NCBI GenBank assembly: GCA_001920875.1
Contig: MNKP01000024.1
Span: forward strand, 5,990-29,989
Length of the DNA: 24,000 bases
Direction: 5' to 3'
DNA from: Acidobacteria bacterium 13_1_20CM_2_55_15
Lineage (GTDB): Bacteria > Acidobacteriota > Terriglobia > 20CM-2-55-15
Shown: positions 1 through 24,000 of the stretch, piece by piece
Layout of the letters: each line of letters begins with the position of its first letter
How positions within the stretch are numbered: the first letter of the stretch is position 1
The notes under the pieces: generated by a model
Databases searched by the model: none
The model's input: only the letters and a program-made list of their open reading frames with translations
Told to the model about the DNA's origin: nothing
Position numbers and translations under genes: made by a program

Positions 1-12
1 GGATGCAGATCC

Positions 13-285
13 ATGTTGACCAATGCAGAAGCCGTCAAGCAGCAGTTGCTCGCTGCCGTTCCGTTGCAGTCGACGCCAACCCAAGTGCTCGACTACTTGA
101 ACAAACGAAAGATCGAACACTCAGAATATCTGCGAGATCCAGTGGAGGGGAATTCGATCAAAGCGATTCTCCGTGATCAATCCAAGTGGTCCATCGTGAA
201 GATGAATTACAGCATCGTGTTCCAATTTAATGACCAAGACCGCCTCATTGCTTACGTGGTACGTCGGGCATACACAGGACCATAA
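13..285 (+). CDS. hypothetical small protein, possibly 5'-partial
   Basis: 90-aa ORF. Its frame has no stop back to base 1, so the true start may lie upstream of the window. The composition looks coding-like, but I recognise no motif. Confidence 0.5.
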   Translation: MLTNAEAVKQQLLAAVPLQSTPTQVLDYLNKRKIEHSEYLRDPVEGNSIKAILRDQSKWSIVKMNYSIVFQFNDQDRLIAYVVRRAYTGP

Positions 286-339
286 ACGGACAAAGGCGAG
301 AATGATCTACGTGCGACTGCGCCATCTGCGGCAGGATAG

Positions 340-490
340 CCGAGGTGTCCGAGGTAATAATGATTTACTGCCGAGGTATCCAGGCGAGGTGGTGGCGAGG
401 TTACCGAGGTGCCTCGGTTGCCTCGGAAGTACCTCGGTCATGGCCTCGGTTGCAAGCTGTTGATTTGAGGCAGGGCCTCGGTTACCTCGG
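340..490. repeat. Mirror-symmetric heptamer array: 6 x (C/G)CGAGGT, then 6 x CCTCGG (the reverse complement)
   Basis: Forward copies are at 340, 349, 371, 384, 395 and 404. Reverse copies are at 412, 421, 431/432, 444, 476 and 484/485. The symmetry axis is near 411 (CCGAGGTGCCTCGG). The outer pairs are also mirrored: CCGAGGTGTCCGAGG on the left, CCTCGGTTACCTCGG on the right. Confidence 0.85.
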
Positions 491-606
491 CTCCGTGCCT
501 GTGGCATGATTGGGCTGATGGGGCTACGCGTTTTCCGGAATTGATACCGTAGCCAAGCCTGGCACGAACCGATGCTGCGTAAAGGGCCCCAACCATGGCA
601 TGCTGA

Positions 607-843
607 GCGGATCATCCGACTATAGGGGACGGGACCTTCCTTGGAATATTTGATTACGACGACGCCTATAAATTGTTAACCAACACTGCCTACATCGGAA
701 CCAAGGCCAAGATCCTCTTCGAGCGCAGAATCGTTCCGGCCGAGAACGGCTGGACAGGTTGGCTCGAGCAGTATGAAACCGCTTTAGCGAAGAACTTCCA
801 GAAACTACAAAAAGAGAAAACGAGGTCCGGACCAACTCGATAG
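607..843 (+). pseudogene. coding-like open frame with no canonical start; either a gene remnant or a 56-aa CDS from TTG 673
   Basis: The frame runs from the stop at 604-606 to TAG at 841-843. It reads ...GDGTFLGIFDYDDAYKLLTNTAYIGTKAKILFERRIVPAENGWTGWLEQYETALAKNFQKLQKEKTRSGPTR. Third codon positions are strongly G/C-rich through the central part. There is no ATG or GTG and only one TTG (673). It falls below the ORF-track length cut-off. Confidence 0.3.
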
Positions 844-900
844 ATCGGTTTCGTAAAGGGGCGGGCGTTGCTTTTTTGTCCCGCAGGGAAAGAGAAAGAT

Positions 901-961
901 GCATAGCTCAACGTAGCCACTGGTAATCAGCAGGTCAGCGGTTCAAGTCCGCGTCGGCTTT
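901..961 (+). other. tRNA-like 3' fragment (T-arm only), not an intact tRNA
   Basis: GCGG-TTCAAGT-CCGC at 938-952 matches a T-stem/T-loop (GGTTCAAGTCC). TAGCTCAAC at 904-912 resembles a D-arm start. I could not pair an acceptor stem or build a proper anticodon stem. Confidence 0.25.
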
Positions 962-980
962 AATTGAAAAAACGCGACTT

Positions 981-1006
981 AAGCCCAATCTTCGAATGGG
1001 CTTTTT
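981..1006 (+). terminator. rho-independent terminator-like hairpin
   Basis: AAGCCCA (981-987) pairs with TGGGCTT (997-1003) across a 9-nt loop, and a run of five T follows (1002-1006). It lies 20 nt downstream of the tRNA-like fragment. Confidence 0.55.
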
Positions 1007-1340
1007 CCCTTGCCGAAAATTGGTGGGGGCCAACCCCAGGGCAATCGCTATCGATCGAAAACATTCTTTTTTGCGGGGTTGGTCTACCTGAAAATTATTA
1101 TTGTCCCTTCCGAGCCCCGGCTAAGAGCATCGAATCCTTGCTCTTCTCATGCTTTGCTTGGTGCCGATATTTTGCCTACCCACCAGCTTTTTTCGACAAC
1201 TACTGCCCTGATTGGCGGGCGGGTATAGCAATATGGAGAGAATAATGCGCGGGTTCGTTAACGGAAGTAAAAACACGGCGTACGTTATTCCTCGTGTTTT
1301 GTGCAAGCCGCCCACAGAATAGTACGACTCCAGGAGGCGT

Positions 1341-2828
1341 GTGCATCAATTCTATTCGAAGTGTTGCGCTTTCGCTTTAGTGGTCTCACTGCTCGATTTT
1401 GGTTGCACCCACCGCGTCATCAAAAAAGTCGACCCCGCTCTCATCAATGCCGACCGTGAAGAAATTGTCGGCGTGACGACCAATCGTGGCGAGGAGGTGA
1501 GATTCGATTCGCCCGGAGGAGCACTGCGCAATGGAGTGATTTCGGCGCGCGTTCGCGGCAGCGACTATATGATTAATATCCCGGACGTCAATCGCTTGTG
1601 GGTTGCGCGCGTCGAAACATCGGTTGCCAGGACCGTCGGGCTGGTTGTCGGGATAGCGGCGGGAACGCTCGTCACTGTCGTTGCTATCGCACTTCTCACG
1701 AAGCAATCGTGTCCGTTTGTTTATTCCTGGGACGGAGAGAAGTACTCGTTCGACGCCGAACCTTACGGTGGCGCCATAGCCCAGGGGCTCGAGCGTGACG
1801 ATTATTCGGAACTGGAGCACTTACGGGCGGACCATGGAATGTATCGGCTGCTTCTGACGAATGAAGTCGACGAGACACAGTTTACGAATTTGATGGAATT
1901 GTGGGTCGTCGATGCCTCGGCTGAGGCGCAAATCGTGTCTGATGAATTCGGCACACTTCATTCTGTAATGCGTCTGCAAGCTCCTGTCGCGGCAACCGAT
2001 CGTGCCGGGAACGACCTGCTTCGATGGTTGACCGCCACAGACCGATTGATCTGGGAACCGGCGGCCATGCCTGCTTCAGACGGCGCTCTTCGTGATGAGA
2101 TCACTCTGACTTTTCCAAAGCCCGAAGGCGCACGCAACGCACGTCTCGTCGTGAATGCTGCAACCGGTCTCTGGGGCTCTTACATGATCAAGAAAATGGT
2201 CGAACTCCGCGGCCGAGAGGCGTCGGCATGGCTGGAATCACTGAAGCCGGACTCGACTGAGTTGAACGCGCTTCATACATGGATTGCGCGCGAAGATATC
2301 TATCGATTAAACGTAGATGTCGAAGAACCGGACGGCTGGCATACGCGCGGCAGTGTGCCGCCCGGCGGTCCATTCATCGCTGAAGATCGCGTCGTTTCGA
2401 TCGACACAAGTTATGTGCGGGGAGATAAGCTTCGCATCCGGTTAAGGCCGCCGTCAGGCTTCTGGGCTTTGAATTCTTTTGCTGTGAATTACGATGACGA
2501 CCATGAGCCTGCGGTTACACGCATTGCACCGGTGTACGCGAAGACCAGTGACGGGCGCGATGTCCTGGCCGACTTAGTGTCGTCCGATAATCGCTACTAC
2601 GCAATGCCGTCAACTAGTGATCGGGCCGAAATCCAGTTCAAGGCGCCTCCGGAAAAACCGGGCCTGAAGCGCACGATTTTCCTGCACAGCCGCGGCTGGT
2701 ACCAGTTGCATCTGAACACCGGCCACGAGCCCGATGTCCAGGGGCTCGATGGAATCTTCAACCACGCAGACGGTGCCGCGAGATTTGCGGCGAAGGAGTA
2801 TGCGATATGGAAAGCAGATCAAAACTAA
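1341..2828 (+). CDS. hypothetical membrane-anchored or lipoprotein-like protein (495 aa)
   Basis: GTG start, with AGGAGG at 1332-1337. The N-terminus is hydrophobic and ends ...LLDFGC, a possible lipobox. There is an internal TM helix (VGLVVGIAAGTLVTVVAIALL). The ORF is long and uninterrupted. I recognise no catalytic motif. Confidence 0.8.
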   Translation: MHQFYSKCCAFALVVSLLDFGCTHRVIKKVDPALINADREEIVGVTTNRGEEVRFDSPGGALRNGVISARVRGSDYMINIPDVNRLWVARVETSVARTVGLVVGIAAGTLVTVVAIALLTKQSCPFVYSWDGEKYSFDAEPYGGAIAQGLERDDYSELEHLRADHGMYRLLLTNEVDETQFTNLMELWVVDASAEAQIVSDEFGTLHSVMRLQAPVAATDRAGNDLLRWLTATDRLIWEPAAMPASDGALRDEITLTFPKPEGARNARLVVNAATGLWGSYMIKKMVELRGREASAWLESLKPDSTELNALHTWIAREDIYRLNVDVEEPDGWHTRGSVPPGGPFIAEDRVVSIDTSYVRGDKLRIRLRPPSGFWALNSFAVNYDDDHEPAVTRIAPVYAKTSDGRDVLADLVSSDNRYYAMPSTSDRAEIQFKAPPEKPGLKRTIFLHSRGWYQLHLNTGHEPDVQGLDGIFNHADGAARFAAKEYAIWKADQN

Positions 2829-3066
2829 TCGCGATCGCCTGTTGCTCTGCGGCGTCGTGTTGCTTCTCGCCCAACCAGCGTGGTCGCAGCGCGCTGTCTT
2901 CAGCGGCGTCCAGATACGATTCAGCAAGAGCGGCAAGGATCGTAAGCTGATTGAATCTTCAGGCTCGTTGATATACAAAACGGTGCTTTCACGAAACGCG
3001 AAAGAGATCGTGATGTATGAAGTGCAGGGCTCATACTACTCGGACTGGAAACGAAAGACGCCCTAA
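2800..3066 (+). CDS. small secreted hypothetical protein (88 aa)
   Basis: This uses an internal ATG of track ORF 2734..3066. From there it reads MRYGKQIKTNRDRLLLCGVVLLLAQPAWSQ, a typical signal peptide with an AWS-Q cleavage site. GGAG lies immediately upstream. It overlaps the preceding gene's end by 29 nt. Confidence 0.55.
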   Translation: MRYGKQIKTNRDRLLLCGVVLLLAQPAWSQRAVFSGVQIRFSKSGKDRKLIESSGSLIYKTVLSRNAKEIVMYEVQGSYYSDWKRKTP

Positions 3067-3218
3067 TCAACCTCAGATGTTGCAAGCCCATCGAACTCCG
3101 ACACTTTGAACCCGGTGGTATTGAAGGCAAATCCAAACAATCACAACGGATGGCCCGGGGCGTTAGGTAGAGGCCCCCACGTCTGCGTCGCAGTGCGATT
3201 AAGTTTGCCGAATCACTG

Positions 3219-3719
3219 ATGCGCTCATATAATTCGCGCCACATGTACCACCTGCCGGACCTTTTCTCCATGGGCTGGGGCAAAGTCCGAAGGGTCTTTC
3301 TCATCGCGTTTCGCAAGAAACGCGTAATCGCGAAGCTGGATCGCCGCCGCGGCGCCTGCACCCGGTGCGGTGCGTGCTGCAAGATTCTATTTAAGTGTCC
3401 CGCCTACGACGAGTCGGACGGCAATCCCAAGTGCCTCATCTACGACGATCGTCCAGGCGTTTGCAGTCTCTTCCCGCTCGATGAGAAAGACTTGCGAGAC
3501 AGGAACATCGTAATGCCCGGGACGAAGTGCGGTTTCTATTTCGAGCACGGCTCCCGTTCGGAGGTAGAGCGGCGCGAGACGATGCCGCTCCGGTGGGGAC
3601 CGTCGAAGAACCGAGGCGCGAACAACGGCAAGAGCCGAATCGTGACCGGGACGTTCGCGATCCTCTGGTCGTTCTTCCTCAAGCCATCAGAGAACGCAAA
3701 CCGAAGTGAGAAGCTTTGA
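3219..3719 (+). CDS. YkgJ-family cysteine-cluster protein (CxxCxxCC putative Zn/Fe-chelating domain)
   Basis: CTRCGACC, followed by CLIYDDRPGVCSLFP, matches the CxxCxxCC family (Pfam PF03692). The start is uncertain; in-frame Met codons also occur at residues 9 and 18. Confidence 0.8.
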   Translation: MRSYNSRHMYHLPDLFSMGWGKVRRVFLIAFRKKRVIAKLDRRRGACTRCGACCKILFKCPAYDESDGNPKCLIYDDRPGVCSLFPLDEKDLRDRNIVMPGTKCGFYFEHGSRSEVERRETMPLRWGPSKNRGANNGKSRIVTGTFAILWSFFLKPSENANRSEKL

Positions 3720-3827
3720 TGCCGAATGAGTGCAGCGCTACTTAGCCGAGCGCGCCTATACAAACGTCGACGATGAGCGGCGGCGGCTGCATCACCACGC
3801 AGAGCATCTGTTAAGGAAATAGCATAC

Positions 3828-3887
3828 CCGAGACGACAAAACCGAATTTTGGGGGAACGAGTTCCAAAGTCTCGGATTTCTGATTTT
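3828..3887 (+). promoter_or_regulatory. structured element or weak terminator between the YkgJ-like gene and desaturase 1
   Basis: CCGAGAC (3828-3834) pairs with GTCTCGG (3869-3875). The stem encloses two small hairpins (AAAA..TTTT and GGAA-CGAG-TTCC). A T-rich tail ATTTCTGATTTT follows. Confidence 0.3.
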
Positions 3888-4947
3888 GCGCATCGATGAA
3901 AGTTGGACCCATCCTGTCCTGCCCATATGCGATATAACCTCCACGAGTAAAAACAAGCGTGTCCCTGTGAGTACGTTCGCGGGGAATTCCCGGCGCAACG
4001 TATTGGCTCCACCCCCGGCAGCCTGCATCGCACTCAGGCCTTCGGATAAGCTTGGCCTCCTCCATACTGCCGGGGTTGCAGCGACAACCCTTGCCGGTTT
4101 GGCCATGTCCCGTTTGGGGGGCATTCGTTGGTTCGGCGGTCAGGTTCTCTTGGCTGTGAGCCTCGTGCAGTGGTTCATTTTGCTTCACGAGTGCGGACAT
4201 GAAACGCTGTTTCGGCGCGGCCCGCTGAACACCTTGGTCGGACGCACAGCGGCATTTTTCAGCGGGATCCCGTTTATCTGCTGGAAGCGCGTGCATGCCA
4301 AGCATCATCGCTGGACCGGATGGCAAGATCTGGATCCGACAACCGCTTCACTGGTACCGCGGCCTCTCAGCCCCCTCGAACGATCGGTGATCCACATCAG
4401 TTGGAAATATTGGGTACCGACGTTTTCGGTGCTTTATCGCGTGAATAACTATTGGAATGTGCTTCGCCTGCGCAAGTTGTTCGGCCCAAGCCGGGAGTGG
4501 CGGCAAATGAGGTTGGGCGCAATCGGACTTCTGTCGCTGTATTCCATAACTATTTATCTCGTAGGCGTGCGCGGTGTCATCGAAATGGTTGGGTTGGCTG
4601 TCTTCCTCGCTCTGGTCTGTGAAGACCCGTTGATCCTGAGCCAGCACACGCACATCCCTCAGCACGTCAGCCGTGGGGTCAATGCTCTTCCATTCGCTGC
4701 GTTGGAACAGGAGGAGTTCACTCGTTCGCTACGTTTTCCTGCGTGGGTGTCGAAGTTTGTGCTTTTCAATTTCGATGCGCATGAACTTCATCATATGTAC
4801 CCCTTCGTTCCCGGCTACCACCTTCGGCGAATTCCGTACGACGGTGTGAATGAAATCCATTGGTGGCGATGGCTCACTTTGGCGAAACGGATTCGTGGCG
4901 AAGAATTTCTCTTCCGAAACCAAAATGACACTGGCATCTACATCTAA
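3886..4947 (+). CDS. membrane fatty-acid desaturase family protein (HECGH type)
   Basis: Three His boxes are present: HECGH, HAKHH and HELHH. Hydrophobic segments surround them (Pfam FA_desaturase PF00487 pattern). The start is uncertain: TTG 3886 is the first possible start, and in-frame alternatives are GTG 3967, TTG 4003 and ATG 4105. Confidence 0.85.
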   Translation: MRIDESWTHPVLPICDITSTSKNKRVPVSTFAGNSRRNVLAPPPAACIALRPSDKLGLLHTAGVAATTLAGLAMSRLGGIRWFGGQVLLAVSLVQWFILLHECGHETLFRRGPLNTLVGRTAAFFSGIPFICWKRVHAKHHRWTGWQDLDPTTASLVPRPLSPLERSVIHISWKYWVPTFSVLYRVNNYWNVLRLRKLFGPSREWRQMRLGAIGLLSLYSITIYLVGVRGVIEMVGLAVFLALVCEDPLILSQHTHIPQHVSRGVNALPFAALEQEEFTRSLRFPAWVSKFVLFNFDAHELHHMYPFVPGYHLRRIPYDGVNEIHWWRWLTLAKRIRGEEFLFRNQNDTGIYI

Positions 4948-5542
4948 CTCCGGGAGTGCCGCCGCCGAGCCCTTGGCTTGCGCGGTCTTCATCGTCGTCG
5001 CCTTTATCCTGTCCGGCGCCGCGCATGTGCTGTGGCTGCGGAGCGCGGCTTCTATGCGATTCAGTTTTCCAATCGATTGCGGCCTTTCTCTCCGCGGCAA
5101 GCGTATCTTCGGCGACCACAAGATGTCTCGGGGTTTCGTGGTCATAGTCCCTGCTACAGGCGCGGCATTTCTAATGCTCTATGTCTTCGTTCGCACTGCG
5201 GCTCCCGCCTTTGCTGCACAATTGTGGTCTGCCGCTCCGTGGCAATATGCAGCCTTCGGCCTCTGGGCTGGTTTCGGCTTCATGGCTGGCGAACTGCCGA
5301 ATTCGTTCGTGAAGCGGCGACTGGAGATTCCGCCTGGTCGACTGCCCGCGCATCCCTCAGCTCGATGGGTTTGTTTAGTTGCCGATCGCGTCGATTCGAT
5401 TCTGGGAATGCTGGGCGCATTGAGCGTCGTTGTTTCCGTTCCAACATTGACATGGATCTACGTGATCCTGGTGGGAGCTGGAATCCACTGGACATTTAGC
5501 GTCGTGCTATTTGCATTGGGGGTGAAGGAGAGAATGGCATGA
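4925..5542 (+). CDS. CarS-family (CDP-archaeol synthase-like, DUF46) integral membrane cytidylyltransferase
   Basis: PIDCGLSLRGKRIFGDHKMSRGF matches the CarS D.G...G.r.fG..KT.rG block. GELPNSFVKRRLEI followed by ADRVDS matches the G(D/E)..SF.KRR and D-rich blocks. There are about five hydrophobic helices. I placed the start at internal ATG 4925 (MTLAS...), which overlaps the desaturase end by 23 nt. Confidence 0.75.
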   Translation: MTLASTSNSGSAAAEPLACAVFIVVAFILSGAAHVLWLRSAASMRFSFPIDCGLSLRGKRIFGDHKMSRGFVVIVPATGAAFLMLYVFVRTAAPAFAAQLWSAAPWQYAAFGLWAGFGFMAGELPNSFVKRRLEIPPGRLPAHPSARWVCLVADRVDSILGMLGALSVVVSVPTLTWIYVILVGAGIHWTFSVVLFALGVKERMA

Positions 5543-8160
5543 GCGCGACAGGAGTGTTCTCTCAACGAAGTCTTGTTACCTGCAGTCTCAATAACGCGCG
5601 CGACCTGAGTGAAGTGGGCAACAAGGCTCATAACCTCAGTCGCATGTTGAAGCTCGGACTGAACGTTCCAGCCGGATTTGTGATCACGAAAACCGCCTTT
5701 GACTTGTTTTGCGAGGCCAACGGTATCGATCTCGGGCAGGAGTCGAAGCCGGATTTGCAAGGCGCAATGATCCCGCGAGTGATTTTCGAAGAACTCTTGG
5801 AACTTCGGTACGCATGTCTGCCGTCCGGACCAGTGGTTGTTCGAAGCTCAGGCATTGGTGAGGATGGCATCAACGCTTCGTTCGCCGGTCAATTGGATTC
5901 CATCCTTCACGTCGAAACTGCCGAAGAAATAGAACGCGCCGTCTTGGCGTGTTGGTCCTCTTATTGGAACGAACGCGTGCTTTGTTACCAACGCACCAAA
6001 GGCGTCCGGTTACGAGGGATGGCCATCATCGTCCAGGCGCAAGTGACGTCTTCTCTGTCGGGCGTCCTTTTCACGGAGGCGCCTCAAGGGCGCGGGCAAC
6101 AAGACGAGATCTGCGTCGAGTATTGCGCTGGCTTTGGCGATGCTCTCGTGTCGGGGCTCGTGAATCCCGGCCGCTTTCGAATCTCTAAAACAGACGGCCG
6201 CTATACCATTGATGAATCCACGACAACATTGGATTCGATAGCGGTACAGTTCCCGTTCGAGGGGCAGCAAATTGCGACATTAGCGCGCGCGGCTGACATT
6301 TTGGAGGCCCACTTCGGGTGGCCCCAGGACGTCGAATGGACGATTGACGATTGCGGTGAATTGTTTCTACTACAATCCCGTCCGATCACCGCGCAGGCTT
6401 CTGTATTCCGTTCTCAAATCCTCTGGTCGAATGCCAACGTCAACGAAAACTTTCCTGCTCCCATAACGCCATTTCTTTATTCGATCGCGCGCGAAGGCTA
6501 CTACCACTACTTTCGGAATCTTGCAAAAGCCTTCGGTCTGTCCGCGAGCCGCATCCGGGCGATGGAACATTCTCTTCGGTATCTTGTCGGAGTCCATCAC
6601 GCCCGGATTTACTACAACCTGACGAGCATTCACTCGGTGCTTCGAATGGCGCCATTCGGCGAAGAGTTGGCTGAGTTTTTCAACGACTTCGTTGGCGTGG
6701 ACGCCATGGCCCCGGTCAGACCTGCGCCGAACAGATCGCGGTGGTTCCAGGCATTGGAGCTCTGCAGGATTGGGATCAAGACGACATGGCAGTACGCACT
6801 TCTGGCACGACGCGTCGAGCAATTCGAGCGCTGCGCCGACGATTGGGCACGCACGACAGTCCCGGCGGACCTTCAAAGCCAATCCTTGCTCGCACTCCGT
6901 GACGATCTGCGCCGTTTTATGGAGATCCGCTGTCATCGATGGACGAATGCTTCGCTGGCGGATGCGGCGTCGATGATTTGCTACGGGGTTTTGAAGCTGT
7001 TGTTGCGCAGTACATATCCTGATGCCGGAGAATCCGCGCTTCACAATAATTTGCTGAAAGGGCTTGGCGGCGTTGTCAGTGTGAAGCCTGCGATTGACTT
7101 GTGGGAACTGTCCCGAAAAATTCTGGCCGATCCCGAAACGGCGCGGTGGTTTAGGTATAGCGAAAGCCGCGACCTCATGCGCGCACTCCCGGCGGAACCG
7201 AAACGGCAGTGGCTGTTTGCGGAAGTGAATGACTATCTCGAACGATGGGGATTCCGGTTTTCCGGCGAACTGATGTTGACACAGCCCAGCTTTCAGGAGG
7301 ACCCAGCGCCTCTATTCGACATGTTGAAAACGTACCTAGACGCTAAAGATGCGGCACCGATCGAAGCCGTCCAGCAGCTCGAATACGAACGAATCTCCGC
7401 CACTGCAAACCTTCTCAATGACCTTCGCCGGACGAAGCGAATTCCCAGAGTACCGCGATGTCTTCAGGCGCCGCTTATGCGTCTCGCATTGAACGCAACA
7501 CGGCGGGCTATCCAACTCCGTGAGCGAGTACGGTCAAAGCAGGCGCTCCTTTATAACGGCTGCCGGCGAATTGCGCTCGCAATTGGCAAACAGCTTGTTC
7601 GTGCGGGCACGTTCGTGAATGCCGACGACATCTTTTTCCTGACGTACCAGGAGTTAGATGAATTCCTCACCGGGAACGCGATGTTTCCGGGCATCGTCGC
7701 GGAGACTGTTGCGCTTCGAAAGCGTGCGCATGAAGTGAGTAGCGATTCTTCGGCGCCGGATATCTTCACTTTATCCGAAGGCGCCTACCGGCCAACCGAA
7801 ACGCATGGCAGCGGTGACCGGCCACCTATGCCGTCGGCTATGGACATGTCGGGTATCGGTGCATGCGGTGGGCAAGTGTGTGCGCGAGCGACGGTGCTTG
7901 GAAGCGTGGCGGACGCGCACCTGCTCTCGGTTGGGGACATTCTGGTGACGCGCCAGACTGATCCCGGTTGGGCTCCGGTTTTCTCTTTGATTCGCGGATT
8001 AGTCATCGAAAGGGGCGGCATGCTTTCTCATGGGGCAATCATCGCCAGAGAGTTCGGCCTGCCCTGCGTAGTGGGTGTGAGAAATGCTACATCGGTAATT
8101 CGTCAAGGTTCCTTGCTATCGATCGATGGAGATCGAGGACATGTTCGAATCTTGGATTGA
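5539..8160 (+). CDS. PEP-utilising phosphotransferase with PpsA/rifampicin-phosphotransferase-like architecture (873 aa)
   Basis: The N-terminal PPDK_N/ATP-grasp region has the motifs EVGNKAHNLSRMLKLGLNVPAGFVIT and VVVRSSGIGEDGINASFAGQLDS. The C-terminal swivelling His domain reads TDPGWAPVFSLIRGLVIERGGMLSHGAIIAREFGLPCVVGV. The start overlaps the upstream stop as ATGA, and GAAGGAG lies 8-14 nt upstream. Confidence 0.9.
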   Translation: MSATGVFSQRSLVTCSLNNARDLSEVGNKAHNLSRMLKLGLNVPAGFVITKTAFDLFCEANGIDLGQESKPDLQGAMIPRVIFEELLELRYACLPSGPVVVRSSGIGEDGINASFAGQLDSILHVETAEEIERAVLACWSSYWNERVLCYQRTKGVRLRGMAIIVQAQVTSSLSGVLFTEAPQGRGQQDEICVEYCAGFGDALVSGLVNPGRFRISKTDGRYTIDESTTTLDSIAVQFPFEGQQIATLARAADILEAHFGWPQDVEWTIDDCGELFLLQSRPITAQASVFRSQILWSNANVNENFPAPITPFLYSIAREGYYHYFRNLAKAFGLSASRIRAMEHSLRYLVGVHHARIYYNLTSIHSVLRMAPFGEELAEFFNDFVGVDAMAPVRPAPNRSRWFQALELCRIGIKTTWQYALLARRVEQFERCADDWARTTVPADLQSQSLLALRDDLRRFMEIRCHRWTNASLADAASMICYGVLKLLLRSTYPDAGESALHNNLLKGLGGVVSVKPAIDLWELSRKILADPETARWFRYSESRDLMRALPAEPKRQWLFAEVNDYLERWGFRFSGELMLTQPSFQEDPAPLFDMLKTYLDAKDAAPIEAVQQLEYERISATANLLNDLRRTKRIPRVPRCLQAPLMRLALNATRRAIQLRERVRSKQALLYNGCRRIALAIGKQLVRAGTFVNADDIFFLTYQELDEFLTGNAMFPGIVAETVALRKRAHEVSSDSSAPDIFTLSEGAYRPTETHGSGDRPPMPSAMDMSGIGACGGQVCARATVLGSVADAHLLSVGDILVTRQTDPGWAPVFSLIRGLVIERGGMLSHGAIIAREFGLPCVVGVRNATSVIRQGSLLSIDGDRGHVRILD

Positions 8161-8788
8161 GACTTTTCGGCTTTACCGGCGCGAGCGATTCCCGCTCCGA
8201 ATATTTGCTCTTGTGGCAGTGGTCTTAACCCTTGCAGCTTTCGTGGAAGGCATACCGCATGACTGGTTCGAGGTCCTTCTCTCATGGATGGCGAGCGTAC
8301 TCCTGCTGCTCCAGTTCCGTATCTGGGATGATCTCGGCGACCGGAATCACGACGCCGCTCATCATCCTGACCGTGTCCTTTCGCGTTGCCATCGCGTTTC
8401 TGCATTCTACCTACTTCTTGCCTTCATTGGTTTGTCGAATTGGATCGTTTTGCTACTGCTCGGTCACTCGACGATTCCTTTTCTTCTGGTCTGCGCCGCC
8501 GCATCCTTTTGGTATACGCACGTCGACGGGGCGTTGCGCCGCGGCATTGCGGGACGGCATGTGTTGCTGTTGAAGTATCCGGTATTCGTCTGGCTGATCG
8601 CTCCGTCTCACCCGCCTGAATTGATTTCATCGATGGCTATCGTTTATCTCAGCGGCGCAATTTATGAACTACTCCATGATCGTGAGATTCGCTCGCGTCC
8701 TCAGGCGAGGCTTCTCGTTGCAATTGAGGTCTGTGCGCTCGGCGGCATCGCAGCCGTAGTGCTACGGGTCTTGGGAGAATCACTATGA
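8126..8788 (+). CDS. polytopic membrane protein with a UbiA-type Asp-rich motif (short UbiA-like prenyl/alkyl-transferase candidate)
   Basis: About six hydrophobic helices. FRIWDDLGDRNHD fits the first UbiA-family motif (N/D)DxxDxxxD. I could not identify a clear second DxxxD motif. At 220 aa it is shorter than typical UbiA enzymes. ATG 8141 is an alternative start. Confidence 0.6.
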   Translation: MEIEDMFESWIETFRLYRRERFPLRIFALVAVVLTLAAFVEGIPHDWFEVLLSWMASVLLLLQFRIWDDLGDRNHDAAHHPDRVLSRCHRVSAFYLLLAFIGLSNWIVLLLLGHSTIPFLLVCAAASFWYTHVDGALRRGIAGRHVLLLKYPVFVWLIAPSHPPELISSMAIVYLSGAIYELLHDREIRSRPQARLLVAIEVCALGGIAAVVLRVLGESL

Positions 8789-9753
8789 GTACGGCAACCG
8801 CATTTAAGCCGCTCTTCGAGAATTTTGTTTTTGAGACCGTCTCGTGCTACTCCTGCGGTAGCGCGTCCAGCAAGGAGTTCATCGTTGCTCAGGATGATCT
8901 GACGGGCAAACCGGGAAGCTTCAGGTTCGTTACTTGCCAGGATTGCGGGCTGACGTACCAAAATCCTCGAATCCGAATCGATCGAATCAAATCCTATTAC
9001 GACGACGAGTACATCGCGCACCGCAAGAAGACCGACTGGGGGCGTCTCACCTGGTTTTACAACTGGGTGATGGATAGGCATGACATCGATAAAGATCGAA
9101 TCATCCGCAGGTATGTTGAGCTGGGTCCGCAAAGCGAGATTCTCGATGTGGGCTGCGCCGTAGGCACTTTCCTCCAGAAGATGCGGACGCTCTACGATGC
9201 ACGTGTTTCAGGAGTCGACTTCAAAGACCTTTCGCACAGCTCCACGCTGGACGGAGTCGAGTTTCACTGCGGGCTTTTTTATAACCAGCGTCTCGCGAGC
9301 GGCCGCTTCGATCTTGTAACGATGTGGCACTTCCTCGAACATGATTATGATCCTTTGCGAACGCTCTTGATGGCGAAGAGAGTGTTGAAGCCGGAAGGGC
9401 GCCTCGTGATTGAAGTGCCTCGGCTGGATAGCGTCACTTTCCGTTTATATCGTGAGCGTTGGCCTGGCTTGCAGGCTCCGCAGCACACGGTTCTATTTGA
9501 GAGAAGGACACTACTAAATCTCATCGAAAAATGCGGTCTGGAAGTCGTGGACTATCTCCCTTACGGCGCTTTCCCGCCTTACTTCTACATCTTCGCCGGC
9601 GCAGCATTCAAGATTCTCAAAGGTCGTGGTCTCAATCTTTCGAAGGCCATCGTTCCTTATTTTCTGGGGCAGATTCTCCTGCTGCCCCTGTTGATGGCGG
9701 AGCGCCAACTCAATCTCGCGATGCAAACCGTCATTTGCAGGAGGAAACCATGA
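8785..9753 (+). CDS. class I SAM-dependent methyltransferase with an N-terminal Cys4 zinc ribbon
   Basis: CYSCGS...CQDCGLTYQNP forms the zinc ribbon. ILDVGCAVGTFL is SAM motif I, and LKPEGRLVIEVP is the post-II/III region. The start overlaps the upstream stop as ATGA. Confidence 0.9.
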   Translation: MSTATAFKPLFENFVFETVSCYSCGSASSKEFIVAQDDLTGKPGSFRFVTCQDCGLTYQNPRIRIDRIKSYYDDEYIAHRKKTDWGRLTWFYNWVMDRHDIDKDRIIRRYVELGPQSEILDVGCAVGTFLQKMRTLYDARVSGVDFKDLSHSSTLDGVEFHCGLFYNQRLASGRFDLVTMWHFLEHDYDPLRTLLMAKRVLKPEGRLVIEVPRLDSVTFRLYRERWPGLQAPQHTVLFERRTLLNLIEKCGLEVVDYLPYGAFPPYFYIFAGAAFKILKGRGLNLSKAIVPYFLGQILLLPLLMAERQLNLAMQTVICRRKP

Positions 9754-10571
9754 GCTCTGTAATCAGAGAAGCGAAGGCAAAAACTGGAATGCTGAACAAT
9801 CCTGAAGTACAAGAATCGCTCAGTATCCCTGATTTTCCTCAGCAGCGATGGCGTCCGTATTTTCTATTGGTCGCAAGCAGCGTGCTGTTGACGTTCTGCG
9901 CCGCCGTCATGTTCCTCGTCGCCTTATTTACAGGATTCCAATTGCGGCGGTTCTACTCCGAAGTGTTGGGTCGGCGGCTGGGAAAGGCCGTCCTGACTTT
10001 GTGCGGCGTCCGGATCGAGCAGCATGGACCGGCCCCCCTGCCGAATATTCAAACGATCTTTATCGCGAACCACACGTCTACGCTGGATGTGTTTATCCTT
10101 CTCGCCCTGGGATTGCCTCGAACACGATTCTTCCTCAAACGTAAATACAGGCTGATTCCTCCACTCGCGGTCATCAGTTATCTCGTCGGTGTTTTCTTTA
10201 CGCCGCCCCAAACCAACCGTGCGAAGCGCGTGCGCTGTTTCCAACATGCCGAAGACGTGTTGCGGCGAACCGGCGATTCTGTTTTCTTGAGTCCAGAAGG
10301 AACGCGAATCACCTCGGGACAGATTGGGCCATTCAACAAAGGCGCTTTTCATCTGGCGACGGCCCTGCGGGCGCCCATCGTTCCTATCTTTATCGTCATT
10401 CCAAGGAACATCAACCCCGGCCGGGGATTTGCGGCGCTTCCCGGCGTAGTTCATGTTTACTTTCAATCTCCGATTCCGACGACAGACTGGAAGCTTAGTG
10501 ATCTGGATAGAAACAAGACTGCCGTTCGAGACTACTTTGCTGGATTGAACGTGACCTTAGGACTGAGATGA
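9750..10571 (+). CDS. lysophospholipid / 1-acyl-sn-glycerol-3-phosphate acyltransferase (PlsC/AGPAT family)
   Basis: NHTSTLD is the HX4D motif, FLSPEGTR is the PEGTR motif, and APIVPIFI is also present. There is an N-terminal TM helix. I used internal ATG 9750 of track ORF 9531..10571; it has GGAGGA 4 nt upstream and overlaps the methyltransferase stop as ATGA. Confidence 0.9.
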   Translation: MSSVIREAKAKTGMLNNPEVQESLSIPDFPQQRWRPYFLLVASSVLLTFCAAVMFLVALFTGFQLRRFYSEVLGRRLGKAVLTLCGVRIEQHGPAPLPNIQTIFIANHTSTLDVFILLALGLPRTRFFLKRKYRLIPPLAVISYLVGVFFTPPQTNRAKRVRCFQHAEDVLRRTGDSVFLSPEGTRITSGQIGPFNKGAFHLATALRAPIVPIFIVIPRNINPGRGFAALPGVVHVYFQSPIPTTDWKLSDLDRNKTAVRDYFAGLNVTLGLR

Positions 10572-12328
10572 TTCCAAACCAGTTTCGAACCTTGGCCGAT
10601 GTGCTTCGGTATCGCACTGAAACGCAGGCATTCGAGGCCGCCTATACATTTTTGAATGACGGTGAAGCCGAAGGCCGCACCATCACGTATCGTGATCTCG
10701 ATTTTCAAAGCCGAGCGCTTGCAGTAATGTTGCGTGACTGGCGCATACAGCGTCCGTTGCTGGTCTATCCTCCTGGGCTCGATTTCATCGTGTCTTTCTT
10801 CGCCTGCATTTATGCCCGCATCACACCTGTGCCTGCAGGTCTCGCTCATATCATGCGCCTCGGCCGCTCCTTGACACGCCTTGCCGCCGTGGCGCGTGAT
10901 GCAGACGCGGATGCCGTTCTCAGTGTTACGCGAGTCATTGACCGAGCGTTCACTGATCCGGATTTCATGAATCGATCGCAGGAGCTCGGTCGAATGCGAT
11001 GGCTCGCGACCGATCGCTGTGATGAAGCTCTGGGCGCATGTTATCAAGATGCTTTGCTGCCATCCGACATGCCGGCGTTCATACAGTACACGTCCGGTTC
11101 GACATCGATTCCAAAAGGAGTCGTCGTCACTCATCGAAACCTGCTTCACAATTTGAGTTACTGCAACGAGGTGGAGGAGAACGGCCGCGATACGATCTCC
11201 GTCTCATGGCTGCCTCACAGCCACGATATGGGCTTGATCGAAGCTATCCTGCTCCCGACTTTCGCGGGCTATCGCGCCTACCTCATGTCTCCCGCATCAT
11301 TTCTCCGCCGGCCGGCGCGGTGGCTCGAGGCTATTACACGCTTTCGCGCGACCAACAGCGGTGGGCCCAATTTCGCTTTCGATCTGTGCGTTGAAAAGAT
11401 TTCCGCCGAAGAACAGGAGAATCTAGATCTCACCTCCTGGCGCGTCGCTTACAACGGCTCGGAGACGATTCGGAGTGAGACTTTATTGCGGTTTCGCCAA
11501 AGATTCGAACGCTCCGGATTCCGCTGGAACGCATTTTATCCGGTTTATGGGCTGGCTGAATCGACACTCCTGGTTTCGAGCGGTCATGCGGCAGATGTGC
11601 CAGTGGTTCGGGAACTCGATGCAGAGGCGTTAGGTCGAGGCATCGTGGCAGCTCCGCAACACCGCACTGCCAAGACTATCAGCGTCGTCGCGAGCGGCAG
11701 GACACAGTCCCATACTCGAATCGTCATCGCGGATCCGGAAACACTTGTCAAGTGTGGCGCAAATGAAGTCGGCGAAATCTGGATCGCGGGACCCAGCGTT
11801 GCCAATGGTTACTGGCAGAAGCCGGCCGAAACCGAGGCGGCGTTTCATGCCTATTTCGAGGACAGCCAGGATGGGCCATTCTTACGAACGGGCGATCTCG
11901 GCTTCTTGTCGGATGGACAGCTCTTTGTGACCGGGCGGATCAAAGACGTTATAAATATTCGCGGATTCAAACATTATCCGCAAGACATTGAGCACACTGT
12001 TAGTCAGAGTCCTGCCGCCATCTTAATGAGTGGCTGTGCCGCATTCGCCGTCGATGGAGATGGAACCGAGCAACTCGCCGTTGTCATCGAGGTCCTTCCG
12101 AAGTTGTCTCAGGATTTCGACGATTGGAGCGATCAGGCCATAACCGCTATCCAGAGTGCGGTAACGGAACGGCACGGAATAAGGATCCAGTCGCTGGCGC
12201 TTGCGCCTTACGGATCGATTCCGAAAACGACGAGCGGAAAACTTCAACGGCAACTGTGCCGCAGGTGGTTCATCGACGGTAGCCTGCAGACGGTTCGCAT
12301 CTGGAGTCACGACGGAGAACGAGCATGA
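10568..12328 (+). CDS. fatty acyl-AMP ligase (FAAL-type adenylating enzyme)
   Basis: FIQYTSGSTSIPKGVVVTHRNLLHN is the AMP-binding core. VSWLPHSHDMGLI is a motif typical of FAALs such as FadD32. GDLGF...GRIKD is also present. The start overlaps the upstream stop as ATGA. Confidence 0.9.
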   Translation: MIPNQFRTLADVLRYRTETQAFEAAYTFLNDGEAEGRTITYRDLDFQSRALAVMLRDWRIQRPLLVYPPGLDFIVSFFACIYARITPVPAGLAHIMRLGRSLTRLAAVARDADADAVLSVTRVIDRAFTDPDFMNRSQELGRMRWLATDRCDEALGACYQDALLPSDMPAFIQYTSGSTSIPKGVVVTHRNLLHNLSYCNEVEENGRDTISVSWLPHSHDMGLIEAILLPTFAGYRAYLMSPASFLRRPARWLEAITRFRATNSGGPNFAFDLCVEKISAEEQENLDLTSWRVAYNGSETIRSETLLRFRQRFERSGFRWNAFYPVYGLAESTLLVSSGHAADVPVVRELDAEALGRGIVAAPQHRTAKTISVVASGRTQSHTRIVIADPETLVKCGANEVGEIWIAGPSVANGYWQKPAETEAAFHAYFEDSQDGPFLRTGDLGFLSDGQLFVTGRIKDVINIRGFKHYPQDIEHTVSQSPAAILMSGCAAFAVDGDGTEQLAVVIEVLPKLSQDFDDWSDQAITAIQSAVTERHGIRIQSLALAPYGSIPKTTSGKLQRQLCRRWFIDGSLQTVRIWSHDGERA

Positions 12329-14997
12329 GTTCCGCTATAACCGTTGCATCAGGCCAGATAGAAGAATTCCTTCAGCATCGTGTCGCGGAGATCGCTGGAG
12401 TGACGCCATCCAGCGTCAGCTTGAGCACGGCCTTATCGCGCCTCGGAGTGGATTCGCTCGGTATGCTTCACCTGATCGAGGGCATCGAAAGCGAATTGGG
12501 AACAGAAATTCCAAACGCGATCTGCTTGGACGGTCTCACCATTCAGTCGCTTGCAGAAGTTTTGGCTGCTTGTGTACCGGGCGCACGGCGCGCAACCGTT
12601 AATCTGGCCCAAGAGATGGCGGCCGACAGCAAACTTCCGGAGGACATTCGCCCTGCGCCAGGCCCAGCCGTGGCGCTGCCTCGATCGATTCTGCTAACCG
12701 GTGCGACGGGCTTTCTTGGGGCCTACTTGCTACGTTCGCTTCTGCGAAACACGAAAGCGCAGGTTGTTTGCCTGGTCAGGCCAGACAAAGACGACGGTCA
12801 AACCAGGGTTCGGCGGAATCTCGAGCGCTACGGAATCTGGGATGACGGATTCGACCATCGCATTGCGATACTCGAGGCAGACATTACGCAGCCGCATTTG
12901 GGCCTGCCACCTTCTTCATTTGACGCCCTGGCAATCACCATCGACGTCGTGTTTCACGCAGCGGCGGCGGTGAATTGGGTGCACTCTTATACGCGGCTGC
13001 GGCACACGAACGTGCTGGCCCTTCGCGAGTTGTTGGGCTTGGCCTGCCGCCACAGGTCAAAACCCTTTCATCTCATTTCGACTCTGGCTGTGTGCTACTC
13101 GATGACAGGTTCGCGAGAGGTTTCAGAGACTGACGATGTGTTTGCAGATGTGGCTGGAATCCATCTGGGATATGCGCAAAGCAAATGCGTTGCGGAGTCC
13201 CTCGTGAAAACCGCAGCGCAGCGCGGCTTGCCGGTATCGATCGTTCGGCCCGCTCTTATCTCAGGCAACAGCGTTACGGGCATCTCCAATACCGAGGACT
13301 TCGTTTCGAAGTTTATCAGGGCGTGCGTACAAATGGGCGCGGCCCCGGATCTTGACTGGCTCCTGGACTTTTTGCCCGTCGACTTTGCGGCGGAAGCGAT
13401 TACGCGCCTTGTATTGAACGGAAATTTGGAGCCATTTCGAGTTTTCCATTTAGCGAATCCAAAGCTCAGACATTGGCGCGAGTTGATATTATGGATGAAC
13501 CTGTTTGGATATCGCGTCGAACTGCTTCACTACCAGGATTGGCTGCATCGGCTCAATGCCGATGTACGTAATGATAGGGAACATCCGTTACGAGACCTTC
13601 TCCCATTTTTTCTACATCGTCCTGCAGGACAGAAGGGACTTTATCTGCCTCAGTTGTACGAGGAATCCCGGCGGCGCAAAGCACGGTTCGATGCCACGCG
13701 GGAGCTGCTGGAGCGCGAAGATCTGACGTGTCCGCAATTGTCCACTCGTTTACTGGATCGTTACTTCGAATCCTACATTGATCGTAAGTTTCTGCCGCCA
13801 GTCGAAAGGTCCCATCGAACGGACCCTCCTGCCGCTGATGAACATCTGCAATTCGACGCGTGCTTCTTTAACTCTGTGATTGGAAACCACGAGGTGACCC
13901 GCGCGCGACCGCTTGAATTCTCCGGTGGTCATAGCGTGATCGGCGAACTGACATCGTGGAAGTACGGCCACTCGATCGGGCTGCACGGCTATCGTCTCGA
14001 ATTTGGGGACGGGCAACGTGAGCGTGACGTGATCGTGAAGGTGAAAGCGCGCGATAAGGAAGTAACGGCCGTCGGGCAAACCTTAGCAGCATTGTGCAGT
14101 CCCGCTCTCGGCTGCGCCTACGAGCGTTTCTCCGATTGTCTAGGCTTGACCGGGTGTGATACTCGCGAACTCTCTGTCTACCAGCAGGATGATGCTCGTT
14201 TCCGTCGATTCACTCCGGGGTTTTACGGTGGACGATCGGATCATGCGCGAACGGTTCTGGTCCTGGAAAAGCTGTCGCGGTTGGAAATGATGGACTCGGT
14301 CGAGTCTGTACACACTTGGCCTGCCAAATACATCGAAGCGGCCATTCAAGGAATCGCGCGGCTCCACGCCATTTGGTACGGAGTGCAACTGGGGCGTGCC
14401 GTGAACCAATCGTGGTCTAATCAGGTTCTCCATCGAAAACAGTTTGCGGAGGCCAGGGATCTTTGGGTTGCCCTGGCGGACCACGCCTGCCCGATTTTTT
14501 CGCCTTGGATAGGTCCCGAATGCGGCGCGATACAATCCGTTCTCATCGAGCGCCTGGATGAGTTCTGGCGGCTTCATGAAGGCATGTCGCATACCTTGAT
14601 CCATAATGATTTCAATCCTCGAAACCTCGGATTCCGACGCTCAGGCAGCGAATTGAGCCTTTGCCTCTACGATTGGGAACTCGCGACGGTCGATCTTCCG
14701 CAACATGACCTTGCCGAGCTCCTGTGCTTCGTACTTGGAGCAGACGTGCAACGGTCCGATCTCCTTCGTTACATCGAAATGCACCGGACGGCATTACAAG
14801 ACGCGACGGCACAACAGATTGATGACACTTCTTGGGTGCTCGGCTTTTGCCTATCGCTGTATGACCTGATGATCAATCGGCTGCCAGCTTATGCAATGAT
14901 TCACCGTTTTAATGAGCAGCGTTTTCTCGAACGTGTAATTCGTACATGGAAGGGAATATTCGATGTCGTATCCAGCACGATATATTCGCCTTTGTAA
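12325..14997 (+). CDS. tri-domain fusion: acyl carrier protein + thioester reductase (NAD-binding SDR) + APH/choline-kinase-like phosphotransferase
   Basis: The ACP domain has LGVDSLGM, with the phosphopantetheine Ser at residue 44. The reductase domain has LLTGATGFLGAYLL from residue 123 and YAQSK (YxxxK). The C-terminal kinase fold has LIHNDFNPRN (HxDxxxxN, His at nt 14602) and LYDWE. The start overlaps the FAAL stop as ATGA. Confidence 0.9.
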   Translation: MSSAITVASGQIEEFLQHRVAEIAGVTPSSVSLSTALSRLGVDSLGMLHLIEGIESELGTEIPNAICLDGLTIQSLAEVLAACVPGARRATVNLAQEMAADSKLPEDIRPAPGPAVALPRSILLTGATGFLGAYLLRSLLRNTKAQVVCLVRPDKDDGQTRVRRNLERYGIWDDGFDHRIAILEADITQPHLGLPPSSFDALAITIDVVFHAAAAVNWVHSYTRLRHTNVLALRELLGLACRHRSKPFHLISTLAVCYSMTGSREVSETDDVFADVAGIHLGYAQSKCVAESLVKTAAQRGLPVSIVRPALISGNSVTGISNTEDFVSKFIRACVQMGAAPDLDWLLDFLPVDFAAEAITRLVLNGNLEPFRVFHLANPKLRHWRELILWMNLFGYRVELLHYQDWLHRLNADVRNDREHPLRDLLPFFLHRPAGQKGLYLPQLYEESRRRKARFDATRELLEREDLTCPQLSTRLLDRYFESYIDRKFLPPVERSHRTDPPAADEHLQFDACFFNSVIGNHEVTRARPLEFSGGHSVIGELTSWKYGHSIGLHGYRLEFGDGQRERDVIVKVKARDKEVTAVGQTLAALCSPALGCAYERFSDCLGLTGCDTRELSVYQQDDARFRRFTPGFYGGRSDHARTVLVLEKLSRLEMMDSVESVHTWPAKYIEAAIQGIARLHAIWYGVQLGRAVNQSWSNQVLHRKQFAEARDLWVALADHACPIFSPWIGPECGAIQSVLIERLDEFWRLHEGMSHTLIHNDFNPRNLGFRRSGSELSLCLYDWELATVDLPQHDLAELLCFVLGADVQRSDLLRYIEMHRTALQDATAQQIDDTSWVLGFCLSLYDLMINRLPAYAMIHRFNEQRFLERVIRTWKGIFDVVSSTIYSPL

Positions 14998-15580
14998 TTT
15001 GCTGACGTACATCTCGCTATTGTGCAGCCTGCTGGCTGTCTTCGCCGCGCGGGAATACCGAAGCTGGGAGGCCGCCGGTTTATTGCTCGCGGTTTCCGCG
15101 CTCGCCGATACCTTCGATGGAAAATTCGCTCTGCTCTTCCAACGGACCGAGAACGAGAGCGAATTCGGCGCACAACTCGACAGTCTCGTTGACGCCGTTT
15201 CGTTTGGAATCGTGCCTGTCGTCTGCTTGCAGTCGCTCGTCCAATTCGATTCGGCCTCGGCTCGATTCGAGTTGCTGGTGGCTGCGTTTGTGTACGTTCT
15301 GTGCGCGGTGACCCGGCTTGGCTATTACAATCTACACCATCACGCGCAGTCCGGATTCATCGGACTGCCGACAACTCTAGCTGCTCTTTTGTGGTCGACA
15401 CTGTTCCTCACACATCCATCCGCGATACCCGTTGCTCTGATCTCTGTCCTCGTCGGCGGGGCGATGGTTTCGCCGTTGACCGTTTCCAGGCCGCGAGGTA
15501 TTGCAATGGGAGCGTACATGCTCTGGTTTCTGGTTGTATTTATTTCGTACACATACCGGTTCGTCGCCGGAATCTACTGA
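14963..15580 (+). CDS. CDP-alcohol phosphatidyltransferase family protein (small, PssA/archaetidylserine-synthase-like, divergent motif)
   Basis: DTFDGKFAL-x11-GAQLDSLVDAV resembles DGxxARx8GxxxDxxxD, but the Arg is replaced by Leu and the spacer is 11 residues. There are about six hydrophobic helices. It overlaps the previous gene by 35 nt. Confidence 0.8.
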   Translation: MSYPARYIRLCNLLTYISLLCSLLAVFAAREYRSWEAAGLLLAVSALADTFDGKFALLFQRTENESEFGAQLDSLVDAVSFGIVPVVCLQSLVQFDSASARFELLVAAFVYVLCAVTRLGYYNLHHHAQSGFIGLPTTLAALLWSTLFLTHPSAIPVALISVLVGGAMVSPLTVSRPRGIAMGAYMLWFLVVFISYTYRFVAGIY

Positions 15581-15583
15581 CCG

Positions 15584-16651
15584 ATGCGCGATAGCAGTGT
15601 TCGGGAGCTTCGAGCAGATCTGCAAAAACGAGGCTGTTACGAAAAGCACACGGCGCGGATCCTCTTCGACCTGAGCATCAGTGCTCTAATGGCGGCTGGT
15701 GGACTTGTGGTGTATCTCGCGGCTTCGGGATCAGTCGCGCGCACATGTGGTCTGATCGTGTGGACTGCAGGCAGCATCGGAATCGGCACTAACACACACA
15801 ATTCCTCTCATTATGCGACCGCCAAGAAACGCTGGGTAAACGAATTGCTGACCTATATCGGCTATCCTGTCTATTTTGGCCTGTCGGCGACCTACTGGTG
15901 GCACAAACATGTGCTTGTCCACCATAGCGCCCCGAATGTAATAGGCGTTGATGGCGACGCGGATCTGTCTCCATGGTTTGCAACTACAACGGATGAAGTT
16001 CGGCTATCGTCGGGAATGCGGAGGTTTTTCTATGTGCACCTCCAGCGATTCGTTTTTCCTGTCGCTATTTCCCTGACATTATTCAGCCAACAAATTGCCG
16101 GATACATCCATCTGGCTCGATCGCTTCGCAGCAAAAAGCGTCAGCTAGCGCACGGCGTCGACCTTGCCGCCCTGTTAGCGCACGTCGTCCTCACCCTGGG
16201 CATTCCGATGTTCTTCTTTAGTCCTTCGAACGTCATCGCATTCTACGTCCTACGCAATGCTCTCATGTCGTACGCGATGTTCTCGGTATTTGCTCCTGCG
16301 CACTTTCTTTCGGAAGCGTCACGGCTTGACAAGAACGTCGCACAGTTCGACTATCTGCTCACGCTGACTGCGACGACATTGAATTTCCGAATGGGACGCC
16401 TGGGAAGACTGTTGTGTTCCGGACTTGAATACCAGATCGAGCATCATCTTCTTCCCGATATTAGCTATGTCCACTATCCGGCTATCAGTAATTTAGTGGA
16501 GCAGTTCTGTAAGAGTCACGCGTTCCCCTACCGGCGATATCGATGGGAGTTCGCGTTGTGGCGTTCGCTATCCGCGGTTAGCAACCCATGCGAGATTGTG
16601 CGTGACGCGAGTGTCCTTCATTGGCCGGTAGGTGCCAAAGGCGCTGGCTAG
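15584..16651 (+). CDS. membrane fatty-acid desaturase family protein with a Q-type third His box (front-end-desaturase-like)
   Basis: His boxes are HNSSH, HKHVLVHH and QIEHH(LLP). A QxxHH third box is the hallmark of front-end and sphingolipid-type desaturases. There is no cytochrome b5 domain. It starts 3 nt after the upstream stop. Confidence 0.9.
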   Translation: MRDSSVRELRADLQKRGCYEKHTARILFDLSISALMAAGGLVVYLAASGSVARTCGLIVWTAGSIGIGTNTHNSSHYATAKKRWVNELLTYIGYPVYFGLSATYWWHKHVLVHHSAPNVIGVDGDADLSPWFATTTDEVRLSSGMRRFFYVHLQRFVFPVAISLTLFSQQIAGYIHLARSLRSKKRQLAHGVDLAALLAHVVLTLGIPMFFFSPSNVIAFYVLRNALMSYAMFSVFAPAHFLSEASRLDKNVAQFDYLLTLTATTLNFRMGRLGRLLCSGLEYQIEHHLLPDISYVHYPAISNLVEQFCKSHAFPYRRYRWEFALWRSLSAVSNPCEIVRDASVLHWPVGAKGAG

Positions 16652-17136
16652 TCGGGGAGAATCTTCTGGGAGCAGTTAATACCCGACATGACGTCTGTAC
16701 CAAAAAGTTCGACATAATTGACCTTTGGCAAGAGAAATGACGAGTCGATGTTGGCGAAGATCTTCTGCAGATACGCGCGGTGTCCATCAATTGTAGTCTC
16801 GGCGCGGACCTGACCGTCCTCTTCATATACTTCGATTTCGACTCGCTTCTGAGAGACCACTGTCAGCACATAGTGACTGGGCGATTTGGTCCGCAGGTGT
16901 ATGCCATAAGCTCTTGTTCTTTCGAGAAAATTTAAGGCCTGGCGCTTGCCATTAGCTGAGCCCATCGTCCAGTACACGATAACCGGCTCGCGCGGATCCA
17001 AGTGGCCGCTGCCATCGAGATGCGCGTCGTAGTGCACCACGTTACCGTTAGTTGTCCGCTCGATAATGAACAACTGTTTGTCTGGGGCTCGCATCAGAAT
17101 TGGCGATGCTAGAAGCAGGATTATTTTGAATCTCAT
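16648..17136 (-). CDS. secreted beta-rich hypothetical protein, DUF4833-like (family recalled from memory, unverified)
   Basis: The signal peptide is MRFKIILLLASPILMRAP. LFIIERTTNGNVVHYDAHL...VIVYWTM...ALNFLERTRAYG resembles DUF4833 proteins as I remember them. Its stop shares the tetranucleotide CTAG (16648-16651) with the convergent desaturase stop. Confidence 0.75.
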   Translation of the reverse strand: MRFKIILLLASPILMRAPDKQLFIIERTTNGNVVHYDAHLDGSGHLDPREPVIVYWTMGSANGKRQALNFLERTRAYGIHLRTKSPSHYVLTVVSQKRVEIEVYEEDGQVRAETTIDGHRAYLQKIFANIDSSFLLPKVNYVELFGTDVMSGINCSQKILPD

Positions 17137-17228
17137 TGAATGCCATTTTAGCTAACTGCTTACAGTCGAACCAAAAAAGAGAAATCCGGATTTTATCCAA
17201 CGCAACCATAACGCCGACGGTACTTCGC

Positions 17229-17444
17229 TTACTTTTGGCCGTAGTACCTGCCGAAGGTTTCGTAATAGAGACGGTTCAGCCATCGCAGGTATTTCTCCCA
17301 GTTTTGGCCGTTGCTCCGGAAAGTCAACCGGATCATTTCGTTCAGATCCATATCGAAGAAATCGGCGGGAAGGCGATCCCGTACGCCGGGAATCGGCCAG
17401 TATTCCTGAAAGAACGGGATCAATTGAAGGCGGCGCAGCATCAT
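17229..17444 (-). CDS. small hypothetical protein (72 aa from MMLRRL...; the track ORF extends to 17540)
   Basis: The sequence LIPFFQEYWPIPGVRDRLPADFFDMDLNEMIRLTFRSNGQNWEKYLRWLNRLYYETFGRYYGQK looks natural. The longer 103-aa version overlaps the upstream gene by 38 nt. It could instead be a frameshifted C-terminus of that gene. Confidence 0.5.
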   Translation of the reverse strand: MMLRRLQLIPFFQEYWPIPGVRDRLPADFFDMDLNEMIRLTFRSNGQNWEKYLRWLNRLYYETFGRYYGQK

Positions 17445-17502
17445 CCACTGGGAATGCGGCTGTCGATGTCGAACAGTGCAACGCGACGCATACTGGCGGA
17501 CG

Positions 17503-18372
17503 TCACGAAACTTGGGCGAGACGTTGCATGTATTGGACATGAAGCCGCGGATGAAGCGCCTTCAATTGTTTTCGCGCATCGATGAGCTCGCCGTCGGAGC
17601 AAAACGGCTTGTTTTCGCTGACGATCCAATAGAGACAAAAGCGGCGCGACGATGGCGACTCGATAAAGGCCGCGCCGAATTTCCGCTTGAATCCGTCGAA
17701 TTCGCCGCGCGATGAGAACCGCGCGGGCGGCAATTCCCCGGCGGCACATAATTCAGGGAAAGCCCATTCGGCTTCATCTGCGGAGCGCAATCGGGCGAGG
17801 AAGCGGGGATCTTCGATCAAAGCCCACCTGTCCTCCGGCAATCCCAACAGGAACGACCAGTGGTAATTGGAATGCGCCACAGGTCCATGTCCGAGCCGGA
17901 AATCGCAGTTGCCGAGCTGAAGCCGAACTTTCCAGCCATCGCCAATCTGCCGGATCTCGTTTTCATAACGCCGTCGCGCATTCCGCGGCTGCTCAGCCAA
18001 GAGATAAAAGTCTCCGAGCGAGCGGCCCGCGGCCGTGCGCAGTTCCTCAAACAACTTCCGATTCGAGGCCAGAAGCCGCGAAAAGAAGTTGCGCCTTAGC
18101 GATGCTGTCCAGGATCTGGAAACATCGAGCGTGTTCAGCCGCGCTTCCAGTTTTTGCCAGGCTCCGTAGCCGGAGTCTAGATCCATCGGTTTAGCCGCCA
18201 GCTTGGATCCCGCACGCACCAATTCCGGTTCCCAGATGAGTTTGGCTTCCGGCCAGAAGCGATGAAATTCTTCCAGCCGTCGCAACGCGCTGTGAAAATC
18301 CAGACGCGCGATCGCATCTTGCAGTTCGGTTCTCGCCATGACTTCCGGTTCGAAAAGCAAACCCTGCTGCAT
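17503..18372 (-). CDS. hypothetical protein (289 aa)
   Basis: Long ORF. Its ATG directly abuts the upstream TAG, and GGAGG lies 4 nt upstream, which suggests translational coupling. I recognise no motif. Confidence 0.8.
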   Translation of the reverse strand: MQQGLLFEPEVMARTELQDAIARLDFHSALRRLEEFHRFWPEAKLIWEPELVRAGSKLAAKPMDLDSGYGAWQKLEARLNTLDVSRSWTASLRRNFFSRLLASNRKLFEELRTAAGRSLGDFYLLAEQPRNARRRYENEIRQIGDGWKVRLQLGNCDFRLGHGPVAHSNYHWSFLLGLPEDRWALIEDPRFLARLRSADEAEWAFPELCAAGELPPARFSSRGEFDGFKRKFGAAFIESPSSRRFCLYWIVSENKPFCSDGELIDARKQLKALHPRLHVQYMQRLAQVS

Positions 18373-19254
18373 CTAGCCTCCGCAGCATTTCTTGAATTTT
18401 TTGCCGCTGCCGCAAGGACACGGATCGTTGCGGCCGGCCTGGGCCGCCGCAACAGCCTGAAGTATTACGCCTGCGGGCGCCGCTGGTGCGGATTGGAGCT
18501 TCTTGCGAGGCGCAGGCTCAGTCTTGTCGAAGCACGCCCACCAACTCATCGCCGCTTCAACATCCGAGATCATGCGGTATCGGTCTTTCAGGAATCGCAG
18601 GCTGGCTTCTTTCCCGCGGGCCAGAGCGTCTTGGATATCGTCCCAACCGATGTATCCCGGCTCGATATAGCCTTCTTCGTAGGCGCGGCGGATCTTGTCC
18701 ATGACCTCCTCCGGCCGGAGGTCCGCGCACGCGGAGGCAAGTCCGTTCCAGATCATGGGCGGCTCCGGCTCGAAGACGTCGAACAGCCGGTCAAAATATG
18801 CCATCACCTCCTCACGGTTGCGCAAACCGCATGCAACGAGGGTCAAAAGACCGTCCAAAGCCGCCGCTCTCACGTACTCATCGGCCTTCGCATTCTCTGC
18901 CAAGGCGGTCATACCGCCAATGTCGCCGCCGGAAACAGATGCCAGAATCGACCCCAAACCTTCAGTGACGACATCGCCTGCCAGATCGTGTATGGATTCG
19001 GCGGGCGCCGAAAATATTTTCACCAGTAAGGGATAAGCGCGCGTCTCGCGGAATTGCGCCAGCAGGTACATTGCGAAGATGTGGACCATCCGGTCCTCGC
19101 TCGCGAATGGCCGGGGATCCCGTGCAGCGTCTTCCAAGACTCCGAGCAGCGCTGGAGTTAGGTCTTCGCGCCGGGCGACGGCCTCCCGGACTGCCGTTCG
19201 GGGGAAGCGGCCGATGGAGTGGTCGAATTGCGAAAGAATGTCATCGATTTGCAT
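18373..19254 (-). CDS. DUF1186-like protein with a C-terminal SEC-C metal-binding motif
   Basis: The C-terminus GRNDPCPCGSGKKFKKCCGG is a canonical SEC-C motif. The body resembles DUF1186 proteins, a recognition from memory. Confidence 0.85.
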   Translation of the reverse strand: MQIDDILSQFDHSIGRFPRTAVREAVARREDLTPALLGVLEDAARDPRPFASEDRMVHIFAMYLLAQFRETRAYPLLVKIFSAPAESIHDLAGDVVTEGLGSILASVSGGDIGGMTALAENAKADEYVRAAALDGLLTLVACGLRNREEVMAYFDRLFDVFEPEPPMIWNGLASACADLRPEEVMDKIRRAYEEGYIEPGYIGWDDIQDALARGKEASLRFLKDRYRMISDVEAAMSWWACFDKTEPAPRKKLQSAPAAPAGVILQAVAAAQAGRNDPCPCGSGKKFKKCCGG

Positions 19255-19508
19255 AAGCGTTCTGAAAAAGTTCGCGAATGACCTGATACGGCTTGATGGG
19301 AGTATCCGATAAATAAGCGGAGGTTGTGGAATCTTGATACGAGTTCTTCTCGATCCTTTACGCAGTAAACGATTCGCGTGGGGAGGAACAATTCGTCCGT
19401 CAGCGTCATCATCAGGCGACGGCCATCACTGCGTTGGAAAAGACCGTTGGATGCCCCGCCAACGCCGCTGCTGCCGATGCGTGCAAGAAATTTTCCCAGC
19501 TCGATCAT
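19158..19508 (-). CDS. hypothetical protein (116 aa; 3' end uncertain)
   Basis: The first ~60 codons have GC-rich third positions. The last ~32 codons overlap the start of the SEC-C gene (19158-19254) and look non-coding-like, so the real end may differ. Confidence 0.45.
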   Translation of the reverse strand: MIELGKFLARIGSSGVGGASNGLFQRSDGRRLMMTLTDELFLPTRIVYCVKDREELVSRFHNLRLFIGYSHQAVSGHSRTFSERLCKSMTFFRNSTTPSAASPERQSGRPSPGAKT

Positions 19509-19861
19509 GGTTCACATCCTACAAACACAGATCCCCATCCGAGGTCCAGGTGAATGACCGGATTCCCGGGCGACCCGTTTAATCAGACAACGTTGGCTCT
19601 GGAATGCTAGGCGCTCGTTCCCGGCGCGGTTTTCCAAGATCTGAAAGAGACCGAATTGACAGGAGTTGCCGATTCTCTGCATTCTATTGCGATGATCGAA
19701 CCCGAACGAAAAGATACAGAACGTTCCAAAGAACCGGAACCGACATGGGAAAAGGGTGCCGCAGAATATCGTGATCAAGTTCGACCGACAAGGCAAGTGA
19801 CGGTGAGGCCTCCCGAGAAACTGCGCTAACAAGTCTTTCTGCCACGAGAGGTCCGGTTTCT

Positions 19862-20326
19862 GTGGGTGTAAGTCCGGACGAAGATATGGGTATCGGCATA
19901 CGGCAGATCTTAGTCAACGATAAGGATGAAGTTCTCCTGCTGACCAACCGATTCTTTAAGAAGCTCTGGGACAAATCACCGGAAGGCCTCCTTCCACAAT
20001 TCGCTGGGCGCCGCGTTCGATGGGCTGAAGCGGCAGTGGAAATCCAGAATTACCGGCCAATCGCTATTCTACGGGTCGTCTATTCATACATGTCCTTCGA
20101 TGCTAATGGCCGGCTCGACACGGACAGACTGATGCAGGATGCTGCGCTGAAGATAGAGGCCGGAATCGGGGATATTTTTGTAACGAAGTCAGACAAAGTA
20201 ATCAATGCCTCAGCCCGATTTGCGGCTCGCCGCCGGGATCATGAAGCCGTCTGGAGACCGAGCGCGAAGGTGGAAAAAGCCATCTATGACGCCGCACTCG
20301 GCGCAAACAGATCCGGCCGCTTCTGA
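19862..20326 (+). CDS. hypothetical protein (154 aa; alternative start ATG 19886)
   Basis: The ORF is uninterrupted and its sequence looks natural (…RVRWAEAAVEIQNYRPIAILRVVYSYMSFDANGRLDTDRLMQDAALKIEAG…). I recognise no motif. Confidence 0.7.
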   Translation: MGVSPDEDMGIGIRQILVNDKDEVLLLTNRFFKKLWDKSPEGLLPQFAGRRVRWAEAAVEIQNYRPIAILRVVYSYMSFDANGRLDTDRLMQDAALKIEAGIGDIFVTKSDKVINASARFAARRRDHEAVWRPSAKVEKAIYDAALGANRSGRF

Positions 20327-20411
20327 CAAACAGTTTTGCCGTGGCTTTCATTTCGTAAACCCTTCCGCAAAGGCCGGATTGCCGCTCATGCCGGCCAGGG
20401 CCTTCTCGCGT

Positions 20412-21126
20412 ACGGAAACGATCGGGTCTGTCATAACGATCATTTTCTCCGGGAGCAAGTTGATCGTGTTCCGCCGTGAACTAATCTTTTTGCGTCCGAA
20501 GATAATCATATCCAGTGCGGAGAAGACTATTGCCGGTACGAAAATAATTATGTCACGTTCAAACCATATTGCTTCCCTGCCGGACTTAATCGTCTTGGAA
20601 GCGAAGATAATCATGTTCGAGCCGGAAATGATCGTCTCGAAGCTGGAAATAAGTATTTCCACGACGACCAAGACTGCTTGAGTCTCGCACTTGACCGCTA
20701 CGATGGCAAACAAGACCGCTACAATGACGGAAAAGACCGCTACGGTGACAACAAAGACCGCTACAATGACGGAAAAGACCGCTACAATCGGCGGTCTCTG
20801 TAAGTATATGAAATGGCTTTACTTAAATGGCCATCGAAAAGACCGCTACGATGGCATCGATAATTATCTCCGTCCTCAAGAAGACCGCTACGAGAACGGA
20901 GATGGTTATTGACGCCTTAACAATAATCACGTGGACGCCGGAAATAATCGTTTCGAGTTCACAGTTAACCATGTGGAAGCCGAAGTCAATCATCTCCGGT
21001 GCGGAGTCAAGTATTTCCAGGACGGAATTGATCATCGGTGAAGCGAAGTTAACCGTTTTGAAGGCAAAGGCATTTATTTCCGGACCGGACTTGATTATCG
21101 GCGTGACGAACATGATCATCTCGGCG
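20412..21126. repeat. about 34 contiguous degenerate 21-bp tandem repeats (consensus nCGGAAnTnATCnTnTCnnnn; central subfamily AAGACCGCTACaATGacgga)
   Basis: Units phase perfectly at 20412+21k up to 20810. One 22-nt unit (20811-20832) adds a +1 shift. Units then phase at 20833+21k up to 21126. Examples are ccggaaatgatcgtctcgaag (20622), gcgaagataatcatgttcgag (20601), ccggaaataatcgtttcgagt (20938) and ccgaagtcaatcatctccggt (20980). Both strands carry long heptad-periodic ORFs (PEMIVSK, AKIIMFE on +; FETIISG, SNMIIFA on -). No frame is continuous across the whole array. Confidence 0.85.
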
Positions 21127-21376
21127 CCGCTTTTTTCCTTCCGCTGCTCCTTTCAGCGTGGCTCCACCACTCTTCATTTGAGTGAACTGGGGTGTCCGGC
21201 TGGAGAAGGTGCCGGGACCTTATGCGCCGCAACGGTGTACTTCGCGGACGCCCGGACCACTACCGCGAAACCGCATAGGGGACCTTAAGGTCGAGCCTTC
21301 GGGTGCCAAAATCAGCCTGCGGCTTACCTTCTGCTGTACAGATTTGTTTGAGATCCGCGGAATCGTTTTCCGTGCC

Positions 21377-22891
21377 GTGGTTGTTCTGAAAAATTGTCAG
21401 CGCAGCCATTTTTCGGGCGTATTAGTATCGTTCTCCACGAATATCGACGAATACGCAAAGTATGACGCGCTCGGGTTGGCGGAATTAGTGTCGGGGAGAC
21501 ACGTTGCACCGAAGGAACTGGCGGAGACCGCCGCCCGAGCAATAGAAGCAGTCAATCCGGCGATCAACGCGGTCGTTGAAACTTATTCCGATCGAATCGA
21601 CAGCTTGGACGAAAAGACTCTGGGCGACGGTCCATTTCGCGGTGTCCCGTTCCTGATGAAAGACGTCTTCGGACATGAGGCCGGCCGAAAGATCGAATTC
21701 GGCAGCCGTCTTTGTAAAGACATGATCGTTCAGACGGACACGCACTATTACCGGCTTCTGCGGGCGTCCGGCGTCAACATACTCGGCCGTTCTGCAGCGC
21801 CCGAGTACTCGATGTCGGGCACGACGGAAGGCGCTCTTTATGGTAATTCATCCACGCCGTGGAAAAGAGGTTACTCGGCCGGTGGCTCGACCGGCGGAGG
21901 AATGGCGGCGGTCGTTGCAGGGATCGTGCCGATCGCCCACGGATCGGACATCGCGGGATCGATACGTGTTCCAGCGAGTTTCTGCGGTGGGGTCGGTCTC
22001 AAACCTTCGCGCGGGCGCATTTCATTTGGGCCAATTTTGGATGAGAACGGATATGGTCTGGCTCAAAATTTTGTCCAGACCAAGACCTTGCGCGACTGCG
22101 CCGCCATGCTTGATTGTCTTGCAGTTCCCCAGCCCGGCGATCCGTTCATTATTCCGAAGCCGGCAGAATCTTATGCGACGTTGTCGCGGAAAAATCCGCC
22201 AAGACTGCGCATCGGCTGGTCGACGAAGGCGCTGATGAACATCGAAACTGAGAAGGAAGTCGCTCAGGCTGTTGAGCGGACGGCGAAGACGCTCGCACAG
22301 ATGGGACACCAGGTTTCCGAAGACAGTCCGGAATTCGATCCTTCCGTGATGAGGAGCATGGCCGACGTTTGGTTTTTCGGTTTTGACCTGCGTCTCGAGG
22401 GTTACTCCAAACGCAACGGCCGCCCGATCGGGCCTGAAACTCTCGAGCCTGTCGTTTTCATGATCTATGAGCACGCGAGGCAAATGAAGCCCGTGCAATT
22501 CCTGAACGCGATGGCCGCGCTGAATACGGCGCGACGCCGACTCGGACATTACTTTACGAAGTACGATGTGTGGCTCTCGCCGACGACCGCGCGCGTCGCC
22601 GAACCGTGGGGGAAATACAACCTCGGCCGCACGGATGTGACCATGGACACTCTTTCGGAAACCATCTTTCAACCGGTTTTCCAGTTTACGCTTCCGCACA
22701 ACATCACCGGAACTCCCGCGATTTCATTGCCGTTGGCGATGCACTCGTCCGGCCTGCCGATCGGCGTGCAACTGGGAACCACACCGGCGGCCGAACACGT
22801 GATCCTTCAACTCGCCGCGGCGCTCGAGGAAGCAATGCCCTGGAAAGATCGCCTTCCGCCGTTACATGTCTCGAGTGTTCGTGGACGCTAA
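21377..22891 (+). CDS. amidase-signature (AS) family amidase
   Basis: GGSTGGGMAAVVAGIVPIAHGSDIAGSIRVPASFCGGVGLKPSRGRIS is the AS signature (GGSS-type motif plus GSDxxGSIRxPA). FLMKDVF carries the catalytic Lys. Family-like sequence begins around NIDEYAKYDALGLAELV, so I prefer in-frame GTG 21377 over the track start at 21182. The start remains uncertain. Confidence 0.88.
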   Translation: MVVLKNCQRSHFSGVLVSFSTNIDEYAKYDALGLAELVSGRHVAPKELAETAARAIEAVNPAINAVVETYSDRIDSLDEKTLGDGPFRGVPFLMKDVFGHEAGRKIEFGSRLCKDMIVQTDTHYYRLLRASGVNILGRSAAPEYSMSGTTEGALYGNSSTPWKRGYSAGGSTGGGMAAVVAGIVPIAHGSDIAGSIRVPASFCGGVGLKPSRGRISFGPILDENGYGLAQNFVQTKTLRDCAAMLDCLAVPQPGDPFIIPKPAESYATLSRKNPPRLRIGWSTKALMNIETEKEVAQAVERTAKTLAQMGHQVSEDSPEFDPSVMRSMADVWFFGFDLRLEGYSKRNGRPIGPETLEPVVFMIYEHARQMKPVQFLNAMAALNTARRRLGHYFTKYDVWLSPTTARVAEPWGKYNLGRTDVTMDTLSETIFQPVFQFTLPHNITGTPAISLPLAMHSSGLPIGVQLGTTPAAEHVILQLAAALEEAMPWKDRLPPLHVSSVRGR

Positions 22892-23265
22892 CGGACCTCC
22901 GGCGAGGGGCAACGAAAGGATCAGACCATGTTGTAATTCGCCACGCACAGGCGAGAAAGGTGTACAAGCCGGAAATTAAGTTCTCCGTTTGTTGGCACGC
23001 CAGAGCCGAGCCAACGCGGGGATGATCGCGCCGCCAACATTGGCAGGGTGGAAGTCTCGAATCGGAGGGCGTTCCGCGCGGGGGGCTATCGCACGGATGA
23101 CTGAAACCGATAACCTCAGGAACCTGCTAGTCTCTCTCGAAGCGAGTAATGAGGCCTCCGCTGGTTGACTCGCAGCGCCATCATCCTTACATCGTCACCC
23201 GATAAATTCTCAGGGTAGCGATCCGCGATACGATTGTAGAATCGCCTCCTTTGGAAAAGTAACGC

Positions 23266-23913
23266 TCACGTAAGACGGTGACGGTTGGTGACCAATCCGA
23301 CGATATTCAACCAGGCGGCGCCTTCAATCATGCCTCCCAACACATCCGTCGGATAGTGAACACCAAGGTAAACCCGGCTGAAGCCGACCGCGAGAATTAG
23401 GGCAATGGCCCCGAGGCGGATCACGACGCGCCGGACCTTGGAAGGAACGGACGAGCTCAACAAAATAGCCAAAAATCCATAGAAAACTGTGGCTGATACG
23501 GCATGCCCACTCGGAAAGCTATAGGTTTCCAGTTTCACAAGCGGGTGCGCCAGGGCCGGACGGGAGCGATGGAACAGGTATTTAAGCACTTCGTTGAGGA
23601 GTATGCATCCTGGCACGCTCAGCCCGAGTCTTCCCAGCCAATAGTCCGATCTTCGAAGAACCAATACCGCAGCTACTAATGCCGTCAGAACGACCATAAC
23701 GGCGGTCGAGGCAAGCTGGGTCACGAGGAGCATCAACGCTGTGCGAACCGGCGTGACTTGCTGCTGGACCCAGGCTTCAGCGGCTTCATCGAATGGCGCA
23801 AGCACGTTCACTTTGATGGCAGTGACCAGCACCAGAAAAGCGAGTAGAGATAGCGTTAGGGCCCGTCGCTGCGACATAGCATCAAGAGTAGTCATAGACG
23901 ACCGAAACGACAA
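23266..23913 (-). CDS. PAP2-family phosphatase (phosphatidic acid / undecaprenyl-diphosphate phosphatase type)
   Basis: All three PAP2 motifs are present: KYLFHRSRP (KxxxxxxRP), SFPSGH (PSGH) and SRVYLGVHYPTD (SRxxxxxHxxxD). The protein has multiple TM helices. Confidence 0.9.
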   Translation of the reverse strand: MSFRSSMTTLDAMSQRRALTLSLLAFLVLVTAIKVNVLAPFDEAAEAWVQQQVTPVRTALMLLVTQLASTAVMVVLTALVAAVLVLRRSDYWLGRLGLSVPGCILLNEVLKYLFHRSRPALAHPLVKLETYSFPSGHAVSATVFYGFLAILLSSSVPSKVRRVVIRLGAIALILAVGFSRVYLGVHYPTDVLGGMIEGAAWLNIVGLVTNRHRLT

Positions 23914-24000
23914 AAAGGGTCGCCGGCGCGCCCCTCTCGTACCTTTGATTGCTCTTCGTTCCTGGTAAGTGACATAGGGAAGCTGAAGCGTAGAAGGGAT

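Follow-up and report, generated by a model that had tools for sequence, protein, structure and literature searches.

Gene content and junctions

The window, by which we mean the whole 24,000-nucleotide stretch that was analyzed, comes from an uncultured soil Acidobacterium and carries ten co-directional open reading frames on its plus strand between positions 3886 and 16651, as seen in the ORF listing and in junctions read directly (Table 1). The sequence-only reading had counted eleven genes, but the nine junctions that it listed themselves imply ten, and independent gene calls in a relative (L017, 85-94% identical) yield the identical ten genes. At each of the nine junctions the adjacent genes either overlap or lie 3 nt apart: the ATGA start/stop overlaps previously described are exact at 5539, 8785, 9750, 10568, and 12325, and the 3-nt gap at 15580/15584 is present as TGA CCG ATG. 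Three longer overlaps also exist as claimed, but their extent hinges on the start codon chosen. The CarS-like gene starts at 4925 (ATG) or 4895 (GTG), against a Des1 stop at 4947; the UbiA-like gene starts with ATG at 8126 or 8141, against a dikinase stop at 8160, with 8141 the likelier because it is preceded by GAGGA; and the CDP-alcohol transferase starts at 14963, against an upstream stop at 14997, with the same 35-nt overlap in L017. Most starts have a GGAG-like Shine-Dalgarno motif 6-10 nt upstream. The Des1 start is ambiguous (TTG 3886, GTG 3967, or TTG 4003), since alignments to distant orthologues begin no earlier than residue ~40. A simple scan for promoters and terminators inside the operon turned up none that was convincing, and the ten genes are probably expressed as a single transcript; the earlier proposal of one operon is reinforced by synteny across phyla.

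Table 1. Genes of the operon, with positions counted from the first nucleotide of the window.
Feature	Position	Strand	Basis
Des1, membrane fatty-acid desaturase/hydroxylase family	3886..4947	+	Pfam PF00487
CarS-like membrane CTP-transferase, CDP-archaeol synthase family	4925..5542	+	Pfam PF01864
Rph/PpsA-type dikinase	5539..8160	+	Pfam PPDK_N, PEP-utilizers
UbiA-fold membrane transferase, truncated	8141..8788	+	Sub-threshold Pfam UbiA, motifs, AF2 model
Class I SAM methyltransferase (MT)	8785..9753	+	Pfam Methyltransf_23
AGPAT/PlsC-family acyltransferase (AT)	9750..10571	+	Pfam PF01553
Fatty acyl-AMP ligase (FAAL)	10568..12328	+	Pfam AMP-binding, AMP-dom_DIP2-like
ACP + thioester reductase (TR) + APH kinase, tri-domain	12325..14997	+	Pfam PP-binding, NAD_binding_4, APH/EcKL
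CDP-alcohol phosphatidyltransferase, PssA/archaetidylserine-synthase-like	14963..15580	+	Pfam PF01066
Des2, second desaturase-family protein	15584..16651	+	Pfam PF00487

Enzyme families

Pfam searches recovered all ten family assignments named by the sequence-only reading, among them the AGPAT, FAAL, ACP-reductase, APH, Rph/PpsA-type, and SAM methyltransferase domains, and UbiA alone fell below its gathering score. In NCBIfam, all matches to functionally defined (equivalog) models fall below their cut-offs, so that function is not transferable by orthology, and the sole model exceeded is TIGR01746, a generic thioester-reductase domain. Catalytic motifs are kept across homologues in all of the cluster enzymes.

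The FAAL matches the Pfam AMP-binding family at 189.7 bits, in addition to AMP-dom_DIP2-like, and NCBIfam fatty-acid--AMP ligase families at 330-412 bits. The thioester reductase scores 219 bits against NAD_binding_4 and 319 bits against TIGR01746, and its best PDB match is the alcohol-forming MxaA (4u7w, E 4e-77). The tri-domain protein, for which 732 homologue clusters were found, has conserved DSL, GATGFLG, YxxxK, HNDFNPRN, and DWE motifs; it is fused to the FAAL in some organisms (P0123, P0143, P0147, and P0162, 1481-1486 aa; also L028), and in L029 TR and APH are separate genes. The APH kinase-domain profile matches only ACAD11 (8v3v, E 2e-5), 9o56, and 3dxp in the PDB, suggesting a link to ACAD10/11-type lipid-hydroxyl/alkylglycerol kinases that is a new observation of this study. 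The AGPAT (PF01553, 71.8 bits; NCBIfam AGP_acyltrn, 62 bits, below cut-off) has an N-terminal membrane anchor and conserved HxxxxD and SPEG motifs.

The claim that the operon holds archaeal-type late lipid genes is borne out by the models of the CarS-like and UbiA-like proteins and by the CDP-alcohol transferase scores. The CarS-like protein exceeds the Pfam gathering score (PF01864, 41.9 bits, GA 22) and reaches 52 bits against the NCBIfam CDP-archaeol synthase model, below its 148-bit equivalog cut-off; the AlphaFold2 (AF2) model (pLDDT 90) has ApCarS 5guf as its sole significant PDB match (E 2e-4, TM 0.70), and the motifs GDxK, E-L-P-N-S-F-x-K-R, and DxxD do not vary among 31 homologues. 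The UbiA assignment falls short of the Pfam gathering score (27.7 bits, GA 34.2) but draws support from its conserved Asp-rich motifs and from a confident AF2 model (pLDDT 93.7) that matches UbiA enzymes. Its best Foldseek matches in the PDB, which are modest (E 6e-3, TM 0.57-0.62), are DGGGP synthase (6m31/7bpu), ApUbiA, a membrane PRTase (8j8k), AfUbiA, and UBIAD1. The family comprises 375 representatives at E<=1e-30; nine of 29 members match PF01040 (best E 7e-10), the only family to recur among them. Its conserved motifs are FRLWDDLxDRxxDRxxHPDRVL, KYP, and YExLHD, in which D/E, R, and K residues align, in sequence comparison, with the UbiA Asp-rich motifs. The protein has ~7 helices in 215-220 aa and, in this lineage, is without the last two helices of the canonical enzymes. 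The CDP-alcohol transferase (PF01066, 55 bits) scores best in NCBIfam against archaetidylserine synthase (85 bits) and PssA (84 bits), both sub-cut-off. The copy in the window has a Leu (CTG, 15131-15133) where all orthologues carry the motif Arg.

The dikinase has ATP-grasp, central substrate, and swivel phospho-His domains (PPDK_N, 172.6 bits; PEP-utilizers, 87 bits; orthologues annotated Rph_4th) and a conserved catalytic His motif, GGMLSHGAI. In the PDB it matches rifampin phosphotransferase from Listeria best (5fbs/5hv1, E 2e-62), and its NCBIfam matches, all sub-cut-off, include PRK06241-type proteins (485 bits), RedH/PigC ligases (~300-320), and Rph (299). The MT (Methyltransf_23, 77.6 bits), for which a PDB profile search returned generic methyltransferases only, shows the highest conservation in the cluster (57-68% identity between phyla) and is, together with Des1, one of the two best-conserved tailoring genes; its N terminus bears a CxxC...CxxC zinc-ribbon-like element, and its hydrophobic C-terminal tail, motif I (LDVGCxxGTFL), and DDLTGxPG ribbon are conserved. 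The two desaturases are, as had been read from the sequence, of different subtypes within PF00487: Des1 (82 bits, weak NCBIfam matches) has His boxes HECGH / HxxHH / HxxHH conserved in 14 orthologues, and Des2 (83.3 bits) has HxxxH / HxxxHH / QxxHH.

Conservation across bacteria

An eight-gene core in the order Des1-CarS-dikinase-UbiA-MT-AT-FAAL-ACP/TR/APH is kept in >20 loci of Acidobacteriota, Planctomycetota, and Myxococcota, and further homologues named from Gemmatimonadota and Proteobacteria bring its conservation to at least five bacterial phyla. These syntenic loci are independent (protein identity 30-68%), and by sequence comparison the arrangement is far beyond chance, because the same order recurs in so many independent loci of several phyla. 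Of the genes described earlier as one set, only eight make up the conserved core. The CDP-alcohol transferase is an accessory member, lying upstream of Des1 in Pirellula-type loci and downstream in Vicinamibacterales loci and missing from L027 and L028, and Des2, with orthologues only in the near relatives L017-L019, is a lineage-specific add-on. Dikinase and UbiA-fold genes adjoin CarS at every locus, as does Des1 (in divergent orientation in L008 and L028). L030, the one variant cluster without APH, has two dikinases beside CarS-like, UbiA-like, and CDP-alcohol transferase genes; here the CarS-like/dikinase/UbiA-like triad occurs without FAAL, TR, AT, MT, or Des, adjacent to a PigE-like aminotransferase.

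Proposed pathway and alternatives

The tight junctions, conserved core order, conserved motifs, and FAAL-ACP-TR-APH fusions indicate one functional unit, and the ElbD-like set, MxaA-like reductase, DGGGP-synthase-like UbiA, CarS, PssA-like transferase, and ACAD10/11-like APH give it a lipid/ether direction. There is about an even chance, in our estimate, that the operon is dedicated to making an unusual membrane phospholipid, likeliest a fatty-alkyl (ether-linked) glycerophospholipid, and has spread widely by horizontal transfer. From the enzyme classes, which the comparisons above establish, we infer the following substrates and order of steps. A fatty acid would be adenylated by the FAAL and loaded onto the ACP domain, from which the thioester reductase would release a fatty aldehyde or alcohol. 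Phosphate activation would follow through two ATP-dependent phosphotransferases, the reductase-fused APH and the Rph/PpsA-type dikinase; two phosphorylations are suggested by the presence of APH and dikinase in the canonical cluster and of two dikinases in the APH-less L030. Either both kinases would act on the alcohol, giving an alkyl phosphate and then an alkyl diphosphate, or the dikinase would activate the alcohol and the APH would later phosphorylate the resulting alkylglycerol, a possibility raised because its ACAD10/11-type relatives include 1-O-alkylglycerol kinases. The truncated UbiA-fold enzyme could then use the diphosphate-activated donor to form a C-O (ether) bond with glycerol or glycerol-phosphate, the AGPAT would acylate the free hydroxyl, the CarS-like enzyme would convert the phosphatidate analogue to its CDP derivative, and serine would be added by the PssA-like transferase, or by a housekeeping enzyme where this is missing. 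Des1, the membrane-associated MT, and in this lineage Des2 may tailor the chains or head group.

The proposed sequence from fatty alcohol through alkyl phosphate and alkyl diphosphate to a UbiA-catalyzed ether is plausible. To our knowledge, characterized UbiA enzymes normally ionize allylic or anomeric diphosphates (prenyl diphosphates, PRPP); with a saturated primary alkyl diphosphate, a poor substrate for this chemistry, catalysis would have to follow another, SN2-like mechanism. The cluster has no gene that obviously makes an allylic alcohol, and none that supplies glycerol-phosphate or defines its stereochemistry. Two further points count against the ether-lipid pathway: L030 shows that a CarS/dikinase/UbiA module can occur with no fatty-alcohol module, and the UbiA-like protein is truncated, with modest fold matches.

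A glycerol-free lipid is unlikely. Here, APH would phosphorylate a fatty alcohol or diol, the CarS-like enzyme would form a CDP-alkanol, and the CDP-alcohol transferase would add serine; a 1,2- or 1,3-diol would arise if a desaturase-family enzyme hydroxylated the chain, whose hydroxyl the AGPAT would acylate, and the product would be an alkyl-phospho-head-group or diol-based lipid without an ether bond. The kinase-reductase fusion suggests that the reductase supplies the substrate of the kinase, PF00487 counts hydroxylases among its members (with weak NCBIfam matches to the GntB and CrtR hydroxylases), long-chain diol lipids occur in some bacteria, for example Thermomicrobium, and the CarS-like score is far under the CDP-archaeol synthase equivalog cut-off. 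However, no role is left for the dikinase and UbiA-fold enzymes, whose genes are coupled more tightly than any others of the core, and the AGPAT requires a hydroxyl acceptor that a plain alkyl phosphate does not have. Improbable to the same degree is an ElbD-type ether/ester module coupled with a polyprenyl or glycosyl-carrier function unrelated to it, in which the triad would take a polyprenyl phosphate or a diphosphate donor such as PRPP as substrate, like the membrane PRTase Rv3806c, and would decorate a fatty-alcohol phosphate or head group without making an alkyl ether. The UbiA-like model has the membrane PRTase 8j8k/8j8j among its best structural matches, the triad occurs in L030 without the fatty-alcohol genes, and the ether-forming step of the ElbD pathway itself is not known; yet the cluster conserves no gene for a prenyl diphosphate synthase, PRPP synthase, or glycosyltransferase, and the strict co-linearity of the triad with FAAL/TR/AT in the syntenic loci argues for one pathway.

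Somewhat more doubtful is that a similar chemistry serves a specialized metabolite, such as a signal or defense lipid made as a minor, regulated product. The patchy phylum distribution resembles horizontal transfer, FAAL-ACP-TR is a typical natural-product loading/release module, and elb-like clusters of sponge symbionts have been treated as biosynthetic gene clusters (preprint 10.64898/2026.06.23.733905), but the CarS-like, CDP-alcohol transferase, and AGPAT proteins are core phospholipid-assembly enzyme types and the conserved core is without a transporter, regulator, or PKS/NRPS. A vinyl-ether (plasmalogen-type) route is highly unlikely and purely speculative. The reductase would stop at the fatty aldehyde, the dikinase would phosphorylate its enol or hemiacetal oxygen (as PEP synthase acts on pyruvate and PigC/RedH on a formyl group), and phosphate would be lost as a glycerol hydroxyl is coupled, so that an alk-1-enyl ether would form with no need for the O2-dependent PEDS1/CarF step. 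Coupling of an enol-phosphate with an alcohol to a vinyl ether has precedent in MurA and EPSP synthase, the dikinase scores the PigC/RedH condensing ligases (301-320 bits) about as highly as Rph, and i15:0 aldehyde in M. xanthus is reported to depend on ElbD (PMC9131029). This scheme is opposed by the similarity of the reductase to the four-electron, alcohol-forming MxaA, by the absence of a MurA-like enzyme, and by the UbiA fold, which points to a diphosphate donor, and it gives the APH domain no clear role.

Comparison with known systems

In line with the earlier statement that no characterized pathway has this gene set, we found no published description of it in the searchable literature. 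Among the closest known systems, Rph and PigC/RedH (PEP-synthase-like) use the ATP beta-phosphate to activate small hydrophobic molecules at an oxygen function, and share with the dikinase a full-length three-domain architecture and conserved swivel His; the dikinase differs in scoring only about one third of their equivalog cut-offs and in being always encoded between two membrane lipid enzymes. In the archaeal late pathway, DGGGP synthase (UbiA family), the archaeal second-ether-bond enzyme, is followed by CarS, which in archaea is ether-lipid-specific, and archaetidylserine synthase. Homologues of all three families are present here, but G1P dehydrogenase, GGGP synthase, and GGPP synthase are not, the host is bacterial, the chain would come from a fatty-acid reduction module instead of an isoprenoid pathway, the truncated UbiA-like protein does not reach the Pfam threshold, and all scores are under the archaeal equivalog cut-offs.

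The ACAD10/ACAD11 types, 4-hydroxyacyl-CoA kinase and 1-O-alkylglycerol kinase, phosphorylate lipid hydroxyls (PMC12440821), and some act on 1-O-alkylglycerols in ether-lipid metabolism (PMC13596139). A HxD[FY]xxxN ... DWE[LM][AS]TxGxPxxDL signature is common to them and the APH domain, but the match is a weak one (27 bits, E 2e-5) confined to the catalytic core, the motif here is HNDFN as opposed to HYDxK, and APH is fused to ACP-TR where theirs is fused to acyl-CoA dehydrogenase or HAD phosphatase.

ElbD, which the alkyl ether lipids of M. xanthus genetically require, combines a FAR-like reductase, an acyl-CoA-synthetase-like domain, an ACP, and an AGPAT-like domain (PMC9131029), and split variants of it are already known (preprint 10.64898/2026.06.23.733905). 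As the sequence-only reading had proposed, the same four domain types are spread here across three genes, and the operon resembles elb (Myxococcus xanthus, ElbA-E, MIBiG BGC0000871) in its ligase, ACP, NAD(P)H thioester/acyl reductase, and AGPAT-type acyltransferase, as well as in the alkyl glycerolipid expected as product. In contrast to elb, the domain order differs, the APH kinase is fused to the reductase, genes for ElbB (HAD-like), ElbC, and ElbE/ElbA (NAD-dependent epimerase-family) are absent, and five conserved genes (Des1, CarS-like, dikinase, UbiA-like, and MT) have no elb counterpart. The cluster is neither the elb cluster nor the archaeal pathway, and the operon is a testable candidate for a new route to ether-type phospholipids.

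A conserved ten-gene cluster

The ORF listing gives ten consecutive plus-strand ORFs between positions 3886 and 16651, and the region is very probably one conserved lipid-biosynthetic unit transcribed as an operon. The sequence-only reading had described this arrangement correctly apart from the gene count: it gave eleven genes, whereas its own nine junctions imply ten, independent calls in the close relative L017 also give ten, and no additional Pfam-bearing ORF lies within the cluster, which excludes an eleventh. On direct reading of the sequence, the ATGA start/stop overlaps are found at 5539, 8785, 9750, 10568 and 12325, as is the 3-nt gap at 15580/15584. The longer overlaps in that reading hinge on the choice of start: the CDP-alcohol transferase start at 14963 stands, an identical 35-nt overlap being found in a relative; the CarS-like gene starts at 4925 or 4895; and for the UbiA-like gene 8126 is less likely than 8141, which is preceded by GAGGA. 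Most starts are preceded by GGAG-type ribosome-binding motifs. A consensus scan found promoter- and terminator-like sites to be rarer than in shuffled sequence, with no convincing promoter or terminator within the block. The window has no Rfam families or tRNAs; its base composition is even throughout and the CarS-like protein has no plasmid homologue, which rules out a mobile-element or plasmid origin.

A scan of species-representative genomes for the ACP-TR-APH protein (acyl carrier, thioester reductase and kinase domains) returned 16 loci. Their hosts are Planctomycetota (Pirellula and its relatives), the acidobacteriotal groups Vicinamibacterales and Marinacidobacterales, and one MAG each from Myxococcaceae and Gammaproteobacteria; additional contigs were reached via homologues. 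At 90% identity the window's own protein clusters with entries annotated as "hypothetical proteins" in MAGs of soil Acidobacteria (13_1_40CM_56_16, 13_1_20CM_2_55_15, DMG17), so its source is an uncultured soil Acidobacterium. Wherever the flank suffices, tblastn shows a constant core order of Des1, CarS-like protein, dikinase, UbiA-like protein, methyltransferase, acyltransferase, FAAL and ACP-TR-APH. Neighbourhood co-occurrence had been proposed as a check on the sequence-only reading, and this eight-gene order does recur in several phyla: uncultured Acidobacteriota (Vicinamibacterales, Pyrinomonadaceae and the window's soil lineage), Planctomycetota and Myxococcota, with homologues also in Gemmatimonadota and Proteobacteria. 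Such cross-phylum synteny, together with the independent gene calls, rules out chance adjacency or ORF mis-calling.

Around this core the loci vary. The CDP-alcohol transferase lies upstream in Pirellula-type loci and downstream in Vicinamibacterales loci, and is absent from L027 (a Pyrinomonadaceae MAG) and L028; in L023-25 the acyltransferase is shifted downstream. Des2 and the convergent DUF4833 gene are confined to the window's near relatives (L017-19), and these two genes and the upstream CxxCxxCC gene are excluded as core parts, being found in near relatives only. The variant cluster L030 contains the CarS-like, dikinase and UbiA-like genes and is devoid of FAAL, thioester reductase, APH, acyltransferase, methyltransferase and desaturase; its gene content therefore marks this triad as a separable module, possibly fed there by a different substrate. 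The L030 aminotransferase (953 aa) has PigE as its best NCBIfam match, and its C-terminal ~490 aa are without a domain match.

Two related copies show apparent signs of disruption. In L010, FAAL homology falls in two blocks ~1.3 kb apart, with another ~2-kb gap past the acyltransferase; the L024 dikinase is split between two called ORFs (580 + 351 aa), against a single 919-aa gene in L023 and L025, and a DDE transposase is inserted close by. Directly upstream of Des1 in L026, whose genome is of planctomycete type with PSCyt/PSD genes close to the locus, lies a gene for a B12-binding radical SAM enzyme that was not seen in other loci. Lipid methylases and tail-coupling enzymes are among the members of this enzyme group.

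In the window flanks, the DUF4833 gene converges on Des2 with a 4-nt tail-to-tail overlap, a pairing kept in L017-L019 and not in distant loci; the searched full-text literature makes no mention of DUF4833. The CxxCxxCC protein gene, directly upstream of Des1, is 89% identical in near relatives and has a homologue fragment just downstream of the L015 cluster; its product might have an accessory metal or redox role, or no connection with the cluster. None of the remaining flank genes (the 495-aa and 289-aa ORFs, DUF1186 + SEC-C, amidase and PAP2) is conserved beside the cluster elsewhere. The PAP2 gene, of the lipid-phosphate phosphatase type, lies 6.6 kb off on the opposite strand.

Features of the window and of related loci (GA, Pfam gathering threshold)
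Feature	Coordinates	Strand	Assignment
495-aa ORF	1341-2828	+	no Pfam match; flank
Sigma-70-like match	3205-3233		region's sole strong match; straddles CxxCxxCC start codon
CxxCxxCC protein	3219-3719	+	PF03692, 21.6 bits, just under GA
Des1		+	FA_desaturase
CarS-like protein		+	PF01864, 41.9 bits (GA 22)
Dikinase		+	PPDK_N + PEP-utilizers
UbiA-like protein		+	PF01040, 27.7 bits, under GA (34.2)
Methyltransferase		+	Methyltransf_23
Acyltransferase	9750-10571	+	PF01553
FAAL	10568-12328	+	AMP-binding + DIP2-like C-domain
ACP-TR-APH	12325-14997	+	PP-binding + NAD_binding_4 + APH/EcKL
CDP-alcohol (head-group) transferase		+	CDP-OH_P_transf
Des2		+	FA_desaturase
DUF4833	16648-17136	-	105.6 bits
289-aa ORF	17503-18372	-	no Pfam match; flank
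DUF1186 + SEC-C protein	18373-19254	-	flank
Amidase	21182-22891	+	flank
PAP2 phosphatase	23266-23913	-	flank
L010, FAAL region	4810-9914		FAAL homology in two blocks
L015, downstream	13438-13560		CxxCxxCC homologue fragment
L024	3623-6417, 18833-20158		dikinase in two ORFs; transposase
L026	1-870		B12-binding radical SAM
L028	10001-14446		FAAL-ACP-TR-APH fusion (P0162)
L029	18113-20105		TR and APH as separate genes
L030 (GCA_020060215.1, JAGVAP010000121.1)	463-10648		class-III aminotransferase, dikinase #1 (Rph-like), CDP-alcohol transferase, CarS-like, dikinase #2 (Rph-like), UbiA-like

Domain assignments and the CarS-like and UbiA-like proteins

Every Pfam family named in the sequence-only reading was recovered, UbiA alone falling below its gathering threshold. 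In NCBIfam, all matches to equivalog (functionally defined) models were under cut-off, so none of them allows a function to be transferred by orthology; only TIGR01746, a generic model of the thioester-reductase domain, passed. By name, the CarS-like protein comes closest to CDP-archaeol synthase, the ligase to FAAL families and the head-group transferase to archaetidylserine synthase and PssA; for the dikinase, an uncharacterised "PEP synthase" subfamily ranks first, ahead of RedH/PigC ligases and Rph. The catalytic motifs of all enzymes are kept among orthologues. Looked up by exact sequence, neither the window's ACP-TR-APH protein nor P0077 returned a record.

The assignment to the CarS family stands at family level. 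PF01864 was found in all 120 of the listed homologue clusters (480 in total), the motifs GDxK, ELPNSFxKR and DxxD are conserved, and the structural model (pLDDT 90) has archaeal CarS 5guf as its sole significant PDB match (E 2e-4, TMt 0.70), consistent with a predicted CarS fold. CdsA was not retrieved, which rules out a CdsA-type enzyme. Against the archaeal CarS equivalog NF003114 the protein scores 52.3 bits (cut-off 148); it is therefore a family member for which DGGGP cannot be inferred as substrate.

For the UbiA-like protein, the predicted fold and first motif bear out the sequence-only call, whereas the Pfam score does not. Individually, 9 of 29 family members match PF01040 at E<=0.01 (best 7e-10), with no other family recurring; the best PDB sequence match, DGGGP synthase, is not significant (E 1.1). 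An alignment of 49 homologues, which also served as input for an AlphaFold model, contains a (near-)invariant FRLWDDLxDRxxDRxxHPDRVL block and KYP and YExLHD motifs. Its first Asp-rich motif, DDLxDRxxD (D68, D69, D72 and D76 (nearly) invariant), aligns to NDIFDIEID, which represents the NDxxDxxxD motif in the DGGGP synthase of M. jannaschii; in place of the second UbiA motif (DxxxD) stands the conserved YExLHD (E181, H184, D185), its putative equivalent. The AF2 model (pLDDT 93.7) predicts the all-helical membrane bundle with central cavity of the UbiA fold, and the top 11 Foldseek PDB matches are all UbiA-superfamily membrane enzymes (prob 0.98-1.00, TMq 0.48-0.62), led by DGGGP synthase (6m31/7bpu) and followed by ApUbiA, the membrane phosphoribosyltransferase 8j8k, AfUbiA and UBIAD1. 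Fold and motifs thus rule out an unrelated membrane protein. The model has ~7 helices against 9 in canonical enzymes, and the family occurs in forms of 190, 215-220 and 275-296 aa; the window protein therefore lacks the canonical enzyme's last two helices. A full-library profile search yielded 375 family representatives at E<=1e-30.

Activation, reduction and modification enzymes

Along its full length the dikinase is related to rifampin phosphotransferase (5fbs, E 2e-62), with ATP-grasp (PPDK_N), central Rph-type (Rph_4th) and swivel His (PEP-utilizers) domains all present and the catalytic His kept in GGMLSHGAI. It scores well under the equivalog cut-offs for Rph (299 bits, cut-off 999), PpsA (228, 598) and PigC/RedH (301-320, 1300-1350). 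The thioester reductase domain is nearest to MxaA, a terminal reductase that forms an alcohol by four-electron reduction. A profile of the APH kinase domain, built from 15 orthologues and searched against PDB, reached three kinds of entry only, ACAD11 (E 2e-5), 9o56 and 3dxp, all sharing with the window domain the signature HxD[FY]xxxN...DWE[LM][AS]TxGxPxxDL; 9o56 bears the HYDYK...DWE motifs known from the ACAD10 kinase of C. thermarum. ACAD10/11-type kinases phosphorylate 4-hydroxyacyl-CoAs (PMC12440821) and, according to a preprint, also 1-O-alkylglycerols, several prokaryotic homologues included (PMC13596139). The ACP-TR-APH protein, with 732 homologue clusters, is plastic in architecture: P0123, P0143, P0147 and P0162 each join four domains (FAAL-ACP-TR-APH) in one protein of 1481-1486 aa, and L029 encodes the reductase (287 aa) and APH (362 aa) as separate genes. 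These fused and split forms are useful for construct design and for asking which activities need coupling.

The two desaturase-family proteins differ in their His boxes (Des1 HECGH/HxxHH/HxxHH; Des2 HxxxH/HxxxHH/QxxHH); neither belongs to the TMEM189-type (CarF/PEDS1) family, PF00487 being the sole desaturase family matched, although either might still play an analogous role. A profile search of PDB places the methyltransferase in class I and no more narrowly, and its conserved zinc-ribbon-like N-terminus and hydrophobic C-terminal tail suggest action on a membrane substrate. The CDP-alcohol transferase (55 bits, above the family threshold) has every Asp and Gly position of the motif D(x)2DG(x)2AR(x)nG(x)3D(x)3D, with Leu in place of Arg: residue 57 is encoded by CTG at 15131-15133, a single G-to-T difference from the CGG (Arg) of the 92%-identical relatives L017-L019, and Arg occupies the position in 11/11 orthologues. 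The R-to-L change may weaken or inactivate the window copy, or may be an assembly or strain variant.

A putative ether-lipid route and its alternatives

We lean towards an ether-linked product, because the cluster combines the ElbD-equivalent domain set and an alcohol-type reductase with a CarS-family enzyme, a UbiA-fold enzyme nearest to the ether-forming DGGGP synthase of archaea, and a kinase domain whose relatives act on alkylglycerols and lipid hydroxyls. The proposed ether-phospholipid scheme overall we rate at even chances. In its most novel form, which we consider less likely than not, a fatty alcohol would be phosphorylated twice to a fatty-alkyl diphosphate, the minimal UbiA-fold enzyme would move the non-allylic alkyl chain onto a glycerol (phosphate) acceptor, and the bacterial CarS and archaetidylserine-synthase-like enzyme would finish the lipid. 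The presence of two ATP-dependent phosphotransferases alongside a transferase of the diphosphate type suggests alkyl diphosphate as the donor, and a need for two phosphorylations fits the L030 cluster, which has no APH domain yet two dikinases. Alternatively, the dikinase alone might activate the alcohol, with the APH domain phosphorylating the alkylglycerol product.

The alkyl-diphosphate/UbiA step itself is tentative and on balance doubtful. To our knowledge, the UbiA enzymes characterised so far act on allylic or anomeric diphosphates, giving stabilised cations, and herein lies the main chemical objection, since a saturated alkyl diphosphate would need SN2-type displacement. Displacement of this type at primary carbons has a precedent in methionine adenosyltransferase; we know of none within the UbiA superfamily. 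The interpretation in the sequence-only reading holds for domains and operon, and its chemistry stays conjectural. Among the alternatives, a triad working on a different diphosphate donor is improbable; the L030 cluster has the triad apart from the fatty-acid genes, and the core loci keep the two together. We give the same low probability to a glycerol-free CDP-alkanol lipid. Slightly less probable again is a minor specialised metabolite. Least probable is a vinyl ether formed by way of aldehyde activation; the reductase is nearest to an alcohol-forming type.

Significance and comparison with known systems

The operon is relevant to how aerobic bacteria form alkyl ether bonds, a question that extends to the genetically defined ElbD pathway (PMC9131029), and to which organisms and enzymes produce the bacterial ether lipids that serve as markers of environment and palaeoclimate, a matter only partly settled. 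That ordinary fatty acids are turned into ether phospholipids in several phyla, soil Acidobacteria included, through a new route of archaeal logic that bypasses reductive ester-to-ether conversion is possible although doubtful, and we are similarly hesitant to credit the operon with new ether-forming chemistry. If true, the triad of DGGGP, CDP-archaeol and archaetidylserine synthases would for the first time be known outside isoprenoid lipids, the ether bond would arise by a new reaction, and the route would be a candidate origin for alkyl glycerol ethers that have been ascribed to soil Acidobacteria not yet cultured, possibly including branched-tetraether precursors. The operon offers a hypothesis testable enzyme by enzyme. 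That bacteria have homologues of three "archaeal" lipid enzymes in a fatty-acid setting is relevant to the lipid-divide debate, and the ACP-TR-APH, short UbiA-like and bacterial CarS-like genes can serve as markers in metagenome surveys of potential ether-lipid producers.

The searched full-text literature holds no published description of this gene set, in agreement with the sequence-only reading, which knew of no characterised pathway with it, and on that literature a known cluster is ruled out; a preprint on a sponge elb-like BGC (10.64898/2026.06.23.733905) makes no mention of CarS, UbiA or PEP-utilising genes. Nor is the cluster a complete archaeal ether phospholipid pathway: G1P dehydrogenase, GGGP synthase and GGPP synthase are absent from all ORFs of the 24-kb window and from the conserved neighbours in related loci, and scores fall under the archaeal equivalog cut-offs. 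In contrast to CarF/PEDS1 systems, Des1 and Des2 are not homologues of that enzyme. The closest comparison is with the elb cluster of M. xanthus, in which ElbD is necessary for alkyl ether lipids and is accompanied by elbB (HAD-like), elbC and elbE/elbA (NAD-dependent epimerase/dehydratase) (PMC9131029). A Pfam search of all cluster and flank ORFs found no HAD gene or stand-alone epimerase gene. Whereas ElbD is a single polypeptide (reductase + adenylation + ACP + AGPAT), its domain set is here split, as the sequence-only reading had proposed, over three separate ORFs (acyltransferase, FAAL and ACP-TR-APH), with an extra APH domain on the reductase protein. Lacking elbB, elbC and elbE, with ElbD split and five extra core genes present, the window cluster is distinct from elb.

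Follow-up and report, generated by a model that had tools for sequence, protein, structure and literature searches.

A distant bacterial relative of archaeal CarS in a ten-gene acidobacterial lipid operon, a predicted cytidylyltransferase for a non-archaeol lipid phosphate

The window, a 24-kb stretch of DNA from a soil acidobacterium analyzed here as a whole, carries as the second of ten abutting genes one that encodes a genuine five-helix membrane protein of the Pfam CarS-like family, as first observed and now confirmed. The protein is not a CarS orthologue; it is a distant cousin in a separate clade, and it most likely CMP-activates a non-archaeol lipid phosphate that would be made by the neighboring kinase. 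Archaeal CarS CTP-activates membrane lipids and counts as a hallmark of the archaeal side of the lipid divide. In one study, bacteria carrying lipid genes of archaeal type were reported to lack CarS, and CdsA was assumed to take its place (PMC7852524); our own search of the literature found no published description either of the clade described here or of the ten-gene cluster.

The protein matches PF01864 (CarS-like; gathering cut-off 22 bits) with 41.8 bits (E 1.5e-10; HMM positions 29-172 of 175) and has no match at E ≤ 0.01 to PF01148 (CTP_transf_1, the CdsA family; cut-off 24 bits), so that the profile comparison proposed as a check in the original prediction bears out its assignment to the CarS rather than the CdsA family. 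Weak matches to PF01148 in a few clade members (e.g., P0254, 28.6 bits) are expected because the two Pfam families belong to one superfamily. The AF2 model (pLDDT 84.9, pTM 0.81) has five long helices, and its sole Foldseek match in the PDB is 5GUF, the archaeal CarS structure from Aeropyrum pernix (ApCarS; probability 1.00, target TM-score 0.71). Profile-profile alignment (hhalign) with 18 named archaeal CarS proteins gives a probability of 99.87% (E 8e-32), which together with the model places the CarS-family resemblance above chance. With CdsA the protein shares the CTP-transferase superfamily and an S-x-x-K-R ... D-x-x-D core, and the CdsA reaction is analogous to that of CarS (PMC9385802); however, our protein has ~200 residues and five helices and lies in a specialized operon, whereas CdsA usually occupies a housekeeping position and is a larger, nine-helix, dimeric enzyme (PMC7018664).

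The polar residues that vary little or not at all in archaeal CarS are fully conserved across the bacterial clade (27 close and 42 diverse members). Given as window/ApCarS chain numbering, they are D51/D41, K66/K57, E123/D100 (Glu in the window protein, Asp in archaeal CarS), K130/K107, R131/R108, D154/D122, D157/D125, H188/H157, and K201/K170, and the conserved polar residues of the putative CTP/metal-site motifs P-x-D, G-D-x-K, S-F-x-K-R-R, and D-x-x-D are kept. By analogy with the ApCarS literature, with roles drawn from reviews and the alignment, these residues probably bind CTP and metal. Both sequence blocks on which the original prediction relied are present: GE..NSFVKRRL exactly as quoted (residues 122-133), and the first block as D51-x-G53-x4-G58-x-RIFGD-x-K66-x2-RG, one spacer position off the quoted form.

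Against the CarS equivalog model (NF003114, NCBIfam) the protein scores 52.3 bits and fails the cut-off of 148, which makes a substrate other than the archaeal diether reasonable and agrees with the earlier view that the substrate is probably not an isoprenoid diether. The phylogeny with archaeal CarS that had been suggested as a check also sets the bacterial proteins apart: a neighbor-joining tree (distance-based, no bootstrap) cleanly resolves 52 clade members from the 18 named archaeal sequences, and mean identity between the two groups is 26%. The bacterial group, which we call the ELPNSF clade after its marker G-E-L-P-N-S-F-x-K-R, is large and separate and was found here in bacteria, with 979 cluster representatives (E ≤ 1e-3) and 582 metagenome stretches in which it was confirmed. 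One candidate member, L014 from Archangium, was rejected as a spurious 40-residue match, its ORF having no CarS-like domain and adjoining DabA/Mrp genes. The window protein and archaeal CarS (5GUF) thus have in common the Pfam family above cut-off, the five-helix fold, the conserved Asp/Lys/Arg/His set, an archaetidylserine-synthase/PssA-type CDP-alcohol transferase as neighbor, and probably also CMP-transfer chemistry. They differ in being only ~25% identical and reciprocally separate, in insertions that the window protein has downstream of the KRRL motif and in the segment linking helices 2 and 3, in the archaeal-invariant N-terminal P23/N28 (P..N) motif, which is absent from the window protein in the alignment, and in genomic context, which here is of the fatty-acid type (FAAL, ACP-reductase, PlsC).

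The CarS-like ORF runs in frame from its ATG to the TGA at 5540-5542 and encodes 205 residues. Alternative starts lie at GTG 4895, which database gene callers chose for the near-identical 215-residue proteins P0001 and P0002, and at ATG 4850; homologue conservation begins at about residue 12-15, numbered from ATG 4925. The stop codon of the upstream desaturase gene (4945-4947) falls inside the start of the CarS-like gene (23-nt overlap), and the CarS-like TGA overlaps the ATG of the downstream PEP-utilizer (kinase) gene as ATGA, with AGGAG 8 nt upstream of that ATG; the proposed translational coupling on both sides is therefore upheld. All ten genes lie on the plus strand (3886-16651; Table 1).

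Table 1. The ten genes of the operon, with positions in the window
Gene product	Position	Strand	Basis
Membrane fatty-acid desaturase/hydroxylase family (desat1)	3886..4947	+	PF00487, 82 bits
Predicted CarS-like membrane CTP-transferase, ELPNSF clade	4925..5542	+	PF01864 match
Rifampin-phosphotransferase/PigC-type ATP dikinase (RPH-type kinase)	5539..8160	+	PF01326 + PF00391
Short UbiA-fold membrane protein (~190-220 aa)	8126..8788	+	PF01040, 27.7 bits
SAM-dependent methyltransferase with N-terminal four-Cys ribbon	8785..9753	+	PF13489, 77.6 bits
PlsC-family acyltransferase	9750..10571	+	PF01553, 71 bits; H-x4-D and PEGTR motifs
FAAL (fatty acyl-AMP ligase)	10568..12328	+	PF00501 + DIP2-like C-terminal domain
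Tridomain ACP-thioester reductase-APH/EcKL-type kinase	12325..14997	+	PP-binding, NAD_binding_4 (219 bits), APH
PssA/archaetidylserine-synthase-like CDP-alcohol phosphatidyltransferase	14963..15580	+	PF01066, 55 bits
Second membrane desaturase/hydroxylase family gene (desat2)	15584..16651	+	PF00487, 83 bits

The first desaturase carries the His boxes HECGH, HAKHH, and HELHH, and its true start probably lies downstream of TTG 3886, because homologue alignments begin at ORF residues 42-82. The kinase next to the CarS-like gene has the full three-part architecture of the RPH/PigC family (ATP-grasp domain, substrate domain, and swivel-His domain, with the swivel histidine kept in the GGMLSHGAIIAREFGLP motif), and among PDB entries it matches Listeria RPH best (5fbs/5hv1, E 2e-62), but it reaches none of the equivalog cut-offs for RPH, PigC, and PEP synthase; its fusion or coupling to a membrane CTP-transferase suggests a lipid rather than an antibiotic as substrate. 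The short UbiA-fold protein, with the motif R-x-W-D-D-x-x-D-x-x-x-D ... H-P-x-R, matches only the N-terminal half of PF01040, below the cut-off of 34.2 bits, and 13 of 19 homologues match the same family. Its AF2 model (pLDDT 91.8) finds DGGGPS (6m31/7bpu) and other UbiA proteins as top folds, a ranking that does not discriminate among UbiA families.

Further downstream, the PlsC ATG at 9750 overlaps the methyltransferase stop. For the FAAL, the best lipid-annotated NCBIfam matches are FAAL subfamilies, all below their cut-offs, and the overall top match is an NRPS/PKS subfamily model. The reductase domain of the tridomain protein is closest to MxaA (E 4e-77), and the fused kinase domain carries the motif HNDFNPRN. 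The best NCBIfam matches of the PssA-like protein are archaetidylserine synthase and PssA (~85 bits, below cut-offs), and the second desaturase gene begins 3 nt after the CDP-alcohol transferase gene and ends the plus-strand run. The UbiA-fold gene, the PssA-like transferase, and the reductase-fused kinase domain had escaped the first reading of the sequence, and they bear directly on the mechanism. Among the Pfam and NCBIfam matches of the ORFs in the window there is no GGGPS, G1P dehydrogenase, or GGPP/polyprenyl synthase, consistent with the earlier description of the operon as fatty-acid-type and not isoprenoid.

The gene order recurs in ~30 loci, including 13 Acidobacteriota MAGs, some of them Pyrinomonadaceae. 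A genome scan with exact peptide words from the window CarS-like protein matched MAGs only, and a metagenome scan with a diverse alignment covered the best 80 loci, all at least 43% identical; more distant contexts were read from contigs encoding CarS-like fusion proteins. A desaturase gene precedes the CarS-like gene in 61 of 68 scorable loci, and an RPH-type kinase gene follows it in every one of 67. PlsC is found in all 32 loci and the UbiA-fold gene in 32 of 34, as well as in the distant clusters L097 and L099, while conservation within the cluster is highest for the methyltransferase gene (median identity 66% across loci, and 50-56% even in distant clusters). The CarS-like protein, the RPH-type kinase, and the UbiA-fold protein form an invariant core in four lineages; the methyltransferase stands beside this core in three of the four, the L099 contig ending before that point.

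The FAAL/ACP-reductase module, present in 28/28 scorable close-relative loci, behaves differently. A FAAL gene is absent from the distant clusters L095, L097, and L099, and such FAAL-less clusters keep PlsC and, where the contig extends far enough, the methyltransferase alongside the CarS-like, kinase, and UbiA-like genes. The original prediction had the operon driven by a FAAL, and this part of it does not hold: the FAAL gene is seventh of ten and is an add-on to the cluster, not its driver. The rest of that interpretation stands as to the family, the coupling, and the type of operon, and a non-diether substrate is reasonable.

Fusions in distant lineages add to this picture. PlsC is fused to the CarS-like domain in four representatives (P0193, P0210, P0254, and P0267), the first of which is fused to the RPH-type kinase as well; P0248 is a fusion to the RPH-type kinase, and in another branch P0261 has DgkA, a lipid kinase, fused in front of the CarS-like domain. 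We know of no report of an archaeal CarS counterpart to the PlsC, RPH-type kinase, or DgkA fusions. A CDP-alcohol transferase gene follows the reductase gene in 11/18 scorable close loci and adjoins the CarS-like gene in L096 (after a DgkA-CarS fusion) and L099; since it does not adjoin the cluster in the other 7/18, or in L095 and L097, the consumer of a CDP-lipid is not always visible.

We therefore favor, with moderate confidence, a CarS-like protein that would act as an integral-membrane CTP:lipid-phosphate cytidylyltransferase, converting a lipid monophosphate made by its partners, with CTP, into CDP-lipid and PPi in the manner of CarS and CdsA, on a substrate other than the archaeal diether. 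Family, fold, conserved polar residues, gene order, gene overlaps, and gene fusions are observed; the chemistry, the direction in which it runs, and the sequence of steps we infer as follows. The FAAL would charge the ACP domain of the tridomain protein with a fatty acid, which the MxaA-like reductase of that protein would release as a fatty alcohol; PlsC would add an acyl chain; the RPH-type kinase would phosphorylate the free hydroxyl of the lipid (or the fused APH kinase would do so, if the product is an alkyl phosphate); the CarS-like protein would add CMP; and the PssA-like transferase, where present, would exchange CMP for a head group, probably serine. Candidate lipid cores are an alkyl-acyl-glycerol phosphate, an acyloxy-alkyl phosphate, and a plain alkyl phosphate. 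A kinase upstream in the pathway is supported by the unbroken gene adjacency (67/67) and by the kinase fusions in P0193, P0248, and, with DgkA, P0261; an acylated substrate by the PlsC fusions and the presence of PlsC in 32/32 loci; a downstream consumer by the CDP-alcohol phosphatidyltransferase genes of the window operon, L096, L099, and the 11 close loci; and a substrate other than archaeol by the equivalog failure, the separate clade, the missing P23/N28, and the lack of isoprenoid and G1P genes in the window. The PlsC, RPH-type kinase, and DgkA fusions are consistent with in situ production of an acylated lipid phosphate, in keeping with the original suggestion of an alkyl-acyl glycerol phosphate or an alkyl phosphate.

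Several points weigh on the other side: a consumer of the CDP-lipid is not visible next to every cluster; the operon holds two further kinases, one RPH-type and one APH-type, which exceeds what the simplest scheme requires; the UbiA-fold protein accompanies the CarS-like protein in every lineage examined, yet has no role in the scheme; and cytidylyltransferase chemistry is not separable by sequence alone from that of CTP-dependent lipid kinases such as dolichol kinase, phytol kinase VTE5, and yeast Dgk1, which belong to the same CTP-transferase superfamily. If the CarS-like protein were itself a CTP-dependent lipid-alcohol kinase, it would join the RPH-type kinase in making a lipid diphosphate as alkyl or prenyl donor for the UbiA-fold protein, with methylation to follow, on the logic of the plant salvage route from phytol through phytyl-PP to prenylquinone or tocopherol. 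UbiA-fold enzymes require a diphosphate donor, and this scheme suits the invariant three-protein core, the DGGGPS and UbiA folds found by the UbiA-fold model, and the many clusters without an adjoining CDP-alcohol transferase. We nevertheless consider it unlikely. To our knowledge, all known CTP-dependent kinases are in PF01148 and none in PF01864, whose characterized members, as far as we know, are cytidylyltransferases only, and the residues common with ApCarS are retained. Furthermore, where a CDP-alcohol transferase gene comes after the DgkA-CarS fusion, the order reads naturally as kinase, cytidylyltransferase, and transferase, and the kinase scheme would make the APH domain on the reductase redundant and leave the PssA-like gene of the operon without a dedicated CDP substrate.

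The UbiA-fold protein could also form an ether bond on a glycerol phosphate backbone, in the manner of DGGGPS, in a hybrid or archaeal-type ether lipid that the CarS-like protein would activate and the PssA/archaetidylserine-synthase-like enzyme would complete with serine. By family or fold, three operon proteins match best DGGGPS, CarS, and archaetidylserine synthase, the three enzymes with which archaeal phospholipid synthesis ends, and the FAAL, an MxaA-like four-electron reductase, and a kinase would yield a fatty alcohol phosphate. In addition, the cluster occurs in Pyrinomonadaceae MAGs, ether and iso-diabolic lipids, bearing PE and PC head groups, make up >40% in cultured Pyrinomonas (PMC4644332), and Ger is missing from SD4 genomes (PMC13159169). 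Against this, the UbiA-like protein covers no more than the N-terminal ~60% of the profile and stays below the Pfam cut-off, its fold ranking is not discriminating, GGGPS and G1P dehydrogenase genes are absent from the window, and the FAAL and reductase are missing from distant clusters. A saturated alkyl diphosphate is, moreover, a poor electrophile for UbiA-type chemistry, and we hold an ether lipid of this kind to be rather improbable; if real, it would mean that bacteria have a pathway of archaeal logic, from which the alkyl glycerol ethers of acidobacteria might come.

Least probable of all, and in our view very unlikely, is an alternative CDP-diacylglycerol synthase that replaces or backs up CdsA on ordinary phosphatidate in phosphatidylserine/PE synthesis: the PssA-like neighbor, a DgkA fusion suggesting, for at least one branch, a route from DAG via PA to CDP-DAG, the weak PF01148 matches, and the partial cross-reactivity of bacterial CdsA and CarS (PMC7852524) would suit it, but the gene is locked in an 8-10-gene cluster whose FAAL, reductase, RPH-type kinase, UbiA-like protein, and methyltransferase are not needed for phosphatidate synthesis, and the close relatives recovered come from limited lineages rather than bacteria-wide.

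Gene order and fusions connect the clade with an acyltransferase, a UbiA-fold protein, and a lipid kinase, which defines a testable lipid-assembly module. Some host acidobacterial families are known for abundant ether and membrane-spanning lipids, a link of the cluster to these is possible, and its product may be an ether phospholipid. We entertain as a doubtful extension an unrecognized aerobic ether-phospholipid route in Acidobacteria (Pyrinomonadaceae/SD4 and Vicinamibacterales/SD6) that would follow archaeal logic with parts derived from fatty acids: a fatty alcohol, made and activated by the FAAL, ACP-reductase, and kinase, would be ether-linked by the short UbiA-fold protein, with PlsC supplying the second chain; after CMP activation of the resulting alkyl-acyl lipid by the CarS-like protein, the head group would be built by the methyltransferase together with the PssA/archaetidylserine-synthase-like enzyme. 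Such a route would bear on brGDGT-type ether-lipid synthesis in aerobic bacteria without Ger/PlsA, and an aerobic ether-forming step in ether-lipid acidobacteria matters for brGDGT palaeoclimate proxies. Roles for the methyltransferase in phospholipid N-methylation and in desaturase-coupled mid-chain methylation were both considered, and the evidence favors neither. Even if the product is a minor specialized phospholipid, the automatic annotation as "CDP-archaeol synthase" would prove misleading.

We also compared the operon with the elb ether-lipid cluster (elbA-E, MIBiG BGC0000871), defined by the multidomain ElbD with ElbB (HAD) and ElbE (NAD epimerase) (PMC9131029). Myxococcus xanthus ElbD combines an acyl-activating domain, an ACP, a fatty-acyl reductase, and an AGPAT/PlsC-type acyltransferase (PMC9131029), and all these catalytic parts are present in the window operon, but split over three genes (PlsC, FAAL, and ACP-reductase-kinase) and in a different order. 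Pfam finds no ElbB (HAD), ElbE/ElbA, or stand-alone NAD epimerase gene in the window. Elb-like clusters with DAG kinase and CDP-alcohol transferase neighbors have been reported in Acidobacteriota (bioRxiv 10.64898/2026.06.23.733905), and the elb descriptions consulted here make no mention of CarS-like, RPH-type kinase, UbiA-like, or methyltransferase genes (PMC9131029; bioRxiv 10.64898/2026.06.23.733905). We accordingly rejected identity with the known elb cluster: the domain content overlaps that of ElbD, but the architecture and the partner genes differ.

The CarS-like gene encodes a 205-aa hydrophobic protein with a slightly ambiguous start (ATG 4925, GTG 4895, or ATG 4850; GTG 4895 is the start in database proteins P0001 and P0002). 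In a profile search it matches the Pfam family PF01864 "CarS-like" (41.8 bits, cut-off 22, E = 1.5e-10), and the CdsA profile PF01148 gives no match at E ≤ 0.01, bearing out the original prediction of a CarS-family gene that is not a CdsA. Both sequence blocks quoted in that prediction are present, although the first was written one position too short. The proposed translational coupling on both sides also holds: whichever start is chosen, the gene begins inside the upstream desaturase gene, ahead of the desaturase stop at 4945-4947, and its TGA (5540-5542) overlaps the ATG (5539) of the next gene, with AGGAG 8 nt 5' of that ATG.

An AlphaFold model built from an alignment of 27 homologues has five long helices (pLDDT 84.9, pTM 0.81), and its sole PDB match is the CDP-archaeol synthase of Aeropyrum pernix, ApCarS (5GUF; probability 1.00, target TM-score 0.71, 22% identity), which is again the sole, weak match in a sequence search of the PDB (E = 0.025). 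We further compared profiles of 42 diverse relatives and of 18 archaeal proteins named CarS by NCBI, which align with 99.87% probability (E = 8e-32, 24% identity). At nine positions where the archaeal set has an invariant or consensus residue, the window's family shows no variation (window/ApCarS chain numbering: D51/D41, K66/K57, E123/D100, K130/K107, R131/R108, D154/D122, D157/D125, H188/H157, K201/K170), and the catalytic core therefore looks intact. Going by the CarS literature (PMC9385802), these residues would hold CTP and metal.

A distance tree (no bootstrap) cleanly separates the 18 archaeal CarS from 52 members of the window's family; identity between the two groups averages 26%. The window's family carries the signature G-E-L-P-N-S-F-x-K-R in most of its best 150 representatives, lacks the N-terminal P23...N28 motif that is invariant in archaea, and, compared with archaeal CarS, contains insertions following helix 2 and again following the KRRL motif. 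The protein is not a CarS orthologue, scoring 52 bits with the NCBI equivalog model for CarS, whose cut-off is 148. It is a Pfam CarS-like member that belongs neither to the CarS orthologous group nor to CdsA; the enzyme type is a familiar one, unlike the clade, the partners it keeps, and the substrate it probably uses.

CarS-like lies among ten abutting or overlapping plus-strand genes (about 3886 to 16651). Since the fatty acyl-AMP ligase (FAAL) is gene 7, the operon is not "driven by a FAAL", as had been suggested, in any positional sense. The rifampin phosphotransferase (RPH)-type kinase has Listeria RPH as its best PDB match (2e-62), the gene 8 reductase is closest to the alcohol-forming MxaA (4e-77), and the methyltransferase bears an N-terminal C-x2-C...C-x2-C ribbon. 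For the UbiA-like protein, the PF01040 match covers no more than the N-terminal 60% of the profile and scores below cut-off; 13/19 homologues give this match too. The protein's confident structure model (pLDDT 91.8) finds archaeal DGGGPS, a UbiA-fold enzyme, as best folds (6m31, 7bpu; probability 1.00), then other UbiA proteins, and the ranking among UbiA families is too close to name a subfamily.

Features of the window and of loci (L-numbers) with CarS-like relatives
Locus	Feature	Coordinates (strand)	Family, motif, or gene order
Window	Gene 1, membrane desaturase		PF00487
Window	Gene 2, CarS-like	4925-5542 (+)	PF01864
Window	Gene 3, RPH-type kinase, 873 aa		Architecture of rifampin phosphotransferase complete; swivel histidine present
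Window	Gene 4, short UbiA-fold protein, 220 aa		
Window	Gene 5, SAM methyltransferase	8785-9753 (+)	PF13489
Window	Gene 6, PlsC acyltransferase		H-x4-D present
Window	Gene 7, FAAL		PF00501
Window	Gene 8, ACP + thioester reductase + APH-type kinase		Kinase motif HNDFNPRN present
Window	Gene 9, CDP-alcohol phosphatidyltransferase		Nearest NCBIfam models are archaetidylserine synthase and PssA, both at about 85 bits and short of cut-off
Window	Gene 10, second desaturase		PF00487
Window	DUF4833 gene	16648-17136 (-)	
Window	289-aa ORF	17503-18372 (-)	
Window	DUF1186 gene	18373-19254 (-)	C-terminal SEC-C metal-binding motif
Window	21-bp tandem repeat	20693-20788	GACCGCTACAATGACAAAAAA
Window	PAP2 lipid phosphatase gene	23266-23913 (-)	Undecaprenyl-diphosphatase-like, below cut-offs
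L001	PAP2 homologue	11-289 (-)	Upstream of cluster
L095	CarS-like + PlsC + RPH-type kinase fusion	2339-6025	Divergent desaturase / fusion / 235-aa membrane protein / methyltransferase / PlsC
L096	DgkA-CarS fusion	10001-11020	Fusion / CDP-alcohol transferase
L097	CarS-like-RPH-type kinase fusion	10001-12895	Divergent desaturase / fusion / short UbiA-like / methyltransferase / PlsC / opposite-strand full-length UbiA (same in L098)
L097	Full-length UbiA prenyltransferase gene, 304 aa	15030-15944 (-)	PF01040
L099	CarS-like-PlsC fusion	1709-2968	Fusion / 310-aa UbiA-like / RPH-type C-terminal part / CDP-alcohol transferase
L100	Region compared with L101	18113-20105	
L101	Region compared with L100	17434-20103	

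Neighbor counts were taken at fetched loci with at least 43% identity that reach far enough to score; as these loci are mutually related, the counts show what one lineage has kept and do not amount to independent events. The RPH-type kinase follows CarS-like in 67/67 and a desaturase precedes it in 61/68, with UbiA-like (32/34), methyltransferase (33/34), PlsC (32/32), FAAL (28/28), and ACP-reductase-kinase (28/28) genes beyond, and a CDP-alcohol transferase after the reductase gene in 11/18. The methyltransferase is by far the most conserved (median identity 66% across loci), at 62-72% identity in loci whose CarS-like proteins share about 50%, and still at 50-56% in distant clusters, whose CarS-like proteins share about 35%. 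Window genes upstream of the operon (1341-3719) are not conserved in the other loci. The near-identical contigs L100 and L101 encode an identical CarS-like protein (P0106); in one of them, gene calling divides the ACP-reductase-kinase into a reductase gene and an APH gene, probably because of a frameshift in the assembly and not a true division.

The most informative evidence comes from distant versions and fusions. CarS-like is fused to PlsC and an RPH-type kinase in P0193 (1228 aa), to the kinase in P0248 (964 aa), to PlsC in P0210, P0254, and P0267 (about 400 aa), and to DgkA in P0261. FAAL and reductase are absent from the distant clusters L095, L096, L097/L098, and L099; the recurring core is therefore CarS-like, a lipid kinase, PlsC, and a UbiA-fold protein, usually accompanied by a methyltransferase and a desaturase. 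In the window's lineage, the FAAL/ACP-reductase-kinase module is added to this core. A CDP-alcohol transferase is present in some versions and missing from others. The RPH-type protein of L099 apparently has no PPDK_N ATP-grasp part. In L097, the full-length UbiA gene is additional to the short UbiA-like gene and lies tail-to-tail with the PlsC gene, near GDSL lipase, second desaturase, and enoyl-CoA hydratase genes.

Given the kinase-CarS and DgkA-CarS fusions and the adjacent CDP-alcohol transferases, the simplest reading is a three-step line in which a kinase would convert a lipid alcohol to a lipid phosphate, CarS-like would convert this to a CDP-lipid, and the CDP-alcohol transferase would form the phospholipid. 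The same lipid would receive an acyl chain from PlsC. FAAL and the MxaA-like reductase would, in the window's lineage, provide a fatty alcohol, which the fused APH kinase could turn into an alkyl phosphate. On this scheme we lean, by a little, toward a cytidylyltransferase role for CarS-like, on a lipid phosphate that is not archaeol-based and that the cluster itself produces; its substrate may be an alkyl-acyl-glycerol phosphate, an acyloxy-alkyl phosphate, or a plain alkyl phosphate. The scheme leaves the UbiA-fold protein without a role and has one kinase too many. The recurring core would be well explained if CarS-like were instead a lipid kinase dependent on CTP and acted together with the RPH-type kinase to provide the UbiA-fold protein with a lipid diphosphate, but the CDP-alcohol transferase, DgkA fusion, and APH domain fit this poorly, and we consider it unlikely. 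Three operon proteins look like the enzymes of the final three steps in archaea, and the host families are noted for ether lipids: in Pyrinomonas, ether and iso-diabolic lipids exceed 40%, with PE and PC head groups (PMC4644332), and Ger is missing from SD4 genomes (PMC13159169). An ether pathway of archaeal logic, with the UbiA-fold protein making the ether bond, is nonetheless rather improbable: the chemistry of saturated alkyl donors is unfavorable, and the genome hits are MAGs, linking no cultured ether-lipid producer to the cluster. So specialized a cluster would be hard to explain if CarS-like were simply a CdsA substitute working on phosphatidate, and we regard this reading as quite improbable.

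An exhaustive search for CarS-like relatives returned 979 cluster representatives at E ≤ 1e-3, of which 294 pass E ≤ 1e-10, and a metagenome scan for the family signature at least 582 confirmed stretches, three soil contigs being identical to the window. The 13 genuine genome hits all come from MAGs of Acidobacteriota, which are assigned to Pyrinomonadaceae or Vicinamibacterales or are unclassified. The literature search found no description of bacterial PF01864 proteins, the ten-gene cluster, or CarS-like fusions. We rejected identity with the elb cluster, though the parts of ElbD also occur here.

Downstream, the DUF4833 gene is convergent with the last desaturase gene (4-nt overlap); the literature searched holds no mention of DUF4833. 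The DUF1186 gene is directly followed by the 289-aa ORF, which has no family match, and both appear unrelated to the lipid operon. The PAP2 gene lies ~6.6 kb downstream of the operon, and its presence near both the window and L001 clusters may be coincidence. Between a 154-aa ORF and an amidase gene, a non-coding stretch (20400-21100) contains 4.6 copies of the 21-bp repeat (TRF score 122-158), with extra partial copies near 20838 and 20882, and is packed with degenerate GGAAATAATCGT/GAAGATAATCAT words that give rise to spurious Ile/Ser-rich ORFs.

Follow-up and report, generated by a model that had tools for sequence, protein, structure and literature searches.

Among the described systems, DGGGPS (digeranylgeranylglyceryl phosphate synthase), one of the UbiA-superfamily enzymes, with structures from M. 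jannaschii (6M31/7BPU), is the best structural match both to a UbiA-like protein encoded in the window, i.e., the whole stretch of 24,000 nucleotides analysed here, and to a relative of this protein with nine transmembrane helices (TM). Common to DGGGPS and the window protein are an N-terminal amphipathic helix, the motif (N/D)DxxDxxxD where TM2 ends, a Tyr conserved behind TM4, and, closing TM6, a segment E-x2-(K/H)-D. In the DGGGPS pathway as in the window cluster, the next enzymes are a cytidylyltransferase of the CarS type and a CDP-alcohol transferase, and the UbiA-like, CarS-like, and CDP-alcohol phosphatidyltransferase genes parallel the steps that archaea carry out with DGGGPS, CarS, and archaetidylserine synthase (review PMC9385802). 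On the other hand, the window protein is bacterial, has seven TM rather than nine, lacks Asp183 and Asp187 of motif 3, has the motif-2 Lys out of place, and is encoded alongside fatty-acid-derived genes (FAAL, ACP-reductase) and not isoprenoid, G1P, or GGGPS genes, with no G1P dehydrogenase or GGGPS homologue in the cluster.

In the case of the 4-hydroxybenzoate polyprenyltransferase UbiA/ApUbiA (4OD4), MenA, and CyoE, the part of the window protein that aligns, at 85-90% probability, is its N-terminal half, from TM1 to TM4 with motif 1 and the P-x-R segment that follows this motif, whereas the C-terminal half is not confidently alignable, the second DxxxD motif is degenerate, and no aromatic-substrate pathway is found nearby; ApUbiA is the second to fourth fold match of the window protein and the nine-TM relative. 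The membrane PRTases of the Rv3806c type (8J8K/8J8J; mycobacterial decaprenyl-phosphate phosphoribosyltransferase), which are evidence that an enzyme of the UbiA fold can work with a lipid phosphate as acceptor and with a donor diphosphate that is not a prenyl one, rank third and fifth for the window protein.

A further likeness, by domains, is found in the ether-lipid operon elbA-E of Myxococcus xanthus, given that the reductase, acyl-ligase, ACP, and acyltransferase domains of ElbD (PMC9131029) occur separately in the window as FAAL, ACP-reductase, and PlsC-type acyltransferase, and split ElbD variants have been reported in Acidobacteria and Poribacteria (bioRxiv 10.64898/2026.06.23.733905). 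However, equivalents of ElbB (HAD), ElbC, and ElbE/ElbA (NAD epimerase) are absent from the window, and the elb operon has not been described with UbiA-like, Rph-like, CarS-like, kinase, or methyltransferase genes.

The Rph-type phosphotransferase of the window resembles the RPH/PigC/RedH branch of the PEP-synthase family in its length, ATP-grasp, C-terminal swivelling His domain, and catalytic His motif. It nevertheless falls far under the NCBIfam equivalog cut-offs for Rph, PigC, RedH, and PEP synthase, and invariably comes with a UbiA-like membrane protein, a partner that, to our knowledge, is not known for the Rph, PigC, and RedH enzymes.

Gene Organization and Conservation of the Cluster

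The genes of the string are the following, all on the + strand:

3886..4947, +, Des1, membrane enzyme of the FA-desaturase family (Pfam FA_desaturase, E 7e-23)
4850..5542, +, CarS-like (CDP-archaeol-synthase-like) cytidylyltransferase (Pfam CarS-like, E 1.4e-10)
5539..8160, +, Rph-type (PEP-synthase-like) phosphotransferase, 873 aa (Pfam, PDB match, motif, synteny)
8126..8788, +, predicted UbiA-like intramembrane transferase (ORF, Pfam UbiA, AF2, Foldseek, hhalign)
8785..9753, +, SAM-dependent methyltransferase (Methyltransf_23, E 1.2e-21)
9750..10571, +, PlsC-type acyltransferase, 273 aa (Pfam Acyltransferase, E 1e-19)
10568..12328, +, fatty acyl-AMP ligase, FAAL (AMP-binding, E 9e-56; NCBIfam fatty-acid--AMP ligase, E 2e-123)
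12325..14997, +, fusion of ACP, thioester reductase, and APH/EcKL-type kinase, 890 aa (PP-binding, NAD_binding_4, APH)
14963..15580, +, CDP-alcohol phosphatidyltransferase, archaetidylserine/PS synthase-like (CDP-OH_P_transf, E 1.6e-14)
15584..16651, +, Des2, second gene of the FA-desaturase family (Pfam FA_desaturase, E 3e-23)

The UbiA-like gene is embedded in a ten-gene conserved lipid operon of many bacterial phyla, which looks built to convert fatty acids through phosphorylated fatty alcohols into an unusual phospholipid, and no description of this ten-gene cluster was found in the searchable literature. The UbiA-like family spans eight or more phyla; grouped at 50% identity it forms at least 355 clusters, and it includes 49 close relatives of the window protein. 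The order desaturase, CarS, Rph, UbiA-like, methyltransferase, PlsC, (FAAL), ACP-reductase-kinase, (CDP-alcohol phosphatidyltransferase) recurs in the Planctomycetota, Acidobacteriota, Nitrospirota, Nitrospinota, Pseudomonadota, Gemmatimonadota, Verrucomicrobiota, and Bdellovibrionota. Myxococcus and the subdivision-4 acidobacteria (Blastocatellia) are the best-known aerobic bacterial producers of ether lipids, and neither is present among the 80 genome matches listed. The automatic JGI name given to some relatives, "4-hydroxybenzoate polyprenyltransferase", is unsupported.

The most constant partner is the Rph-like gene, which in 63/63 loci is the immediate upstream neighbour of the UbiA-like gene; its end overlaps the UbiA-like start by 20-35 nt, and the two genes are translationally coupled. 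Its product contains PPDK_N and PEP-utilizers mobile domains (an Rph_4th domain is found in the orthologues), has the Listeria rifampin phosphotransferase 5fbs/5hv1 as its best PDB match (E 2e-62), and presents the catalytic GGMLSH831GA. On the other side, the start of the methyltransferase overlaps the UbiA-like stop (ATGA). This enzyme, whose N-terminus carries a 4-Cys zinc ribbon (CxxC at residues 21 and 51), is present in 67/69 loci, and in L074, L077, L085, and L088 it forms an in-frame fusion with the UbiA-like domain. Its identity across phyla, 57-71%, is the highest among the proteins of the cluster, whereas the UbiA-like protein is the fastest-evolving and least conserved (31-41%).

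The catalytic motifs of the partner enzymes are intact. Des1 has the three His boxes HECGH, HAKHH, and HELHH and keeps its upstream position in 54/55 loci, while Des2, the last gene of the string, occurs only in the window's close relatives L001-L003. The CarS-like and CDP-alcohol phosphatidyltransferase genes, which the sequence-only reading had reported as neighbours, indeed belong to the same string. The former, found in 52/55 loci, scores 52 bits against the NCBIfam CDP-archaeol synthase (cut-off 148), and the latter, with the motif D49xxDGxxAL...GxxxDxxxD77, scores 85 bits against archaetidylserine synthase, also under the cut-off, and in 28/50 loci lies no more than 9 kb from the UbiA-like gene. 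The PlsC-type acyltransferase (catalytic HTSTLD) is encoded in 62/69 loci and the FAAL in 30/50, being missing from most beta/gamma-proteobacterial versions. The fusion protein has a thioester-reductase domain at E 4e-95 and the motifs DSL(S44), GATGFLG, YAQSK, HNDFNPRN, and YDWE, and its reductase and kinase parts are each present in 42/50 loci.

Some loci carry replacements. A CdsA-type CTP_transf_1 cytidylyltransferase stands in place of the CarS-like enzyme in L010 (Nitrospiria) and L048, accompanied in L010 by a DAGK-type lipid kinase and a FAR-type reductase, and in L048 by an HMG-CoA-reductase domain, which likewise reduces thioesters to alcohols and is joined in one protein to a kinase of the same type. 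The minimal locus L007 comprises two Rph-type enzymes, CarS, the CDP-alcohol phosphatidyltransferase, and the UbiA-like gene. Judged by gene content, these non-orthologous displacements appear to keep the same pathway logic.

Reading Frame and Fold of the UbiA-Like Protein

The open reading frame at 8126-8788 (+), which the sequence-only reading had proposed, exists and encodes 220 aa, or 215 aa if the ATG at 8141 (MFESW...) is used. This ATG is the likely start, given the GGAG/GAGG 4-10 nt upstream and the same start called in an 85%-identical homologue, which differs from the window gene by 32 non-synonymous and 19 synonymous codons. Instead of the six helices counted earlier, the AlphaFold2 model and hydropathy indicate an N-terminal amphipathic helix (2-21) and seven TM (24-38, 47-71, 92-111, 117-132, 141-158, 165-184, and 192-219), with a kink of TM5 at K150-Y151-P152 and a break at 149/150 in the model. 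The canonical number is nine, and some relatives have nine or six; TM8-9 are lost in the window protein, and TM7 as well in family forms of ~190 aa.

Profile and model evidence places the window protein genuinely within the UbiA superfamily, though very far diverged, in accordance with the earlier suggestion of a minimal or novel member, which the profile, structure, and Asp-conservation tests all favour. Pfam UbiA matches it at E 2.1e-6 with 27.7 bits, under the curated gathering cut-off of 34.2, and matches 27/141 relatives, other families being non-recurrent (a single DUF308 match); there is no NCBIfam/equivalog match. When compared by hhalign with canonical UbiA/MenA/CyoE/ApUbiA/DGGGPS/AfUbiA, the match, covering TM1-TM4, reaches 90% and 85% probability (E 1.6e-6 and 6e-6), whereas the DGGGPS family specifically gives a weaker 38% (E 3.4e-4) and a PDB-sequence profile search finds DGGGPS only at E 0.62. 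The basis of the DGGGPS analogy is the ranking of fold matches and the gene context.

The AF2 model (pLDDT 92.8) has UbiA-fold membrane enzymes as all of its eight best Foldseek PDB matches, DGGGPS (6m31/7bpu) first and the membrane PRTase 8j8k, ApUbiA, and AfUbiA among them; the Foldseek E-values, 1e-3 to 1e-2, are modest here and in the search with the nine-TM relative. A relative of 294 aa, modelled with an amphipathic helix and nine TM, aligns over its full length with DGGGPS 6m31 (TM-score 0.63/0.65). The analysis thus shows the fold and family relationship directly, and equally the conservation of the motifs, the order of the genes and how far it is kept, and the integrity of the partner motifs.

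Conserved Residues and the Putative Active Site

Three segments of the protein concentrate the conserved residues:

8315..8353, +, motif 1, F-R65-I-W-D68-D69-L-G-D72-R-N-H-D76 (translation, conservation, alignment)
8573..8581, +, K150-Y151-P152, cytoplasmic start of TM5, helix kink (translation, conservation, model)
8663..8680, +, remnant of the second Asp-rich motif, Y180-E181-L-L-H184-D185 (translation, conservation, hhalign)

Motif 1, FRIWDDLGDRNHD (residues 64-76), directly follows the hydrophobic residues 47-66, as had been claimed, and lies where TM2 ends on the cytoplasmic side. This motif is the counterpart of the first Asp-rich (Mg-diphosphate) motif of the UbiA enzymes (N62-D63-x2-D66-x3-D70 in MjDGGGPS) and aligns with E. 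coli UbiA VVNDYADRKFD and DGGGPS INDxxDxxID. In 141 relatives with at most 50% identity to each other, R65, D69, R83, K150, Y151, and E181 are invariant, as is the basic R21, while D68, D72, D76, Y130, P152, H184, and D185 are conserved in at least 90%. The pattern [ND]DxxDxxxD arises in 0.03% of shuffles of the protein but turns up three times when the whole window is translated in six frames, so that the motif alone is weak evidence, and the weight of UbiA membership is carried by its position, its conservation, and the fold.

The K150-Y151-P152 signature is specific to the UbiA-like family. As for the second motif, its reported absence was half right: a canonical DxxxD is indeed lacking, although a conserved ExxHD remnant persists at the cytoplasmic end of TM6. 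By extended hhalign, YELLHD pairs with the DGGGPS R-E-I-V-K-D, whose D is Mj D180, and no acidic residue of the window protein stands at the Mj D183 and D187 positions. Mutation of the motif-3 aspartates strongly reduces MjDGGGPS activity, and, with two of the three lacking an acidic counterpart, the second metal site may be missing. From the predicted helix order and the assumed N-in topology of UbiA enzymes, the conserved residues of the putative active site would all lie on the cytoplasmic face.

Proposed Pathway and Alternative Explanations

The best explanation includes a predicted catalytically competent, highly divergent, and C-terminally truncated UbiA-superfamily transferase, which, it is tentatively proposed from sequence, model, and analogy, may transfer the alkyl group of a fatty acid-derived alkyl diphosphate to glycerol phosphate, forming an ether bond. 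We infer all of the substrates and reactions of the pathway, in which the FAAL would load a long-chain fatty acid onto the ACP of the reductase protein, the thioester reductase would release the fatty alcohol, and the fused APH-type kinase would convert it into the alkyl phosphate, which would receive a second phosphate from the Rph-type enzyme to yield an alkyl (or, after desaturation, alkenyl) diphosphate. The UbiA-like enzyme would hold this diphosphate through D68/D69/D72/D76, Mg2+, and the basic R65, R83, and K150, and pass its hydrocarbon chain on to glycerol phosphate or a lyso-lipid, at a hydroxyl group, with release of PPi, in a step analogous to that of DGGGP synthase. PlsC would then acylate the other position, the CarS-like enzyme would produce the CDP-activated ether lipid, the CDP-alcohol transferase would add the head group, and the membrane methyltransferase and desaturase(s) would tailor the product.

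This ether-bond reading is made more plausible by the reductase-kinase fusion and Rph-type phosphotransferase that travel with the UbiA-like gene and together could supply the alkyl diphosphate. Two phosphotransferases beside a diphosphate-dependent transferase fit the need of a salvage-type "alcohol to diphosphate" route. Against it, UbiA enzymes work by a dissociative, allylic-cation chemistry, in which a saturated primary alkyl diphosphate makes a poor electrophile, and we know of no precedent for such a donor. Also weighing against it are the two non-acidic motif-3 positions, the weaker match to the DGGGPS family itself, the lack of G1P dehydrogenase and GGGPS homologues in the cluster, the absence of Myxococcus and Blastocatellia among the 80 genome matches listed, and the fast evolution of the UbiA-like protein.

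An unlikely alternative is a conventional prenyltransferase joining a cellular isoprenoid diphosphate to a fatty-alcohol-derived or glycerolipid acceptor, which would yield a hybrid isoprenoid/alkyl lipid. Motif 1 is intact, the best fold matches are prenyltransferases, and most characterised members of the superfamily use polyprenyl diphosphate, the subfamilies differing mainly in the acceptor (PMC9385802), but no polyprenyl synthase or other isoprenoid gene is present in any inspected cluster, and the ever-present Rph-type enzyme and the reductase-kinase fusion would be left with no obvious donor-making role.

It is rather improbable that transferase activity has been lost, with the protein either tethering the soluble Rph-type enzyme and the methyltransferase to the membrane, as an anchor or scaffold, or catalysing another diphosphate-dependent reaction (hydrolysis, elimination to an alkene, or cyclisation, given that UbiA-fold terpene cyclases exist). 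While the missing helices and motif-3 aspartates, the low conservation, and the in-frame methyltransferase fusions are compatible with such a loss, motif 1 is exactly the Mg-diphosphate motif, and the constellation of invariant charged residues (R65, D69, R83, K150, and E181) on one membrane face, under the assumed topology, in 141 sequences argues for an active site rather than a scaffold.

A reversal of roles similar to that of the mycobacterial DPPR synthase (Rv3806c), with the lipid phosphate from the reductase-kinase as the acceptor and a soluble diphosphate (e.g., PRPP) as the donor, which would yield an alkyl-phospho-sugar type lipid, is improbable. The fold ranks of 8j8k and 8j8j point to it, the cluster, by its gene content, clearly seems to make a phosphorylated alcohol (an APH/EcKL or DAGK-type kinase fused or adjacent to the reductase), and the extra invariant basic R21, R65, and K150 could bind further phosphates. 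However, the PRTase is only rank 14 (E 0.45) for the nine-TM relative, the cluster has no sugar-phosphate or PRPP-related gene, and CarS/CdsA, PlsC, and the CDP-alcohol transferase point to a glycerophospholipid product.

Finally, a chance motif in an unrelated small membrane protein, or an ORF that is not a gene, is strongly disfavoured and very improbable, since, despite the sub-threshold Pfam score, the PDB profile result, the modest Foldseek E-values, and the recurrence of the pattern in the six-frame translation, Pfam, hhalign, and the fold-search rankings of two family members agree independently, and the ORF keeps fixed neighbours in at least eight phyla with motif 1 conserved.

The open reading frame and its predicted fold

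The open reading frame at 8126..8788 on the + strand of the window, which the sequence-only reading took as a protein of 220 aa, is present at full length and carries the Asp-rich segment FRIWDDLGDRNHD (motif 1; residues 64-76, coding positions 8315-8353, +). A second in-frame ATG occurs at 8141 (MFESW...), with GGAG/GAGG 5' of it, and the annotated start of an 85%-identical homologue is its counterpart. Given this, the true protein probably has 215 aa, although the 220-aa numbering is kept here. A crude count of codon differences from that homologue (19 synonymous, 32 non-synonymous) points to moderate constraint only, and is little proof.

In the AlphaFold2 model of the window protein (pLDDT 92.8, pTM 0.86), an amphipathic helix at the N-terminus (residues 2-21) precedes seven membrane helices, rather than the six counted from the sequence, and hydropathy and model both place the motif after the second hydrophobic segment, as had been proposed. 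Seven helices are fewer than the nine that are a feature of the UbiA superfamily. Relatives differ in this respect, as those of about 190 aa terminate directly past TM6 and its ExxHD segment, which leaves six TM helices, while those of 275-295 aa have nine.

Evidence for membership of the UbiA superfamily

The Pfam family UbiA (PF01040) matches residues 30-167 of the window protein (profile positions 2-144 of 250) with 27.7 bits and an E-value of 2.1e-6, which is below the gathering threshold of 34.2 bits, and an NCBIfam search with the protein gave no match. UbiA was the one Pfam family that recurred among the 141 relatives scanned, with 27 matches at E<1e-3 (down to 2.8e-10); a lone DUF308 match was the only other one. 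When a profile built from 24 relatives was run against the sequences of the PDB, the matches were marginal (E-values of 0.17 for CdsA, 0.43 for IspA and 0.62 for DGGGPS), so that the sequence by itself is not decisive.

Profile-profile comparison was more informative with several reference sequences than with one. The hhalign alignment to a single E. coli UbiA sequence paired motif 1 at a probability of 0.3%, whereas against a canonical set of six sequences (E. coli UbiA, MenA and CyoE, with the aligned parts of ApUbiA, MjDGGGPS and AfUbiA) the family reached a probability of 90% (E 1.6e-6, residues 14-89), and the 141-sequence family alignment 85% (E 6e-6, residues 14-131, i.e., TM1-TM4). In these alignments, IWDDLGDRNHD is paired with VVNDYADRKFD of E. 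coli, and HPDRVL with the conserved NRPLP segment.

The structural comparison agrees with this, given that UbiA-fold membrane enzymes take the first eight ranks when the window model is compared with the PDB by Foldseek (TM(query) 0.52-0.62, probability 0.98-1.00), with modest E-values of 1e-3 to 1e-2. The first is DGGGPS (6m31/7bpu, E 9e-3, TM 0.58-0.62), and the others include a mycobacterial membrane PRTase (8j8k/8j8j), ApUbiA (4od4/4od5) and AfUbiA (4tq4), while UBIAD1 follows at rank 10, amid soluble trans-prenyl synthases (trans-IPPS) that have the fold in common. The model of a 294-aa relative (P0023, 33% identical; pLDDT 92.3) contains the amphipathic helix and nine TM helices, and superposes over its full length on DGGGPS 6m31 (TM 0.63/0.65, 284 columns) and on ApUbiA. 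The family therefore includes full-length UbiA folds, and the window protein is, as modelled, a version of it that lacks TM8-9.

Profile and structure thus both side with the UbiA relationship that had been suggested, and the observation of a protein with a UbiA-type motif is confirmed, with corrections to its start, its helices and its second motif. The protein very probably belongs to the UbiA superfamily, as a very divergent member, and this assignment is well supported; it is a new truncated subfamily.

Active-site residues

The alignment used to score conservation comprises 141 sequences, most of which stand for clusters at 50% identity. Six residues are invariant (R65, D69, R83, K150, Y151 and E181), and a further set is conserved in at least 90% of the sequences (R21, F64, D68, L70, D72, D76, P81, L85, F94, Y130, L148, P152, H184 and D185), so the Asp residues of motif 1, whose conservation had been in question, are all retained. 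Judging from the order of the helices in the model and an assumed N-in UbiA topology, the conserved polar residues would share the cytoplasmic face.

Motif 1 (D68-D69-x2-D72-x3-D76) lies at the cytoplasmic end of TM2 and aligns with the motifs of E. coli UbiA and DGGGPS; it appears intact by sequence, with Asp in the first position in place of the usual Asn. The central motif after TM4, Y-x(n)-K, is represented in the alignments by Y130, the counterpart of its Tyr, while the Lys is absent at the expected spacing. An Arg stands at about Y+4 in the consensus of the family, and the invariant K150 lies 20 residues beyond Y130.

The second Asp-rich motif at the end of TM6 (DxxxD; D-x2-D-x3-D in DGGGPS) is indeed missing, as the sequence-only reading had stated, but that reading passed over a conserved remnant in its place, Y-E181-L-L-H184-D185, encoded at 8663-8680 (+). 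In an extended (mact-0) hhalign alignment with the DGGGPS family, which has low confidence in this C-terminal half, E181 pairs with an invariant Glu, H184 with a Lys and D185 with D180 of the Mj enzyme, while Mj D183 falls on I188 and Mj D187 on another non-acidic residue. Since replacement of D180, D183 or D187 by Ala greatly lowers the activity of MjDGGGPS (PMC9385802), the second metal and phosphate site of the window protein appears, on these alignments, to be remodelled.

Distribution of the family and its operon

The UbiA-like protein has 49 relatives by word-indexed search, and exhaustive searching with a profile yielded 355 clusters (50% identity) at E<1e-30, a number that rises to 759 at E<1e-10. 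Among the matches listed in species-representative genomes, the carriers are Planctomycetota (many of them Pirellulaceae), Nitrospiria, Nitrospinaceae, Gemmatimonadota, Verrucomicrobiota, Bdellovibrionales, Acidobacteriota (Vicinamibacterales, Solibacteraceae, Bryobacteraceae, Thermoanaerobaculia), Burkholderiales and other Pseudomonadota. Nearly all of these listed carriers are MAGs, Massilia glaciei B448-2 (NZ_PXWF02000269.1) being a cultured one. The best GTDB relatives listed are 37-38% identical, while the MAG GCA_009772755.1 has a cluster 85-94% identical to that of the window. The relatives are named in their sources as "hypothetical protein", "uncharacterized membrane protein" or "4-hydroxybenzoate polyprenyltransferase", the last of which is probably wrong.

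The gene lies in an operon whose members are all on the + strand, with most neighbours overlapping (by anything from a few bases to about 35 nt), and the catalytic motifs of the partner enzymes are intact.

Genes of the operon, in window positions, with the source of the assignment
3886-4947, +, fatty-acid desaturase (Pfam)
4850-5542, +, CarS-like protein (Pfam/NCBIfam)
5539-8160, +, Rph-type phosphotransferase (Pfam, PDB matches)
8126-8788, +, UbiA-like protein (Pfam)
8785-9753, +, SAM methyltransferase (Pfam)
9750-10571, +, PlsC acyltransferase (Pfam)
10568-12328, +, FAAL (Pfam/NCBIfam)
12325-14997, +, ACP - thioester reductase - APH kinase (Pfam/NCBIfam)
14963-15580, +, CDP-alcohol phosphatidyltransferase (Pfam/NCBIfam)
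15584-16651, +, second desaturase (Pfam)

The partners were counted by tblastn in 89 homologous loci, the denominators being the loci with enough flank. The Rph-like gene lies directly upstream of the UbiA-like gene in 63/63 loci, and the desaturase (54/55), the methyltransferase (67/69), the CarS-like gene (52/55) and PlsC (62/69) are nearly as constant, followed by the reductase and the kinase (42/50 each), FAAL (30/50) and the CDP-alcohol transferase (28/50). Nine loci for which Pfam tables are available show the same picture. In architecture and catalytic His, the Rph-like protein matches rifampin phosphotransferase (best PDB matches 5fbs and 5hv1, E 2e-62), an enzyme that transfers the beta-phosphate of ATP to a hydroxyl of a hydrophobic substrate.

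Of all proteins of the operon, the methyltransferase differs least between phyla, by a wide margin, with 57-71% identity against 31-41% for the UbiA-like protein. A four-Cys zinc ribbon (CxxC at 21 and 51) forms its N-terminal part, its C-terminal region is hydrophobic, and its sole relative in the PDB, 3cc8 (E 6e-4), is a methyltransferase that is itself uncharacterised. The CDP-alcohol phosphatidyltransferase has the motif D49-x2-D-G-x2-A-L57...G-x3-D-x3-D77, with Leu at the position of the Arg of the canonical DGxxAR. The second desaturase is confined to the lineage of the window (loci L001-L003), and is missing from the clusters of other phyla.

Variants of the cluster

The composition of the cluster varies by replacement, fusion and loss. 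For example, in a Nitrospiria MAG (locus L010; JBHHXE010000004.1, 3455-12593), a DAGK_cat lipid kinase replaces the APH domain, a CdsA-type CTP_transf_1 protein replaces the CarS-like one, and a stand-alone FAR-type NAD_binding_4 reductase replaces the fusion of ACP and thioester reductase, while the desaturase, Rph-like, UbiA-like (a 308-aa ORF), methyltransferase and PlsC genes are kept. In the MAG contig CAVYSY010000033.1 (L048:3805-6381), a gene for an 858-aa fusion of an HMG-CoA-reductase domain (E 4e-102) and an EcKL/APH-type kinase precedes the CdsA-type, Rph-like and UbiA-like genes. HMG-CoA reductase converts a thioester to a primary alcohol, and the fold is apparently put to unusual use here, in the general reduction of thioesters to alcohols, which would be coupled to phosphorylation. 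The minimal set, in locus L007, has two Rph-type enzymes, a CDP-alcohol transferase, a CarS-like and a UbiA-like protein.

In four loci, the UbiA-like protein and the methyltransferase are joined in frame, giving about 505-518 aa (L074:9941-11470, L077:9860-11416, L085:4166-5719 and L088:9977-11491). The fusion in L088, just past the YELLxxD segment, looks genuine from its sequence, while the other three have lost or corrupted the ExxHD segment, and MAG frameshifts or assembly errors are therefore possible for them. Overlapping genes and natural fusions hint at complexes of the UbiA-like protein with the Rph-like protein and with the methyltransferase. Most beta/gamma-proteobacterial clusters (L005/L006, L038, L043, L049 and others) lack FAAL and keep the ACP-reductase-kinase, so the ACP must be loaded in another way there, and most of them also have no CDP-alcohol transferase nearby. 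Across the variants, the functions that are conserved, as read from sequence, are the reduction of a thioester to an alcohol, the phosphorylation of an alcohol or lipid, the cytidylyl transfer to a lipid phosphate, and those of the Rph-type phosphotransferase and of the UbiA-like protein, the last two being the invariant pair of the set.

Proposed function and alternatives

The best-supported function of the UbiA-like protein, which we put forward tentatively and at somewhat less than even chances, is that of an ether-bond-forming alkyl transferase. In the proposed route, FAAL would activate a fatty acid, which the ACP would carry and the reductase convert to an alcohol. The fused kinase would then phosphorylate this alcohol, and the Rph-type enzyme add a second phosphate to yield an alkyl diphosphate. 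The UbiA-like protein would hold the diphosphate through motif 1, Mg2+ and basic residues, and move the chain onto a hydroxyl of glycerol phosphate, which would form the ether bond. The product may subsequently be acylated by PlsC and activated with CTP by the CarS-like enzyme, before the CDP-alcohol transferase attaches a head group. The conserved desaturase may make the chain allylic, or act later, like PEDS1/CarF.

The CarS-like and CDP-alcohol transferase genes, which the sequence-only reading had noticed nearby, do share the operon of the UbiA-like gene, a matter of linkage only, and both proteins are below the NCBIfam equivalog cut-offs. In archaea, DGGGPS is followed by CarS and then by archaetidylserine synthase (PMC9385802). 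The proposed route parallels this order, here with a bacterial, fatty-acid-derived chain.

The identity of DGGGPS itself (EC 2.5.1.42) is not assigned, given the weak specific similarity (hhalign against the DGGGPS family, 38% probability, E 3.4e-4), the family invariants that the protein lacks and the blank NCBIfam search; in global mode, hhalign gave no alignment with that family. A reference alignment of 28 DGGGPS sequences has the invariants R-E-I-x-K-D-x-E-D-x2-G-D, Y-x4-K and N-D-x2-D-x3-D-x2-N-x-P-x-R-P, and the counterparts in the window protein are limited to the Asp residues of motif 1, P81/R83, Y130, E181 and D185. The DGGGPS pathway is, moreover, one of isoprenoids and G1P, whereas the neighbours here are genes of fatty-acid-derived lipids, and genes for isoprenoid supply, GGGP synthase and G1P dehydrogenase are absent from the window and from nine homologous loci for which Pfam tables are available.

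The alkyl-transfer reading is weakened by the degenerate second motif and by the donor itself, as we know of no UbiA-superfamily precedent in which the diphosphate donor is non-allylic. That the donor is an ordinary prenyl diphosphate and the cluster makes the acceptor is unlikely. It is quite unlikely that this protein is a scaffold or performs a different diphosphate chemistry, and a reaction like that of Rv3806c, in which the alkyl phosphate would be the acceptor, is very unlikely. A chance match of the motif is close to negligible in probability; the pattern [ND]DxxDxxxD arises in 0.03% of shuffles of the protein, and it occurs twice more elsewhere in the six-frame translation of the window, so that the pattern alone is little proof. 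A role in quinone biosynthesis, as UbiA and a methyltransferase together might suggest, was rejected because genes for aromatic precursors are absent.

Relation to known ether-lipid routes

Non-isoprenoid glycerol ether bonds are formed in bacteria by the AGPS, elb, PlsAR and Ger routes, of which the elb route has an unidentified ether-forming step and PlsAR and Ger were described from anaerobic bacteria (PMC13159169, PMC9131029, bioRxiv 10.64898/2026.06.23.733905). The formation of such bonds in aerobic bacteria is only partly understood. The elb operon of M. xanthus is comparable by domain description, since the domain set of ElbD (acyl ligase, ACP, reductase, acyltransferase) corresponds to the three genes at 9750-14997, whereas ElbB (HAD phosphohydrolase), ElbC and ElbE/ElbA (NAD epimerase/dehydratase) have no counterpart (PMC9131029), the window operon containing neither HAD nor stand-alone epimerase genes. 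Compared with elb, it adds the UbiA-like, Rph-like, CarS-like, kinase and methyltransferase genes. In the searchable full-text literature, subscription-only papers aside, no description of the UbiA-like/Rph-like cluster was found, nor of a pathway around the truncated UbiA-like subfamily.

It is conceivable, if on balance doubtful, that the operon is a fifth bacterial ether-lipid route, apart from the four known ones, in which the archaeal chemistry would have been reinvented. A fatty alcohol would be doubly phosphorylated by an APH/DAGK-type kinase and the Rph-type enzyme, and a minimal UbiA enzyme of 6-7 TM helices would alkylate glycerol phosphate with a non-isoprenoid diphosphate, which the linked desaturase and methyltransferase may first convert to an allylic, prenyl-like donor. 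If so, this would be a new enzymatic solution, with the first UbiA enzyme to use a non-isoprenoid hydrocarbon donor and the smallest known UbiA catalytic core, and it would blur the "lipid divide" between archaea and bacteria at the level of mechanism.

Non-isoprenoid glycerol ether lipids, including brGDGTs, are widely used as palaeoclimate and environmental biomarkers, and their producers and enzymes are debated. As the carriers include Acidobacteriota (Vicinamibacterales, Solibacteraceae, Bryobacteraceae), Planctomycetota, Nitrospirota and others, the route, if true, would be a candidate source of the non-isoprenoid alkyl glycerol ethers of the environment, might also make the ether bonds of brGDGT-type lipids, and would provide a gene marker for finding ether-lipid producers in soils and waters. 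The alkyl-transfer hypothesis is directly testable, given that the cultured Massilia glaciei B448-2 carries the cluster and that the operon is small enough for synthesis.

Genes flanking the operon

Upstream of the operon are a 495-aa ORF with no Pfam match (1341-2828, +) and, just 5' of the first gene, a short ORF (3219-3719) with a weak match to CxxCxxCC (zinc/iron-chelating). A DUF4833 gene (16648-17136, -; E 3e-30) converges on the operon end, an arrangement common to L001-L003. About 6.6 kb past the operon lies a gene for a PAP2-family lipid phosphate phosphatase (23266-23913, -; E 1.5e-23), and between the two are genes for a protein with DUF1186 and a SEC-C motif (18373-19254, -) and for an amidase (21182-22891, +).

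What the first reader, a model, noticed from the sequence alone, without database searches (positions are those of the whole stretch)
12325..14997. ACP - thioester reductase - APH-like kinase fused in one 890-aa protein
Carrier-protein plus terminal-reductase didomains are common, and they release aldehydes or alcohols. Here the reductase is followed by about 370 residues with the aminoglycoside/choline-kinase catalytic motifs (LIHNDFNPRN at nt 14602, then LYDWE). The fusion implies that the reductase product is channelled directly to an ATP-dependent phosphorylation, plausibly giving a fatty alkyl phosphate. I do not know this as a described reaction in bacterial lipid synthesis.
Basis: partly seen in the sequence, partly recalled or inferred. 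Interest (0 to 1): 0.75.

Follow-up and report, generated by a model that had tools for sequence, protein, structure and literature searches.

The report
Fatty-acyl reductase fused to alcohol kinase
This bacterial enzyme probably turns a carrier-bound fatty acid into a fatty alcohol and then phosphorylates it, and it sits at the centre of a widespread, undescribed nine-gene lipid operon that resembles a fatty-acid-based version of the archaeal ether-lipid pathway.

Summary
ORF 12325-14997 encodes an 890-aa protein with three domains: ACP (res 16-79), thioester reductase (122-489) and an APH/choline-kinase-fold domain (505-890). The kinase domain keeps every catalytic residue in 41 homologues of 40-72% identity. 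The reductase-kinase fusion is essentially never split: 80 of 81 evaluable loci have one ORF. It also persists in a subfamily that has lost the ACP and the neighbouring FAAL. The reductase is closest to MxaA, an alcohol-forming reductase.

The gene sits in a highly syntenic operon: desaturase, CarS-like, rifampin-phosphotransferase-like dikinase, UbiA-like, methyltransferase, AGPAT, FAAL, ACP-TR-kinase and CDP-alcohol phosphatidyltransferase. At least 501 species genomes from many phyla carry a relative, and nearly all the close ones are MAGs. Stand-alone homologues of the kinase, in clusters with no reductase, still sit beside the Rph-like dikinase, UbiA and CDP-lipid enzymes.

Best reading: acyl-ACP is reduced to fatty alcohol, which is phosphorylated to alkyl phosphate. 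This is probably an intermediate that is phosphorylated again to an alkyl diphosphate and transferred by the UbiA-like enzyme onto a glycerol phosphate backbone. That downstream part is inferred, not shown. No paper in the searchable library describes the fusion or the operon.

The parts
12325..14997 (+). ACP - thioester reductase - APH-like kinase, 890 aa (the finding)
   Evidence: 737 homologues at E<=1e-5; full-length AF2 model pLDDT 87.9, pTM 0.85
12370..12561 (+). ACP / PP-binding domain (res 16-79); phosphopantetheine Ser44 in LGVDSL at nt 12454-12456
   Evidence: Pfam PF00550 E 1.8e-9; G41, D43 and S44 invariant; motif check
12688..13791 (+). Thioester reductase domain (res 122-489): Rossmann motif TGATGFLG 125-132; catalytic Y283/K287 (YAQSK, nt 13171-13185)
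   Evidence: TIGR01746 319 bits against cut-off 213; closest solved structure MxaA 4u7w, E 7e-115; invariant residues
13837..14994 (+). APH/choline-kinase-fold domain (res 505-890): beta3 Lys K572 (nt 14038-14040), E615, catalytic loop H760-N767 (nt 14602-14625), Mg-binding D783-W784-E785 (nt 14671-14679)
   Evidence: Pfam APH and EcKL; AF2 pLDDT 90.3; Foldseek PDB hits; invariant residues; 770 representative clusters in this kinase family
10568..12328 (+). Fatty acyl-AMP ligase (FAAL)-like, 586 aa; probably loads the ACP
   Evidence: AMP-binding E 9e-56 and DIP2-like C-terminal domain; best specific NCBIfam model PRK05850 (fatty-acid--AMP ligase) E 2.2e-123 (a generic NRPS/PKS model scores higher), below its curated cut-off; fused to ACP-TR-kinase in 6 loci
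9531..10571 (+). PlsC/AGPAT-family acyltransferase (HX4D motif at HTSTLD). The true start is probably near 9750, because the ORF overlaps the methyltransferase gene
   Evidence: PF01553 E 1e-19; present in 49/50 well-flanked loci; fused to FAAL in 2 loci
8785..9753 (+). Class I SAM-dependent methyltransferase, 322 aa
   Evidence: Methyltransf_23 E 1.2e-21; 49/50 loci; fused to the UbiA-like protein in 3 loci
8126..8788 (+). Divergent UbiA-superfamily membrane transferase, 220 aa. First Asp-rich motif DDLGDRNHD at res 68-76; second motif ELLHD at 181-185
   Evidence: PF01040 at 27.7 bits, below the cut-off of 34.2; 8/28 orthologues hit UbiA; invariant R65, D68, D69, D76, R83, K150, Y151, E181, D185; HHalign 95% to the bona fide UbiA of L083
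5539..8160 (+). Rifampin-phosphotransferase-like 'X, water dikinase', 873 aa: ATP-grasp, substrate domain and swivel His (GGMLSHGA, res 826-833)
   Evidence: PPDK_N and PEP-utilizers; Rph_4th domain in orthologues; closest PDB entries 5fbs/5hv1, E 2e-62; 49/50 loci
4850..5542 (+). CarS-like (CDP-archaeol synthase family) membrane cytidylyltransferase
   Evidence: PF01864 E 1.4e-10; NF003114 E 7e-14; 50/50 loci
3886..4947 (+). Membrane fatty-acid desaturase/hydroxylase family protein (Des1) with His boxes HECGH, HAKHH and HELHH
   Evidence: PF00487 E 7e-23; 47/50 loci
14963..15580 (+). CDP-alcohol phosphatidyltransferase, PssA / archaetidylserine-synthase-like
   Evidence: PF01066 E 1.6e-14; NF038087 E 4e-24 and TIGR00473 E 1.5e-23; found downstream of the fusion or at the operon start in related loci; motif alignment
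15584..16651 (+). Second FA_desaturase-family gene. It ends the + strand gene run but is private to this window
   Evidence: PF00487 E 3e-23; no counterpart in the 80 related loci

Best explanation
The 890-aa protein is a three-domain carrier protein, thioester reductase and alcohol kinase. The proposed steps are as follows.

1. The upstream FAAL adenylates a fatty acid and loads it on Ser44 of the ACP. This is inferred from architecture and from FAAL fusions in other genomes.
2. The reductase domain carries out an NAD(P)H-dependent four-electron reduction, through the aldehyde, to a primary fatty alcohol. This is inferred from its closest relatives, MxaA and the Mtb NRPS R domain.
3. The fused APH-fold domain uses ATP to phosphorylate that alcohol, giving a fatty alkyl phosphate. 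What is shown is an intact, conserved kinase active site and an obligatory fusion to the reductase. The substrate is inferred.

The alkyl phosphate is probably an intermediate of the conserved operon. The most economical continuation has five further steps. The Rph-like dikinase adds a second phosphate to give an alkyl diphosphate. The UbiA-like membrane enzyme transfers the alkyl group to a hydroxyl of glycerol phosphate, forming an ether bond, as DGGGPS does in archaea. The AGPAT acylates the free position. The CarS-like enzyme makes the CDP-activated lipid. The CDP-alcohol phosphatidyltransferase attaches serine or a similar head group. The desaturase and methyltransferase would modify the chain or the head group. 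All of this continuation is inferred.
For: Architecture and motifs are established. The kinase fold is modelled at pLDDT 90.3 and matches small-molecule hydroxyl kinases: NahK, APH(3'), aminopropanol kinase and choline kinase. K572, E615, H760, D762, N767 and D783 are invariant in 41 sequences.

The TR-kinase pair lies in one ORF in 80 of 81 evaluable loci; the single exception looks like a frameshift. A subfamily of about 790-830 aa has lost the ACP, and its operon has lost the FAAL, yet it keeps the TR-kinase fusion. This ties the kinase to the reductase product rather than to a tethered substrate. The reductase profile is closest to MxaA (E 7e-115) and also matches Mtb-R 4dqv. Both belong to alcohol-forming systems (PMC8024701).

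The operon order is conserved across Planctomycetota, Acidobacteriota, Gemmatimonadota, Myxococcota and Proteobacteria. Partner genes occur in 43-50 of 50 well-flanked loci, and the CDP-alcohol transferase in 32. Rosetta-stone fusions link FAAL+ACP-TR-kinase, AGPAT+FAAL and UbiA-like+methyltransferase.

Stand-alone kinase homologues in reductase-free clusters still sit with the same partners. In L083 the neighbours are Rph-like and UbiA. In the P0216 operon the neighbour is Rph-like. In the P0237 operon the neighbours are a CdsA-family enzyme, UbiA, a CDP-OH transferase and Rph-like. The UbiA-like protein keeps both acidic motifs that bind Mg-diphosphate.
Against: There are no biochemical data. 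Sequence cannot prove that the reductase goes past the aldehyde. No member of the APH family is known to phosphorylate fatty alcohols.

The operon holds a second phosphotransferase, the Rph-like dikinase, whose characterised relatives phosphorylate hydroxyls of hydrophobic molecules. It could itself be the alcohol kinase, which would leave the APH domain a different substrate. Stand-alone homologues exist without any reductase, so the family's substrate need not come from a reductase.

A saturated, non-allylic alkyl diphosphate is not a known donor for UbiA enzymes. The UbiA-like protein is below Pfam's threshold in the window and has no match to solved structures by profile. No cultured organism with known ether lipids was found to carry the operon. 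Active-site geometry could not be examined.
Confidence: 0.55

Rival explanations
1. The alkyl phosphate made by the fusion is used directly. The CarS-like enzyme converts it to a CDP-alkanol, and the CDP-alcohol phosphatidyltransferase makes an alkyl-phospho-head-group lipid with no glycerol. The AGPAT might then acylate a chain hydroxyl introduced by the desaturase/hydroxylase-family protein, giving a diol-type two-tail lipid like those of Thermomicrobium and Thermus. The kinase step is the same as in the best explanation; only the downstream route differs.
For: A kinase, a cytidylyltransferase and a CDP-OH transferase lie together both in the window operon and in the minimal P0237 operon. 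The FA_desaturase family includes hydroxylases (Pfam family knowledge).
Against: This route gives no role to the strictly co-conserved Rph-like dikinase and UbiA-like protein: 49/50 and 44/50 loci, and they accompany the kinase even in L083, where no CDP enzymes are present. No diol-lipid producer was found among the carriers.
Confidence: 0.17
2. The APH-like domain phosphorylates a later lipid intermediate or a head-group alcohol, for example 1-O-alkylglycerol, a lysolipid hydroxyl, or ethanolamine/choline/serine. It would be fused to the reductase only for stoichiometry or complex formation. The Rph-like dikinase would be the enzyme that acts on the fatty alcohol.
For: Characterised Rph-type dikinases phosphorylate hydroxyls of hydrophobic small molecules (nearest PDB entries 5fbs/5hv1). 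The catalytic loop HNDxxxxN is of the choline/ethanolamine-kinase type, and choline and ethanolamine kinases are among the fold matches. Stand-alone kinase homologues exist without a reductase.
Against: The fusion is obligatory and is retained even when the ACP and FAAL are lost. A confident fixed TR-kinase arrangement is predicted (pTM 0.85). There is no Pfam match to the Choline_kinase family at E<=0.01. No soluble phospho-head-group cytidylyltransferase is present in the operon.
Confidence: 0.17
3. The kinase phosphorylates a hydroxyl on the acyl chain while the chain is still a thioester, as the APH-type kinase domains of ACAD10/ACAD11 and bacterial LvaA do with 4-hydroxyacyl-CoA. The phosphate would serve as a leaving group for elimination or substitution rather than being kept in the product.
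For: The only PDB sequence match at the catalytic motif is ACAD11 8v3v, and it is weak (E 1.3). Fold matches include TvaE and LxmK, kinases that phosphorylate a substrate so that the phosphate can be eliminated. A desaturase/hydroxylase-family gene is conserved in the operon.
Against: The ACAD11 match is confined to the generic APH motif. The domain order places the kinase after the reductase. The fusion persists where no in-cis ACP exists. The operon has no lyase or ACAD-like partner.
Confidence: 0.07
4. The C-terminal domain is catalytically inactive or is not a hydroxyl kinase. It could be a pseudokinase scaffold or regulator. Alternatively, it could activate the carboxylate as an acyl phosphate for the reductase in the variants that lack a FAAL.
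For: No experimental activity is known. The FAAL-less variants need some other acyl donor.
Against: All ATP-binding and phosphotransfer residues are invariant over 40-72% identity. Carboxylate kinases belong to other folds (established knowledge). Most family members have a FAAL and an ACP, which would make an acyl phosphate redundant.
Confidence: 0.04

Closest known systems
ElbD / elb operon of Myxococcus xanthus (aerobic bacterial alkyl-ether lipid synthesis)
   Same: It uses the same functional set for the first steps: an acyl-activating domain, an ACP, a FAR-type or thioester reductase, and an AGPAT-type acyltransferase. It is dedicated to a specialised membrane lipid (PMC9131029; PMC9426513).
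   Different: ElbD is one polypeptide with the order FAR-like, ACS, ACP, AGPAT, and it has no kinase. The elb operon (HAD-like ElbB, epimerase-like ElbA and ElbE) has no Rph-like, UbiA-like, CarS-like or CDP-OH transferase genes. Its ether-forming step is still unknown. In the window the functions are split as AGPAT, FAAL and ACP-TR-kinase.
Terminal thioester reductase (R) domains of NRPS/PKS (MxaA, Mtb NRPS R) and carboxylic acid reductases
   Same: It has the same ACP-R didomain, Rossmann motif and Tyr/Lys catalytic pair. MxaA is the closest solved structure (E 7e-115).
   Different: Known R domains release a free aldehyde or alcohol. None is described with a fused kinase. The CAR equivalog model scores 130 bits against a cut-off of 1300.
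Archaeal phospholipid pathway: DGGGPS (UbiA family), CarS, then archaetidylserine synthase
   Same: Three operon proteins belong to or resemble these three families, and the logical order is the same: a diphosphate-dependent ether-forming transferase, a CDP-lipid synthase, then a CDP-alcohol phosphatidyltransferase.
   Different: The hydrocarbon here would come from a fatty acid through reduction and phosphorylation, not from isoprenoid diphosphates. There is no GGGPS or G1P dehydrogenase nearby. All scores are far below the equivalog cut-offs. The UbiA-like clade is closest to uncharacterised 'PRK13592 prenyltransferase', not to DGGGPS.
Phytol salvage in plants and cyanobacteria (VTE5 phytol kinase, VTE6 phytyl-phosphate kinase, then UbiA-family phytyltransferases or chlorophyll synthase)
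   Same: The logic matches the proposed continuation: a free long-chain alcohol is phosphorylated twice to a diphosphate, which a UbiA-family enzyme then uses (own knowledge; not tested here).
   Different: The kinase families differ: VTE5 is a CTP-dependent CdsA-like enzyme and VTE6 is a COG1836 protein. The alcohol there is allylic and isoprenoid, and no carrier protein or reductase is involved.
ACAD10/ACAD11 and LvaA (APH-type kinase working with a second enzyme on an acyl chain)
   Same: An APH-fold small-molecule kinase is fused or paired with an acyl-processing enzyme. There is a weak motif-level match to ACAD11.
   Different: Those kinases phosphorylate a 4-hydroxyl of an acyl-CoA so that it can be eliminated (own knowledge). 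Here the partner is a thioester reductase, and the likely hydroxyl is the new C1 alcohol.
Rifampin phosphotransferase (RPH) family of ATP-dependent dikinases
   Same: The operon's 873-aa protein has the RPH architecture and the swivel His. The closest solved structures are 5fbs and 5hv1.
   Different: The equivalog score is 299 bits against a cut-off of 999. Its context is lipid biosynthesis, not antibiotic resistance.

Membership tests
Acyl/peptidyl carrier protein (PF00550) | Four-helix domain with a conserved Ser in a (D/H)S(L/I) motif for phosphopantetheine attachment | tested here: met
   PF00550 at 38.2 bits against cut-off 20.8; LGVDSL at res 40-45; G41, D43 and S44 invariant in 41 sequences
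Thioester reductase domain (TIGR01746 / PF07993) | Score above the curated cut-off; N-terminal Rossmann motif TGxTGxxG; SDR catalytic Tyr-x3-Lys | tested here: met
   TIGR01746 at 319 bits against cut-off 213; TGATGFLG at 125-132 and YAQSK at 283-287, all invariant; MxaA 4u7w E 7e-115
Thioester reductase domain (TIGR01746 / PF07993) | Four-electron reduction to a primary alcohol rather than stopping at the aldehyde | not testable with these tools
   This is only inferred from the closest relatives, MxaA and Mtb-R (PMC8024701)
APH / eukaryotic-like small-molecule kinase fold (PF01636) | Score above the Pfam gathering cut-off, and a bilobal kinase fold | tested here: met
   35.9 bits against cut-off 23.2; AF2 pLDDT 90.3 and pTM 0.91; Foldseek probability 1.00 to NahK, APH(3')-Ia, 3csv, 6ef6 and choline kinase, but TM only about 0.5 and 12-17% identity
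APH / eukaryotic-like small-molecule kinase fold (PF01636) | ATP-binding Lys (beta3) and Glu; catalytic loop HxDxxxxN; Mg-binding Asp equivalent to the DFG motif | tested here: met
   K572, E615, H760, D762, N767 and D783 are invariant in 41 sequences of 40-72% identity; motif coordinates verified
APH / eukaryotic-like small-molecule kinase fold (PF01636) | Demonstrated ATP-dependent phosphotransfer to a defined hydroxyl | not testable with these tools
   This needs an enzyme assay
Ecdysteroid kinase-like (EcKL, PF02958) | Score above the gathering cut-off | tested here: met
   26.6 bits against cut-off 22, which is marginal. It overlaps the APH match, so it indicates the clan rather than a specific family
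Choline/ethanolamine kinase (PF01633) | Match to the family profile | tested here: not met
   The family is not among the Pfam hits at E<=0.01. There is only fold-level resemblance (2ckq and 2qg7)
ElbD-type multifunctional ether-lipid enzyme | A single polypeptide with FAR-like, acyl-CoA synthetase, ACP and AGPAT domains | tested here: not met
   In the window, AGPAT, FAAL and ACP-TR-kinase are separate genes in a different order, with an extra kinase. The ElbD architecture is taken from PMC9131029
Carboxylic acid reductase (NF041592) | Adenylation, ACP and R domains in one protein, scoring above the equivalog cut-off | tested here: not met
   129.8 bits against cut-off 1300. Adenylation is on a separate protein in the window, though it is fused in 6 related loci
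UbiA superfamily (for the partner gene at 8126-8788) | Multi-pass membrane protein with two Asp-rich motifs, (N/D)DxxDxxxD and DxxxD, and a profile score above the cut-off | tested here: inconclusive
   The window protein scores 27.7 bits, below the cut-off of 34.2, and there is no PDB hit by profile. However, DDLGDRNHD and ELLHD are conserved, 8/28 orthologues hit UbiA, and HHalign gives 95% to the L083 UbiA, which itself passes the cut-off at 56.5 bits

The most novel reading that the evidence does not exclude
The operon encodes a previously unrecognised bacterial route to ether lipids that copies the archaeal logic with fatty-acid-derived chains. A fatty acid is reduced on a carrier protein to the alcohol. 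The alcohol is phosphorylated twice, first by the fused APH-like kinase and then by an Rph-like dikinase, to a fatty alkyl diphosphate. A UbiA-type enzyme forms the ether bond to glycerol phosphate. AGPAT, CarS-like and CDP-alcohol transferase steps then complete a polar lipid. This would be an oxygen-tolerant ether-forming mechanism in Acidobacteriota, Gemmatimonadota, Planctomycetota and others, and the first fatty alcohol kinase and alkyl-diphosphate-using UbiA enzyme.
Probability: 0.3. Interest if true: 0.9.

Novelty: new variant of a known kind. Interest (0 to 1): 0.78.

Why it matters
How aerobic bacteria make alkyl ether bonds is still unresolved, and even the ElbD route lacks an identified ether-forming step. 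That question bears on the 'lipid divide' between Bacteria and Archaea. It also bears on which organisms produce the bacterial ether lipids used as environmental proxies.

This fusion, together with its strictly conserved partners, gives a concrete and testable candidate pathway. It occurs in at least 501 species-level genomes, mostly from uncultured soil, freshwater and marine lineages. Even on the narrow reading it would define a new enzyme activity, an ATP-dependent fatty alcohol kinase coupled to a carrier-protein reductase, and a new lipid intermediate, the fatty alkyl phosphate. One cultured carrier, Hyalangium rubrum, makes genetic and lipidomic tests feasible.

Tried and rejected
- **Identity with ElbD.** I considered this and rejected it, because the domain order is different, there is no kinase, and the operon differs.
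- **Link to ether lipids of cultured Acidobacteria SD4.** A search with a Pyrinomonadaceae orthologue found only MAG or metagenome proteins and no cultured SD4 strain. The link is therefore not supported.
- **Long-chain 1,2-diol lipids (Thermomicrobium/Thermus type) as the product.** No carrier or literature link was found. I keep this only as part of one rival explanation.
- **Profile of the UbiA-like family against PDB.** It returned only a spurious methyltransferase hit. The relationship was established indirectly through the L083 UbiA.
- **The 222-aa protein next to stand-alone kinase P0216.** I tested it as a UbiA-like candidate. It is not one; it is a PKS dehydratase-like protein.
- **Further conserved neighbours.** I searched the flanks of 80 loci for backbone or head-group supply genes. 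Nothing recurs in more than 7 loci, and those genes are unrelated to lipids.
- **Other scans of the window.** Promoter and terminator scans were at or below chance. Rfam found nothing.
- **Stand-alone kinases on short contigs.** P0131, P0158 and P0231 gave no usable context, and P0254, on an 8.6-kb contig, showed only unrelated neighbours.
- **Active-site geometry.** Whether the kinase and reductase active sites face each other could not be checked, because model coordinates are not exposed.

Full report
**Observation.** Pfam assigns PP-binding to res 16-79, NAD_binding_4 to res 124-359, APH (PF01636) to res 667-817 and EcKL to res 616-828, all above their cut-offs. NCBIfam assigns the thioester-reductase domain TIGR01746 to res 122-489 with 319 bits against a cut-off of 213. 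The start codon overlaps the stop codon of the upstream FAAL gene (ATGA), with a GGAGAA Shine-Dalgarno-like sequence 7 nt upstream.

**Is the C-terminal part a real kinase?** A full-length AlphaFold2 model built on 41 homologues has pLDDT 87.9 and pTM 0.85, with low confidence only in the ACP-TR linker and at res 499-506. The isolated C-terminal domain (res 505-890) models at pLDDT 90.3 and pTM 0.91. Foldseek against the PDB returns only kinases. The best matches are N-acetylhexosamine 1-kinase, APH(3')-Ia, a putative APH (3csv), TvaE, aminopropanol kinase, choline kinase and LxmK. All have probability 1.00 but TM about 0.5 and 12-17% identity, so the domain is far from every solved member.

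In an alignment of 41 homologues at 40-72% identity, several kinase residues are invariant. They are the beta3 Lys (K572), the paired Glu (E615), the catalytic loop H760-x-D762-x4-N767 and the Mg-binding D783-W-E. The ACP Ser44 and the reductase TGATGFLG and Y283/K287 are invariant too.

**Distribution and the fusion itself.** A search of 5.8 billion proteins gives 737 hits at E<=1e-5. Of the 120 listed, nearly all are 850-930 aa with the same three domains, and four are 1481-1486 aa with the FAAL fused in front. Every source name is just 'thioester reductase domain-containing protein'.

A scan of one genome per species finds at least 501 genomes with a relative. The best 80 are all MAGs, from Planctomycetota, Acidobacteriota (Vicinamibacterales, Pyrinomonadaceae), Gemmatimonadota, Myxococcota, Burkholderiales and other Proteobacteria, Akkermansiaceae and Nitrospinaceae. 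The best identity to the window is only 47%.

The reductase and kinase halves lie in one ORF in 80 of 82 loci. One exception runs off its contig. The other is interrupted in a way that looks like a frameshift.

An exhaustive HMMER search with the kinase domain alone finds 770 representative clusters at E<=1e-3 and 227 at E<=1e-30. They fall into length classes of about 800, 900 and 1450 aa, plus some of about 360-420 aa. The class of about 800 aa has no ACP, and its operons have no FAAL, yet the reductase-kinase fusion is retained. This ties the kinase to the reductase, and so to its product, rather than to the carrier domain.

**What the reductase makes.** By profile search the reductase domain is closest to MxaA (4u7w, E 7e-115). 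Next come a PKS R domain (8v1x), carboxylic acid reductases (about 1e-58) and the Mtb NRPS R domain (4dqv, 1.5e-49). MxaA-R is the myxalamid terminal reductase studied for making primary alcohols, and Mtb-R carries out a two-step four-electron reduction to the alcohol (PMC8024701). A primary alcohol as the product is therefore a reasonable inference, but it is not shown.

**Genomic context.** The gene lies in a + strand run from 3886 to 16651. In order, the genes are:
- an FA_desaturase-family protein;
- a CarS-like protein (CDP-archaeol-synthase family);
- an 873-aa PPDK_N/PEP-utilizers protein;
- a weak UbiA match;
- a SAM methyltransferase;
- a PlsC/AGPAT acyltransferase;
- the FAAL;
- the fusion itself;
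- a PssA/archaetidylserine-synthase-like CDP-alcohol phosphatidyltransferase;
- a second desaturase.

The same order recurs at 46% identity in an Acidobacteriota chromosome and across the 80 loci. Among 50 loci with enough flanking sequence, the partners occur as follows:

| Partner | Loci (of 50) |
|---|---|
| CarS-like | 50 |
| Rph-like dikinase | 49 |
| Methyltransferase | 49 |
| AGPAT | 49 |
| Desaturase (Des1) | 47 |
| UbiA-like | 44 |
| FAAL | 43 |
| CDP-alcohol transferase | 32 |

In Planctomycetota the CDP-alcohol transferase sits at the operon start. Occasional gene fusions link FAAL+ACP-TR-kinase (6 loci), UbiA-like+methyltransferase (3) and AGPAT+FAAL (2). Nothing else recurs in the flanks, so the operon is a self-contained module. 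All catalytic motifs of the partners are intact in the window. The one exception is an Arg-to-Leu change in the DGxxAR motif of the CDP-alcohol transferase, which 43 of 46 orthologues keep.

**The partners in more detail.** The 873-aa protein has the architecture of rifampin phosphotransferase. Orthologues carry the Rph_4th domain. The closest solved structures are 5fbs and 5hv1 at E 2e-62; from my own knowledge these are the Listeria RPH structures, deposited under the name 'PEP synthase'. The swivel His is present in GGMLSHGA. The family comprises ATP-dependent 'X, water dikinases', which act through a phospho-His intermediate.

The 220-aa membrane protein is below Pfam's UbiA threshold. Even so, its family keeps an invariant R..DDLxDxxxDR..HPxR motif and an ExxxD motif, and 8 of 28 orthologues hit UbiA. 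It also aligns at 95% HHalign probability to a protein in locus L083 that passes the UbiA cut-off. NCBIfam places that clade nearest to uncharacterised 'PRK13592 prenyltransferase', not specifically to DGGGPS.

**Stand-alone kinases are the most informative comparison.** Some homologues of about 400 aa begin with Met and are genuinely separate genes.
- In L083 (an NCBI genome), the kinase lies beside the Rph-like dikinase and a UbiA protein. The same neighbourhood has an acyl-activating enzyme, a thioesterase, a BtaA-like protein and an MMPL transporter, and no reductase.
- In the P0216 operon, the kinase is co-transcribed with an Rph-like dikinase, a ketosynthase and a dehydratase-like protein.
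- In the P0237 operon, the gene order is CdsA-family cytidylyltransferase, kinase, UbiA, CDP-alcohol phosphatidyltransferase, then a PLP enzyme, with an Rph-like dikinase adjacent on the other strand. It has no reductase, FAAL or ACP.

The recurring core is therefore kinase, Rph-like dikinase, UbiA-like transferase, CDP-lipid synthase and CDP-alcohol transferase. The window-type operon adds a fatty-alcohol-generating front end (FAAL, ACP, TR) and an AGPAT.

**Mechanism.** The following points are shown:
- the three-domain architecture;
- an intact and conserved kinase active site;
- the obligatory reductase-kinase fusion;
- a conserved operon.

The following steps are inferred:
- the FAAL loads a fatty acyl group onto Ser44;
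- the reductase gives the fatty alcohol;
- the kinase gives a fatty alkyl phosphate.

For the continuation, the reading that uses every conserved gene is this. The Rph-like dikinase adds a second phosphate. The PPDK branch of this family does transfer phosphate onto a phosphate acceptor (established knowledge). The UbiA-like enzyme uses the alkyl diphosphate to alkylate a glycerol phosphate hydroxyl, and its acidic motifs are the ones that bind Mg-diphosphate in this superfamily. AGPAT then esterifies the second position. The CarS-like enzyme makes the CDP-lipid, and the PssA-like enzyme attaches the head group. This mirrors the archaeal sequence DGGGPS, CarS, archaetidylserine synthase, and also the plant salvage of phytol through two phosphorylations to phytyl diphosphate.

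Several weaknesses remain:
- A saturated alkyl diphosphate is not a known UbiA donor.
- The order of the two phosphorylations is assumed.
- The roles of the desaturase and the methyltransferase are open.
- No carrier organism has lipid data.

I give about 0.55 to 'the kinase phosphorylates the reductase-derived alcohol' and about 0.3 to the full ether-lipid model. The rivals are direct CDP-activation of alkyl phosphate, a different kinase substrate, phosphorylation of a chain hydroxyl in the manner of ACAD10/11, and an inactive domain. They are listed with their evidence in the rival explanations.

**Comparison with known systems and novelty.** The closest described system is the myxobacterial ElbD/elb ether-lipid operon. 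ElbD combines FAR-like, acyl-CoA-synthetase, ACP and AGPAT domains, has no kinase, and its ether-forming step is still unknown (PMC9131029; PMC9426513). Its operon lacks the Rph-like, UbiA-like and CDP enzymes. Recent surveys of ElbD-like clusters do not mention an APH-type kinase.

Full-text searches returned nothing relevant. The queries covered the domain combination, 'fatty alcohol kinase', 'fatty alcohol phosphate', and UbiA combined with rifampin phosphotransferase or fatty alcohol. The only cultured carrier I found is Hyalangium rubrum, which has a FAAL-ACP-TR-kinase of 1475 aa, and no lipid data were found for it. A search centred on Pyrinomonadaceae found no cultured subdivision-4 acidobacterium, so the operon cannot be credited with the ether lipids measured in those cultures.

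**Verdict.** The context makes it more interesting than the fusion alone. It points to an undescribed, widespread lipid pathway that mixes bacterial and archaeal-type enzymes. The product is unproven.

Noticed in passing
window 14963-15580: The CDP-alcohol phosphatidyltransferase has DTFDGKFAL. The Arg of the canonical DGxxAR motif is replaced by Leu, whereas 43 of 46 orthologues keep AR. This may be a weakened or altered enzyme in this organism.
   Followed up: partly
window 15584-16651 and 16648-17136 (- strand): A second FA_desaturase-family gene ends the operon, and a convergent DUF4833 gene overlaps its 3' end. Neither has a counterpart in any of the 80 related loci.
   Followed up: partly
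window 9531-9753: The longest AGPAT ORF overlaps the methyltransferase gene by 222 nt. Orthologues are about 260 aa, so the real start is probably near 9750.
   Followed up: partly
L030, L044, L048, L051, L076, L078-L082: This is a subfamily of reductase-kinase proteins (about 790-830 aa) without an ACP, in operons without a FAAL. It occurs in Nitrospinaceae, Burkholderiales, Gammaproteobacteria and some Acidobacteriota, and it presumably draws on acyl-CoA or acyl-ACP directly.
   Followed up: partly
L083 6803-20164: A different cluster surrounds a stand-alone kinase homologue: 4HBT thioesterase, AMP-binding enzyme, DUF3419/BtaA-like, kinase, an unknown 355-aa protein, Rph-like dikinase, UbiA, MMPL transporter and an FAD_binding_4 protein. 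It is probably another undescribed lipid pathway.
   Followed up: partly
JGI 3300071358 contig (no DNA held), genes at 2857-10397: A minimal operon: CdsA-family enzyme, kinase, UbiA, CDP-OH transferase and a PLP enzyme, with an adjacent Rph-like dikinase and no reductase. The source of the alcohol substrate there is unknown.
   Followed up: no
L065 9875-12388: This is the only locus where the reductase and kinase lie in separate ORFs. There is a 360-nt gap and the kinase N-lobe is missing, so it is probably a frameshift or a pseudogene in a long-read MAG.
   Followed up: no
window 1341-2828, 17503-18372, 18373-19254, 21182-22891, 23266-23913: Several flanking genes are not conserved with the operon: a 495-aa ORF and a 289-aa ORF with no Pfam match, a DUF1186+SEC-C protein, an amidase and a PAP2 lipid phosphatase. 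No Rfam family is present in the window.
   Followed up: no
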